Below are positions 1 to 64,000 of a stretch of DNA of 64,000 bases, piece by piece. This stretch comes from Pristiophorus japonicus (lineage: Eukaryota), in contig NC_091984.1 in NCBI RefSeq assembly GCF_044704955.1, positions 145,886,001 to 145,950,000 of the forward strand, written 5' to 3'. A model generated the notes under the pieces. It saw only the letters and a list, made by a program, of their open reading frames with translations, made no database searches and had not been told where the DNA came from. How positions within the stretch are numbered: position 1 is the first letter of the stretch; each line of letters begins with the position of its first letter. The position numbers and the translations under genes were made by a program.

Positions 1-230
1 TGATGGTGGGATCGCACTGTGCACTCTGTGCTGATTGCTGGGGGCAATCTGGAGGCAGGAGGCCACAGTCACAATATTGCATTCTCTCTCCTTAACGTGT
101 GGCTCGTGGCAGCAGCACAAAACTGTACCGAGTGAGGCCTCAGCTTAGGGAGAGGAGCAGTCAGTGTATCACCATGTACATGTTCCTGAGTGTTAGTGTG
201 GCTTACCCAGCACCGCCTGTAGGTGTGTGT
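1..230. repeat. Inverted paralog of the IgL C-exon 3' flank (17095-17326)
   Basis: Reverse complement aligns throughout, e.g. CCTTAACGTGTGGCTCGTGGCAGCAGCACAAAACTGTACCGAGTGAGGCCTCAGCTT. Confidence 0.92.
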
Positions 231-330
231 GTATGTGTATGACTGTTCCCCAGTACTGTCTGTCGGGGTGTGTGTGTGTGTTTATGTGTGTGAGTGACTG
301 TTACCCAGTACTCTCTGTTGGTGTGTGTTC

Positions 331-1230
331 AGAACATAAGAAATAGGAGCAGGACTAGACCATTGCTCCCTCGAGCCTGCTCCGCCATTCACTAAGATAA
401 TGGCTTATCTGATCATGGTCTCATCTCCACTTCCCCGCCCGTTCTCCAGAATCTTTCACTCCCTTATTGCTCAATAATCTATCTATCGCTGCCTTAAATA
501 TATCCAATGTCCCAGCCTCCACAGCTCTCTGGGACAGAGAATTCCACAGATTTACAACGCTCTGAGAGAAGAAATTCTTCCTCAACTCAATTTTAAATGG
601 GCGGCCCCGAATTCTGAGACTATGTCCCCTAGTTTTAGTTTCCCTATGAGTGGAAATATCCTCTCTGCATCCACCTTTTCGAGCCCCCTCATTATCTTAT
701 ATGTTGTGATACGATCATCTCTCATTCTTCTGAACTCCAATATGTGTTGGCCCAACCTGCTCAAACTATCTTCATAAGTCAACCTCCTCAGCTCCGAAAT
801 CGACCTCATGAACGTTTTCTGAACAGCCTCCAATTCAAATACATCCTTCATTAAATACGGAGACCAAAATTGTACGCAGTACTCTCGGTTTGGTCTCAGC
901 AATACCCTGTACAGTTGTAGCAGGTCTTCCCTGCTTTTATATTCTATCCCCCTTGCAATAAAGGCCAACATTCCATTTGCCTTCCTGATCACTTGTTGTA
1001 CCTGCATACTAAACTTTTGTGTTTCATGCACAAGGACCCTCAGTTCCAACTGTTCTACAGCACTTTGCAATCTTTCTCGATTTAACTTCTAATTTATTTT
1101 TCTATTATTTCTGCCAAAGTAGATAACCTCACATCTTCCCACATTATACTCCATCTGCCAAATTTTTGCCCACGCACTTAGCCTGTCTAAATCCCTTTGC
1201 AGATTTTGTGTCCTCATAATTTGCTTTCCG
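331..1230 (-). mobile_element. CR1 LINE 3' fragment
   Basis: [39 protein letters not shown]; CR1 3' tail. Confidence 0.9.
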
Positions 1231-1235
1231 CGCAT

Positions 1236-1484
1236 TGTCGTGTATTCAACTGTCATTGTAACCCATGTATAAACTGACCTAAGTTGTACACCATGAGAAC
1301 ATTGACCACTAGGTGGTGAATTGTGGGAGACACTCCTAACCTGGACTTTCAGGTATAAAAGTGGAAGCTCCACCCACCTTCATCACTTCAGTGCTGGCTA
1401 ATAAAAGTTACTGGTCACAGACTGACTTTCTCTCAAGTATGGGCCTCGTGTGCATTTATACTGTATAGTAAGGACATATTAACA
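1236..1484 (+). mobile_element. Gypsy-type solo LTR
   Basis: TGTCGTGTAT...TTAACA with TATAAAA and AATAAA; same layout as the other Gypsy LTRs here. Confidence 0.65.
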
Positions 1485-1489
1485 ATGAT

Positions 1490-4440
1490 CAGGAGGATGC
1501 CATTCAGCCTCTCGAGCCTGCTCCGCCATTCAATGAGATCATGGCTGATCTTCTACCTCAACTCCACTTTCCTGCACTGTCCCCATATCCCTCGATTCCC
1601 TTAATATCCACAAATCTATCGATCTCCGTCTTGAATATCGTCAAAGACTGAGCCTCCACAGCCCTCTGGGGTAGAGAATTCCAGAGATTCACCACCCTTT
1701 GAGTGAAGAGATTTCTCCACATCTCAGACCTAAATGGCCGACCTCTTATTCTGAGACTGTGACCCCTGGTTCTAGACTCCCCAGCCAGAGGAAACATCCT
1801 CCCTGCATCTACCCTGTCAAGCCCTGTCAGAATTGTGTATGTTTCAATGAAATCCCCTCTCATTCTTCTAAACTCGAGAGATTATAGGCCTTGGAACTTG
1901 TGGAACCAAGGCGGGTAGATGGAGTTCAGATACAGATGAGCCGTGATCTGATTGAATGGGGGAACAGGCTCGAGGGGATGAATGGCCTCCTCCTGTTCAT
2001 TGTGTCTAGCAGCAGCTGTGTACCTCTCCACAACCTCATCTTGACTTTTATCAGTTGCATCGGAGCCTTGATTCCCTCACCAGGGGGCTGGTGTTTCCAG
2101 ATCAATGTCCAGCTGATCGATGCCATGAGTCAGACTCAGTGAGTGCTCTCAGAGGGTGGAAAGGCTGCTCTAACTGCAGCCTTGTTCTAATGCATTTGGG
2201 GAGGGGCAACAAGGCAAGGGAATACACGATAAATGGGAGGTTAATGAGAGAGGTGGAGGAACAGAGGGACCTTGGAGTGCATGTCCACAGATTGCTGAAG
2301 GTAGCTGGCCAGGTCGATAAGGTGGTTAAAAAGGCATACGGAATACTTGCCTTACTTAGCTGAGGCATAGAATACAAGAGCAGGGAGGTTATGCTTGAAC
2401 TTTACAAAACACTAGTTAGGCCACAGCTAGATTACTTCATGCAGTTCTGGTCACCACATTACAGGAAAGATGTGATTGCATGAGAGAGGGTACAGAGGAG
2501 ATTCACGAGGATGTTGCCGGGACTGGATAATTTTAGCTATGAGGAAAGATTGGATCTGCTGGGGCTGTTTTCCTTGAAACTGAGGAGGCTGAGGGGAGAC
2601 CTTATTGAGGTGTATAAAATGATGAGGGGCCTAGATAGAGTGGATAGAATGGACCCATTTCCCTTAGCAGAGGGGTCAACCACCAGGGGGCATAGATTTA
2701 AAGTAATTGGTGGAAGGTTTAGAGGGGAGATGAGGAAACAATTCTTCACCCAGAGGGTGGTGGGGGTCTGGAACTCACTGCCTGACCACATTTAAAAAGT
2801 ACTTGGATGTGCACTTAAAGTGCCGTGACCCACAGGGCTACGGACCCAGCGCTGGAAAGTGGGATTAGGCTGGGTAGCTCTTTGTTGGCCGGCGCGGACA
2901 TGATGGGCCGAAATGGTCTACTTCCGTGCTGTAATTTTCTGTGATTCGCAGCATACATTTTATTGAAGCTATTTCCACCCCCGGTTTCCCCGCTGCCAAT
3001 AATTGGATCAATCGATGCTGTAGCGCCCTCTTGTGATACATCTATATGGGCTCCACCCAAACCCCTGCTTTCAACCCTTGAACCCACATTGCCTACGCTA
3101 GCTGGAGCCCCGCTCCTTAATCACAGCATCTCACAGCACAGAGGGAGGCCATTCGGCCCATCAATCCTGTGCTGGCTCTTTGAAAGAGCTGTGGACAACT
3201 ATGGCCTGGATTAATGATCCAGGGACATGAGTTCAAATCCCACCACGGCAGCTGGGGAATTTAAATTCAGTTCATTAAATAAATCTGGAATAAAAAGCTT
3301 GTGTCAGTAATGGTGACCATGAAACTGCCAGATTGTCGCAAAAACCCATCTACCTGGCCTGCTACCTTCAGGGATCTGTGGACATGCATACCAAGGTCCC
3401 TTTGTTCCTCAAGGTCCCTCTACACCTCTCAGTGTCCTACCATTTAATACGTACTCCCTTGCCTTGTTTGCCCTCCCCAAATGGATTACCTCACACATCT
3501 CTGGATTAAATTCCATTTGCCACTGTTCTGCGCACCTGACCATTTCATTGATATCTTCCTGCAGTCTACAGCTTTCTTCTTCATTATCAGCCACACGGCT
3601 GATTTTAGTGTCATCTGTAAAATTTTTCATCATGCCCCCTACATTCAAGTCTAAATCATTTATATATACAGGCAACTCTTGATAATCCGCAGGATTTAAA
3701 ATTTCGGCCCGGGAAGACATCGGGCCGTTGACATCGGCCTCCTTTCAGCCCGAGAAAGCATCGGGCCAGTGCGTTCAGAGTCCTTTCAGCCCGTGAAAGC
3801 ATCGGGCCAGTGTGTTCAGAGTTCTTTCAGCCCGTGAAGCCATCGGGCCGGTGCGTTCGGAGTCCTTTCCGTCTGGGAAGACATCGGGTTTTAACTTTAT
3901 AAGTTCAATCGCTCTAACGGAGGAATCATTTACCTGGCATAGCCCAATCCCCAAGGGACCCAGATAATTGAGAGTTGCCTGTACCACAAAAAGCAAGGGA
4001 CCTTGTACTGAGCCCTGCGGAACCCCACTGGAAACAGCCTTCCAGTCACAAAAACACCCATCAACCATGACCCTTTGCTTCCTGCCTCTGAACCAAATTT
4101 GGATCCAACTTGCAACTTTGCCCTGGATCCCATGGGCTTTTACTTTCGTGACCAGTCTGCAATGTGGGACCTTATCAAATGTCTTGCTAAAATCCATACA
4201 AACTACTTCAAATGCACTACCCTCATCGACCCTCCTTATTACTTCCTTGATGAATTCAATTAAGTTAGTCAGACACGACATTCCCTTAAGTCCATGCTGA
4301 CTGTCCTTGATTAACCCGTATCTTTATAAATGAAGATTTATCCTGTCCCTCAGAATTGTTTACAATAACTTTCCCAGCACCGAGTTTAGGCTGACTGGCC
4401 TGTAATTATTCGGTCTACCCCTTTCTCCCTTTTTAAACAA
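1490..4440. repeat. Composite block (CR1 pieces, tRNA-SINE, unique islands); inverted paralog of ~22440-26520
   Basis: Same junction order and near-identical ORFs (1891-2142 vs 25867-26118; 2963-3214 vs 24968-25306). Confidence 0.9.
3705..3888 (+). repeat. ~41-bp tandem repeat inside an insertion in CR1
   Basis: CATCGGGCCAGTGCGTTCAGAGTCCTTTCAGCCCG.GAAAG units. Confidence 0.75.
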
Positions 4441-4442
4441 AG

Positions 4443-6246
4443 TGTTGTGTATAGAGGAACTCCACGAGGCTGAGTACTGTGAGCTAAACTTATTTTAACC
4501 TTAGTCTTCTTTATTACAGCTCCAGAGTGTCTAAGCAACATGGCAGTCGCCCCCTCTGGTGACAAGTATTACATAGTTACATACATAACATCACTCCACC
4601 CCCCTAAGTCTTCAGTACATATTATTTACAAGTTGAGTTGATCCGGAGCCCTTCGCTCCCTGGTTGATCGTCTAAGTTCAAACCCTGGCGTGTGTGAGTT
4701 GGCCGGACCATTGCCGCACTGCACCACGGCTGGTCTGACCGGACTGTCAGGAACAGTGGATTCATCCTCGTGATTGACAGCGAGGTCGATTGCTGGTGGG
4801 GTGTGTGTTGGTGGATCGTCGATGGTGATGTCCTCATCAAGTCGTTCCTGGTTGTCAGTAAATCACAATTTGGTCTGATCTAAATGCTTTCTGCACGTTT
4901 GGCCATTTACCAGTTTGATTATAAACACCCTATTCACTTCCTTGGCCAAAACAGTGCCAGCAACCCACTTGGGACCGTGACGGTAATTCAGGACAAACAC
5001 AGGGTCATTAACATCAATGTCACGTGAAACAGTGGCACGATTGTGGTACATGTTCTGCCAGTGTCGCTGGGTTTCCACTTGAACATTAAGATTCGGGTGG
5101 ACAAGGGAGAGCCTGGTTTTGAGGGCTCTCTTCATTAACAATTCTACCAGAGGAACCCCGGTGAGCGAGTGGGGTCGTGTCCGGTAACTGTGCAGAATGC
5201 GAGACAAGCGGTTCTGCAGGGAACCATCCGTCACGCATTTCATGCTCCGCTTGATTGTTTGGACTGCCCGCTCCGCTTGACCGTTAGACGTGGGCTTAAA
5301 CGGAGCAGACCTGACATGCTTGATGCCATTCCGGCTCATAAACTCGTTGAATTCCGAGCTGGTGAAACACAGTCCATTGCCGCTGACAAAGATGTCGGGC
5401 AAGCCATGGGTGGCGAACTTGGCCTGGAGGCTTTCAATGGTGGCTGTGGGCGTGCTGGATGAAGTGATTACGCATTCAATCCATTTGGAGTAAGCATCCA
5501 CAACTACTAAAAATATCTTTCCTAGAAAGGGACCAGCAAAATCAACTTGGATCCTGGACCACGGTTTGGAGGGCCATGACCACAGACTCAGTGGAGCCTC
5601 CCTTGGTGCATTGCTCAGTTGCGAGCAAGTGTTGCATTGGTGCACGCATGACTCCAAGTCCAATCAATGCCGGCCACCAAACATGCGAGCTGGCAATTGC
5701 TTTCATCATGACAATGCCTGGGTGGGTACTGTGTAGGTCACGTATAAACGTTTTCCTGCCTTTTTATGGCAAAACCACATGTGCACAACTCTGCATATTA
5801 CTTCTCCGTTGGTTTTGTCAGTGCGAGCACATTCTTCATGAGGCCGTATATTTCAGGCCCACAGACGGTGAGGAGAACCGCCCAGCACTTGGCTGTGTTA
5901 GTGTCACCTTCCAGCTCGTTTGCCACGAAGTACGGTCGAGACTTACGACGAAGGCATCCCAATCATCACCCTCTACGAATCTCTCTAATATTCCAACAGC
6001 AGCCATGGTTGCGTGAAGATTCGTATTCTGTTACTCTTTGCCAATTGTTGTGTATAGAAGAACTCCACAAGGCTGAGTACTGTGAGCTAAATTTAGTGTG
6101 ACCATAGTCTTATTTATTACAACTCCAGAGTGCCTGAACAATATGGCAGCCAACCGTTTATACTGGCCCTGCATGTGTGTGCAGGTGACCATGAGGACTC
6201 CAACACTCGCGCCCTCTAGTGGCAAGTATGACAGAGTTATATACAC
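4443..6246 (-). mobile_element. Internally deleted Gypsy element, related to 58643-62991
   Basis: LTRs 4443-4590 and 6046-~6246, PBS at ~6043, gag start fused to integrase (ORF 4863-5663, VDFAGP...SNGQAER). Confidence 0.9.
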
Positions 6247-6249
6247 TGT

Positions 6250-7570
6250 ATCTATTCCTCGGTCGTGTCTTCGGGTTTGCGCTTTTAATTTATCCAAACA
6301 TGGGTACCCTGGGAATTGATCAATACATTTTCCTTTTCCTATTACTGTCTCTTGACCTAATGATTTTTTCCATTCTTTAATTCCACCTTTAAGATCTTTA
6401 ACTTCCGCTTCCAGCTTTTCAAGTTCAAGCTTTTTCTGTCGCAGCTGTGCACAAACAGCTTGCAATTGATCCTTTGTACTGGTCAGTTCTCGATCATGTT
6501 GGGAACGCATTATAATTTCATTCCGGTTTCGGATCTGGCCCATAACCGCTAGGGACCATCTAGTTCGCTCTTTAGTTTTCATACGGGTCGTTTTTCCCCA
6601 GACCCTTTTAATCTCGTCCAAGGACCATTGTCCTTTGGAGGTTCCATACTTTTGTTAGATCTTAATACAGGTTTTAGATAAGTTGAATTGTTGCTCTATG
6701 TATTCTTTCAACTGTTCGAGAATTATATCGAGCGAAACTTTAGGTGGTGCCTGCCCACCTTTAACAGTTGTAGGCAATTCTTTGCTCTTATCTCCTGCTG
6801 CCATTTCTTTACTGAGTTCTTTACTGGGGTCTCAAGTCGTAGGCTTGCTAGCCGATCAATAGGTCGGTGATTAATTAACTAACACACCGCCGAAGTTTGG
6901 ACGTTTATGGGACCTCGAGCCGACTACCAACCCGAGGGTTCGCAAACCAGAGGCTTTCGGAATCGCGTAGAAGGAGAGGCGAATTTAGACTTTTGACCGA
7001 GGACTTTTTAAAAAGAGGAGTCCTTACCTCAATTTGTAGGTCCGATGTCCAAAATTCAGTTTCTTTCCTCAGCGATCCTGTTCGCAGCACCAAAATTGTT
7101 AGATCTCTTAATTTCCAATGAAATACGAACTCCGATGGTAGTTTTAACTTTTTAATCTTGGCAGAGAGTACAAGCTGCTGGCTGATTGCCAGTTTCTTTG
7201 TCTTACTGAAACCACATGGTCAAAATGGCTGTATTTATACCTGGGTCAATTTACAGAAAAGAACTCACCTTCTTTGACCTTATTGGTCAAATTGAAAGTC
7301 TTTTAACGTTTTAATTGGCTCGCTACCCAAGGTCCGAAAATGTCAAGTTGATTGATGACTTAATGCAATGTGGCCTGTGTTTTTTCACAGCCTGTCTAAA
7401 TGCTACCTGTTTGAATTCTCTATCAGTGTTGTACCCCTCAGTGTATATTGGTCTATGTGTGTTATTAAAGGTATGGCTTTTACTTCTTTTTAAACACAAT
7501 AAAACCATACCTGCTTCCTACCTTGAAACCGATTGTCTGTCCAAGTCTGTCACAGTCCCTTCATAATTCC
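6250..7570 (-). mobile_element. LTR retroelement fragment: LTR (7097-7554), tRNA-Ser-like PBS, leader, coiled-coil gag N-terminus
   Basis: Minus strand: TGTGACAG...CTAACA, ATTT, TGGTGCTGCGAACAGGA (7092-7076); ORF 6621-6250 predicted coiled-coil. Confidence 0.65.
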
Positions 7571-9071
7571 AGTGTCGAGAACCAAGGGTGTGGGAGCGAT
7601 TCGGAACCACTCATATAAGGTCAGAAGGGAAAGCTGACCCCCTGCAAACCACCCTTACAGTACTGATGTGTTACCTTAAGTTATAAGAAGACACTTCAGG
7701 ACAATTGTAAAGTTAAATGAATATGTTTAATAATTAAAGAAGAATGCGAAAATGTTTTGTACAAACATATACAACCCTACGGCACCTCAACCCCGAAGAG
7801 TCAACATTTGTAACGCAACAATAACAGAACAACACTCTCCCACCATCCCCAACATTCAACAAAAATGTATTTTTAACAAGAACTAAGGACTATATTGCAC
7901 CACCCCTCCCCCTCCCTACCTGCGGCCATGCTTCCCTCCTGCACCTTGACACCCCCTTGTAGTAACACCCCATTTAACTCCCCGAGTAATGGGACCAAGA
8001 CGTCTTGCAGCAGGGGATCTCAAGGCCTGCTGCTGTTGAGGGGGGGAGGGGAGTCGGCAGAATCTCCTCAGTGACTGGAGGAGAAGACATTTCCGAAGTC
8101 AGAAGGAAGTTCTTCCACAGTCTCGCATCTGTCGTGGTGCTTGGTTGAACATTATTGTCCCGGTGGGAGGGGGGTGGGGGGCATACCATTATTGTTTTTG
8201 TCCCGGGCAGGGGGGTGGGGGGGGCATACCATTATTGTCCCCGGTGGGGCGGGGAGTGGGGCGGTGGTTAGTCGAGAGGGACAGGTGAGGAATGGTAGCA
8301 CCAGTGTTTTGGCCATTTCTATCAACAATACTTTAAACCCTTAAATCCAAATCCCAAAGAAAGAACTGTCCTGTTTGGCGAGCTTGTGGGGGTGGCATTG
8401 AGGTGCATTCATATACAACCGGACATTTCACACTGACAGGCTGGGTGGCAGGGAATCCAGGCCCATTGATGTCATCACCATCTAAAGTGATTACTGGGAA
8501 CAATACCCCAAGAGGTAACTCAGAGACACTGTGCCTTCGCATTATTAAAGCACAGTCACGACTCAGTCCCAACCCAAACTGGTGCAAGGCAGGAAATGGC
8601 CGGCCCATTGTCTTCCAGGAGATAAGCCGGTTAAGCAAGATCGGTTTGTGATCGAAACCCATTACCTGCTAATGAGGACCATCAACTCAGGAAACGACAG
8701 ACATCCAGTAATCAGCACCCATTGTCTCTCCAGATGCAAGGCCTGGGAGCGGGAAAATAAAATATCATTTTTCACAAAGATTTCAAAGGCTACGAGGGGT
8801 GGGGAGGTTGTCCAGACAGATCACCGGAGTCAATCCATCGGTCAGTATTGGCGGGAGGAATGATCATGGGACTTGGGGAGATAAGGACCGCTTTGCAACA
8901 AGCTCCAACTCAGGAGGAAGAAAGTTCCGGAAAAATCCCAGGGAAAAACCCAGAAAAAAACCCAGGAGCGAGACGTTCAGGAAGAAGCTGCAAGCAAGAC
9001 AACGGGCAATCCGTGTGAGCATATTTCCTGCGCCTACACATCCACAAGACCACTTAGCTGTGTGAGGGGGT

Positions 9072-9366
9072 GATTGTAAGTCCCAACCAAACCCAAGGGG
9101 TTTCGTGCTGGGGGGGTCCTGTGTTCATTTATTTCACGGGAGGGTTCTTTTATTTAGCCATGGTAACTTAGCACGGCAGGGATTATTGGACAAGCCAGGG
9201 TTGTACTGTTTTGCACTGTTTATGAGTGGTGTTGTTAATCTTATTAAACACAATACAGTTGAGACCGAAAAGCATGTGTCCGAGTCTGATCTGTCCATAT
9301 AATCCCTATCGTCCAGAACTTGTAATAGGAGGTGCGTTTTCGGTACGCCCGAGAAAACCACCTACA
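9072..9366 (+). mobile_element. Possible LTR
   Basis: Purine tract GAGGGGG, then TGTAAG...ACCACCTACA, with internal ATTAAA. Confidence 0.35.
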
Positions 9367-9954
9367 GGCACCCCCTCAGCATTACCTCTCCCACTGCGCG
9401 GCACTCCCTCAGGCCTCCCCTTCAGACAGTGCAGCACTCCCTAAGTACTGCCCCTCCAACAGTGCAGTACTCCCTCAGGACTGCACAATAGTGTATGTCT
9501 TTATTTTGCACTCAGGTTCCTGGAGTGGGGCTTGAACCCACGATACAACATTGCATCACTGGATGCCGCACAGTCTGAGCTGTGAGTTATATCCCGACCT
9601 CAGTTGGAACAGCTAACTCAGAACAAACAACAACAGAAACTTTTATACAGCACCTTTAACACAGTAAAACTCCCCGAGCGCTTCACAGGAGCGTTATAGA
9701 ATAAAGATTGACAGCGAGCCACGTAAGGAAACATTGAAAATTGCAGCTCAGTCAAATTGTGAGGGAAATTGGCAGTGCTGTCTTCATACCAAAAGGGGGC
9801 GATGTTGGTTCTGAAAAGACCAAATTTTTTGACAATTTCTGTGAAACTCAATTGATTGGTTTGTAAAACCTGTTTGTACCAAACCTCCAGTCAGGTTTGC
9901 AGAATCATCTCTAGTTCCCCATGTGGCAGGAACTATGGTTCTCGTATTGGACTG

Positions 9955-10368
9955 TAGCCACCTAAGGACTCATTTTAAGAGTGGAAGCAAGTCTTCCTCG
10001 ATTCCGAGGGACTGCCTATGACGATGGGTGGGAAAACAAATTGCGAGGAGGAGAAAATCTGCAAAGGGATATAGACAGGAGAAGTGAGTGGGCAAAAAGT
10101 TGGCAGATGGAGTTTAATGTGGGAAAATGTCACGTTATCCACTTTGGCAGAAAAAATAGAAAAGCAAATTATTTTTTAAATGGAGAAAAATTGCAAACTG
10201 CTGCAGTACAGAGGGACCTGGGTGTCCTTGTGCATGAAACACAAAAAGTTAGTATGCAGGTACAGCAAGTGATCAGGAAGGCCAATTGAATGTTGGCCTT
10301 TATTACAAGGGGGATGGAGTATAAAAGCAGGGAAGTCCTGCTACATCTGTACAGGGTATTGGTGAGAC
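9955..10368 (+). mobile_element. RTE 3' tip followed by a CR1 fragment
   Basis: GAAGCAAGTCTTCCTCGATTCCGAGGGAC (reverse complement at ~57400-57430), then WQMEFNVGKC...KAN. Confidence 0.75.
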
Positions 10369-10616
10369 ACTCTGAGAACCCCCCCGATCACCCTGGTCCC
10401 CACCGTTCCACACAAGGTCAGCCCTCGATCACCCCCCCGGTCTCCCATCCCCCCACACTCCAGTCCCCTAACGACCCCCGACCCCCACAGGAGCTGGAGC
10501 ATCATCGCGGCGCTCTCCTCAGGCCGCCATGACAGTACTGTAACAGTCACACACACACACCTACAGGCGGTGCTGGGCAACAGTCACACACACACACACC
10601 TACAGGCAGTGCTGGG

Positions 10617-11460
10617 CTTGACCCATCCACCTCCACGGAGGTGTGTGGGGGACCTGACCCATCCACCTCCATGGCACGAACCTGGTATTGCAGTACTTCC
10701 AGGAATGGTGCAGTGGCTCTAGGCCTTTTGGCTAAGAGCATTGGCGCAGAGTGATCCTTGAATGGGCCCAAGGTGAGCTCTGGTGTTTGTGATTTGACAA
10801 AGAATTGGAACGATTGGCTACGAATTTCAAAAAAAAAAAAACACGGGAAGGAGGCCCAAAGTGGTTCTCCCTGGATCAGGAAGGTGGTTCTCCTATGCTT
10901 TTTGGAAATAGGAGGTGGGTGGGGGGGCCTGACCCATCCACCTCCATGGCACGAACCTGGTATTGCAGTACTTCCAGGAATGGTGCAGTGGCTCTAGGCC
11001 TTTTGGCTAAGAGCATTGGTGCAGAGTGATCCTTGATGTGTGCAAGGTGACCTCTGGCGTTTGTGATTTGACAAAGAATTGGAAAGATTGGCAACGAAAA
11101 AAAAACACGGGAAGAAGGCGTGGCCTTTTGGCTAAGATCATGCGTAACTGACCTGACAGGGGAGTAACCATGACCCCAAAGTGGTTCTCCCTGGATCAGG
11201 AAGGTGGTTCTCCTATGCTTTTTGGAAACAGGAGGTGGGTGGGGTGGATTGACCCATCCACCTCCACGGAGGTGTGTGGGGGGCCTGACCCATCCACCTC
11301 CATAGCACGAACCTGGTATTGCAGTACTTCTAGGAACGGTGGCTCTCGGCCTTTTGGCTAAGAGCATTGGCGCAGAGTGACCCTTGATGTGTACAAGGTG
11401 ACCTCTGGCGTTTGTGATTTGACAAAGAATTGGAAAGATTGGCTACGAATTAAAAAAAAA
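10617..11460 (+). mobile_element. Three tandem U1/U2 snRNA-derived SINE-like units (10617-10840, 10856-11104, 11120-11460)
   Basis: Each has U2 3' sequence (ACCTGGTATTGCAGTACTTC), U2 5' sequence (GGCCTTTTGGCTAAGA), a shared ~90-nt tail and an A-run. Units 2 and 3 also carry U1-like sequence. ACACGGGAAGGAGGC-like repeats separate them. Confidence 0.85.
11145..11213 (+). ncRNA. U1 snRNA 5' fragment (nt ~1-51) plus duplicated nt ~28-47, inside a SINE-like unit
   Basis: taactgacctgacaggggagtaaccatgaccccaaagtggttctccctgg vs U1 ATACTTACCTGGCAGGGGAGATACCATGATCACGAAGGTGGTTTTCCCAGG (about 39/51 by eye); then gatcaggaaggtggttctcc (18/20). Confidence 0.8.
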
Positions 11461-11467
11461 TACGGGA

Positions 11468-12808
11468 AGGAGGCGAGTGAACCGGTGCGCTCAGTGCTAT
11501 CTTGGGAGGCACTGTTCACCCTCCCGTCGCAGAGAAGACGCACTATCACAGTGCAAATGTACAACCCCCACATCCCCGTCATTGATGTGCTGACTTTCCT
11601 CAACAGGTTTTTCGATGGGGCAGGAAACAGCAGTGACTTGAAAGACGGGCACGGAATATGGACCAGCAAGCGCCAGATCCAGGTCACCATGAAGGTGGAC
11701 GCCAGCGGAACCATCCTGCACCCCCCCTCCAGCTTTTCCATCGGAGGAAGCCGGGGCTACATGGTGTACGCTGGCCAACCCAACGTGTGCCGCACCTGCG
11801 GGAAGGCAGGCCATGTGGCGGCAAGCTGCAAGACTGTCATCTGCCGAAACTGCAAGAACGAGGGCCACCAGACAAAAGACTGTAAGGAGACCAAGTGCTG
11901 CAACCTCTATGGTCTGGCTTGGCACCTTTACAAAAACTGCCCCAAACGCAATTTCAGCTATGCGCAGGCAGCAAAGAACATTGCACCAGAGGAGGAGGAA
12001 GCTGACGAACACAACGCTCCAGAGGAGAGCCACACCCTCCCCCCGACCAATGCCGCCGTGGACTCGGGACAAGACGGCGAGGAAGAGAACACTGCTACCG
12101 CGAGCTGCGAGCCACCAGCCTCGCCCCCAGAGCACCGAGTCCAGAAACGAGCAGACATCAGACGATGAAGCGGAATGGCAGACAGTAAGGAAAAAGGCCC
12201 GCGGGCGCAAGGCGAAGAGGTGACCACCAAGCTCGGCAGAAACCAGCGACGGCAGCTTGTCTGATGAGGAAAAGTGCCACCGCCTAAAGAAGAGGCAATG
12301 CGCCAACCCACGGCCACAGGAAACCGGGAGCAGTGAAGCGACAAACACAGCCCTGCCCCAGAAACCTGCGAGCAATGAAGGGCCCAGCGCACACGAGCTC
12401 CGGGACACCGAGAGCGAAGGAGTAACCAACGCAGACCAGACCTGGGATAACGGGAGCAGCGAAGTGCCCAGCACACCCCACCTCCGGAATACCGGGAGCG
12501 ACGCAGCGATCGACACACACCAGCTCGACACCGCCGCGACTGAGGAAAAGAGGGAACCACCAACACCAGGCGAGGACTATGCAGAGAACATTGAGGACTT
12601 AATCACAAAACTGCAGCAGTCCCCTGGTCAAAACATCGCCACAGCAGAGGACGACGATGACCACGCCACCCCAGGTGTAGTAAATGTTGATATTGATGTT
12701 GATAGTAATAACTTACACATGCTGGAAATCGCCATTGTGAATTATGGGGGAATTGAAATCGATTTACCTGAAATTGAAAACGATGCATCTGAACTGCAAT
12801 GTCTGTAA
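11468..12808 (+). pseudogene. Tx1/Keno ORF1 (ZCCHC3-like zinc-knuckle protein), disrupted
   Basis: MYNPHIP...GIWTSKRQ...HPPSSFSIGGSRGYMVYAGQPNVCRTCGKAGHVAASC...CRNCKNEGHQTKDC; acidic tail broken into several frames. Confidence 0.85.
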
Positions 12809-12828
12809 ATGTAAAAAATAGCTTTAAA

Positions 12829-15800
12829 ATGGATTTAAAAATTGCTAATATTAACGTGCGTAGCGTAAAATCGACTACGCGATGTGTTTCCACCTTGGGG
12901 TACCTCGCCAAGGTCAAAGCAGACCTGCTGTTTTTGCAGGAGTGCGGTCTGCCGCACTTCAGCAGTTACCGGCAGTGGTCACGATGGTGGACCCATGGAC
13001 CATCCATATGGTCAGAGGGCAACGACAGCCGGGCTTCCGGCTTGGGCATTCTGCTGCAGGGAGGCCACTTCACCATCACCGAAGTTAAGGAGGTGGTGGG
13101 CGGCCGCCTCCTTGTAGCAGACGTAATGTACAAAAACTCCCCTCTCAGGTTCATTAATGTTTACGCCCCAGTTCCCAAGGACGAGAGGCTGGCCCTCTTC
13201 CAGCAGCTCCCACTGCTACTGGCAACGTCCAGGCCAGTCATTCTGGGTGGTGACTTCAACTGCATCATCGATGCGGCTGGACGATCCAGCAGAGCCGACA
13301 GCAAACTGGACGCCACGTCCAAACTCCTGATGGATGCCGGTAAAAGATGCCAAGCTGTGCGACGTCTTCAGCAACCCTGCAGACGGAGCACCGCGCAGAT
13401 ACACCTGGTCGAGACCAGACGGGTCCGTCCGTTCCAGAATAGACTTCCTGTTTGTGTCCCACACGCTCAAGGTCAGATCCACCGACGTCACACCGGTGTT
13501 CTTCTCTGACCACTGCCTCCTACTGGCCGACTGTCACCCACAGGAAAACCAGAAATTTGGCAGAAGGATATGGAAGCTGAACGTGAAACTGTTGACTCCG
13601 GAAAACGTTGAGGAACTCAAGAGGGATTACAAAGGTTGGAGAACCGTAAAACCCCTCTGCGATTCCCCGATGCACTGGTGGGAAACAATCAAGACGCACA
13701 TCAAGAGGTTCTTCATCCTCAAAGGTGTTCAGGAGACAAGAGGGAGACAGAGGGAATTGTCCCAACTCCAGACAAATATGCAAAACCTGCTCCTGCTGCA
13801 GTCGATGGGGGTCGATGTCGCGGAGGAACTCGAAGAGGTGAAGGGCCAGCAAGCCTCGCTCTTTGCCTCGGAGTCCTCCAAGATCATCTTCCGCTCCAGA
13901 GTCCGCTCCGTTGAGCAGGATGAGACGTGCTCGCGCTTCTTCTTCCAAAAGGTACACAGGGGGAGCTCTGTGATCACCAGCCTAAGGGAAGGAGACGGTT
14001 CTGTGACGTCTTCGCAGCCTGACATGCAGAGGATCAGCAAATCCTTCTACGACGTCAAACCCACAGACCGCGTGGCCTCCCAGTCTTTCCTGTCGTCTAT
14101 TTCGGAGGTCTTAGACGACAGCGAACGGGAGAGTCTGGACCACCCGCTAACTCTGGATGAGCTGACAAAGGCCGTCCGGTCCTTCGAAACGAATAAAACT
14201 CCCGGAAGCGATGGCTTACCGGTCGAGTTGTACTCGGCTCTGTGGGACTGGATAGGCCCGGACCTGCTGGAAGTGTACGGAGGTATGCTTCTGGCCGGCA
14301 GCATGTCAGAATCGATGAGAAAGGCATCATCACCCTCATCTACAAGCAGAAGGGGGAGAGGGAGGAAATCAAAAACTGGCCGCCCATTTCGCTGCTCAAT
14401 GTGGACTACAAGATCCTGTCAAAGGTCATCGCCAACAGGGTCAAGTCTGCCCTTGAGCTGGTGATTCACCAGGACCAGACCTGCGCTGTCCCCGGCAGGA
14501 AGATCTCTGATAGCCTCGCGCTACTCAGAGATACGATCGCCTACGTGCGGGACAGGAGGGTGGACACCTGCTTAATCAGCTTAGACCAGGAGAAAGCCTT
14601 TGACAGGATATCGCACACGTACCTGATGGACGTGCTCTCCAAAATGGGGTTTGGGGAGGGTATCTGCAATTGGGTCAAACTGCTCTACACAGACATCAGT
14701 AGTGCAGTTCTAATCAATGGGTGGGAAACTCAAAGCTTTCCAATCAGATCTGGAGTCAGGCAAGGCTGTCCTCTCTCGTCTGTCTTGTTTGTGTGTTGTA
14801 TCCAGCCCTTTGCCGAGTCCATTAGGAAGGATGTGGGCATTAGAGGGGTGACGATCCCAGGCAGCGGAGGCGCCCAGGTCAAAACCTCGCTGTACATGGA
14901 CGACGTCGCCGTCTTTTGCTCGGATCCGCAGTCGGTCCACAGATTGCTCGCAATCTGCGACCAGTTTGAACTGGCCTCGGGAGCAAAGGTCAATCGCACC
15001 AAGAGCGAGGCTATGCTCTTTGGTCACTGGACCGACCGAGCCTCCATTCCCTTCACCGTCAAGCCAGATTTCCTGAAGGTGCTGGGAATATGGTTCGGAG
15101 CGAACGGGGCGTGCGCCAAAAACTGGGACAAGCGCATTGCCAAGGTCAGACAGAAACTGGCATTTTGGGAGCAGCGCTCCCTTTCCATCACAGGCAAGAA
15201 TCTGGTCATCAGGAGTGAGGTGCTCTCGGTGTTGCTGTACGTGGCACAGGTCTGGCCCATCTCTCGCTCCTGTGCCGTGGCAGTCACCCGGGCCGTCTTC
15301 CACTTTGTCTGGAGGTCCAAAATGGACCGTGTCCGCAGAGACACGATGTACAAATCTCTGGACAGTAGAGGAAAGGACGTTCCGAACGTGGCCCTCATCC
15401 TAATGGCCACCTTTGTGTGCGGCTGCATCAAGCTATGCACAGCCCCCCAGTACGCAAACACCAAGTGTCACTACGTGCTGAGGTTCTACCTGTCCCCATT
15501 GTTGAGAAGGATGGGTCTGGCCACGCTGCCGCGAAACGCCCCCACCAGTTGGACCATGCCTGTCCACCTGTCCTTCGTGGAAAAGTTTTTCAAAAGAAAC
15601 CCCTTTGACCACAAGGCCATCAAACAGTGGTCAGCACGTAAGGTCCTGGACGCCCTCCGAAAGAAGGAGATGGTGGACCCTGTCGGGTGGTTCCCTGAGC
15701 GGACTGTCGAACTTGTTTGGCAGAACGTCTCATCGCCAAAGCTCACACACAAGCACCAAGACGTAGCTTGGTTGGCGGTGAGGGGGGCCCTACCCGTCAG

Positions 15801-16224
15801 AGTATTCATGCACAGCCGACGCCTCAGCAGCACGGCACGGTGCCCCCGGGCCGGCTGTGGGGCGGACGAGACTGTCACCTATCTCCTTCAGGATTGCGCC
15901 TTTGCAACGCAGGTCTGGAAAGAGATGCAGTGGTTGCTGTCGAGGTTCATCCCAAGCAGCTCCGTAACACAGGACTCTGTGCTCTATGGGCTGTTCCCAG
16001 GGACTCACACCGAGACAGACATCACCTGCTGCTGGAGGGCTATCAACTCGGTCAAAGACGCTCTTTTGTCTTGCCGAAACTTGCTGGTTTTCCAGAACAA
16101 GGAGATGACCATGTCCGCATGTTGCAGACTGGCGCAATCCAAGATCCAGGAATACGTGCTGAGGGACGCACTGAAAATTGGTGCAGTCGCCGCAAAGGCA
16201 CGGTGGGGAAGGGCCACAGTTTAA
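12829..16224 (+). pseudogene. Tx1/Keno ORF2 (APE endonuclease, RT, C-terminal zinc-binding motif), two frameshifts
   Basis: NINVRS, LQEC, GGDFN, SRID, SDH; LDQEKAFD, GVRQGCPLS, YMDD; CPRAGCGADETVTYLLQDC. Frameshifts near 13338 and 14320. Confidence 0.92.
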
Positions 16225-16634
16225 AGCCCTTCTGCCACGGAAAACCTGGGGGCAGGAATCAGTACAAACCTCCCTCGAGCTGTATTTGTAATTTACTCTT
16301 TGTGTACATAGAGCACCAAATCTGTAAACACCAATGTCGTGCCATATACAATGCAAGCTGTGTTACGAAATGCATGTTTGAAAAGAAAAAAATGTAAATG
16401 TACCGTCACGCATTCCGGGCACTGTATTGTAACACATGAAATGTAATTTGTGTGAATGTACCACAATGTATCCCGTTTATTGTACCGAATCGCACTTGAA
16501 CAGAAAAACAAGAAATGTAACGAACGGAACTGCCGTCAGCACCCAGATGTATTGTACGGGATTGCTGACCGCAGCGAAATGTACTGAAATGCCATTGAAT
16601 GTACTGTACAGATTATTTTATTAAAAAAAAAACA

Positions 16635-16796
16635 CGGCCTTTTGGCTAAGATCAAGTGTCGTATCTGTTCTTATCAGTTATATCCCCTATGGGGACATGA
16701 TATTGAATTGATTTTTGGACAGGGAGCTAGATCAGGGGCTTGCCCTGTCCACTCCATGCACCGACCTGGTATTGCAATATTTCCAGGAACGGTGCA
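16635..16796 (+). pseudogene. RNU2: U2 snRNA-derived sequence (nt ~10 to 3' end, internal deletion)
   Basis: CGGCCTTTTGGCTAAGATCAAGTGTCGTATCTGTTCTTATCAGTT...ATTTTTGG (Sm site)...GACCTGGTATTGCA...CCAGGAACGGTGCA. Branch-recognition GTAGTA changed to GTCGTA; upstream is LINE poly(A), so no snRNA promoter. Confidence 0.93.
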
Positions 16797-17091
16797 ACTT
16801 CGCCTCTCGGCTTTTTGGCCTAAGATCAAACACATTGGCGCAAAGTGATCTTTGACGTTAGAGTTGATCTGGAACGAAATTGGATAAAAAAAATAATTTA
16901 AAAAAAAAGTCACACACCACACCGAGATGGAACAGGGGCTTGCTCTGTCCACTCCATGCACCGACCTGGTATTGCAGTGTTTCCAGGAACGGTGCAGCTT
17001 CCCCTCTCGGCCTTTTGGCTAAGATCAAATGTAGTAGCGCAAAGTGATCTTTGGCGCTGGAGTTGATCTGACAAGAATGAATTTTAAAAAA
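16635..17091 (+). mobile_element. Two U2-derived SINE-like units (16635-16908, 16924-17091)
   Basis: U2 3' end joined to U2 5' end, then a GCGCAAAGTGATCTTTG...GAGTTGATCTG tail and an A-run. The second unit is flanked by GTC(A/T)CACACCACACC at 16909-16923 and 17092-17106. Confidence 0.85.
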
Positions 17092-17629
17092 GTCTCACAC
17101 CACACCTACAGGCGGTGCTGGGTAAACCACACTAACACTCAGGGACATGTACACAGTGATACACTGACTGCTCCTCTCCCGAAGCTGAGGCCTCACTCGG
17201 TACAGTTTTGTGCTGCTGCCACGAGCCACACGTTAAGGAGAGAGAATGCAACGTTGTGACTGTGGTCTCCTGTCCCCAGATTGCCCCCAGCAGTCAGCAC
17301 AGAGTGCACAGTGTGATCCCACCATCGGGGGCTGCCCCAACACCCACAGTGTGCAGAGTGAGAACCAATGCTCACACTGGGAGGGTTTAATCCCAGCAGC
17401 TTTTAGTGTCTGTGTTTAATCTTGTGCACTCCAGGGGTTCGAGGTCAAATTGATCGTTTTAAAATGATTGATAATTGGCTTTGATTCAAATCTCCTGCTG
17501 ATGTGCCATTGATTGACAGCCCACCCAGCCAATCAGGACAGACACTTACTGAAATACAGCCAATCCAGCTGAGGGGGAGGTGGGACATTTCCAAAGCACT
17601 CGCCAGACACAGACTGAATATTCTTCACG

Positions 17630-17730
17630 TTTATTGCCTTTTACAGATTCACATTTACAGAAACAAGACTTGAATAAACAGCCCAGCGAGAGCGAGCTGG
17701 AGACATTCACAGGGAGAATGCAGCTTTATT
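17630..17730 (-). terminator. Candidate polyadenylation signals of the IgL transcript
   Basis: AATAAA on minus strand at 17730-17725 and 17635-17630, downstream of the C stop. Confidence 0.4.
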
Positions 17731-17926
17731 AAAAAAGTTGTGGGGATTTTCTCCACACCGTGAGAATCCTGTCCCTTTAAACGGGGACAAAACCTTGAAT
17801 TGTAACATCAGGGTGAGCAGGGAGGGGGTCTGCTTACTGAAGCGGCACTTCACAGTTTAACATTAGTTTTACTCTGCTGACAGTCTTCAGCATCTTCGAG
17901 AGGTTTTACTTGGCAGCACGAGTCAA

Positions 17927-18056
17927 CACTGTCCCATCAAACCCTCCCAGGGCAGGTACAGGACGGGTTAGATACAGAGTAAAGCTCCCTCTACACTGTC
18001 CCATCAAACACTCCCAGGGCAGGTACAGCACGGGTTACATACAGAGTAAAGCTCCA
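17927..18056 (+). repeat. Two copies of a ~66-bp satellite unit in the IgL 3' region
   Basis: ACACTGTCCCATCAAAC.CTCCCAGGGCAGGTACAG.ACGGGTTA.ATACAGAGTAAAGCTCC twice. Confidence 0.85.
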
Positions 18057-18223
18057 ATGACACTGCCCCAATAACGTGTCTTACCCCCTGACCCTCAGAT
18101 GCTTTCCCTGACCCAGTCCCGAGAAGGGAGTAGAAATGCAGTGCTGACAATGACCTTTGCCCTTTTGGCTCACCCCCTGTTCTATTTAAAGTTGCGTCTC
18201 CCCCGCGGACTGTCCCTGACACA

Positions 18224-18552
18224 CTACGCACATTCTGCTCTCCTGATGCCCTTGCTGAGGGGAGAGGAGAGGCTCTCGTGGGTGAGGCTGCAGGAGAAGC
18301 TGGCGTTGGACTCCCAGTCGGAGCCAGAGAGGGTCAGCAGGCTGCTGACACTGTAGGTGTTGTCCGAAGCTCGCAGGTAGTCGCTGGTCTGGACCCCGGC
18401 CGAAATGGTCGCCCCGTCCTTCTTCCACTCCACCTCCACCGCATCGGGGTAGAAGTGATCGGCGAGGCACACCAGGGTGGCAGTGCCCTAGGTCGTGACC
18501 TCCTCCAGGGAGGGGGGCAGCAGGGTCAGCGTGGGTGGTGTCTTCCCTCGGC
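18224..18552 (-). pseudogene. IGKC: Ig kappa-type constant exon with premature stop
   Basis: Acceptor cctttcAG (18554-18553). Reads RGKTPPTLTLLPPSLEEVTT*GTATLVCLADHFYP...WKKDG...YSVSSLLTL...FSCSLTHESLSSPLSKGIRRAECA*; in-frame TAG at 18490-18488. Confidence 0.95.
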
Positions 18553-18769
18553 CTGAAAGGGAGGAGAAGGATGTTTAATAGGTGTATATTAGTGTGTGTG
18601 TGTGTGTGTGTGTTTCCGTGTGGGGATAATTCACATCTGATAACGGAGAGCTGGGTTAATGAACTCCTGGCTGGTGTTTAATCATTAGAGGCTAGCAACA
18701 CTAATTCTTAATCTTCTTTGCCTCGTTTGATAAGTTTATTCTAAATAGAAATGTGTTTGATTGTAAGGT

Positions 18770-19195
18770 GGACATCTTAAAGCGCTTTACAGCCAATGAA
18801 GTACTTTTGGAGTGTAGTCACTGTTGTAATGTGGGAAACACAGCAGCCAATCTGCGCACAGCAAGCTCCCACAAACAGCGATGTGATAACGACCTGATAA
18901 TCTGTTCTTTTGTCATGTTGGTTGAGGGATAAATATTGACCAGGACACTGGGGAGAACTCCCCTGCTCTTCTTCAAAATAGTGGCATGGGATCTATTACA
19001 TCCACCTGAGAGGGCAGACAAGGCCTCGGTTTAATGTCTCATCCAAAAGATGGCACATCCGACAGTGCAGCGCTCCCTCAGCACTGCACTGCAGTGTCAG
19101 CCTAGATTTTTGTGCTCAAGTCCGTAGAGTGGGACTTGAACCCACAAACCTTCTGACTCAGAGGCGAGAGTGCAACGCACTGAGCAACAGCTGAT
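18770..19195 (-). mobile_element. tRNA-derived SINE (SacSINE1/DeuSINE-like)
   Basis: tRNA head with GGTTCAAGTCCC box B, GGATGAGACATTAAACCGAGGCC core, L2-like tail. Confidence 0.75.
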
Positions 19196-19889
19196 ACTCA
19201 AAATCATATTGGACTGTTGTATAAACATCTGCAATGCAGGGTTGGCACACATTCAGCACTGAAATGGTTAACAGTAAGAGTCGGTAAAGACTGAGTGTCC
19301 CATTAAGATGCTGTTCACTGGCAGGAAGTTCGAACTGTAGATGGGTGGATACAGGGGAAACAGGCTCAGCAGTGAGAAAGCTCGGATCACACACAGATCG
19401 GGAGAACTTTATCTGGGAACATTGCAGCACACTTGTATAAACACACTTCAGCAAGGCTTCATGTTGGGTGTCGATGTAGAAGCTTCTAGATTGCATTTAA
19501 AAGCTTGCTGCCCAGAGGTCAAAGGTCAGGCTAAAATCAGCCTCAGTGTACCGGGGTCAGGCAGGGTCACTGCTCCCAATGATCCCGTGACCTCCTGGAA
19601 GGTCAGAGTGCGTGAACAATGGGAGAGGGTCAGGATGAGGACCCTCCCACTTCAATGAAAGAAAGCCTTGAATTTATATAGCGCTTTTCACAACCTCAGG
19701 ATGTCCCAAGGTGCTTTACAACCAATTGCACACAGGAAGAAGTTGCCTGGACTGGAAAATTTTAGCTTTGAGGAAAGATGAGGAATGATTGGGTGAAAAA
19801 ATTATGGCCTGATTGATGTAGGCTAGGCCATTTTCTGCTTTTTTATAGTTTTAATTTTATTTCTGCTAAGTTAGTTCTCGGTCTATTAA

Positions 19890-22800
19890 ATAGAAGCATG
19901 GCAGGGCAGTTCTGTCCCGTGGAAGCACATCCTGTGCCATGTGGGAAGTCCTGTATGCTTCTCGTGGCCTGAACGACCACATGTGCAGGAAGTGTCACCA
20001 GCTACAGCAACTCGAGCTCCGCGTTTCGGAGATTGAGCGGCGGCTGGAGTCACTGCGGTGCATCCGCGAGGCTGAGAACTTCGTGGATAGCACGTTTCTA
20101 GAGGTGGTCACCCCGCAGCTTAAGAGTGTGCAGGCCGAGAGGGAATGGGTGACCACCAGACAGAAGAGGAGGTCCAGGCAGGTAGTGCAGGAGTCCCCTG
20201 ATTCCATCTCGCTCTCCAACCAGTATTGTGTACTGAGTACTGGTGGGGGGGATGGTGCCTCTAGGAAGTGCAGCCAGAGCCAAGTCCACGGCACCACGGG
20301 TGGCTCAGCTGCACAAGGGGGAGGGAGAAGAGTGGAAGAGCAATAGTGGTAGGGGATTCGATAGTTAGGGGAACAGACAGGCATTTCTGCGGCCACCTAC
20401 ATGACTCCAGGATGGTATGTTGCCTGCCTGAGTGTCAGGGTCAAGGATGTCACTGAGTGGCGGAAGTATGTTCTGAGGTGGGAGGGTGAACAGCCAGAGC
20501 TTGTGGTCCATATCGGTACCAATGACATAGGTTGAAAGAGGGATGAGGTCCTACAGGCAGAGTTTATGGAGCTAGGAGCGAGATTAAAAAGCAAGACCTC
20601 AAAGCTAGTAATCTCTGGATTACTCCCGGTGCCACGTGCTAGTGAGTACAGAAATAGGAGGATAGAGCAGATGAATGCGTGGCTGGAGAGATGGTGCAGG
20701 AGGCAGGGCTTTAGTTTCCTGAGGCACTGGGACCGTTTCTGGGGGAGGTGGGACCTGTACAATCCGGACGGGTTGCACCTCAACAGAGCCGGGACCAAAA
20801 TCCTCACGGCAGCATTTGCTAGTGTGGTTGGGGAGGGTTTAAACTAGCTTGGCAGGGGGATGGGAACCAGAGAATAGATTCAGTGGGGCGAGAAGCAAAG
20901 CTGGAATTAGAAAGCAGAAAAGTAGAAAGTGAATTTGGAAGACAGAGGAAACAAAGCTTAGAAAATAGACAGCAAGGCAGTTTGGCAGTGCTAAATAGTA
21001 TATACTTCAATGCATGGAGTCTCGGGAATAAGGCAGATGAGCTGAGAGCACAGATAGACATTTGGGAGTACGATATCATAGCTATTACTGAGACATGGCT
21101 GAAAGAAGGGCAGGTGTGGCAGCTCAATATTCCTGGTTACAGGGTTTTCTGACGGGTTGGAGAGGGGGATAAAAAAGTAGGGGATCGCAGTTCTGAAACA
21201 ACTGCAAGAAACAATTACATCTGTGAGGAGGGATGATATGTCGGAAGGATCATCAAATGAGGCCATATAGGTCGAATTGAAGAACGAAAAAGGGGTAATC
21301 ACACTGCTGGGAGTGTACTATAGACCCCCAAACAGTCAGAGGGAGAGAGAAGAGCAAATATATAGGGACATTTATGACAAGTGCAAAAACTATAGGGCAG
21401 TTATAGCAGAGGATTTCAACTACCCTAATATTAACTGGGATAAAATTAGTGTGAAAGGTACAGAGGATGTGGAATTCCTAAAATGCTTTCAGCAGAACTT
21501 TTTTAGCCAGTGTATAACAAGCCCAACAAGGGAGGGGACGGTTCTGGACTTGGTTTTGTGGAATGAAGAGGGGCAGGTGGAAGGGGTATCAGTGGGGGAG
21601 CATTTTGGGGCCAGTGATCATAATTCAGTTAGATTTAGGATAGTTATAGAAAAGGACAAAGATAGACCAGGAATTAACCTTCTCAATTGGGGAAAAGCCA
21701 ATTTTGCTGAGCTGAGATGAGATTTGGCCAAAGTGGACTGGAAACGGCTACTTGAAGGTAAATCAGTGTCAGAGCAGTGGGAGGCATTCAAGGGGGAAAT
21801 CCTGTGGTTTCAGAGTAAGTCTGTTCCCTTAAAGAAAAAGGGTGGGGCTAACAAATCTAGAGGTCCTGGATGTCAAGGGAAATACAGTGTAGGACAAAGT
21901 AAAAAAGGGAGGCTTATGACAGATACCGAGGGCTCAATACTGCAGGAACTTTAGAGGAGTATAGAAAGTGCAGGGGTGCAATTAAAAAGGAAATTAGGAA
22001 AGCAAAGAGAGAGCATGAAACCATTTTGGCAAGTAAAATCAAGGAAAACCCAAAGATGTTTTATAAATACATTAAGAGCAAGAGGATAATTACAGAAAGA
22101 GTAGGGCCCATTAGAGACCATAAAGGTAATCTGTGTGTGGAGACGTAAGACATGGGTATGGTTCTCAATAAATACTTTGCGTCTGTTTTCACAAAAGAGA
22201 GGGGCGATGCAGACATTGCAATCAGGGAGGAGGAGTGTGAAATATTAGATGAAATAAAGATAGTGAGGGCGGAAGTATTAAGGGGTTTCGGAGATTTGAA
22301 AGTGGATAAATCCCCAGGCCCAGATGAAATGTATCCCAGGCTATTAAGAGAAGCAAAAAGGAAATAGCAGAGGCTCTGACCATCATTTTCCAATTCTCGG
22401 GATACAGGTGTGGTGCCAGAGGACTGGAGGACAACTAATGTTGCACCTTTTTTTTTTTAAGAAGGGAGAAAGAGATAGACCGATTAATTACAAAGAAAAA
22501 TAGAAACATAGAAAATAGGTGCAGGAGCAGGCCATTCGGCCCTTTGAGCCTGCACCACCATTCAATAAGATTATGACTAATCATTCCCTCAGTACCCCTT
22601 TCATGCTTTCTCTCCATACCCCTTGATCCCTTTAGCCGTAAGGGCCATATCTAACTCCCTCTTGAACATATCCATGAACTGACATCAACCTTACTACTAG
22701 GGGAATCAAGGGGTATGGTGAGAAAGCAGGAATGGGGTACTGAAGTTGCATGTTCAGCCATGAACTCATTGAATGGCGGTGCAGGCTAGAAGGGCCGAAT

Positions 22801-24832
22801 GGCCTACTCCTGCACCTATTTTCTATGTTTCTATGTTTCTAACAACTCTCTGCGGCAGGGAATTCCACAGGTTAACAACTCTCTGAGTGAAGAAGTTTCT
22901 CCTCATCTCAGTGCAAAATGGCTTACCTCTTATCCTCAGACTATGTCCCCTGCTTCTAGACTTCCCAACATCGGGAACATTCGTCCCGCATCTAACTTGT
23001 CCAGTCCCGTCAGAATCTTATATGTTTCTATGAGATCCCTTCTCATCCTTATAAACTCCAGTGTATAAAGACCTAGTTGATCCAGTCTCTCCTCATATGT
23101 CAGTCCAGCCATCCCGGGAATCAGTCTGGTGAACCTTCGCTGCACTCCCTCAATAGAAAGGACATCCTTCCTCAGATTAGGAGACCAAAACTGAACACAA
23201 TATTCCAGCTGGGGACTGTACAACTGCAGTAAGACCTCCCTGCTCCTATACTCAAATCCCCTAGCCATGAAGGCCAACATACCAATGGCCTTCTTCACCG
23301 CCTGCTGTACCTGCATGCCAACTTTCAATGACTGATGAACCATGACAGCCAGGTCTCGTTGCAACTCCCCTTTTCCCTCATCTGTCACCATTGAGATAAT
23401 ATTCTGCCTTTGTGTTTTTGCCTCCAAATTGGATAACCTCACATTTATCCACATTATACTGCATCTGCCATACATTTGCCCACTCACCGAACCTATCCAA
23501 ATCACCCTGCTGCCTCTTAGCGTCCTCCTCACAGCTCACACCGCTACCCAGTTTAGTATCATCTACAAACTTGGAGATATTACACTCAATTCCTTCATCC
23601 AAATCATTAATGTATATTGTAAAGAGCTGGTGTCCCAGCACTGAGCCTTGCGGCACTCCACTACTCACTGTCTGCCATTCTGAAAAGGACCCATTTATCC
23701 CGACTCTCTGCTTCCTGTATGCCAACCAGTTCTCTATCCACGTCAGTACATTACCGCCAATACCATGTGCTTTGATTTTGCACAACAATCTCTTGTGTGG
23801 GACCTTGTCAAAAGCCTTTTGAAAGTCCAAATACACCACATCCACTGGTTCTCCCTTGTCCTCTCTAATAGCTACATCCTAAAAATATTCCAGAAGATTT
23901 GTCAAGCATGATTTCCCCTTCATAAATCCATGCTGACTTGGATCGATCCTGTCACTGCTTTCCAAATGCACTGTTATTTCATCCTTAATAAATGATTCCA
24001 ACATTTTCCCCACTACTGATGTCAGTCTAACTGGTCTATAAATACCCCATTTCATCTCTCCCTCCCTTTTTAAAAAGTGGTGTTACATTAACTACGTACA
24101 TTGCAGGCCAGTCAGCCTAACCCCGGTGGTGGGAAAATTGTTAGAAAAAGTCCTGAGAGACAGGATAAATCTTCATTTAGATAGATGGGTTAATCAAGGA
24201 CAGTCAGCATGGATTTGTTGAGGGAAGATCATGTCTGGCTAACTTAATTGAATTAATGGAGGAAGAAATAAGGAGGGTCGATGAGGTTAGCACGTTTGAT
24301 GTACTGTATATGGATTTTAGCAAGACATTTGATAAGGTCTCACATGGCAGACTGGTCACGAAAGTAAAAGTCCATGGGATCCAGGGCAAAGTGGTAAGTT
24401 GGATCCAAAGTTGTCTCAGAGGCAGGAAGCAAAGGGTAATAGTTGATGGGTGTTTTTTGTGACTGGAAGGCTGTTTCCAGTGGGGTTCTGCAGGGCTCAG
24501 TACTAGGTCCCTTGCTTTTTGTGGTATATATCAATGATTTAGACTTGAATGTAGGGGGTATGATTAAGAAGTTTGCAGACGATTCTAAAATCGGCTGTGT
24601 TGTTGATAATGAAGAAGAAAGCTGGAGACAGCTAGAAGATAACAATGAAATTGTCAGGTGGGCAGAACAGTGGCAAATGGGATTTAATCCAGAGAAGTCT
24701 GAGGTAATGCTTTTGGGGAAGGATAACAAGGCAAGGCAATACATATTAAATGGTAGGACACTGAGGATTTTTGAGGAACAAAGGGACCTGGGTATGCATG
24801 TCCACAGATCCCTGAAGGTAGCAGGCCAGGTA
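19890..24832 (+). mobile_element. Long CR1 LINE (SGNH-esterase ORF1, APE/RT ORF2), degenerate, with nested insertion
   Basis: CRKC, VGDSIVRG, DGLHLN; ITETW, VYYRPP, DFNYP, SDHN; KSPGPD; resumes at ~24105 with DFSKTFDKV, GSVLGP, FADD. Confidence 0.9.
22495..24096 (-). mobile_element. CR1 LINE nested in the plus-strand CR1
   Basis: LDFQKAFDKVPH, QGSVLG, FVDD, (ATAGAAAC)n tail. Confidence 0.88.
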
Positions 24833-26721
24833 GATGAGTTTTTATGACAATCCGGCAGTTTCGTGGTCACCATTACTGACACTAGCTTTTTATTCCAGAT
24901 TTATTAAATTAACTGAATTAAATTCCCCAGCTGCCGTGGTGGGATTTGAACTCGTGTCTCTGGATCATTAGTCCAGGCCATAGTAGTCCAGATCTCTTTC
25001 AAAGAGCCAGCATGGGTTTGATGGGCTATATGGCCTCCCTCTGTGCTGTGAGATGCTGTGATTAAGAAGCAGGGCTCCAGCTAGCGTAGGCAATGTGGGT
25101 TCAAGGGTTGAAAGCAGGGGTTTGGGTGGAGCCCATATAGATGTACCACAAGGGGGCGCTACTGCATCAATTGATCCAATTATTGGCAGCGGGGAAACCG
25201 GGGACGGAAATAGCTTCAATAAAATGTGTGTTGCGACTTTTAAAGTGGTCAACACCACCAGCACGATTATAGAATCACAGAAAATTACAGCACGGAAGGA
25301 GGCCATTTCGGCCCATCATGTCCGTGCCGGCCAACAAAGAGCTACCCAGCCTAATCCCACTTTCCTGCCCTGGGTCCATAGCCCTGTGGGTTATGGCACT
25401 TCAAGTGCACATCCAAGTACTTTTTAAATGTAGTGAGAAAACACCCCCAGCAGATCCAATCTTTCCTCATAGCTAAAATTCTCCAGTCCCGGCAACATCC
25501 TCGTGAATCTCCTCTGTACCCTCTCTCGTGTAATCACATCTTTCCTGTAATGTGGTGACCAGAACTGCACGCAGTACTCTAGCTGTGGCCTAACTAGTGT
25601 TTTATACAGTTCAAGCATAACCTCCCTGCTCATGTATTCTATGCCTCGGCTAATAAAGGCAAGTATTGAGAATGCCTTTTTAACCACCTTATCGACCTGG
25701 CCTGCTAACTTCAGGGATCTGTGGACATGCACTCCAAGGTACCTCCATTCCTCCACCCCTCTCAGTACCCTCCCATTTATTGTGTATTCCCTTGCCTTGT
25801 TGCCCCTCCCCAAATGCATTAGAACAAGGCTGCAGTTAGAGCAGCCTTTCCACCCACTGACAGCACTCACTGAGTCTGACTCATGGCATCGATCAGCTGG
25901 ACATTGATCTGGAAACACCAGCCCCCTGGTGAGGGAATCGAGGCTCTGATGCGACTGATAAAAGGCAAGATGAGGTTGCGGAGAGGTACACAGCTGCTGC
26001 TGGACACATTGAACAGGAGGAGGCCATTCAGCCCCTCGAGCCTGTTCCCCCATTCAATCAGATCATGGCTCATCTGTATCTGAACCCCATCTACCCGCCT
26101 TGGTTCCACAAGTTCCAAGACCTATACTCTCTCGAGTTTAGAAGAATGAGAGGGGATCTCATTGAAACATATAAGATTCTGACAGGGCTTGACAGGGTAG
26201 ATGCAGGGAGGATGTTTCCTCTGGCTGGGGAGTCTATAACCAGGGGTCACAGTCTCAGAATAAGAGGTCGGCTATTGAGGTCTAAGATGAGGAGAAACCT
26301 CTTCACTCAGAGGGTGATGAATCTCTGTAATTCTCTGCCCCAGAGGGCTGTGGAGGCTCAGTCTTTGATATATTCAAGACGGAGATCGATAGATTTTTGG
26401 ATATTAAGGGAATCAAGGGATATGGGGACAGTGCAGGAAAGTTGAGTTGCGGTAGATGATCAGCCATGATCTCATTGAATGTCGGAGCAGGCTCTCGGGA
26501 CCGAATGGTCTACTCCTGCTCGGGAGGGGCAGAGGGGATGGGAGGGGGGAGGGGAATTTGAGGTAGGGAGGTTGGAGGGAGTGAGGGGTGAGTTGGGATG
26601 TGGTGAGGGATGTGGTGTGAGGAGGGCGGGAGTGAGGGAGGAAGGCAGGGGAGTGGCTGGAGGTGGGGTGGGGAGGACGGTGAGAATGGCTCGGTGAGGG
26701 GAGGCGGGCGGGGAAGTAGAG

Positions 26722-27208
26722 ACCGACATCGGCTTCTGGTTAAGCAACGCCTCTTAAAAAAATTCTCATCCTTTTTTTCAAATCCTTCCAAGACTTCGCC
26801 GCTCCCTAACTCTGTAATCTCCTCCAGCCGCACAACCGCCCCCCCTCCCCCTCTATCTCTATCTCTGTAATCTCCTCCAGCCGCACAACCCTACCCCCCG
26901 CCGAGATGTCTGCGCTCCTCCAATTCTGCCCTCCCGAGCATCCCTGATTATAATCGCTCAACCATTGGTGGCCGTGCCTTCTGTTGCCGAGACCCCAAGT
27001 TCTGGAACTCTCTCCCTAAACCTCTCCGCCTCTCTACCTCTCTTTCCACCTTCAAGACACTCCTTAAAACATACCTTTTTGGTCACCTACACTAATTTCT
27101 TCTTATGTGACTCGGTGTCAAATTTTGTATCTCATAATACTCCTGGGAAGTGCCTTGGGACGTTTCACTACGTTAAAGGCGCTATATAAATACAAGTTGT
27201 TGTTGTTG
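26722..27208 (+). mobile_element. L2-type LINE 3' end
   Basis: Similar to 58183-58630; ends TAAATACAAGTTGTTGTTG. Confidence 0.7.
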
Positions 27209-27270
27209 AATTGAGGGAAAATCTGGTATTCTGGATGTCGCCGCTCCTTTTAACGCCCTCTCCAAAGCAC

Positions 27271-29925
27271 GCACAGCAAATGTAACGCCCCTATTTAAAA
27301 AATGAGGCAGACAGAAAGCAGAAATCTTTAGACCAGTTAGCCTAACATCTGTGGTTGGGAAAATGCTGGAGTCCATTATTAAGGAAGCAGTAGCAGGACA
27401 TTTGGAAAAGCATAGTTCAATCAAGCAGAGTCAGCATGGTTTTATGAAAGGGAAATCACGTTTGACAAAATTGCTGGAATTCTTTAAAGATGTAACGAGC
27501 AGGGTGGATAAAGGGGAACCAGTGGATGTGGTGTATTTGGATTTCCAGAATGCATTCAATAAGGTGCCACATAAAAGGCACAAGATAAAAGTTCCTGGGG
27601 TTGGGGGTAATATATTAGCATGGATAGAGGATTGGCTTACGAACAAAAAAGAGAGAGTCAGGATAAATGGTTCACTTTCCCGTTGGCAAATCCCTAATGG
27701 GATGCCGCAGGGATCGGTGCTGGGGCCTCAATTATTTACAAACTACATTAATGATTTTGATGAAGGGACCAAGTGTAATGTAGCCAAATTTGCTGATGAT
27801 ACAAAGAAGGACATTGAGCTATCCAACAAAGACGATTACACATTACACCAAACAAATGAAAAAGTAAGGGAGGAAATTGAGGAAATGATGGCCCCTCCAA
27901 AATGGGATTTGGGATTCAATATTCAGATTCTCTCCTGGGTTCTAATCGTGTGTCAATCACTAGCCATTGTATAGTTGGTTCTTGTGGTGTAACTATTTAT
28001 CTTATCCTTTAAGTTAAAACAGAATACAAAGGAAGGGAATGTTGAAGGGTTGTTTAGATGAACCAAAGCCAAAGTGTTTGTATATAAAACTGAAGTCAGA
28101 TCAAGCCCGAACATTTTTGTTGTAAAATTGTTGGTTTGTCAGGAAAAAGTACTGTTTTTGATGTAAAACAGGAATGTAATCTGGAGTTTTTGACTGAGAC
28201 TGCAATACGCCCAAATAGAGCTCATGGAAAAAGAACTCCACAAGTAATGACTCTAGTTTTATATTTGCAAAACATTAAAGGAGGGAGTGTAAGGTTACTA
28301 ATCTTCAGAAAAGCACAGAAAGAGACCATGAACTAAAGATTAATACAAGCTTTTGGAATTAAGCTGGACAATTAAGGGCATTCTTGGTCAGGGAACAAAA
28401 CTGACTCCATGCATAACAAGAATGGAGTTGTTACATGAGGCCCTGAACTTGATAGACCAGGGTGGGGAAAACTAGCTCACTGGAGACACCAAGTCTGTAA
28501 AAAGACCAGACAACAAAGGAACCACACTAGGTGCACATCTTTTGGGATGAAGTTTTAAGATGAGAAATCAACTTGAGCCTTGCAGATTCAGTGTGCAAAT
28601 GGGAAAACAGACGAGTCCATTATTGCAGTCAATCAACCAAGGGGACCACAAAACAATGTATCGATGCAAACACTATCAGAAACCGCAGTGGCGGGAGATC
28701 AGTCATAACCTGGATATAAATATGCGAGCTAGAAGCAGCTCTGCAGAATACGGAAGGAGGACAGGAACAGACGGAAGAAGTAGTACACAGAAGAAATAGA
28801 AGGACACGTGTACAGATGGACACAGGTCGAAAGAACAAACAGATGAACAAACGGAAGGACATGTAGTACGGAACATACATGGAGGGAACAACACTGCAGA
28901 GAATGGCCAAAAGAAGAACCAACCGGTCACAGAACCAACGACCACAAACCTACTAAAGATAAAGCCAGGAAGGGCGATTGTATGTCTTCAGTTGATTTTT
29001 AAGAATCAGAGTAGATTGAAAAATAATCACCCTATAAGACAAAGATGGGTGGGAAAGCAAATTGTGAGGAGGACACAAATAGTCTGCAAAGGGATATAGA
29101 CAGACCAAGTGAATGGGTACAAATTTGGCAGATGGAGTATAATGTGGGAAAATGTGAGGTTTTCCACTTTTGCAGAACAAAGAGGAAAGCAAATAAATTT
29201 TCAAATGGAGAAAAATTGCAAAGGAGACCTTGTGCATAAAACACAAAAAGTTAGTATGTGGTTACAACAATAATCAGGAAGGCAAATTAAATGTTGGCCT
29301 TAATTGCAAGGGGGATAAGTATAAAAGCAGAGAAATCCTGCTACATCTATACAGGGTATTGGTGAGGCCACACCTGGAGTACTGTGTACAGTTTTCATCT
29401 CCATACTTAAGAAAGGATATACTTGCATTGGCAGCAGTTCAGAGAATGTTCACTAGATTGATTCTGGAGATGAGGGGGTTGACTTACGAGGATAGGTTGA
29501 GTAGGTTAGGCTTATAATATTGGAGTTCAGAAGAACGAGAGGTGATTTTATTGAAACATATCAGATAATGAGGGGGCGACAAGGTGGATGCAGCGAGGAT
29601 ATTTACACTCAGAGGAGAAAATAGTACTTGGGGTCATAGTCTCAGAATAAGTGGCCGTCCATTTAAAACTGAGTTGAGGAGGAACTTCTTCTCTGAGGCT
29701 TGTAAATCTGTGGAAATCTCTGCCCCAGAGAGCTGTGTAGGCTGAGTCATTGATTATATTTAAGGTGGAGATAGACAGATTTTTGAGCGATAAGAGAATA
29801 AAGGGTTATGGGGAGCGGGCAGGGAAGTGGAGCTGTGTCCAAGATCAGATCAGCCATGATCTTATTAAATGGCGGAGCAGGCTGAGGGGCCAGGTGGCCG
29901 ACTCCTGCTCCTATTTCTTATGTTA
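27271..29925 (+). mobile_element. CR1 LINE split by ERV remnant
   Basis: SQHGFMKG...KFADDTK, resumed at 29039 through to the 3' tail. Confidence 0.85.
27808..29038 (+). mobile_element. ERV remnant (env membrane anchor, PPT, partial LTR) interrupting a CR1
   Basis: MAPPKWDLGFNIQILSWVLIVCQSLAIV resembles the env tail at ~54900; AAAGGAAGGGAA then TG at 28040; CR1 ORF2 resumes at 29039. Confidence 0.6.
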
Positions 29926-30135
29926 TTAACCCTTAATACCCTTACCCAACAGGGCGCTGATGGTGCCGGAGAACCAGCCTGAGCCTCAGATCCTAAACTC
30001 CTCACTGCAACACTGGACTGAGACACAGAGGGAACAGAGTGTGTGCAGAGTGGCGACTGGCTGGTCCCCTGGTCCCCGAGCCCACTCAGCGACCGCCACC
30101 CCCCACCCTGGTCCCCTGAGAACCCTCCTCTCCGC

Positions 30136-33100
30136 GGTTCTGTCTTCATGAGGGAAGATACAAATAGCCTTCCGAAGGTACTAGGAGACAGTGGGTCTAG
30201 TGAGAAGGAGGAACTGAAGGATATCCTTATTAGGTGGGAAATTGTGTTAGGGAAATTGATGGGATTGAAGGCTGATAAATCCCCGGGGCCTGATAGTCTG
30301 TATCCCAGAGTACTCAAGGAAGTGGCCCTAGAAAGAGTGGATGCATTGATGATCATTTTCCAACAGTCTATCGACTCTGGATCAGTTCCTATGGACTGGA
30401 GGGTAGCTAATGTAACACCACTTTTTTAAAAAAAGGAGAGAGAGAGAAAACATGTAATTATAGACCAGTTAGCCTGACATCAGTAGTGGGGAAAATGTTG
30501 GAATCAATCATTAAGGATGAAATAGCAGCGCATTTGGAAAGCAGTGACAGGATCAGACCAAGTCAGCATGGATTTATGAAAGGGAAATGATGCTTGACGC
30601 ATCTTCTGGAATTTTTTTGAGGATGTAACTAGCAGAGTGGACAAGGGAGAACCAGTGGATGTGGTGTATTTGGACTTTCAAAAGTCTTTTGACAAGGTCC
30701 CACACAAGGGATTGGTGTGCAAAATCAAAGCAAATGTTATTGGGGGTAATATATTGACGTGGATAGGAAACTGGTTGGCAGACAGGAAGCAGGGAGTCAG
30801 GATAAACAGGTCCTTTTCGGAATGGCAAGCAGTGACTAGTGGAGTGCCGCAGGGTTCTGTGCTGGGACCCCAGCTCTTTACAATGTACATTAACAATTTA
30901 GATGAAGGAATAGAGTGTAATATCTCCAAATTTGCAGATGAGACTAAACTGGGTGGCGGTGTGAGCTGTGAGGAGGACGCTAAAAGGCAGCAGGGTGACT
31001 TGGACAAGTTCGGTGAGTGGGCAAATACATGGCAGATGCAGTATAATGTGGATAAATGTGAGGTTATCCATTTTGGGGTCAAAAACACGAAGGCAGAATA
31101 TTATCTGAATGGCAGCAAACTCGGAAAAGGTGAGGTGCAACGAGACCTGGGTGTCATGGTTCATCAGTCACTGAAAGTCGGCATGCAGGTACAGCAGGCG
31201 GTAAAGAAGGCAAATGGTATGTTAGCCTTCATAGCTTGGGGATTTGAATATAGAAGCAGAGAGGTCTTAATGCAGCTGTACAGGGCCTTAGTGAGGTCTC
31301 ACGTGGAATATTGTGTTCAGTTTTAGTCTCCTAGTCTGAGGAAGGATGTTCTTGCAATTGAGGGAGTGCAGGGAAGGTTCACCAGACTGATTCCAGGGGT
31401 GGCTGGGCTGTCATATGAGGAGAGACTGGATCAACTGGGCCTTTATTCACTAGAGTTTAGAAGGATGAGAGGGGATCTCACAAAAACATAAAATTCTGAC
31501 GGGACTGGACAGGATAGATGCAGGAATCATGTTACCGAAGTTGGGGAAGTCCCAGGGGACACAGTCTTAGGATAAGTGGTATGCCATTTAGGACTGAGAT
31601 GAGGAGAAACTTCTTCACTCGGAGAGTTGTTAACCTGTGGAATTCCCTGCCGCAGAGATTTGTTGATGCCAGTTCATTCGATATATTCAAGAGAGAGTTA
31701 GATATGGCCCTTACGGCTAAAGGAATCAAGCGGTATGGAGAGAAAGCAGGAAAGGGGTACGGAGGGAATGATCAGCCATGATCTTATTGAATGGCGGAGC
31801 AGGCTCGAGGGGCCGAATGGCCTCCTCCTGCTCCTAATATTCTTATGGAACATTAGTCCGTGTTCTGGGGATTATCTGCTGGGTCCAGGTTTAATCAGCA
31901 AGGGATTTGTGCGAGTCCCAGTTAATAAAAAGAAAAGCCAAATTCAAGAAAGACCTGCAATTATATAGCACCTTTCACACCTGAGGAGGTCCTAAAGTGC
32001 TTCACAGCCAATGAAGTACATTTTTAAGTGTAGTCACTGTTGTAATGTGAGAAACATGGCAACCAATTTGTGCACAACAAGCTCCCACACACAGCAATGA
32101 GTTGAATGACCTCTTCATGGAAGAGGATACAAATAACGTCCAAGAAATGCTCGGGAACCTAAGGTCGAGTGAGCAAGAGGAATTAAAGGAAATGATTATT
32201 AGTAACAAAATAGAGCTGGAGAAACTAACGGGACTGAAGGCCGATAAATCCCCAGGGCCTGATGATCTGCATCCCAGAGGTAGCCATGGAAATAGTAGAT
32301 GCATTGGTTGTCATCTTTCAAAATTCTATAGATTATGGAACAGTTCCTGCAGATTGTAGGGTGGCAAATGTAATCCCACTATTTAAAAAAAGGAGGGAGA
32401 GAGAAAACGGGGAACTACAGACCGGTTATCCTGACATCAGTAGTAGGGAAGATGCCAGAGCCTATTACAAAGGATGTGATAACGGCACACTGAGATAAAA
32501 TCAACGGGATTAAACAAAGTCAACATGGATTTATGAAAGGAAACTCACGTTTGACAAATGTACTGGAGTTTTTGGAGGATGCAATTGACAGAATAGATAA
32601 GGGATAACCAGTGGATGTAGTGTATATGGATTTTCAGAAGGCCTTTGATAAAAATCTCACATAAGAGGTTAGTGTGCAAAATTAAAGCACATAGGATTGT
32701 GGGTAATGTATTGGCATGGATTGAAAATTGGTTCACTGAAAGGAAACAGTCGGAATAAATGGGTTTGTTTCAGGGTGGCGGGCAGTGACAAGTGGGGTAC
32801 CACAGGGATCAGTGCTTGGGCCCCAGATATATATATATACACATATAAATAAATGATTTGAATGAGGGAACCAAATGTTATATTTTCAAGTCTGCTGACG
32901 ACACAAAATTAGGTGGGATTGTGAGTTGTGTGGAGATGCAAAGACACTGCAAGGCGATTTCGATCGGTTGAGTGAGTGAGCAAACACATGGCAGATGTAA
33001 CATATTGTGGATAAATGTGAAGTTACTCACTTTGGTAGGAAAAACATAAGGACAAAGTATTATTTAAATGGTGATAGCTTGGGAAGTGTCGATGGACAGA

Positions 33101-33808
33101 GGGACCTAGGCGTCCTTGTACACCAGTCAGTGAAAGCAAACATACAGGTGCAGCAAGCAGTTAAGAAGGCAAATAGTATGTTGGCCTTCATTGCAAGAGG
33201 ATTTGAGTACAGGAGCAAGGATGTCTTACGACAGGGCCTTGGTGAGACCGCACCTGGAGTATTGTGTGCAGTTTTGGTCTACTTACCTAAGAAAGGATAT
33301 ACTTGCCATAGACGGAGTGCAGCGAAGGTTCACCAGACTGATTCCTGGGATGGGTAGGACTGTCGTATGACGAGAGATTGGGTCGATTAGGTCTGTATAC
33401 ACTAGAGTTTAGAAGAGTGAGAGATGATCTCATTGAAACGTATAAAATTCTGACTGGTTTGGGCAGACTGGATGTGGGGAGGATGGTTTCCCGGGCTGGG
33501 AAGTCTAGAACAAGGAGTCACAGTCTCAGGATACGAGGTAGGAAATTTACAAATGAGATGAGGAGAAATGTTTTCACTCAGAGGGTGGTGAACCTGTGGA
33601 ATTCTCTGCCACAGAAGGCTGTGGAGGCCAAGTCACTGAATATATTTAAGAGGCAAACAGATGGATTTCTCGAAACAAAAGGCATCAAGGGGTATGGGGA
33701 AAAAGCGGGAATATGGTGTTGAGATAGAGGATCAGCCATGATCATATTGAATAGCGATGCAGACTCGAAGGGGCGAATGGCCTACTACTGCTCCTATTTT
33801 CTATGTTT
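30136..33808 (+). mobile_element. Two tandem CR1 3' halves (~30136-31845, ~32110-33808)
   Basis: Each has KSPGPD, RT motifs and a CR1 tail. Confidence 0.88.
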
Positions 33809-34361
33809 AAGTGATGTAGGTCGAGGGATAAATATCGGCCTGAACTCGAGCCACAGAAACAGCAACTGAGAGTCTCCCCACAACCCTGGAGCACTGCAGC
33901 CGCCGGATTGCGAGCCCTGCTGCCCCTGTTTGTGATCAGAAGTTGGACAGGAGGTGAGCGGGGGCTGGACAGATCAGAGTTGGAGCTGGGGGAGGCGGGA
34001 CCTCGGGAGTGTCAGTGTGCTGAGGCTGAGCTCAGTTATATCAGAGACTGTGACAGGAGCACAGACTGCCCCCAGCGAGCTCACTCACTCACACCCACAC
34101 TCTGCCCGTGTCTCACACACCGTGTCTGTCACACTGAGACAGGCAGGAGGCTCGGGAGCGATTTCCGGGGATGGTGCAGGGATGGGACCGCAGTGTGCCA
34201 ACGTCCAGATCTCCTCCACACGGTGGGTAACAGTTCGTTACTTATACTTTGCTGGGTGAAGGGGGAGTGTGGGTAAAGGAATACAGCCGGGCTCCCTGTC
34301 ATACACAGCACTCTTCAATTAACCCTTTCATTCACCGCAGCTCCCCACCATATTATATAAC

Positions 34362-34790
34362 CCATACACAGGCACTGGAGAGGGTGCAGAGAAGGTTTAC
34401 AAGGATGGGACCAGAAATGCGAGGGTGCACATATCAGGAAAGGATGAACAGACTGGGGCTCTTTTCTCTTGAGGCTGAGGGGTGATGATAGAGGTCTTTA
34501 ACATTGGGAAAGGTTTTGATAGAGTGGATACAGAGACAGTGTTTCCACTTGTGGGGAAGAGCAGAACTAGATCGAGGCCATCAATATAGGATAGTCAGCA
34601 AGAAATCCAATCGGAAATTCAGGAGAAAATTCTTTACCCAGCAAGTGGTGAGAATGTGGAACTGGCTACCACAGGGAGTGATTGAAGTGAATCGTATCGA
34701 TGTATTTAAGGGGAGGCTGGACAGGGATATGAGGGAGAAGGGAATAGAGGGTTATGCTGATAGATTTAGATGAGGAAAGACGGGAGGATC
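34362..34790 (+). mobile_element. CR1 3' fragment next to J
   Basis: ALERVQRRFTRM...FFTQQVVRMWNWLP. Confidence 0.8.
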
Positions 34791-34894
34791 GAGTGTAATC
34801 ATATGTAAACTAAAACCTTCGCATATTCAGCATTTGTTCCTGAGAAAGATTCAGTATTTAAAGATTTAATAACGGAGCATTGGGGTTTACTTAC

Positions 34895-34929
34895 TCAGTC
34901 TGAGCTTGGTTCCTTTATCGAATGTGAGC
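34895..34929 (-). CDS. IGKJ: Ig kappa-type J segment (LTFDKGTKLRL; FGxG motif altered to FDKG)
   Basis: GCTCACATTCGATAAAGGAACCAAGCTCAGACTGA|GTAAGT lies directly after the RSS heptamer; phase-1 donor. Confidence 0.93.
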
Positions 34930-34968
34930 CACAGTGACAGCTTCCAGTGCAGCGGCTGTACAATATCC
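34930..34968 (-). promoter_or_regulatory. J recombination signal, 23-bp spacer
   Basis: Plus strand: CACAGTG 34930-34936, 23 nt, ACAATATCC 34960-34968 (7/9 to ACAAAAACC). V-12/J-23 is the kappa configuration. Confidence 0.9.
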
Positions 34969-35299
34969 TCCGTCCCTGGCTCACTCAATCTCTCTCCCCC
35001 TCTCTCTGTCTGTGTGTGTGTGTCTGTGTCTTTCTCAGCGTCTCACTCTCTCTCACTTTCTCTCATTGCCTCTCAGTCTTTCCCCCTTTTCCCTCCCTCC
35101 CTCCCTCCCTCCCCCTCCCCCTCAATCTCCATCTCCCTCACTCTCACCGTCCGAGTTGCCTGTGGCAGTGCCCGGGAGAGTTGGGGATCCGACGTGTTTG
35201 GGACAAATCTCCCAGCTGCCCTTCCCGCCCCATCAGACAGTAACCCTGGGGCCACGGAATTGCTGGAGAATGAAAGTCCCTGTCACACAGGGCTCACCT

Positions 35300-35900
35300 C
35301 TTTGTGCCCCTTGAACAACGGGCTCCGTCTGCAAGCGAGATGTTTGTGTTGCTGACACAGGCCTTCCTCGGGGATCATTATAAAATAACGAGTTTCAGGG
35401 GCTTTAGAAACCTGTTTCCTCAGTTCGTGAACCGTGTGTACGTGGAGTGTGAGAGGATGCAGCCCCTCTTCCACTATTTGAAGGGGCTGCTCCTCAATTT
35501 CTGGTACACTTCAGTCCCACGTTCCTGGGCCTGGCCACCCGGTGCGTGGGGCGGCGGGGGAGTGGGCAGGTCGGAGGGCCTCCCCGTGGGCCTGGTCACC
35601 CAGTGCGGGGGGAACGGGCAGGTCGGAGGGCCTTACCATGGGCCTCCCCCTGGAACAGGCCAAGGTGACCATCCACAGGTCTCAGTTGGACGGGGCCCAT
35701 GGGGTGGTTAAACTGCCTGTCGCCCTCTCTTCGGGGGCTTTGTCCGCATCCAGGTGGCCCTGGGGACAGAGCCCGGGGTAGGCTTGAGGCCTTCTGTGGA
35801 GGGTCTTACGTGTGGGGTGGGCAGGGAAAGAGCACGACCATTTCACTTTCATGTTTATGCTTTGGGTTTTATAAGTTGTGGCCCTCTCAATAGTGGGGGG
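35300..35900 (+). mobile_element. Degenerate Tx1 3' fragment between the V and J RSSs
   Basis: VYVECERMQPLFHYLKGLLLNFW matches the Tx1 C-terminus at 40720-40790. Confidence 0.8.
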
Positions 35901-36201
35901 TTTGTGAGATGATTTGGATTGAGGACACAGGGACCACCCAGTGTCTCCGTGCTGTCTGAATGTACAGAGTAGAGCTGTGAGATTGTCAGTGATGAAGACA
36001 CAGCCCCAACTCCTCTCTGACCCACTCCATCCTTTCCCAATTCACTGCAGCTTCCAGCTGAATATTCCTGCCATCACTCCCATCGAGCTGTGTGTCAGTC
36101 ATGTGTAAAACCGTACAGGAGGTGGGGCTGTGTGTCCATTATTATATATTATATATAACTGTGGGGTGAGTCAGTACAGGAGGTGGGGCTGTGTATATTG
36201 A

Positions 36202-36229
36202 GGTTTTTGTACGGCTGTGTATCACAGTG
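36202..36229 (-). promoter_or_regulatory. V recombination signal, 12-bp spacer
   Basis: Minus strand: CACTGTG (36229-36223), 12 nt, ACAAAAACC (36210-36202). Nonamer is canonical; heptamer has A4>T. Confidence 0.95.
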
Positions 36230-48550: not shown

Positions 48551-49149
48551 AGGCTTTCGCAGACTGACTGTGGCCTGTGTACAAAAGCACCTGTAGTGGG
48601 GACATAGACAGGGATAATTTAAGCCCGGACGAGTTAGCAAGCTGACTCCGAAGCCCAGTAGCTAAGTTTATCCAGAATAAGAACTAAGGCTGAGGCCTGG
48701 TTTGACCCAAGCGATCCCCGAGCCACAGAACAGGGAGTACTTAGACAACTGACCCTAGCTTACAGAAACGGCAGAGGGACAGAAGAGCACCCACAAAAAG
48801 GGAAGGGTTCACGAAATCTGACCTAGCCAAGATAAGAGGGAATGACGCCATGAGCAGATTAACCCATCCGATACAAAATGTATCTGCTTTGGGTGCGGAA
48901 AGAGTGGGCACTGGAGAAAAGATTGTAGAAATCTTTGGAAAGATAGTGCTGGAAAGAATTCTCCAGCCCCGGTCAAAAAGGCTGAGACCAAGAAGCCAGT
49001 CCCTCCCCATTCGTTTGATACCATTTTAACTGCACTCCGAGCCATGTTAGATGGCCCAGGGAAGGTAGCCACCGCCACCAGTACCGAAATCCCATCTGCC
49101 CCCTCCCAACCAAAACTGTTACTAGGACAGGCGCAGCCTGTCCACTTGT

Positions 49150-51667
49150 GTGCCCTCGAGTATGATGCGTGGGGGAGACCGACCATCCAGATGGAGGTGG
49201 AAAAGGTGAACACCTGCTGGACACCGGTGCCTCAAGCACCCTTGTCTATGCAGCTAACCCCGCCGCCTCACCTCTGTCCCCGACAGCTTGGTGAGTTTCA
49301 CAGGCACTGAACAGACTGGCTCATTCTCCATTCCGCTCTCCATTCATTTAGGTAAACTCCACACTAAGTGGACTTGTGTCCTGATGAAGTGGGAGCAGGA
49401 AGGGAAAGGGATCCTGGGGGCTGACTTCATCCTAGGCCATGGGATCATGGTACAATTAAGAAACCACTGTCTTTGGGGGTCAGTCTGTATGGGACAGGAG
49501 AGTGAGGTGATGGGAATCCCGGGAAAACAGGGAAAAGGTACGGTGTGCACCATGAAACCAAAGGAGGGTTACGACCTTGAATCACTGGTCAGTAATACCC
49601 CTGTAGAATACCAAGAATATGTGAGGATAAACCTTGCAGCTTTTGCCACTCACAAACATGACTTTGGTGAATAAACGGGGTCGAGGTTAGCATAGATGGG
49701 GACCCCATGATCCGACCACAGAAACAGTACAATTTCCCCAGGGAGGCGGAGGCAGACATGGAAACAGCCTTGGGTTCTTTGGTTAAACAGGGGGTATTGA
49801 GACCAATAGCTACCCATGTGAACTCTCCATTGTGGCCGGTTAAGAAACCGGACAACTCCTGGAGAGCCACGGTGGACTATCGAGTACTCAATCCTAACAT
49901 CCCCGCCTGTGCACCCACTGTTGCTGCTGTTGCCGACCTCATTGGAAGTATCCCAGCCTCCACGACCACCTTCATGGTGCTGGATACTTCCAACGGGTTC
50001 TGGTCCATACCTTTAAGGAGGGAAGATCAGTACATGTTTGCTTTTACCTTTAAAGGACAACAATACACTTGGAACTGTCTCCCTCAGGGCTTCCACAATA
50101 CCCCAGTATTTTCCATCAGTGTATGTCCAACTGTTTAAAGAGTTTCAGCAGACCCCAGCAGTTGGTGCAGTATGTGGATGACCTGCTCCTGTTCACTGAT
50201 GAGGGGGAGGAGCATGGCCCACTGCTGGCTGAACTGCTGGAGCTGCTGAAAGAAGAAGGATTTAAAGTAAACCCCAAGAAGGCACAGATTGGCTTGAAGG
50301 AAGTAAAATTTATGAGACTGGCGGTGTGTGCTGGGGAATGAGCCACAGACAAAGCTAGAAGGGAAGCAGTGCAGAAGTTACCCGCCCCCAGCACAGTAAC
50401 AGGAGTAAGACCTTTTCTCGGGCTAACCGGGTACTGCAGAGACTTCATTGAGGATTATGCAGCCACAGCAGCCCCTCTGCTCCAACTCCTACACAAGGAG
50501 TGGAGTGGGAATGGGACAAAAGTTGCGAGGCAGCATTTATCCAACTCAAGAAAGATCTGCAGACCGCGCCAGCTCTAGGGGCCATAGACGGGGGTAAAGA
50601 GTTTTTCCTAGAGGTAGCAGCCAGTGGGGACAGCCTGAGCGCAGTACTGCTCCAAGAGCGGCACGGCCGGCTGAGGACAGTGGTCTACTCCTCCAGGATA
50701 CTCACGGACGTGGAGAAGGGATACTCCAACTGTGAGCGGCATCTCCGAGCCACTCACTGGGCTGTGAAAAGATCACTGATCTTCACAGAGGGGGTCCCCT
50801 ATCACACTCCTTACCCATCATACGCCCACCCAAATGCTCCTGGACGGGAGAATCAAGGACAGGAGTGTGAGCAGTGCCCGCATTGCTCACTGGACCCGGC
50901 TCCTCTCTCAAATGGACCTAAGGGTAAAGGGTCTTTGCGAGCCAAGACACACAGCCAACATGATTTATCCAGGGACAGCCTTCCCATGCCGAACAGCTAC
51001 TGCCCTGGGAACAGCCAGGACCCTGGTCAGAGAAGTGTTCTCTCGATGGGGACTACCACAATACGTGGAGTCCGGCCAAGGGAGTCACTTTACCGGGCAG
51101 GTGATGCAGGAGACCGTTAAGGTACTCGGCGTCAAAGGGAAATGGCATGTCGCCCACAACCCGCAGTTATCCGGGCCTGTGGAGCATTTAAACCGCACTA
51201 TCAAAGAAAGGCTGCACAAAGAGACAGGGGACTCACCCAAAGGGTGGGTAGAGGTCTTACCACTGGTCCTCATGGGGATCCGGGCCAGCCAGTCAAAGAG
51301 CACGGAGTACTCCCCATACGAGCTCATGACCGGCAGAGCCATGCTAACCCCCACCCACGTGTTAGCCCCGGTACTCACGGAAGGTCAGCTTAGGGAAGCA
51401 AAGCGGGACAGCTTTGTCAGGAATCTGTTTGAACACCTTAAACAGATTCATTGGCAGGCTGCTAACAACATGGGAAAACAGCATCGGAGCAACCGGCTGC
51501 TGCTAGAACCCCACAACCACCACGAATGGGAGATAGGGGACCAGGTTATGGTGAGGAACTACGCTAGAGTAGGTCTCTTTGAGGCTCTGTACATGGGACC
51601 GTACCATATTGTCGACAAGGCAAGCCCCATGATCTATGCCATAAAAATGTCCCGCCGTACAAAGTGA
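49150..51667 (+). pseudogene. ERV pol (PR-RT-RH-IN), fragmented
   Basis: ILGADF; NSPLWPVKKPDNSWRATVDYR; GFWSIPL; QQYTWNCLPQGFHN; QYVDDLL; YSNCERHL; GSHFTG...VEHLNRTIK; SPYELMTGR. Confidence 0.9.
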
Positions 51668-52765
51668 TTCCACATAAACCAGTGCAAACTTTTCAACCCA
51701 GGGGCAGCAGCTAAACTTAAGGGACAGCGAAAAACAGTAAACTGAACTGAAGACAGAGACCCCCAGCCAGCAGCCCTCGACTGGAAATCCCACAGGGGAC
51801 GTGGCAGACCCACAGACAGCACCTAGAGGGGTGGTGGACTGTGTTACTGGCGGAGCTTTCCCCACAATCATTTCGGACTCGAACGCACCCCCAGTAGCCA
51901 GAGCCTTAAGAAGGACTCCCTGCACACCACAGCCAAAGACACCGTGGTCACCAGCGCCCCACTTTGAATGGTTCAGCCCCGGGAAAGGGACCAGCCGCGA
52001 AAGGGCACCTAAGGTCAGAGACCAGCCCGCGACCAGGGACACCCAGCCGGTAGCCTCGGGCAACGAAGGACCCCCAGAAGAGATAGCGGTGGACCAACCA
52101 CAAAGTGGGAGTCCCAATCCCGTAGCCGTCGACCAGGTAGAACCCCCAGGGGGTGAAACAAACCGAGCAGCCACCCCCAAGGAGCGGTGTGCTGCAGCAC
52201 CGGAGGGAACGTTCCTCCAATGGTGTGGGACTCAAACCCACCTCCGGTCAGGACACTCCAGGTCCTGCGGCAAAGGCCGACTTACTACCGGAGGAAAAAG
52301 AAGAAAGAAAGAAGGCAGGAATTAACCTGGCCACCCGGAGACGGGTGGCAGTTGTACATATATAGTACAATATGAATTTAAGAATGTCTAGTGAGTAATT
52401 TAGAGTAGTGTAAGATTGTCTGTGTAATGATAGTAATATATGTATTAGTTACTGGGGTAAGGAAAAGAATCGACCTGTGCAGCTATTAAAAGAGGCACAG
52501 GCCGGGTAATACCTGGGAGTAAGAAGAATCTACCAGTATAGCTATTAAAGGAAGCACCGTTAAGATAAGATGGCTGTGAGACAAAAGTTAAAGGCAGACA
52601 CCAGTTCCATAAGGAACTGAATAAGACAGCCAGTCAATTAAAGGCTGTACTGTGTGTCTGAGAAGAAATGAGCCCAAATTGGAACTCGGTCATCTTTGTC
52701 AAGCCGGAGAGCTTTCTCAGGGCTAGACAATCTGTTTTCTGTGTCCCGATAGGAAGGAGAACAGT

Positions 52766-55132
52766 ATGGAAAGGGTCCTGTTCCTGCTCGCCCTGATAAG
52801 GATGAGCAGTGGCGACCGAGAAGACCTGGAAGAATCCCACATTTATGGGTGCTCAGGAGAGAGAACACTGATCGTAACTGCAGGGGGAGGCACACTAGAC
52901 ACGGAAGAACTCGCCTTTTACGCCCACGAGGGAAGGTGGCCAGGGTGGCTGGGATCTAACTCTACCCGCTACTCCAGCCAGAAAGGTTTTACCTATGGGG
53001 AGGCCTCAGTTCCATGCCCCCGGATACGGATCATCGCTGCCCGAGTCAGTGTTACAGAGGGAAAACATGTATGTTTGACTTGCAAAGGAAACATTCCAAT
53101 GGGAAGATGGTGGTGACACATAAAACTCAGCAAGGACACATGGGACCAGGAATCGGACTGGGAAAAACTCGGTAATGATACCTATCGCACCATCACAGGG
53201 ACATGGGGAGGAGTAAAGGTGTGTTGGGACAAATGGTGGGAATCTGAACAAGGAATTTATGTTTGCATGTGGGGATCAGAGAGTATTTGTCCCGCAGGCA
53301 TATCAATCGCTTTCGCCAGGCAATGGCAAGATGAAGGGGAAGGGATGGGGTGGGATTCTAGCCTACACGGGTGCGCAGTCCCACACTCCACACTCCAAAT
53401 TAACACCACCGAACTAAGAGCACACATTAAGAAATCCCTGCGCACAACCCCGCCAATACGCACAATAATAGAAAAACGTCCTACCACAAACAAGGGACCT
53501 GGAAATGGATTAGTATTGGTACCGACCGAAAAGGTGTTATACCAGGGGGTACATTATGCAGTAGCTTCAGTAATATTAAACCTTACCGAGGTACACCTAC
53601 CTGCCTGGTGTCCGATGGAAACAGCTGCTATACCAGGCCCTACTTTGAGATATGTTCAAGAAATGTTATGAGTTAGACTTTGGAAATGTAGACAAAGCAG
53701 ACCTACACCCTAAACGCTAGGGACACCATGGGCTTGGGGAGACCTAGAAGGGGAATCATAAATTACGTTTTCATAGCCTACAATACAGGATCCTCTGTAA
53801 TAAATAGCCTAGGTGACATAGAACTGCAAACGCAGATAAACGGTTTAAAGAACCAACTGAGGAAAATCCTGAAACAAGAGAACACTGTAGTAGGTTCAGA
53901 ACTACTCGAGGACCAGGCTATGACTGTCCATTTAAAAGAAATAGTGGCTGAGCTGGAAAAACATGCACAGACAGTGAATGCACTCGTACGGGAGGATAGA
54001 AACGATTCGGACCAGGCTGCACAGAACGAGGTGTGCGTACTATATGGGGCATGGTTGTTGGGCGAGGGCTGCAACAACCTGGAGGATTTAAAACAAGGTG
54101 TAGTCCTCTCCTGGATCAGTAACAAGCACCTCGCAGCTCTCCACCCGTACATCAATTCACTAAGCCCATGCCAGCTCCGCCGAGCCTCTGAAGCCGACAC
54201 TGTCCCAGTAGACTGTGGGAAATCTAACCACACCATTATGGGGATAGTACTAAGGATGCCGGTCATGGGTGGAACAGCCCGACCCGCACCGGTATACTGG
54301 GTGGAGAACATTGGAGTCATTCAGGGAGGTGCACATATTCATTTTGCAGCAGTCCCACCCTATGTCATAAAGTGGGAGCACGCTGTAACGGGTACTGACC
54401 TCTCCGGGTGCCGGAGCCGGGGTGCACACGTAATACTGTGTCCCCAGTACTTAAGTGCCCATTCAAAGTCGCAGTGTGGGTTTAAAGCTGCTGGTGCACA
54501 GCCTATTAATTGCACCATGGAGGTAATTGCACAAGAGCATGTCCCTCCACAGGTAGCATACATAGAGGGTGGGACATATTGTGTCACCACCAGTGCGCCC
54601 CACTACCAACATGGACACTTCTGGTGTTCGGTTAGTGACAGCAGTTTTTGCTTCAAACCTGAGGCATCAGTTCAAGTGACCCAGGAATGGATTGTCCCCA
54701 TTCCTGAATCCTCCACTGTCCACCTTACTGTGAAGGAAAACATTACAAACCTGCAGGATTATGTTGCACATTTTGGCTATGCAATTCCCCCTCAACCCGA
54801 ACATCTTACCGCTCTGCTAAAAGCTGTAATTATCTCACAAATACACTTCTACACTCGAGAACAGAAAACAATTGAGGGAGAAAGATTCTCGAGCTCACAT
54901 TTCCACCTTGGTGGGACCTTTTCAGAAATATAGACGTCCCAGTCTGGATCCGAATCGCTTCCCACACTTTAGTTATCTGTCAACTTATTCTTTACTTACG
55001 GTGTCTCACTTGCCGAGTGAAATGCAGAGGCCGTTAGGTCAGGCACCAAAGGGTGTTATACGCTCCTTGGCCGAACATGGGAATCGCGCAGGGAGGGGTG
55101 GCACCATACTACCATGTTTAATTTGTGTTTGA
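52766..55132 (+). pseudogene. Env-like class I fusion glycoprotein, fragmented
   Basis: Signal peptide MERVLFLLALIRMSSG; furin-like RPRR|GIINYVFIAYNTGSSVINSL; heptad region; Cys-rich region; shifted-frame PPWWDLFRNIDVPVWIRIASHTLVICQLILY membrane anchor. Confidence 0.8.
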
Positions 55133-55469
55133 TTTTACCTGTTGTAAAACGCAAATATTGAGTGTTGTAAGAGCATTACTTAAAAGTCTGTTTAACTATG
55201 TACCTTTTATTTTTTTTTACTGTACCTAAAGTTGTGTTTGACTGTATACTGTTATTTTACTGTGAAAACGGAGTAAAGGAGGGGCATCGGACCCCCTCTA
55301 TGCTGTAACCGAATTGTAATGATGGTATTCGCCTGTAAATTGCATCGCATTTCAAAGGGGGATGCACGTTAATGTTTAGCTGGTATAAATGCGGGAAAGT
55401 TGACTCTCGGAATCAGGAATTTTGTTTACCTTGCTTGACACACAAGTGTGTAGAGTGTCACAGGGGGAC

Positions 55470-56854
55470 TGAAAGGTCAAAATTCACAGGAACCTCCCCA
55501 GTGTTTGGGCACATTGGAAAGGAAATTTAATTTGGGACTATCTACTGGATAGTTTGATATCCTAAAGTGCTTATGGAAGAAACTATGAACTTTAATCGAA
55601 TTTTGGACTTTTACAAGACAAATTCAAGTCTGTGGGCAGACCGAAGGAACTAAAGGAGCTAACTTGATTATTGGAACTGTCTGGGTGTTGGGACTAAAGT
55701 AAATTGTCTGGAGAAATGGATATTCGAAAACCCTTCTCCACAACAGACATTAACATTACAACAATAATTCAGGGATGGCCAGCCATCAAACTGAACCGAG
55801 AAAAGCCATCTTCAGCATGAATAAGAACAAAGGGCCCACTACAGCTTGTATGCAAAAACCAAGTAGAAAAAGACATTGCGATTACCAAGCTAATATTTCC
55901 AGCAGGAAACAGATTTAGAAGAGCAACCCACCCAAGACATAGTCACTTTTAATGAGCCCGCCAACATATTACAAAGAAATGTCAAGCCCGCCAAATTTAA
56001 ACAAAGAATTCTGGACTAATTTGGCATGACGATTAGGACAGCTCAAACAATATAACTGGCCCCCTGTTTTAACAAAGTGTATGCCATACTACGCCTATGC
56101 CATCAAGAAGGGAGCGAAACCAACGCGACAGTTGTAAACTAACTTCTCCTGCCTCGAAGTCCTGAAGTCCAAAAAGGAAGGAAGAATATCACCACGTGGC
56201 AGCAACTGACCACAGCCAACGTGGTACCACCAAAACCACCGCGATCGACCAAACTCGAAACAAAACTCCAACAGAAAGAAACCGAAGAATCAAAAGTTTC
56301 CACTCTACAAGCTGTTCCTGAGCTACCAACGGGTAAACTATTACCTAAAGAACTGCAAAAACCTACTTATACCGAAAGAAAATGGTTACTTACCCCACAA
56401 ATCCAAAACGCACCTTACCGCATCAGCGGACTCAACCCAACTGAAGATCGCGCAGTAAGAAGTCTTCTCCAATGTTCGGGGTATGGCAAGCAGAACCTAC
56501 AGAATTCAACGAACCCCGAAATCGTGAACTACCGCTAACTGACCAGAAAGGATTGGTAAGCATTGTCCCTGCCCGCCCTGGAGTCTAACCTAGCTAGGAT
56601 TAGGTATTGGGAGGTGGGAGGTGTAATTTTTCTGTAACCCCCTTTGAATGTGTAATGTATTGTCCTTTATTAGAGTGATTATAAGTTTGACATTGTATTT
56701 TTTGTCTGTACTAAAATCAAAGTTCTTTTGCATCAAACCAGTTGTCCTTTGCACTTTACCACATTCCCCCAGTCTAGAACCCAAGGGAGTGGGAGCGATT
56801 CGAACCGCTCAAGTAGGTCAGAGGTGAACCTGACCCCCGGGACCATCCCTTACA
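55470..56854 (+). repeat. ERV 3' LTR (~1.4 kb)
   Basis: TGAAAGG follows the PPT; ends CCCTTACA. The terminal ~75 bp resemble 7581-7659. Confidence 0.7.
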
Positions 56855-57039
56855 GAGGCTGTCCTGCTGGCCAGAGCAATGGTGAAATACACTGACCTTG
56901 TGGAAGGGCAAGCAGCTCCGATTCTTACCATCCCAGACTGTCAGCCAATCACCGTGGCTTCCTCCTTCGGAGAGCTGTTCAAATCTCCACGGGTTTCACA
57001 GCTGCAGCTCACAGACACGCTGGTGAGCAGATTGTTGGG

Positions 57040-58630
57040 GTGTTTGCTCTACACTTGTCCAGTTGCTGTGTGTCATGGGTCTGGGCGACATTACAATTGG
57101 AGCCCATTACTGGTCTCATAAAGTGACATTGATTAGTCTGAGCTTTCGACCACACATCCGCAGCATAACTAAGACCGCGTATTTCCATCACCATCACATT
57201 GTCCGTCTCCACCCCTGCCTCAGCTCATCCGCTGTTGAAACCCTCATCCATGCATTTTTTACCTCTGGACTCAACTATTCCAATGCACTCCTGGCTGGTC
57301 TCCCACAGTTTACCCTGCATAAGCTAGAGGTGATCCAATACTCGGCTGCCCGTGTCCTAACAGGCACTGAGTCCCACTCACCCATCATCAGCATCAAGTC
57401 CCTCGGAATCGAGGAAGACTTGCTTCCACTCTAAAATGAGTCCTTAGGTGGCTGAACGGAACCACAGCCCCTGTCATAGGTGGGACAGATAGTCATTGAG
57501 GGAAAGGGTGGGTCGGACAGGTTTGCCGCACGCTCTTTGCGCTGCCTGTGCTTGATTTCTGCATGCTCTCGGCGATGAGACTCGAGGTGCTAAGCCCCCT
57601 CCCGGATGCACTTCCTCCACTTAGGATGATCTTTGTCCACGGACCCCCAGGTGTCAGTGGAGATGTTGCACTTTACCAGGGAGTCTTTGAGAGTGTCCTT
57701 GTAACGTTTTCTCTGCCCCCCTTTGGCTCGTTTGCCGTGATGGAGTTCCGAGTAGAGCGCTTGCTTTCGGAACCTCGTGTCTGGCATGCGAATGATGTGG
57801 CCTGCCCAGCAGAGCTGATCAAGTGTGGTCAGTGCTTGAATGCTGAGGATGTTGGCCTGATCGAGGATGCTATTGTTGGTGCGTTTCTAGGAGATTTGTA
57901 GGATCTTGCGGAGACATCATTGGTGGTATTTCTCCAGTGACTTCAGGTGTCTACTTTACATGGTCCATGTCTCTGAGGCATACAGGAGGGCGGGTGTTAC
58001 TATAGCCCTATAGACCACGAGCTTGGTAGTGGATTTGAGAGCCTGGTCTTCAAACATTCTTTTCCTCAGGTGGCCGAAGGCTGCGCTGGCGCACTGGAGG
58101 CAGTGTTGAATCTCGCCGTCAATGTCTGCTCTTGTTGATAAGAGGCTCCTTAGGTATGGGAAATTATCCACGTTTTCCAGCTCCTCACCCATCACCCCTG
58201 TGCTCGCTGACCGACATTGGCTCGTGGTTAAACAACGCCTCGATTTTAAAATTTTCATCCTTATTTTCAAATCCCTCCATGGCCTCGCCCCTCCCTATTT
58301 CTGTAATCTCCTCCAGCCCCAAAACCCCCCGAGATGTCTGCGTTCCTCTAATTCTGCCCCCTTGAGTATCCCTGATTGTAATCACTCAACCATTGGTGGC
58401 CATGCCTTCTGTTGCTGAGACCCCAAGCTCTGGAACTCCCTCCCTAAACCTCTCTACCTCTCTTTCCTCCTTCAAGATGCTCCTTAAAACCTACCTCTTT
58501 TGTCACCTGCACTAATTGCTACTTATGCGGCTCGGTATCAAATTTGTATCGCATAATACTCCTGTGAAGCACCTTGGGACGTTTCACTACGGTAAAGGTG
58601 CTATATAAATACAAGTTGTTGTTGTTGTTG
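57040..58630. mobile_element. L2 fragment (+) interrupted by an RTE 3' fragment (-, ~57390-58182)
   Basis: ETLIHAFFTSGLNYSNALLAGLP (L2); KQALYSEL...GGQRKRYKD (RTE); CACCCATCA duplicated at both sides. Confidence 0.8.
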
Positions 58631-58642
58631 GGGAACAAGGAG

Positions 58643-61600
58643 TGTTATGTATGTAAACATTACCAATGTGTAAGACTTGCCACCAAGGGGCGCACCTGTG
58701 GGAAACTCAAAGGTCACCTGCACACACTGGGCAAGCAGGTATAAAAGGCAGTCTACCATGCTGCCTCCTCAGTCTGAGTTACAATAAATAAACCAAGGTC
58801 ACAACAGTTTGAGCTTAAGATATACAGTCTTGTGGAGCTATTCTAAACGTAACAATTGGCGATGAGTAACAGATCACAAACTTTCATGCAGTTATGGGTG
58901 CCATTGGTATTCTTGAGAGATTTGTTGAGGATGATGATTGGGAAACCTTCGTTGAGCGTGTTGACCAATACTTCGTGGCCAACGAGCTGGAAAAATCAGA
59001 AACCGCGATCAAGCACAGGGCGATTCTCCTCACCGTTTGAGGGTCCGCGATATATGGCCTCATCAAAAATCTGCTCGCACCGACGAAACCAATGGACAAG
59101 ACATATGAAGAGTTGGTTCAGGAACACCTCAAGCCGAAGGAGAGCATCTTGATGGCCAGGTATCGCTTTTATAAGCACCACTGCTCCGAGGGCCAGGATG
59201 AGCTATGTCGCCTACCTAAGATGCCTTGCATCTTTGGGGGAAGTGTTGCGGGACCTTTTCGTGCTTGGAATCGGCCACGAGGTCATTCTTCGCAAACTGA
59301 TGTCTGCCGAATCCCTAGGTCTGAGCAAGGCCAACACGATAGCCCAGGCTTTTATGTCCACGAACGATAACACTAAACAGATCTCATTGCAGCATCGGAA
59401 CTCACCGGCAAGTACTGTGCATAAAATAACGCCTTCAGCAGGCAGAACTGTACATAGCAGGGCCTACACGCCTGCAGACCTAGGATGACTCCGAGTCCGC
59501 CGTGGGGCGTGAATGCGAATCCATGAGCACCGTGTTGGCGCTGCGGGGGTAATCATCGAGCCCATCAATGTCGATTCAAACATTACGTGTGCAAGGGCTG
59601 TGGAACAATGGGGCACCTCCAGCGAATGTGCAGACGTGCTGCGACTCACCATGTGGCAGAATCGGCAGACGATTACCGATTCGGCGCAGATCACATTAAA
59701 CGAGTAAGAGAGGCAACTCAACCCGAGGCTGAAGAGGAAGTGTATGGGGTACACACCTTCACCACCAAAAGCCCTCCAATAATGTAAATACTCAAATTAA
59801 AATGCATTCCAGTTTCCATGGAATTGGACACGGGGGCGAGTCAGTCAATTATTAGCCATAAGGCTTTTCAGAAACTGTGGGTCAACAAGGCATAAAGGCC
59901 AAAACTAAGTCCGATCCATGCCAAGCTTCGCACGTACACCAAAGGGCTCATACCAGTCATTGGCAATTCGGCAGTGAAGGTATCGTATGATGGAGCTGTA
60001 AATGATTTACCACTATGGATTGTACCAAGCGATGGCCCAACGCTGTTTGGCTGAAGCTGGCTAGGAAAGATCCGATGGAACTGGGACGACATCAAAACAC
60101 TGTCTTCATGCGTACAAGTGCTAAACAAATTCCCGTCGTTATTCGAGCCAGGCATCGGCAACTTCACAGGCGCCAAAGTGCAAATCCATCTAGTCCCTGA
60201 TGCATGACCCGTTCATCACAAGGCCCAAATAGTTCCATACATGATGCGAGAAAAAGTCGAGATCGAGCTGGAGAGACTTCAACGAGAGGAGATCATAGCA
60301 TCAGTCGAGTTCAATCTTTCCAGTGTTGAAGAGCGATGGGACGGTCAGAATCTGTGGGGACCACAAGGTAACGATCAACCTCGTTACAGGACCAATACCC
60401 ACTACCCAAAGCGGATGACCTGTTTGCAATGCTAGCAGGGGGGAAGTCGTTCACCAAGCTGGATCTAACCTCTGCGTACATGACACAGGAGCTGGCTGGA
60501 TCTTCAAAAAAATTGACGTGCATCAACACGCACAGAGGACTGTTCATATACCACAAATGCTCCTTTGGGATTCGTTCGGCGGCGGCCAACATCCAGAGGA
60601 ACATGGAGAGTCTGCTGAAATTGGTTCTTCGCACCGTGGTGTTCCAAGACGACATCTTGATCACTGGTCGCAACACCACCGAACACTTGCACAACCTGGA
60701 AGAGGTTCTCATGTGACTGGACAGAGTGGGACTCAGGTTGTGTTTTCCTGGTGCCAGAGGTCGAATTTCTGGGGAGAAAGATTGCGGCAGACGGCATCAG
60801 ACCCACGGACTTCAAGACGGAGGCCATCAAGAATGCACCCAGAGTACAGAATGTAACGAAGCTGCGTTCGTTCCTGGGACTCCTCAACTATCTTGCTAAC
60901 TTTCTACTGGGGTTAAACACTTTGCTGGAACCATTGCATTTATTGCTACGCAAGAGTGACAACTGGGTTTTGGGGTAAAGCTCAAGAGACAGCCTTTAAC
61001 AAGGCCAGAAACCTGCAATGTTTTAACAAGTTACTTGTATTGTATAACCCATGTAAACGTTTAGTACTAGCTTATGATGTATCCTCGTACGATTGTGTGT
61101 TACAGCAAGCCAATGGGTCAGGCAAACGGCAACCGGTTGCATATGTTTCCAGAAGCTTATCTAAGGCTGAAAGAGCCTACATTATAGTTGATAAAGAAGC
61201 ATTAGCATGCGTATACGGGGTTAAGAAAAAGCACCTTTTGGGCTCCGGTTCGAGCTCGAAACTGACCACAAAATGTTCATTTTGTTGTTCTCAGAAAGCA
61301 ATGATATTAACACCAATGCTTCGTCCCGCATCCAAAGATGGGCACTAAAGTTATCTGTATACGATTATGTAATCCGCCACAGACCAGGCACGGAGAACTG
61401 TGCAGATGCCCTCAGTTGGCAATCATTGCCCACCACTGGGGTGGAAGTGGTGCAACCCGCAGACTTGCTCCTTGTAATGGATGCTTTTGAGAACGAGGGG
61501 TCACCCGTCACGGCTCGCCAGATCAGGACCTGCACTAGCCAGGATCCGGTGCTATCACGAGTAAAAAGCTGTGTCCTCAATGCGAGCTGGTCGGCGATCC

Positions 61601-62991
61601 CAGGGGAAATGCAAGATGAAATTAAACCGTTCCACCAAAGCTTGGATGAAGTGTCCATTCATTCAGACTGCCTCCTGTGGGGGAATCGTGTAATTTTGCC
61701 AAAAAACAGCAAGGAAATGTTTATACGCGACCTTCACAGTACCCACCCAGGCATAGTCATGATGAAGGCTATCACCAGGTCGCACGTTTGGTGGCCCGGC
61801 ATTGTCTCGGAATTGGAGTCATGCATACACCAATACAACACTTGCTCACAGTTGAGCAATGCACCAAGGGAGGCCCCACTGAGTCTGTTGTCATGGCCTT
61901 ACAAACCGTGGTCAAGGGTCCATGTAGATTTCACTGGCCTCTTTCTAGGAAAGATGTTCCTAGTAACAGTGGACGCTTATTCTAAATGGATTGAATGTAC
62001 AATAATGTCATCATGTACATCCACTGCCACCATTGAAAGCCTCCAGGCTATGTTCGCCACCCATGTTTTGCCCGACGTCCTTATTAGTGACAATGGACCA
62101 TGCTTCACCAGCTCAGAATTCAATGAGTTTGTGACCCGTAATAGCATCAAGCATGTCAGGCCTGCAATGTTTAAGCCCGCATCCAATGGTCAAGCAGAAC
62201 GTGCAGTCCAAACCATTAAGGTGAGCTTGAAACGCGTGACGGACGGTTCCCTGCAGACCCGGCTATCTCGGATTCTGCTCAGCTACCGGACGCTTACTGG
62301 TGTTCCCCCGGCAAAATTATTAATGAAGAGCGCACTCAAAATCAGGCTCTCCTTAGTCCACCCGGATCTCAGTGATCATGTAGAAACCCACAGTCACTGG
62401 CATAACATGTACCATGATCGCGCGGCTGTATCATGCGACATTGAAGTTAATGACCCTGTGTTTGTTCTTAATTATGGTCATAGTCCTAAATGGGTTACTG
62501 GCACTGTTTCAGCCAAGGAGGGGAATAGAGTGTTTGTTGTCAAACTTTTGAATGGATAAACGTGCAGAAAGCACTTGGATCAGATCAAATTGCGGTTCAC
62601 TGACAACCAAGAACAGTTTGAAGAGAACATTACCATCATTGATCCACACACACCCAACCAGCATCAACCTCGCGGTCAACCACGCGATTAACCCACCATG
62701 CCCGACAGTCCGATCAGACCAGCCACACTGCAGTGCAGCAATGATCTGACCGACTCACCCCTGCCCGGACTTCAACTCAGGCGATCAACCCGGGAACGCA
62801 GAGCCCCGGATTGCCTCAACTTGTAAATAACTTGTACATAAAACTTTGGGGAGGAATGATGTTATGTATGTAAACATTACCAATGTGTACCCACCAGGGG
62901 GTGCACCTGTGGGAGACCCAAGGGTCACCTGCACACACCGGGTAAGCAGGTAGAAAAGGCAGTCTACCATGCTGCTTCCTCATTCTAGAGT
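58643..62991 (+). mobile_element. Gypsy/Ty3 LTR retrotransposon, degenerate
   Basis: 5' LTR 58643-58854, PBS TGGCGATGAG, gag-PR-RT (KLDL...FQDDILI)-RH-IN (ORF 61273-62559), PPT, 3' LTR from 62860 cut by (TG)n. Confidence 0.92.
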
Positions 62992-62994
62992 GAG

Positions 62995-63000
62995 GGTATG

Positions 63001-63032
<32 letters not shown>

Positions 63033-63077
63033 AGGGTGTGTCTGTGCGTGGGTGTGTGTGTGTGCGTGTGTGTGTGT
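62995..63077. repeat. (TG)n microsatellite
   Basis: Direct reading. Confidence 0.95.
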
Positions 63078-63679
63078 ACATTGGAAGATTTCACTTCGAG
63101 TCACACATCAATTATAGACAACGGTCTCTGAGGAAGTCCATGTAGCCCCTGTGGGGTTCCCCTGGATCATAGGTGAAGGTGATAGCCTTCATCATGACTA
63201 TGCCTGGGTGGGTACTGTGAAGGTCGCGTATAAACATTTCCTTGCTGTTTTTTGGCAAAATTACACGATTCCCCCACAGGAGGCAGTCTGAATGAATGGA
63301 CATTTCATCCAAGCTTTGGTGGAACGGTTTAATTTCATCTTGCATTTCCCCTGGGATCGCCGACCGGCTCGCATTGAGGACACAGCTTTTTACAATGAGA
63401 ACCAGAAGAAGGCTCTGTCGAGCCTCTCCAAGAACATAACCCAGTTGAGAGCAGAGACTATCCAACTGTTTGTAGACAAAATCCACGCAAGGATTCAACC
63501 GCTCTACAATGCCGTACGATAAAGTGCGGGCTGAAGCGCTCGGTGTGCTGGGGAACTTGGCCAAGGGGGGAATCAGAGGGTCCAGGTGCAGTATTACCTG
63601 GATGGAAACAGTGAGCAGGTCACCACTTCCTGTCATTCAACACTGCGCTCGGTATTCCCAAGTGTTGGATCTGCCGAGG

Positions 63680-64000
63680 CTTCCTCAGTAACTGGGAATG
63701 ATCCAGGGGAACCCAACAGGGGCTACATGGACTTCCTCAGTAACTGAGAATGATCCAGGGGAACCCCACAGGGGCTACATGGAGTTCCTCAGTAACTGGG
63801 AATGATCCAGGGGAACCCCACAGGGGCTACATGGACTTCCTCAGTAACTGGGAATGATCCAGGGGAACCCAACAGGGGCTACATGGACTTCCTCAGTAAC
63901 TGAGAATGATCCAGGGGAACCCCACAGGGGCTACATGGACTTCCTCAGTAACTGAGAATGATCCAGGGGAACCCCACAGGGGCTACATGGACTTCCTCAG
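63680..64000 (+). repeat. 52-bp minisatellite, at least 6 copies
   Basis: CTTCCTCAGTAACTG(G/A)GAATGATCCAGGGGAACCC(A/C)ACAGGGGCTACATGGA; runs off the window end. Confidence 0.95.

What the first reader, a model, noticed from the sequence alone, without database searches (positions are those of the whole stretch)
10617..17091. Candidate new SINE family built from spliceosomal snRNAs (U2 plus U1), clustered around a U2-targeting Keno-like LINE
Seen: five short units flank the Tx1 LINE. The longest (11120-11460) reads U2 nt ~11-29, U1 nt ~1-51, U1 nt ~28-47 again, the U2 Sm site and stem-loops III and IV, the U2 5' end again, a ~90-nt unique tail, then poly(A). All five share related tails and an A-run, but they start at different 5' positions and are bounded by ~15-nt direct repeats, as expected for separate target-primed retrotransposition events. 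The tail does not match the LINE 3'UTR, so poly(A) is the only shared 3' feature. Established: Keno (Tx1 clade) inserts into U2 genes, and snRNA-headed SINEs (SINEU) are known from crocodilians. Inference: this is a shark SINEU-like family, chimeric for two snRNAs and mobilised by Tx1/Keno. I do not know of a description of it.
Basis: partly seen in the sequence, partly recalled or inferred. Interest (0 to 1): 0.92.

Follow-up and report, generated by a model that had tools for sequence, protein, structure and literature searches.

The report
Shark snRNA-mosaic retroposons nested around LINE
Five poly(A)-tailed copies of a short mobile element made of pieces of the spliceosomal U2 and U1 RNAs are stacked around a dead Tx1-type LINE in an elasmobranch genome; it is a fish counterpart of the SINEU elements published only for crocodilians, not a new kind of element.

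Summary
Five units lie at 10618-11460 and 16633-17091 around a 5.2-kb Tx1-clade LINE. They form two subfamilies. B (u4, u5) is a whole U2, then U2 nt ~1-38, a hairpin tail and an A-run. A (u1-u3) is U2 nt 11-35, U1 nt ~3-51, U1 nt ~28-47, U2 Sm site/SLIII/SLIV, U2 nt ~4-26, a longer tail and an A-run.

New here:
- A 94%-identical inverted paralogue at window 1-280 lacks the whole block, so the block is an insertion.
- The LINE is 5'-truncated inside ORF1 and has two ORF2 frameshifts.
- The 14-mers between units are copies of the LINE's first 14 nt, so they are target-site duplications.
- All four nested insertions sit at older A-runs. None hit the U2 motifs or the canonical Keno site at U2 nt 38/39 inside u4.
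- The tail starts exactly after U2 nt 38. This suggests the core began as a transcript of a Keno- or Utopia-disrupted U2 gene.

Best reading: a SINEU-like non-autonomous retroposon family. Mobilisation by this LINE family is plausible but not shown, and "U2-targeting Keno" is not supported at this locus.

This scan has already noted the same family at ten or more other loci of this genome.

The parts
10583..10616 (+). Left copy of the outer direct repeat (GTCACAC...CTACAGGCAGTGCTGGG). It bounds the whole block.
   Evidence: The paralogous empty site at window 1-280(-) has one copy fewer of this ~31-37-nt unit.
10618..10841 (+). u1: subfamily A unit, 5'-truncated inside the duplicated stem-loop III. 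A-run at 10829-10841.
   Evidence: (90.7-93.7% identical to u3/u2).
10842..10855 (+). T1: 14-nt CACGGGAAGGAGGC, the left target-site duplication of u2.
   Evidence: It is a copy of the first 14 nt of the LINE copy.
10856..11105 (+). u2: subfamily A unit, 5'-truncated within the U1 piece. It lacks the 36-nt SLIII duplication. A-run at 11097-11105.
11106..11119 (+). T2: 14-nt CACGGGAAGAAGGC. It is the right target-site duplication of u2 and the left one of u3.
11120..11460 (+). u3: longest subfamily A unit. Order: U2 nt ~11-35 (11120-11146), U1 nt ~3-51 (11147-11194), U1 nt ~28-47 again (11194-11214), U2 Sm site (11218-11228), SLIII twice (11231-11303), SLIV (11307-11338), U2 nt ~4-26 (11339-11363), tail with nested hairpin (11364-11451), A-run (11452-11460).
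   Evidence: U2 29.9 bits, U1 22.5 bits; fold z = -4.4, modules fold separately.
11461..16632 (+). Tx1-clade LINE copy, dead. It is 5'-truncated inside ORF1. ORF1 remnant 11461-12168 carries the second ZCCHC3-type RBD and CCHC knuckles. ORF2 lies in three frames (12799-13509, 13334-14464, 14242-16224) and carries APE endonuclease, RT and zf-RVT. 3'UTR 16225-16622, A-run 16623-16632. Its first 14 nt (11461-11474) are T3.
16633..16908 (+). u4: subfamily B unit. It begins CAC plus U2 from nt ~10-11 through the mature 3' end (to ~16800), then U2 nt ~1-30, tail B with hairpin, and A-runs at 16886-16908. CACGG at 16633-16637 repeats TACGG at 11461-11465, giving the LINE target-site duplication together with the A-run.
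   Evidence: (U2 107.7 bits).
16909..16923 (+). Left target-site duplication of u5 (GTCACACACCACACC), followed by 3 extra nt (GAG).
   Evidence: (D4).
16927..17091 (+). u5: subfamily B unit, 5'-truncated in U2 SLIII. Order: U2 SLIII/SLIV, U2 nt ~1-38 (ends ...ATGTAGTA at 17036), tail B (17037-17085), A-run (17086-17091).
   Evidence: U2 homology stops at model position 38; 87.8% to u4.
17092..17122 (+). Right target-site duplication of u5 (17092-17106), lying within the right copy of the outer direct repeat (17092-17122).
1..280 (-). Paralogous empty site. The inverted duplicate of both flanks is contiguous here, with no block between them.
   Evidence: (flank R 94.4% over 231 nt; flank L end 83.6% over 73 nt).

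Best explanation
The units are copies of a non-autonomous, poly(A)-tailed retroposon family of the SINEU type, in two subfamilies. They were inserted by target-primed reverse transcription using the machinery of a poly(A)-ended LINE, most likely the Tx1-clade family represented by the dead copy between them.

Origin (inferred):
1. The core is U2 nt 1-38 joined to a ~50-nt hairpin tail. This is the 5' end expected for a transcript that starts at the promoter of a U2 gene disrupted at the canonical Keno/Utopia site.
2. A reverse transcriptase that reached that RNA's 5' end jumped onto the 3' end of a mature U2 snRNA. This gave subfamily B, the 'U2 dimer'.
3. Later replacement of U2 nt ~36-92 by two U1 pieces, rewriting and duplication of SLIII, and a longer tail gave subfamily A.

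History of this locus (largely shown):
1. A first event placed [u1]-A(n)-CAC-[u4] into a CA-rich ~37-nt repeat, with a 31-37-nt target-site duplication.
2. A 5'-truncated LINE then entered u1's A-run, with target-site duplication A(n)+CACGG.
3. u3 and u2 entered the same A-run, each duplicating 14 nt that include the LINE's first bases.
4. u5 entered u4's A-run, with a 15-nt duplication.

The cluster is therefore A-tail nesting, as with tandem Alu elements, and not U2-site targeting.
For: Shown:
- U2 and U1 content.
- Shared breakpoints within subfamilies at 88-94% identity, with different 5' ends and indels.
- A-runs and direct repeats at every nested junction.
- An empty paralogous site.
- The LINE is 5'-truncated in ORF1. 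The frame is open to its 5' edge. Relatives P0122 and P0123 align upstream of the ATG, and P0123 carries an extra first RBD. T1 and T2 are therefore duplicated LINE sequence, that is, target-site duplications.
- Five internal U2 5' motifs are uninterrupted (four located by pattern; those of u4 and u5 read). The complete U2 of u4, which contains the Keno site, is also uninterrupted.
- U2 homology in u5 stops at model position 38.
- The Keno/Utopia 3' flank is TCTGTTCTTATCAG, after the first 37-38 nt of U2 (PMC4640811; PMC6136364).
- In u4 and u5 the U2 3' end abuts U2 nt ~1-2.
- The LINE has Tx1-type domains, elasmobranch best hits and a hit named 'transposon TX1'.

Precedent: crocodilian SINEU shows the same U1/U2 mosaics, recurrent 5' additions, tandem insertions sandwiching a target-site duplication, and Tx1 partners (PMC4494074).
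Against: - No copy count or dispersed copy was seen with my own tools. Dispersal rests on unchecked notes of this scan.
- The tail has no significant similarity to this LINE's 5' or 3' UTR. The LINE lacks its own 5' end, so the 'tail = Keno 5' end' idea is untested.
- u2 and u3 share exactly the same right-hand boundary of their target-site duplication. That needs either chance (~1 in 10) or a sequence preference of the endonuclease.
- The first event did not start at an A-run.
- No RNA evidence: no run on record as RNA holds the stretch.
Confidence: 0.7

Rival explanations
1. Self-targeting. The LINE family is a U2-site-specific Tx1 (Keno-like, possibly with a new site near U2 nt 8-12, C(T/A)CGG). 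Because the units carry U2 5' motifs, LINEs and units land in one another and build arrays.
For: - Four A-tails are followed by (C/T)ACGG, which resembles U2 nt 8-12.
- The LINE and u2 abut unit starts at U2 nt ~10-11.
- Tx1 elements are typically site-specific (PMC4494074). A second Tx1 family in this window stacks at one motif.
- u2 and u3 share identical target-site duplication boundaries.
Against: - Three of the four CACGG are simply copies of one target-site duplication. Its remaining 9 nt are LINE ORF1 sequence.
- Five internal U2 5' motifs and the intact canonical Keno site in u4 are not hit.
- u5 and the first event have no CACGG at their junctions.
- The LINE is not at nt 38/39.
Confidence: 0.15
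2. One-shot concatemer. The whole row u1-u2-u3-LINE-u4 was made in a single reverse-transcription event by serial end-to-end template jumps between co-packaged RNAs. The shared 14-mer would then be a common 5' leader.
For: - Only one pair of outer repeats bounds u1...u4.
- End-to-end jumps evidently occurred in the family's past, at the U2 3' end to U2 nt 1 junction.
- Another reader noted a 'trimer joined only by poly(A)' nearby.
Against: - The 14-mer is in-frame ORF1 sequence of a LINE truncated inside ORF1, so it is not an RNA 5' end.
- u2 would need an internal deletion exactly after the leader.
- A(n)+CACGG flanks the LINE on both sides as a normal target-site duplication.
Confidence: 0.1
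3. Not a family. The units are independent chimeric retropseudogenes made by template switching, or local tandem duplicates produced by unequal crossing-over.
For: - snRNA chimeras from LINE template switching are known in mammals (cited in PMC4494074).
- No other copy lies within the 64-kb window.
Against: - Identical multi-part breakpoints are shared by u1-u3 and by u4-u5.
- Units differ by 5' truncation point, a 36-nt indel and a 5-nt deletion, and each has its own flanking repeats.
- The paralogous duplicate lacks the block.
- Scan notes report copies in Gypsy, CR1 and satellite contexts on other pieces (unchecked).
Confidence: 0.04
4. Variant snRNA genes. The units encode functional U2/U1-like Sm-class RNAs.
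For: The Sm site and stem-loops are kept and fold well (z = -4.4). SLIII differs in sequence from U2 but is still paired.
Against: - The units have A-tails, target-site duplications and 5' truncations.
- The sequence immediately upstream of each unit is another element's A-tail, a target-site duplication copy or the flank repeat, which leaves no room for an snRNA promoter. No promoter scan was run.
- The branch-point and 5' splice-site recognition sequences are altered or lost.
- Covariation is weak: 1 pair with compensatory change out of 37.
Confidence: 0.01

Closest known systems
SINEU (SINEU-1, -2, -3) of crocodilians, Kojima 2015, PMC4494074
   Same: - Short non-coding poly(A) retroposons whose bodies are mosaics of U1 and U2 snRNA pieces.
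- Partial duplications inside the U1 piece.
- Recurrent addition of snRNA sequence at the 5' end.
- A core with a short 5' U2 piece plus a 3' part of unknown origin (SINEU-1J).
- Tandem insertions sandwiching a target-site duplication.
- Association with Tx1-clade LINEs, some of which carry U1/U2 heads.
- No pol III promoter, and internal T-runs.
   Different: - The host is an elasmobranch, not a crocodilian, so the origin is presumably independent.
- Subfamily B has a permuted 'U2 dimer' (mature U2 3' end joined to U2 nt ~1).
- The U2 piece ends exactly at the Keno/Utopia site. This was not noted in the parts of the SINEU paper I read (Results, Discussion and term searches).
- Nested insertions here go to A-runs, not to a Mariner target.
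- Sequence similarity to the crocodilian consensus sequences could not be tested (no Repbase or Dfam).
Keno (U2-specific Tx1-clade LINE; Kojima & Fujiwara 2004, as cited in PMC4640811 and PMC6136364) and Utopia (RLE-type, same site)
   Same: - The LINE here has Tx1-type ORF1 (RBD plus CCHC) and ORF2 (APE, RT, zf-RVT), and a poly(A) end.
- It lies next to U2-derived sequence.
- The units' U2 piece breaks at the Keno/Utopia landing site.
   Different: - This LINE copy is not followed by TCTGTTCTTATCAG. It abuts U2 at nt ~10-12.
- It sits in a retro-unit's A-run, not in a U2 gene.
- Phylogenetic placement with Keno was not tested.
Alu/L1 A-tail nesting and L1-mediated U6/snRNA chimeric retrocopies
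   Same: - New poly(A) elements insert into A-tails of older ones and form head-to-tail rows.
- Template jumps from an RNA's 5' end to the 3' end of an snRNA.
   Different: - The units here form a heritable family with fixed breakpoints, not one-off chimeras.
- The driver belongs to the Tx1 clade, not to mammalian L1.

Membership tests
SINEU (snRNA-headed SINE-like retroposons) | 5' region derived from U1 or U2 snRNA | tested here: met
   cmscan U2 at 107.7, 44.2, 41.0 and 29.9 bits and U1 at 22.5 bits (E 0.015) over the units.
SINEU (snRNA-headed SINE-like retroposons) | Short (<500 bp), non-coding, with a 3' poly(A) | tested here: met
   Units are 165-341 nt and end in A6-A13.
SINEU (snRNA-headed SINE-like retroposons) | A retrotransposition unit: many copies with one shared structure, not independent chimeras | tested here: inconclusive
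   Within the window there are 3 + 2 copies with shared breakpoints, separate target-site duplications and an empty paralogous site. Scan notes of 10 or more other loci are unchecked.
SINEU (snRNA-headed SINE-like retroposons) | Mobilised by Tx1-clade LINEs (shared target preference or shared head) | tested here: inconclusive
   The units are interleaved with a Tx1-clade LINE, and LINE and units share the same type of target (A-runs) and similar duplication lengths (14-15 nt plus As). There is no shared 3' sequence. The LINE's own 5' end is missing.
SINEU (snRNA-headed SINE-like retroposons) | Sequence homology to the published SINEU consensus sequences | not testable with these tools
   Repbase and Dfam are not available.
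Keno (U2-specific Tx1 LINE), for the LINE at 11461-16632 | Tx1-clade proteins: ORF1 with CCHC knuckles; ORF2 with APE endonuclease, RT and a C-terminal zinc-binding domain | tested here: met
   Pfam RBD_ZCCHC3_2nd, zf-CCHC, Exo_endo_phos, RVT_1 and zf-RVT. A hit is named 'transposon TX1 149 kDa protein' at E 1e-100.
Keno (U2-specific Tx1 LINE), for the LINE at 11461-16632 | Inserted in U2 after nt 37/38, with 3' flank TCTGTTCTTATCAG | tested here: not met
   The 3' flank is CACGG followed by U2 from nt ~13, so the LINE lies ~28 nt upstream of the intact canonical site in u4.
Keno (U2-specific Tx1 LINE), for the LINE at 11461-16632 | RT phylogeny clusters with Keno | not tested
   No labelled Keno reference sequences were at hand.
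Classical pol III SINE | Internal pol III promoter (tRNA, 7SL or 5S head) and no internal T-run terminator | tested here: not met
   The heads are U2/U1, which by established knowledge are pol II genes with external promoters. T4-T5 runs lie inside every unit (CTTTTTGG, CCTTTTGG).

The most novel reading that the evidence does not exclude
The core of the family (U2 nt 1-38 plus tail) is the 5' end of a transcript driven by the external promoter of a U2 gene that had been hit at the Keno/Utopia site. SINEU-type elements would then be born from the LINE's own landing site. They would have first been transcribed by the snRNA promoter of the target gene, and later grown by end-to-end template jumps onto mature snRNAs. 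This would answer the question Kojima (2015) left open about how promoter-less SINEU elements arise and are first transcribed. It would also predict SINEU-like families wherever Keno or Utopia and a poly(A)-dependent Tx1 coexist.
Probability: 0.3. Interest if true: 0.7.

Novelty: new member of a known kind. Interest (0 to 1): 0.5.

Why it matters
SINEU is so far a crocodilian curiosity. A second, independently built family in cartilaginous fish, again beside Tx1-clade LINEs, would show that snRNA-mosaic retroposons are a recurrent product of Tx1 reverse transcriptases meeting abundant snRNAs.

This locus is informative in three ways. It contains an ordered series of insertions with an empty paralogous site. 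It holds two subfamilies that form an evolutionary series. It has a breakpoint at the Keno/Utopia landing site, which gives a testable idea for how a promoter-less retroposon was first transcribed.

For annotation, such units should not be called U1 or U2 genes or pseudogenes in elasmobranch assemblies.

Tried and rejected
- Two exact-pattern scans of JGI metagenome contigs, one with a tail motif and one with the U1 piece. Both gave 0 hits.
- Tail compared with the LINE 5' and 3' UTRs by local alignment with shuffles. Nothing was significant (p 0.15-0.76). One weak 16/20 match between the start of tail B and LINE nt 26-46 is not above chance.
- Rfam match for the tail: none, even at E up to 10.
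- 'Shared 5' leader' reading of the 14-mer. Rejected once the LINE proved to be truncated inside ORF1.
- 'Variant snRNA gene' reading. Rejected on A-tails, target-site duplications and truncations.
- The Prion_pknot, mir-4864, SNORD51 and lncRNA sub-threshold Rfam hits were taken as chance.
- Share-of-words in small runs of the same organism (0.23-0.26 in runs of 109-165 M letters) hints at high copy number. Nothing was laid, so it cannot be assigned to the units.
Full report
**What is there**

Reading 10400-17400, with repeat finding, self-BLASTN, a five-way alignment and motif coordinates, gives this row on the + strand:

- outer repeat, left copy: 10583-10616
- u1: 10618-10841
- 14-mer T1: 10842-10855
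- u2: 10856-11105
- T2: 11106-11119
- u3: 11120-11460
- LINE: 11461-16632, whose first 14 nt are T3
- CACGG: 16633-16637
- u4: 16633-16908
- 15-mer: 16909-16923, then GAG
- u5: 16927-17091
- 15-mer: 17092-17106, lying within the outer repeat, right copy (17092-17122)

Every unit and the LINE end in an A-run of 6-13 A. BLASTN finds no other copy in the 64-kb window.

**snRNA content**

Rfam finds a near-complete U2 at 16629-16802 (107.7 bits). At relaxed threshold it finds U2 over the other units (44.2, 41.0 and 29.9 bits) and U1 at 11145-11264 (22.5 bits, E 0.015 for all 4227 families). U1 model positions 1-48 align at high posterior, with stem-loop I paired. The second U1 piece (nt ~28-47) is read directly from the sequence.

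The alignment separates two subfamilies.

- Subfamily B (u4, u5; 87.8% identical): a whole U2 up to its mature 3' end, directly followed by U2 from nt ~1-2. In u5 this second piece runs to nt 38 (...ATGTAGTA). In u4 the last bases are altered. Then come a ~50-nt tail with a GCGCAAAG...CTTTGGCGC hairpin and the A-run.
- Subfamily A (u1-u3; 91-94% identical): U2 nt ~11-35, U1 nt ~3-51, U1 nt ~28-47 again, the U2 Sm site, a rewritten SLIII (duplicated in u1 and u3), SLIV, U2 nt ~4-26, a longer tail with a nested hairpin, and the A-run.

The two tails are related. u3 folds into the separate snRNA modules (z = -4.4). Covariation support is slight, with one compensatory pair of 37.

**The block is an insertion**

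The flanks have an inverted paralogue at window 1-280. Flank R matches at 94.4% over 231 nt, and the last ~70 nt of flank L also match. In the paralogue the two flanks are contiguous, and the ~37-nt CA-rich repeat is present one time fewer.

So the 6.5-kb block is absent from the duplicate. It is bounded by a 31-37-nt target-site duplication, or by one extra repeat unit.

**The LINE**

Pfam gives these domains:

- ORF1 remnant: second ZCCHC3-type RNA-binding domain and CCHC knuckles
- ORF2: Exo_endo_phos, RVT_1 and zf-RVT

ORF2 lies in three overlapping frames, so it has two frameshifts.

Best protein hits are from sharks and rays, at 71-86% identity: Pristiophorus, Cetorhinus, Hemiscyllium, Heterodontus and Mobula. 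One hit is named 'transposon TX1 149 kDa protein'. This supports Tx1-clade membership and an elasmobranch host.

The ORF1 frame is open right to the LINE's 5' edge. Relatives align upstream of the ATG at a conserved (P/A)LFTLP motif. P0123 carries about 60 more residues with the first RBD, PF23057. The copy is therefore 5'-truncated inside ORF1 and was dead on arrival.

**Junction logic**

Because the LINE is truncated in coding sequence, its first bases (TAC GGG AAG GAG GC) cannot be an RNA leader. T1 and T2 are copies of them. They are target-site duplications made when u3 and u2 were inserted at the boundary between an older A-run and the LINE. This is the 'tandem insertions sandwiching a TSD' pattern that Kojima described for SINEU-3.

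- The LINE is flanked by A9-TACGG on the left and A10-CACGG on the right.
- u5 is flanked by (A6)GTC(A/T)CACACCACACC.
- All four nested events (LINE, u2, u3, u5) therefore start at a pre-existing A-run.
- Five internal U2 5' motifs are uninterrupted (four by pattern; those of u4 and u5 read).
- The canonical Keno site inside u4's complete U2 is also uninterrupted.
- u1 and u4 have no repeats of their own. They share the outer repeat, so the first event probably delivered u1-A(n)-CAC-u4 together, either by one template jump or from a read-through RNA.

**Keno**

Two papers place the Keno (and Utopia) site after the first 37-38 nt of U2, with 3' flank TCTGTTCTTATCAG (PMC4640811; PMC6136364). The LINE here abuts U2 at nt ~10-12, inside a retro-unit and not a U2 gene. 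A defining Keno feature is therefore not met at this copy. One copy cannot show target specificity in either direction.

**A clue to origin**

The U2 5' piece of u5 stops exactly at model position 38, which is the Keno/Utopia landing site. A random breakpoint would fall there (±1 nt) about 1-2% of the time. In u4 and u5 the mature U2 3' end is joined to U2 nt ~1-2. That is the signature of a reverse transcriptase running off the true 5' end of one RNA onto the 3' end of another.

Together these suggest a founder RNA that began at a U2 transcription start and read from U2 nt 38 into an inserted element. Snippets of snRNA were then added at the 5' end, as proposed for SINEU-1 and SINEU-2.

This is inference. 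The tail shows no significant similarity to this LINE's UTRs, and this copy has lost its own 5' end.

**Comparison and novelty**

The design, the Tx1 association, the internal U1 duplication and the tandem insertions all match SINEU (PMC4494074). Full-text searches found no SINEU-type element reported outside crocodilians. Repbase and Dfam could not be checked.

Notes of this scan report the same mosaic at ten or more other loci of this genome: in Gypsy, CR1 and satellite contexts, a 'U2 dimer + hairpin tail' copy, and a 5.6-kb LINE with a U2 head. These are unchecked leads, not evidence. They fit my finding that the LINE here lacks ~440 nt at its 5' end.

**Limits**

I worked beside those places and sent none of their letters to search tools afterwards.
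- Two metagenome scans were blank.
- As a result, copy number, dispersal, expression, and the partner LINE's 5' end and target preference all remain untested by me.

**Verdict**

This is a real, well-resolved nest of SINEU-like retroposons, a new member of a known kind. The origin hypothesis is testable.

Noticed in passing
window 40550-42121: Two 5'-truncated copies of a different Tx1-like LINE 3' end are stacked head-to-tail. Each is followed by the same motif (CTCTAAAAGAGTTTCATGCACCAATGG). The A-run of this family is internal, about 100 nt before the element's end.
   Followed up: partly
window 41294-41389: A 5S rRNA fragment (Rfam 62.5 bits, model 14-109) lies between the two stacked copies. 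It is flanked by direct repeats of (C)TAAAAGAGTTTCATG and has no A-tail. It looks like a tailless 5S retrocopy placed at that LINE family's target motif.
   Followed up: partly
window 1-280 (-) versus 10548-10616 and 17097-17326: An inverted segmental duplicate of the insertion site at 94% identity, cut by the window start. It served as the empty site.
   Followed up: yes
window 10031-10368: A ~340-nt dispersed repeat with copies at 893-1229(-), 29044-29366, 31013-31295, 23216-23487(-), 32947-33233 and 40434-40538(-), at 71-87% identity. The family was not identified.
   Followed up: no
window 17923-18070: An 81-nt match at 89% identity offset by 67 nt, indicating a short tandem repeat just downstream of the block (seen in self-BLASTN).
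   Followed up: no
window 10537-10616: The insertion site is itself a short tandem array of a ~37-39-nt CA-rich unit (ACAGTCACAC...CTACAGGCGGTGCTGGGCA). This makes the length of the outer target-site duplication ambiguous.
   Followed up: partly

Follow-up and report, generated by a model that had tools for sequence, protein, structure and literature searches.

RESULTS

Organization of the locus

Within the window, by which we mean the whole 64,000-nucleotide stretch of DNA that was analysed, positions 48551–56854 are occupied by a 5′-truncated and frameshifted provirus that lacks the 5′ LTR, the start of gag and about 1.05 kb of pol. The boundaries proposed in the preliminary description were correct: on the left, a Tx1-like LINE ORF2 (45151–48550) adjoins the provirus with a junction at 48551, and on the right the 3′ LTR ends in CA at 56854. 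All proviral genes and the LTR are read on the forward strand. A broken 3′ remnant of gag (48551–49121) comprises the end of the capsid and a CCHC zinc knuckle (~48882–48929; Pfam zf-CCHC, E = 0.002), and it matched the corresponding frames of fuller copies in tblastn. It is followed by a broken protease and linker (49122–49715), recognized by comparison with fuller copies, by a reverse transcriptase (RT) of the SnRV-like/class III type (49716–50505; Pfam RVT_1 and trees) with a frameshift near 50100 and one stop, and by a frameshifted tether, i.e. a degenerate RNase H domain (50494–50980; Pfam RT_RNaseH_2, E = 1e-20). At 50977–50980, a deletion of ~1.05 kb, overlooked in the earlier description, carries a short AGCC microhomology at its junction. 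It removed the second RNase H, the integrase zinc finger and the start of the integrase core; the fuller copies in the alignment retain this segment (Pfam RNase_H, E = 3e-17; Integrase_H2C2, E = 7e-17). The remaining integrase core, the GPY C-terminal domain and a proline-rich Pol tail of ~200 aa (50978–52325; Pfam rve and Integrase_p58_C) form one continuous frame in other copies.

In the env N-terminus (52766–53495, one stop), a signal peptide is followed by what is likely an Ig-like domain (~53027–53317); the ATG of the signal peptide lies at 52766, and its frame, which encodes a hydrophobic leader, stops at 53114–53116. An F2-like segment with two frameshifts, near 53650 and 53700 (53495–53751), ends at a furin-type RPRR site (53740–53751). 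The F1-like subunit (53752–55118) holds a putative fusion peptide, long heptad helices, Cys-rich beta domains, a second heptad, a membrane anchor and a short tail. These features had been assigned to a single downstream ORF; they are indeed present, but spread over several frames. The RPRR site and the long Cys-rich ectodomain do share one 413-aa frame (53692–54933), with 393 post-cleavage residues and 11 Cys, whereas the membrane anchor (~54948–55010) sits in another frame, past a frameshift near 54876. The fusion-peptide-like segment that follows the cleavage site is only weakly hydrophobic: over 15 residues, the highest Kyte-Doolittle mean, obtained with another copy, was 0.57. A purine-rich tract (55453–55469), likely the PPT, precedes the TG...CA 3′ LTR (55470–56854, ~1.39 kb), which matches both LTRs of fuller copies.

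The suggested search for more intact relatives yielded fuller copies. From 5′ to 3′ they carry an LTR, a PBS for an Arg-tRNA, a gag with coiled coil, capsid and CCHC, an in-frame stop, a pol that encodes PR, RT, the tether, a further RNase H (hence dual RNase H) and IN, then env, the PPT and the other LTR, which is the canonical Retroviridae layout LTR-PBS-gag-pol-env-PPT-LTR. The PBS is complementary to the host tRNA-Arg(TCG), and a 4-bp target duplication flanks two of the four copies checked. The protease follows gag via an in-frame stop in all seven fuller copies checked, and Pol would presumably have been made by stop-codon readthrough. Linkage of pol to env was found in the window copy, in the fuller copies and in each of three young sister-subfamily loci. 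The window copy is a dead fossil of a multi-copy endogenous retrovirus; it would have been duplicated together with its flank before the 5′ end and ~1.05 kb of pol were lost and frameshifts accumulated.

The reverse transcriptase falls within the canonical retroviruses

The RT carries the retrovirus-like motifs reported before, QQYTWNCLPQG (frame 49671–50138) and QYVDDLL (frame 50054–50341), and differs from the Gypsy element of the window, which reads ..SFG..VFQDD. Gypsy membership is further contradicted by an RT outside the Gypsy clade and by a dual rather than single RNase H. The central claim of the preliminary description, that the element is a lokiretrovirus, did not hold. The phylogeny that it called for was computed with loki, spuma, epsilon and Gypsy references; like the other RT trees, it contained no Odin, ERV-L/S, fish foamy-like, lentivirus or deltavirus rows, and loki was represented by three loki-type loci (L071–L073) identified by their match to RTs in Dataset S2 of PMC7947760. 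In this tree, the element lies in the canonical retrovirus clade (100/98) and the lokiretroviruses (100/100) stand outside as its sister. A clade of the element with loki was rejected by the AU test (p = 0.008), as was one with WDSV-like, i.e. epsilon-type, sequences (p = 1e-4). Foamy RTs form a 100/100 clade of their own that excludes the element, although the AU test did not reject a grouping with them (p = 0.067).

The nearest named reference was snakehead retrovirus (SnRV; class III/Huo), at 43% RT identity versus 33–35% for loki-type RTs, which are 66–93% alike among themselves, and 30–35% for foamy RTs. The element grouped with SnRV in three of three trees (SH-aLRT 96; 46/78 in the careful tree; SH-aLRT 89), which makes this its best, if weakly supported, placement. 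The loki RT signatures VPLSRWPM and CPFGY.NSPAEFNIFL are missing from the RT of the element, and the loki RT motif pattern gave no match in its own genome or in viral contigs. Of the 146 scored matches of a loki RT query in that genome, none exceeded 40% identity.

By BLAST, the integrase is 43% identical to loki and 36% to SnRV; its own place in the integrase tree, which contained no CGIN1 row, lacks resolution, and the integrases of its RT neighbours group with loki (96/90). RNase H comparisons by BLAST alone were uninformative (24–33% identity to all references). The fuller copies possess dual RNase H (tether plus an acquired RH, the latter deleted in the window copy), but this is not diagnostic of loki because it is common to all retroviruses.

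The envelope is predicted to adopt a paramyxovirus F-like fold

An AlphaFold model of a natural 651-aa Env frame (mean pLDDT 67.9) confirmed the proposed similarity to fusion proteins: its top structural matches in the suggested Foldseek comparison were paramyxovirus F proteins, with human PIV3 F as the best PDB match (E = 1.3e-10). A VIA comparison with paramyxovirus F reached Z = 13.0 (331 residues, rmsd 14.9); that with postfusion Nipah F reached Z = 12.0 (293 residues, rmsd 5.8). Model residues 106–514 align to F 25–431, such that the F2-like part starts at 106. The top ESM Atlas matches were Baculo_F (0.91) and Fusion_gly (0.90), and BFVD gave matches to WDSV/WEHV Env at E = 2e-9 and 4e-6. 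Structure and language-model features, rather than Pfam PF00523, revealed the hallmarks of a loki-type Env (similarity to Mononegavirales F, signal peptide, RXKR-type cleavage site, fusion peptide, coiled coil, TM). At the sequence level, no Pfam or PDB entry was matched by the window Env frame or by the 651-aa frame. When the genome of the element was scanned with PF00523, its Env family was not among the results; of two sub-threshold matches, one was a different ERV and the other had no Env or Pol similarity.

A profile of the shark/frog Env family reached HH probabilities of 98% with loki, the relation that had been proposed (E = 5e-20), 97% with WDSV, 94% with SnRV and 63–82% with foamy Env. 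The loki Env scored 65 bits versus 17 bits for SnRV and also ranked first with a second profile (32 bits); a shallow, shark-only alignment gave 1–6% probability for every reference. The best PDB sequence-profile match was 8ozh, a 988-aa envelope glycoprotein (E = 0.002), which we take to be a foamy Env; a foamy locus also scored equally. In an Env tree of 26 rows, built on the profile columns, the deep nodes were not resolved; its branches were long and the foamy rows gappy. As proposed, the layout does not resemble a short gamma-type TM with ISD and CX6CC: the post-cleavage part measures 459 aa, and the HH probability with nine gamma-type Envs was 2.5%.

The N-terminal domain is likely Ig-like, judging from weak Pfam Ig_3 matches in the homologues P0107 (E = 0.003) and P0108 (E = 0.009) and from a low-confidence model (pLDDT 36.8) whose Foldseek matches consist almost entirely of antibody V domains (E ~ 0.01, none at E ≤ 0.001). 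The only named close relatives of the Env are sawshark and skate proteins, so that the host is very likely a cartilaginous fish, as presumed, and likely a shark.

The monomer model predicts a class Ib fusogen core that is F-like, has three domains and is built from both subunits. Furin would cut the protein in two. The N-subunit would consist of the Ig-like receptor-binding module and the F2-like strand and helix; the F1-like fusion subunit would collapse into a six-helix bundle, the refolding known from paramyxovirus F and foamy Env. By this likeness, we infer that the Env formed trimers, was activated by cleavage and mediated membrane fusion.

DISCUSSION

Classification of the element

We consider it highly probable that the element is a canonical ERV, likely SnRV-related (class III/Huo), with an Env predicted to be paramyxovirus F-like (class Ib) and to carry a likely N-terminal Ig-like domain. 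Could it instead be a genuine member of the lokiretroviruses, and the first from a cartilaginous fish? The F-like Env with loki as its best reference match, the dual RNase H, the integrase nearer to loki by BLAST and a shared UGA-CUA gag-pol junction would speak for it. Yet lokiretroviruses are defined by RT position, and here the RT lies elsewhere and lacks their motifs, the PBS is different, Gag has a CCHC knuckle and no scored match in the genome exceeded 40% identity to a loki RT, which leaves this reading extremely improbable. Nor is the F-like env diagnostic of loki, because the foamy (PMC11468914), SnRV and WDSV Envs match the same family. A fish foamy-like virus (spuma, clade Tu) would also explain such an Env, and the 8ozh match and the AU result with foamy RTs are in its favour. 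We regard it as very unlikely in view of the low RT identity, the exclusive foamy clade, a Gag with a CCHC knuckle in frame with pol after a stop, and an Env with a short N-terminal signal peptide. To our knowledge, foamy viruses have no CCHC knuckle, no such in-frame gag-pol ending and no short N-terminal Env signal peptide.

Origin of the envelope

A separate question, which concerns origin alone and is compatible with an SnRV-related classification, is whether the F-like Env was acquired, i.e. whether a class III retrovirus took over the env gene, perhaps together with integrase, of a loki-like virus. The first rank of loki Env with both profiles and the grouping of neighbouring integrases with loki point in this direction, and env swaps are described as common in anamniote ERVs, including a gamma-type Env on an SnRV-related Pol (10.1101/2021.11.23.469661). 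However, score rank depends on evolutionary rate, the Env tree does not resolve deep branches, and a second, divergent canonical ERV in the same genome also carries an F-like env. Since the SnRV, WDSV and foamy Envs match the same family, several independent captures would be needed, and we view such a recombinant as possible but doubtful. We give somewhat less than even odds to the reading that an F-like (class Ib) Env is ancestral to retroviruses and was kept in loki, foamy, SnRV-related and walleye epsilonretroviruses, with the gamma- and beta-type Envs as later replacements.

If so, the shark/frog Env family would be a sequence bridge that exposes this homology, and the loki and canonical env genes need not be independent acquisitions. 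Wang and Han (PMC9040795) favour independent origins of loki and canonical retroviruses on the ground that the two kinds of Env ‘did not share detectable similarities’; a canonical retrovirus Env that links loki, SnRV, WDSV and foamy by profile contradicts this premise. Fernandez et al. place orthoretroviral Env in class Ia (PMC11468914). With this family, the origin of retroviral envelopes becomes testable by structure-guided trees, and a fold can be proposed for the Envs of WDSV and SnRV, which are unclassified. Envelopes of this F-like kind probably occur in more retroviruses than has been supposed.

Comparison with known systems

With lokiretroviruses (PMC7947760), the element shares an F-like Env with an RXXR site, dual RNase H, a coiled-coil Gag and a similar integrase, and the UGA-CUA junction is common to it and two loki-type loci. 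It differs in an RT outside the loki clade without loki RT motifs, in the CCHC knuckle and in the PBS; the long PR-RT insert of loki-type loci is missing, and ~250 extra, likely Ig, residues extend the Env N-terminus. As the preliminary description stated, chondrichthyans were not prominent among loki hosts: none of six chondrichthyan genomes was positive in that study.

Like foamy Env and paramyxo-/pneumovirus F (PMC11468914), the Env has a predicted three-domain core, in which an F2-like strand and helix precede the cleavage site and ~400 aa make up the F1-like subunit; its identity to F is 12–13%. The putative receptor module lies at the N-terminus, which is also the arrangement of the coronavirus spike, and is not inserted as it is in foamy Env. 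The WDSV/WEHV Envs match by structure (BFVD) and by profile, yet an RT grouping with them is rejected; in the literature, this Env is described only as ‘distinct’ and non-gamma (PMC9967133).

SnRV is the nearest system, with the closest named RT, a coiled-coil Gag with CCHC, an in-frame gag-stop-pol, a homologous Env core (aligned by HH over 351 columns) and, by eye, a putative Ig-like motif also at the start of its Env. The Env is shorter here (~790 versus ~1130 aa), no accessory ORFs were identified in the element, the gag-pol junction reads UGA-CUA rather than UAG-GGC, the PBS differs and the integrase is nearer to loki. SnRV-related ERVs (clade Huo/class III), including CmiERV lineage I, are already known in the elephant shark (PMC4422223, PMC6001957). 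A lokiretrovirus in sharks is the wrong description of this locus, which likely adds to a lineage already published from cartilaginous fish.

Results

Provirus structure and copies

The endogenous retrovirus lies at 48551-56854 on the forward strand as a provirus without a 5' end, comprising a gag remnant that includes a CCHC knuckle, PR, reverse transcriptase (RT), a tether (degenerate RNase H domain), a partial integrase, env and, at 55470-56854 (+), a 1.39-kb LTR bounded by TG...CA. Stops and frameshifts disrupt every gene. Adjoining it at 48550 is a Tx1/L1-like LINE with ORF1 and an endonuclease-RT ORF2 (43038-48550, +), whose 3' end is cut where the provirus starts.

The preliminary description had called for a search for intact copies, and the genome supplies fuller ones. 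A genomic search with env DNA scored 40 of 4032 first-look candidates, namely the window copy and 39 others at 92-98% identity. Flanks on both sides were fetched for 10 of these; seven of the ten carry LTR pairs, with K2P distances of 0.045-0.074. The mammalian rate turns these into 10-17 My, and a shark rate ten times slower, as PMC4422223 assumes, into 100-170 My. One locus, whose 3' flank is 97.6% identical to that of the window copy, retains both 5' LTR and RNase H; thus, the window copy was damaged after duplication. In the duplicated sister locus, a 1-kb CR1-like LINE fragment is inserted in the integrase (fetched locus L011, 6775-7817). Fuller copies contain about 1.05 kb, absent from the window at 50977-50980, that codes for RNase H and the integrase zinc finger, and the family therefore has the retroviral dual RNase H. 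An in-frame stop ends gag in all seven copies with a located junction, five of them in the context TGA-CTA-G. The primer binding site is complementary to host tRNA-Arg(TCG) (six pattern matches, three fetched, two called Arg(TCG) by ARAGORN), and two of four copies show a clear 4-bp target duplication. These loci establish the genome layout, the copy family and the decay of the element.

Other elements in the window and genome

A small piece of env of the same kind, but more distant, survives at 27777-28052 (+); it covers the second heptad and the anchor at 31-46% identity. Another Tx1/L1-like LINE with ORF1 and endonuclease-RT ORF2 lies at 11362-16224 (+). The stretch 58643-62986 (+) is occupied by a Gypsy element whose pol has decayed and whose direct repeats are LTR-like; a further integrase fragment of this type is found at 4863-5663 (-). 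The window also contains a 207-aa frame (6031-6654, -) that includes a coiled-coil stretch and on visual inspection resembles the start of another ERV Gag, 216-nt inverted arms of 99% identity (61561-63393) and a 52-bp tandem array (63628-64000).

Elsewhere in the genome we found a second, divergent canonical ERV with dual RNase H (L033:304-3500 and L034:7300-8990, minus strand). Its RT falls outside lokiretroviruses (loki), and its env, interrupted by a Gypsy element, matches PF00523 directly (E=1.7e-6) as well as the Env of the element's family. Host gene models P0048, P0050 and P0068 (Niban-like, cadherin, F-box) contain pieces of the family's Env; they are probably annotation fusions with ERV fragments, and the pieces are possibly exonised.

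RT placement

Is the element itself a lokiretrovirus, as the preliminary description suggested? Compared with the alignment printed in the supplement of PMC7947760, its RT lacks the loki signatures, and PTVA, LDISNGFWSI, LPQGFH.SP.IFHQ and QYVDD are common to it and snakehead retrovirus (SnRV). Reference sequences were retrieved through their motifs: 17 foamy-type genomes, SnRV, gamma-type, class II, WDSV-type (WDSV, a walleye epsilonretrovirus) and three loki-type fish contigs. The SnRV and loki-type RTs agree with their printed counterparts, and the loki-type Env matches PF00523; the foamy, gamma, class II and WDSV labels were inferred from motifs and genome layout, not tool-assigned. In the careful tree (50 of 94 rows kept after thinning near-duplicates), the query falls within a clade (100/98) that unites all retroviruses except loki, and loki (100/100) is the sister group of that clade. 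AU tests rejected query plus loki (p=0.008) and query plus WDSV-like (p=1e-4), but not query plus foamy (p=0.067). The RT phylogeny places the element outside loki. A clade of query, neighbours and SnRV is present in the best tree with support of just 46/78; in quick trees, query plus SnRV received SH-aLRT 96 (50 of 71 rows, without loki or class II) and 89 (54 rows).

In the database, the RTs closest to the query belong to 'NYNRIN-like' proteins of frogs and coelacanth (46-48%). A search of the host genome with loki RT yielded 197,894 candidates, and none of the 146 that were scored exceeded 40%; the six best matches, which we inspected, comprise five of the element's family and one other LPQG-type RT. 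Loki-type RTs are mutually 66-93% alike. As a separate observation, 29 of the 146 scored matches lie in open frames of at least 1420 aa, the family having been checked for few.

Env relatives and predicted fold

An Env search with 5159 candidates returned 8 proteins. Four of them carry a species name, either Pristiophorus japonicus (59-88%) or Rhinoraja longicauda (60%), and a cartilaginous-fish host is therefore very likely. A profile search across 1.84 billion proteins gave 45 matches. Nine of the 10 profile matches checked are named: sawshark, Mustelus, Chiloscyllium, Heterodontus (two), Pelodytes, Bombina, Mantella and Xenopus. The Chiloscyllium relative carries the UniRef name 'Ig-like domain-containing protein'. 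An Ig domain is likely present in the N-terminal ~250 residues: three homologues have weak Pfam Ig matches, and a poor N-terminal model has matches that are nearly all antibody V domains (E~0.01), which together give a lead, not proof.

Searched against Pfam and PDB by sequence alone, neither the window Env frame nor a 651-aa frame from a fuller copy gave a match. We modelled Env from a 46-row alignment headed by the natural 651-aa frame of another copy (mean pLDDT 67.9). The F-like env suspected earlier was borne out by Foldseek: all 34 PDB rows shown are paramyxo- or pneumovirus fusion protein (F; best E=1.3e-10). VIA aligned model residues 106-514 with F 25-431 (Z=13.0 over 331 residues, rmsd 14.9; Z=12.0 over 293 residues, rmsd 5.8), and the Atlas result agrees. 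BFVD matches include lispivirus glycoproteins, baculovirus F, WEHV1 Env (E=2e-9) and WDSV Env (E=4e-6). The predicted Env fold is class Ib, the F-like type shared with foamy Env. Further BFVD matches to the F-like model are the glycoprotein of a fish filovirus (Wenling thamnaconus, E=5e-12) and proteins of abalone and ranid herpesviruses.

Against 205 viral ORFs, the family Env profile scored 65 and 61 bits for loki Env, 37.5 for WDSV, up to 19 for foamy and 17 for SnRV; gamma-type Envs reached at most 9, with the match confined to the C-terminal heptad and anchor, and no reversed sequence exceeded 0.2. Removing 14 frog and distant rows (32 remain) left loki at 32 and 29 and WDSV at 20, while SnRV dropped to 2.4. 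Profile-profile probabilities (46-row/32-row) were 97.9/94.7 for loki, 96.6/94.1 for WDSV, 94.2/91.4 for SnRV, 63/82 for foamy and 2.5/1.3 for gamma. A 14-row shark-only profile gave no significant profile-profile match, the reference Envs as shallow profiles failed to detect one another (maximum 2.7), and the Env tree is without resolution.

Discussion

The element is a real but dead canonical shark ERV with an F-like, loki-related Env, and it is likely SnRV-related. Counting against the canonical, SnRV-related reading are the integrase, at 43% to loki versus 36% to SnRV, and the TGA-CTA gag-pol junction, which also occurs in loki-type loci; the integrase tree (38 of 76 rows) gives the query no resolved position. 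Elephant shark has an SnRV-related lineage, CmiERV lineage I, according to PMC4422223. For loki, Fig. S1 of PMC7947760 shows none of six chondrichthyan genomes positive, and a search of the open literature found no report in chondrichthyans. Nor did it find an F-like fold reported for SnRV-related or WDSV Env, the appendix of PMC12583693, which may list either, lying outside its scope.

We infer that Pol would be made by stop-codon readthrough, that Env would be cut by furin and bind its receptor through the Ig-like module, and that membrane fusion would proceed through F1-like refolding. Several loci among the matches of the loki RT search form a young sister subfamily, with RT 83% and Env 63% identical to the element's family. 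In all three of its loci examined, pol and env are linked in the same way and the paired LTRs are 97-99.8% alike, so the lineage was copying recently. Two of the three have long open env frames, and the primer binding site of all three differs from that of the element. The value of the element lies in the bridge that it forms between the Envs of loki, foamy, SnRV and walleye retroviruses.
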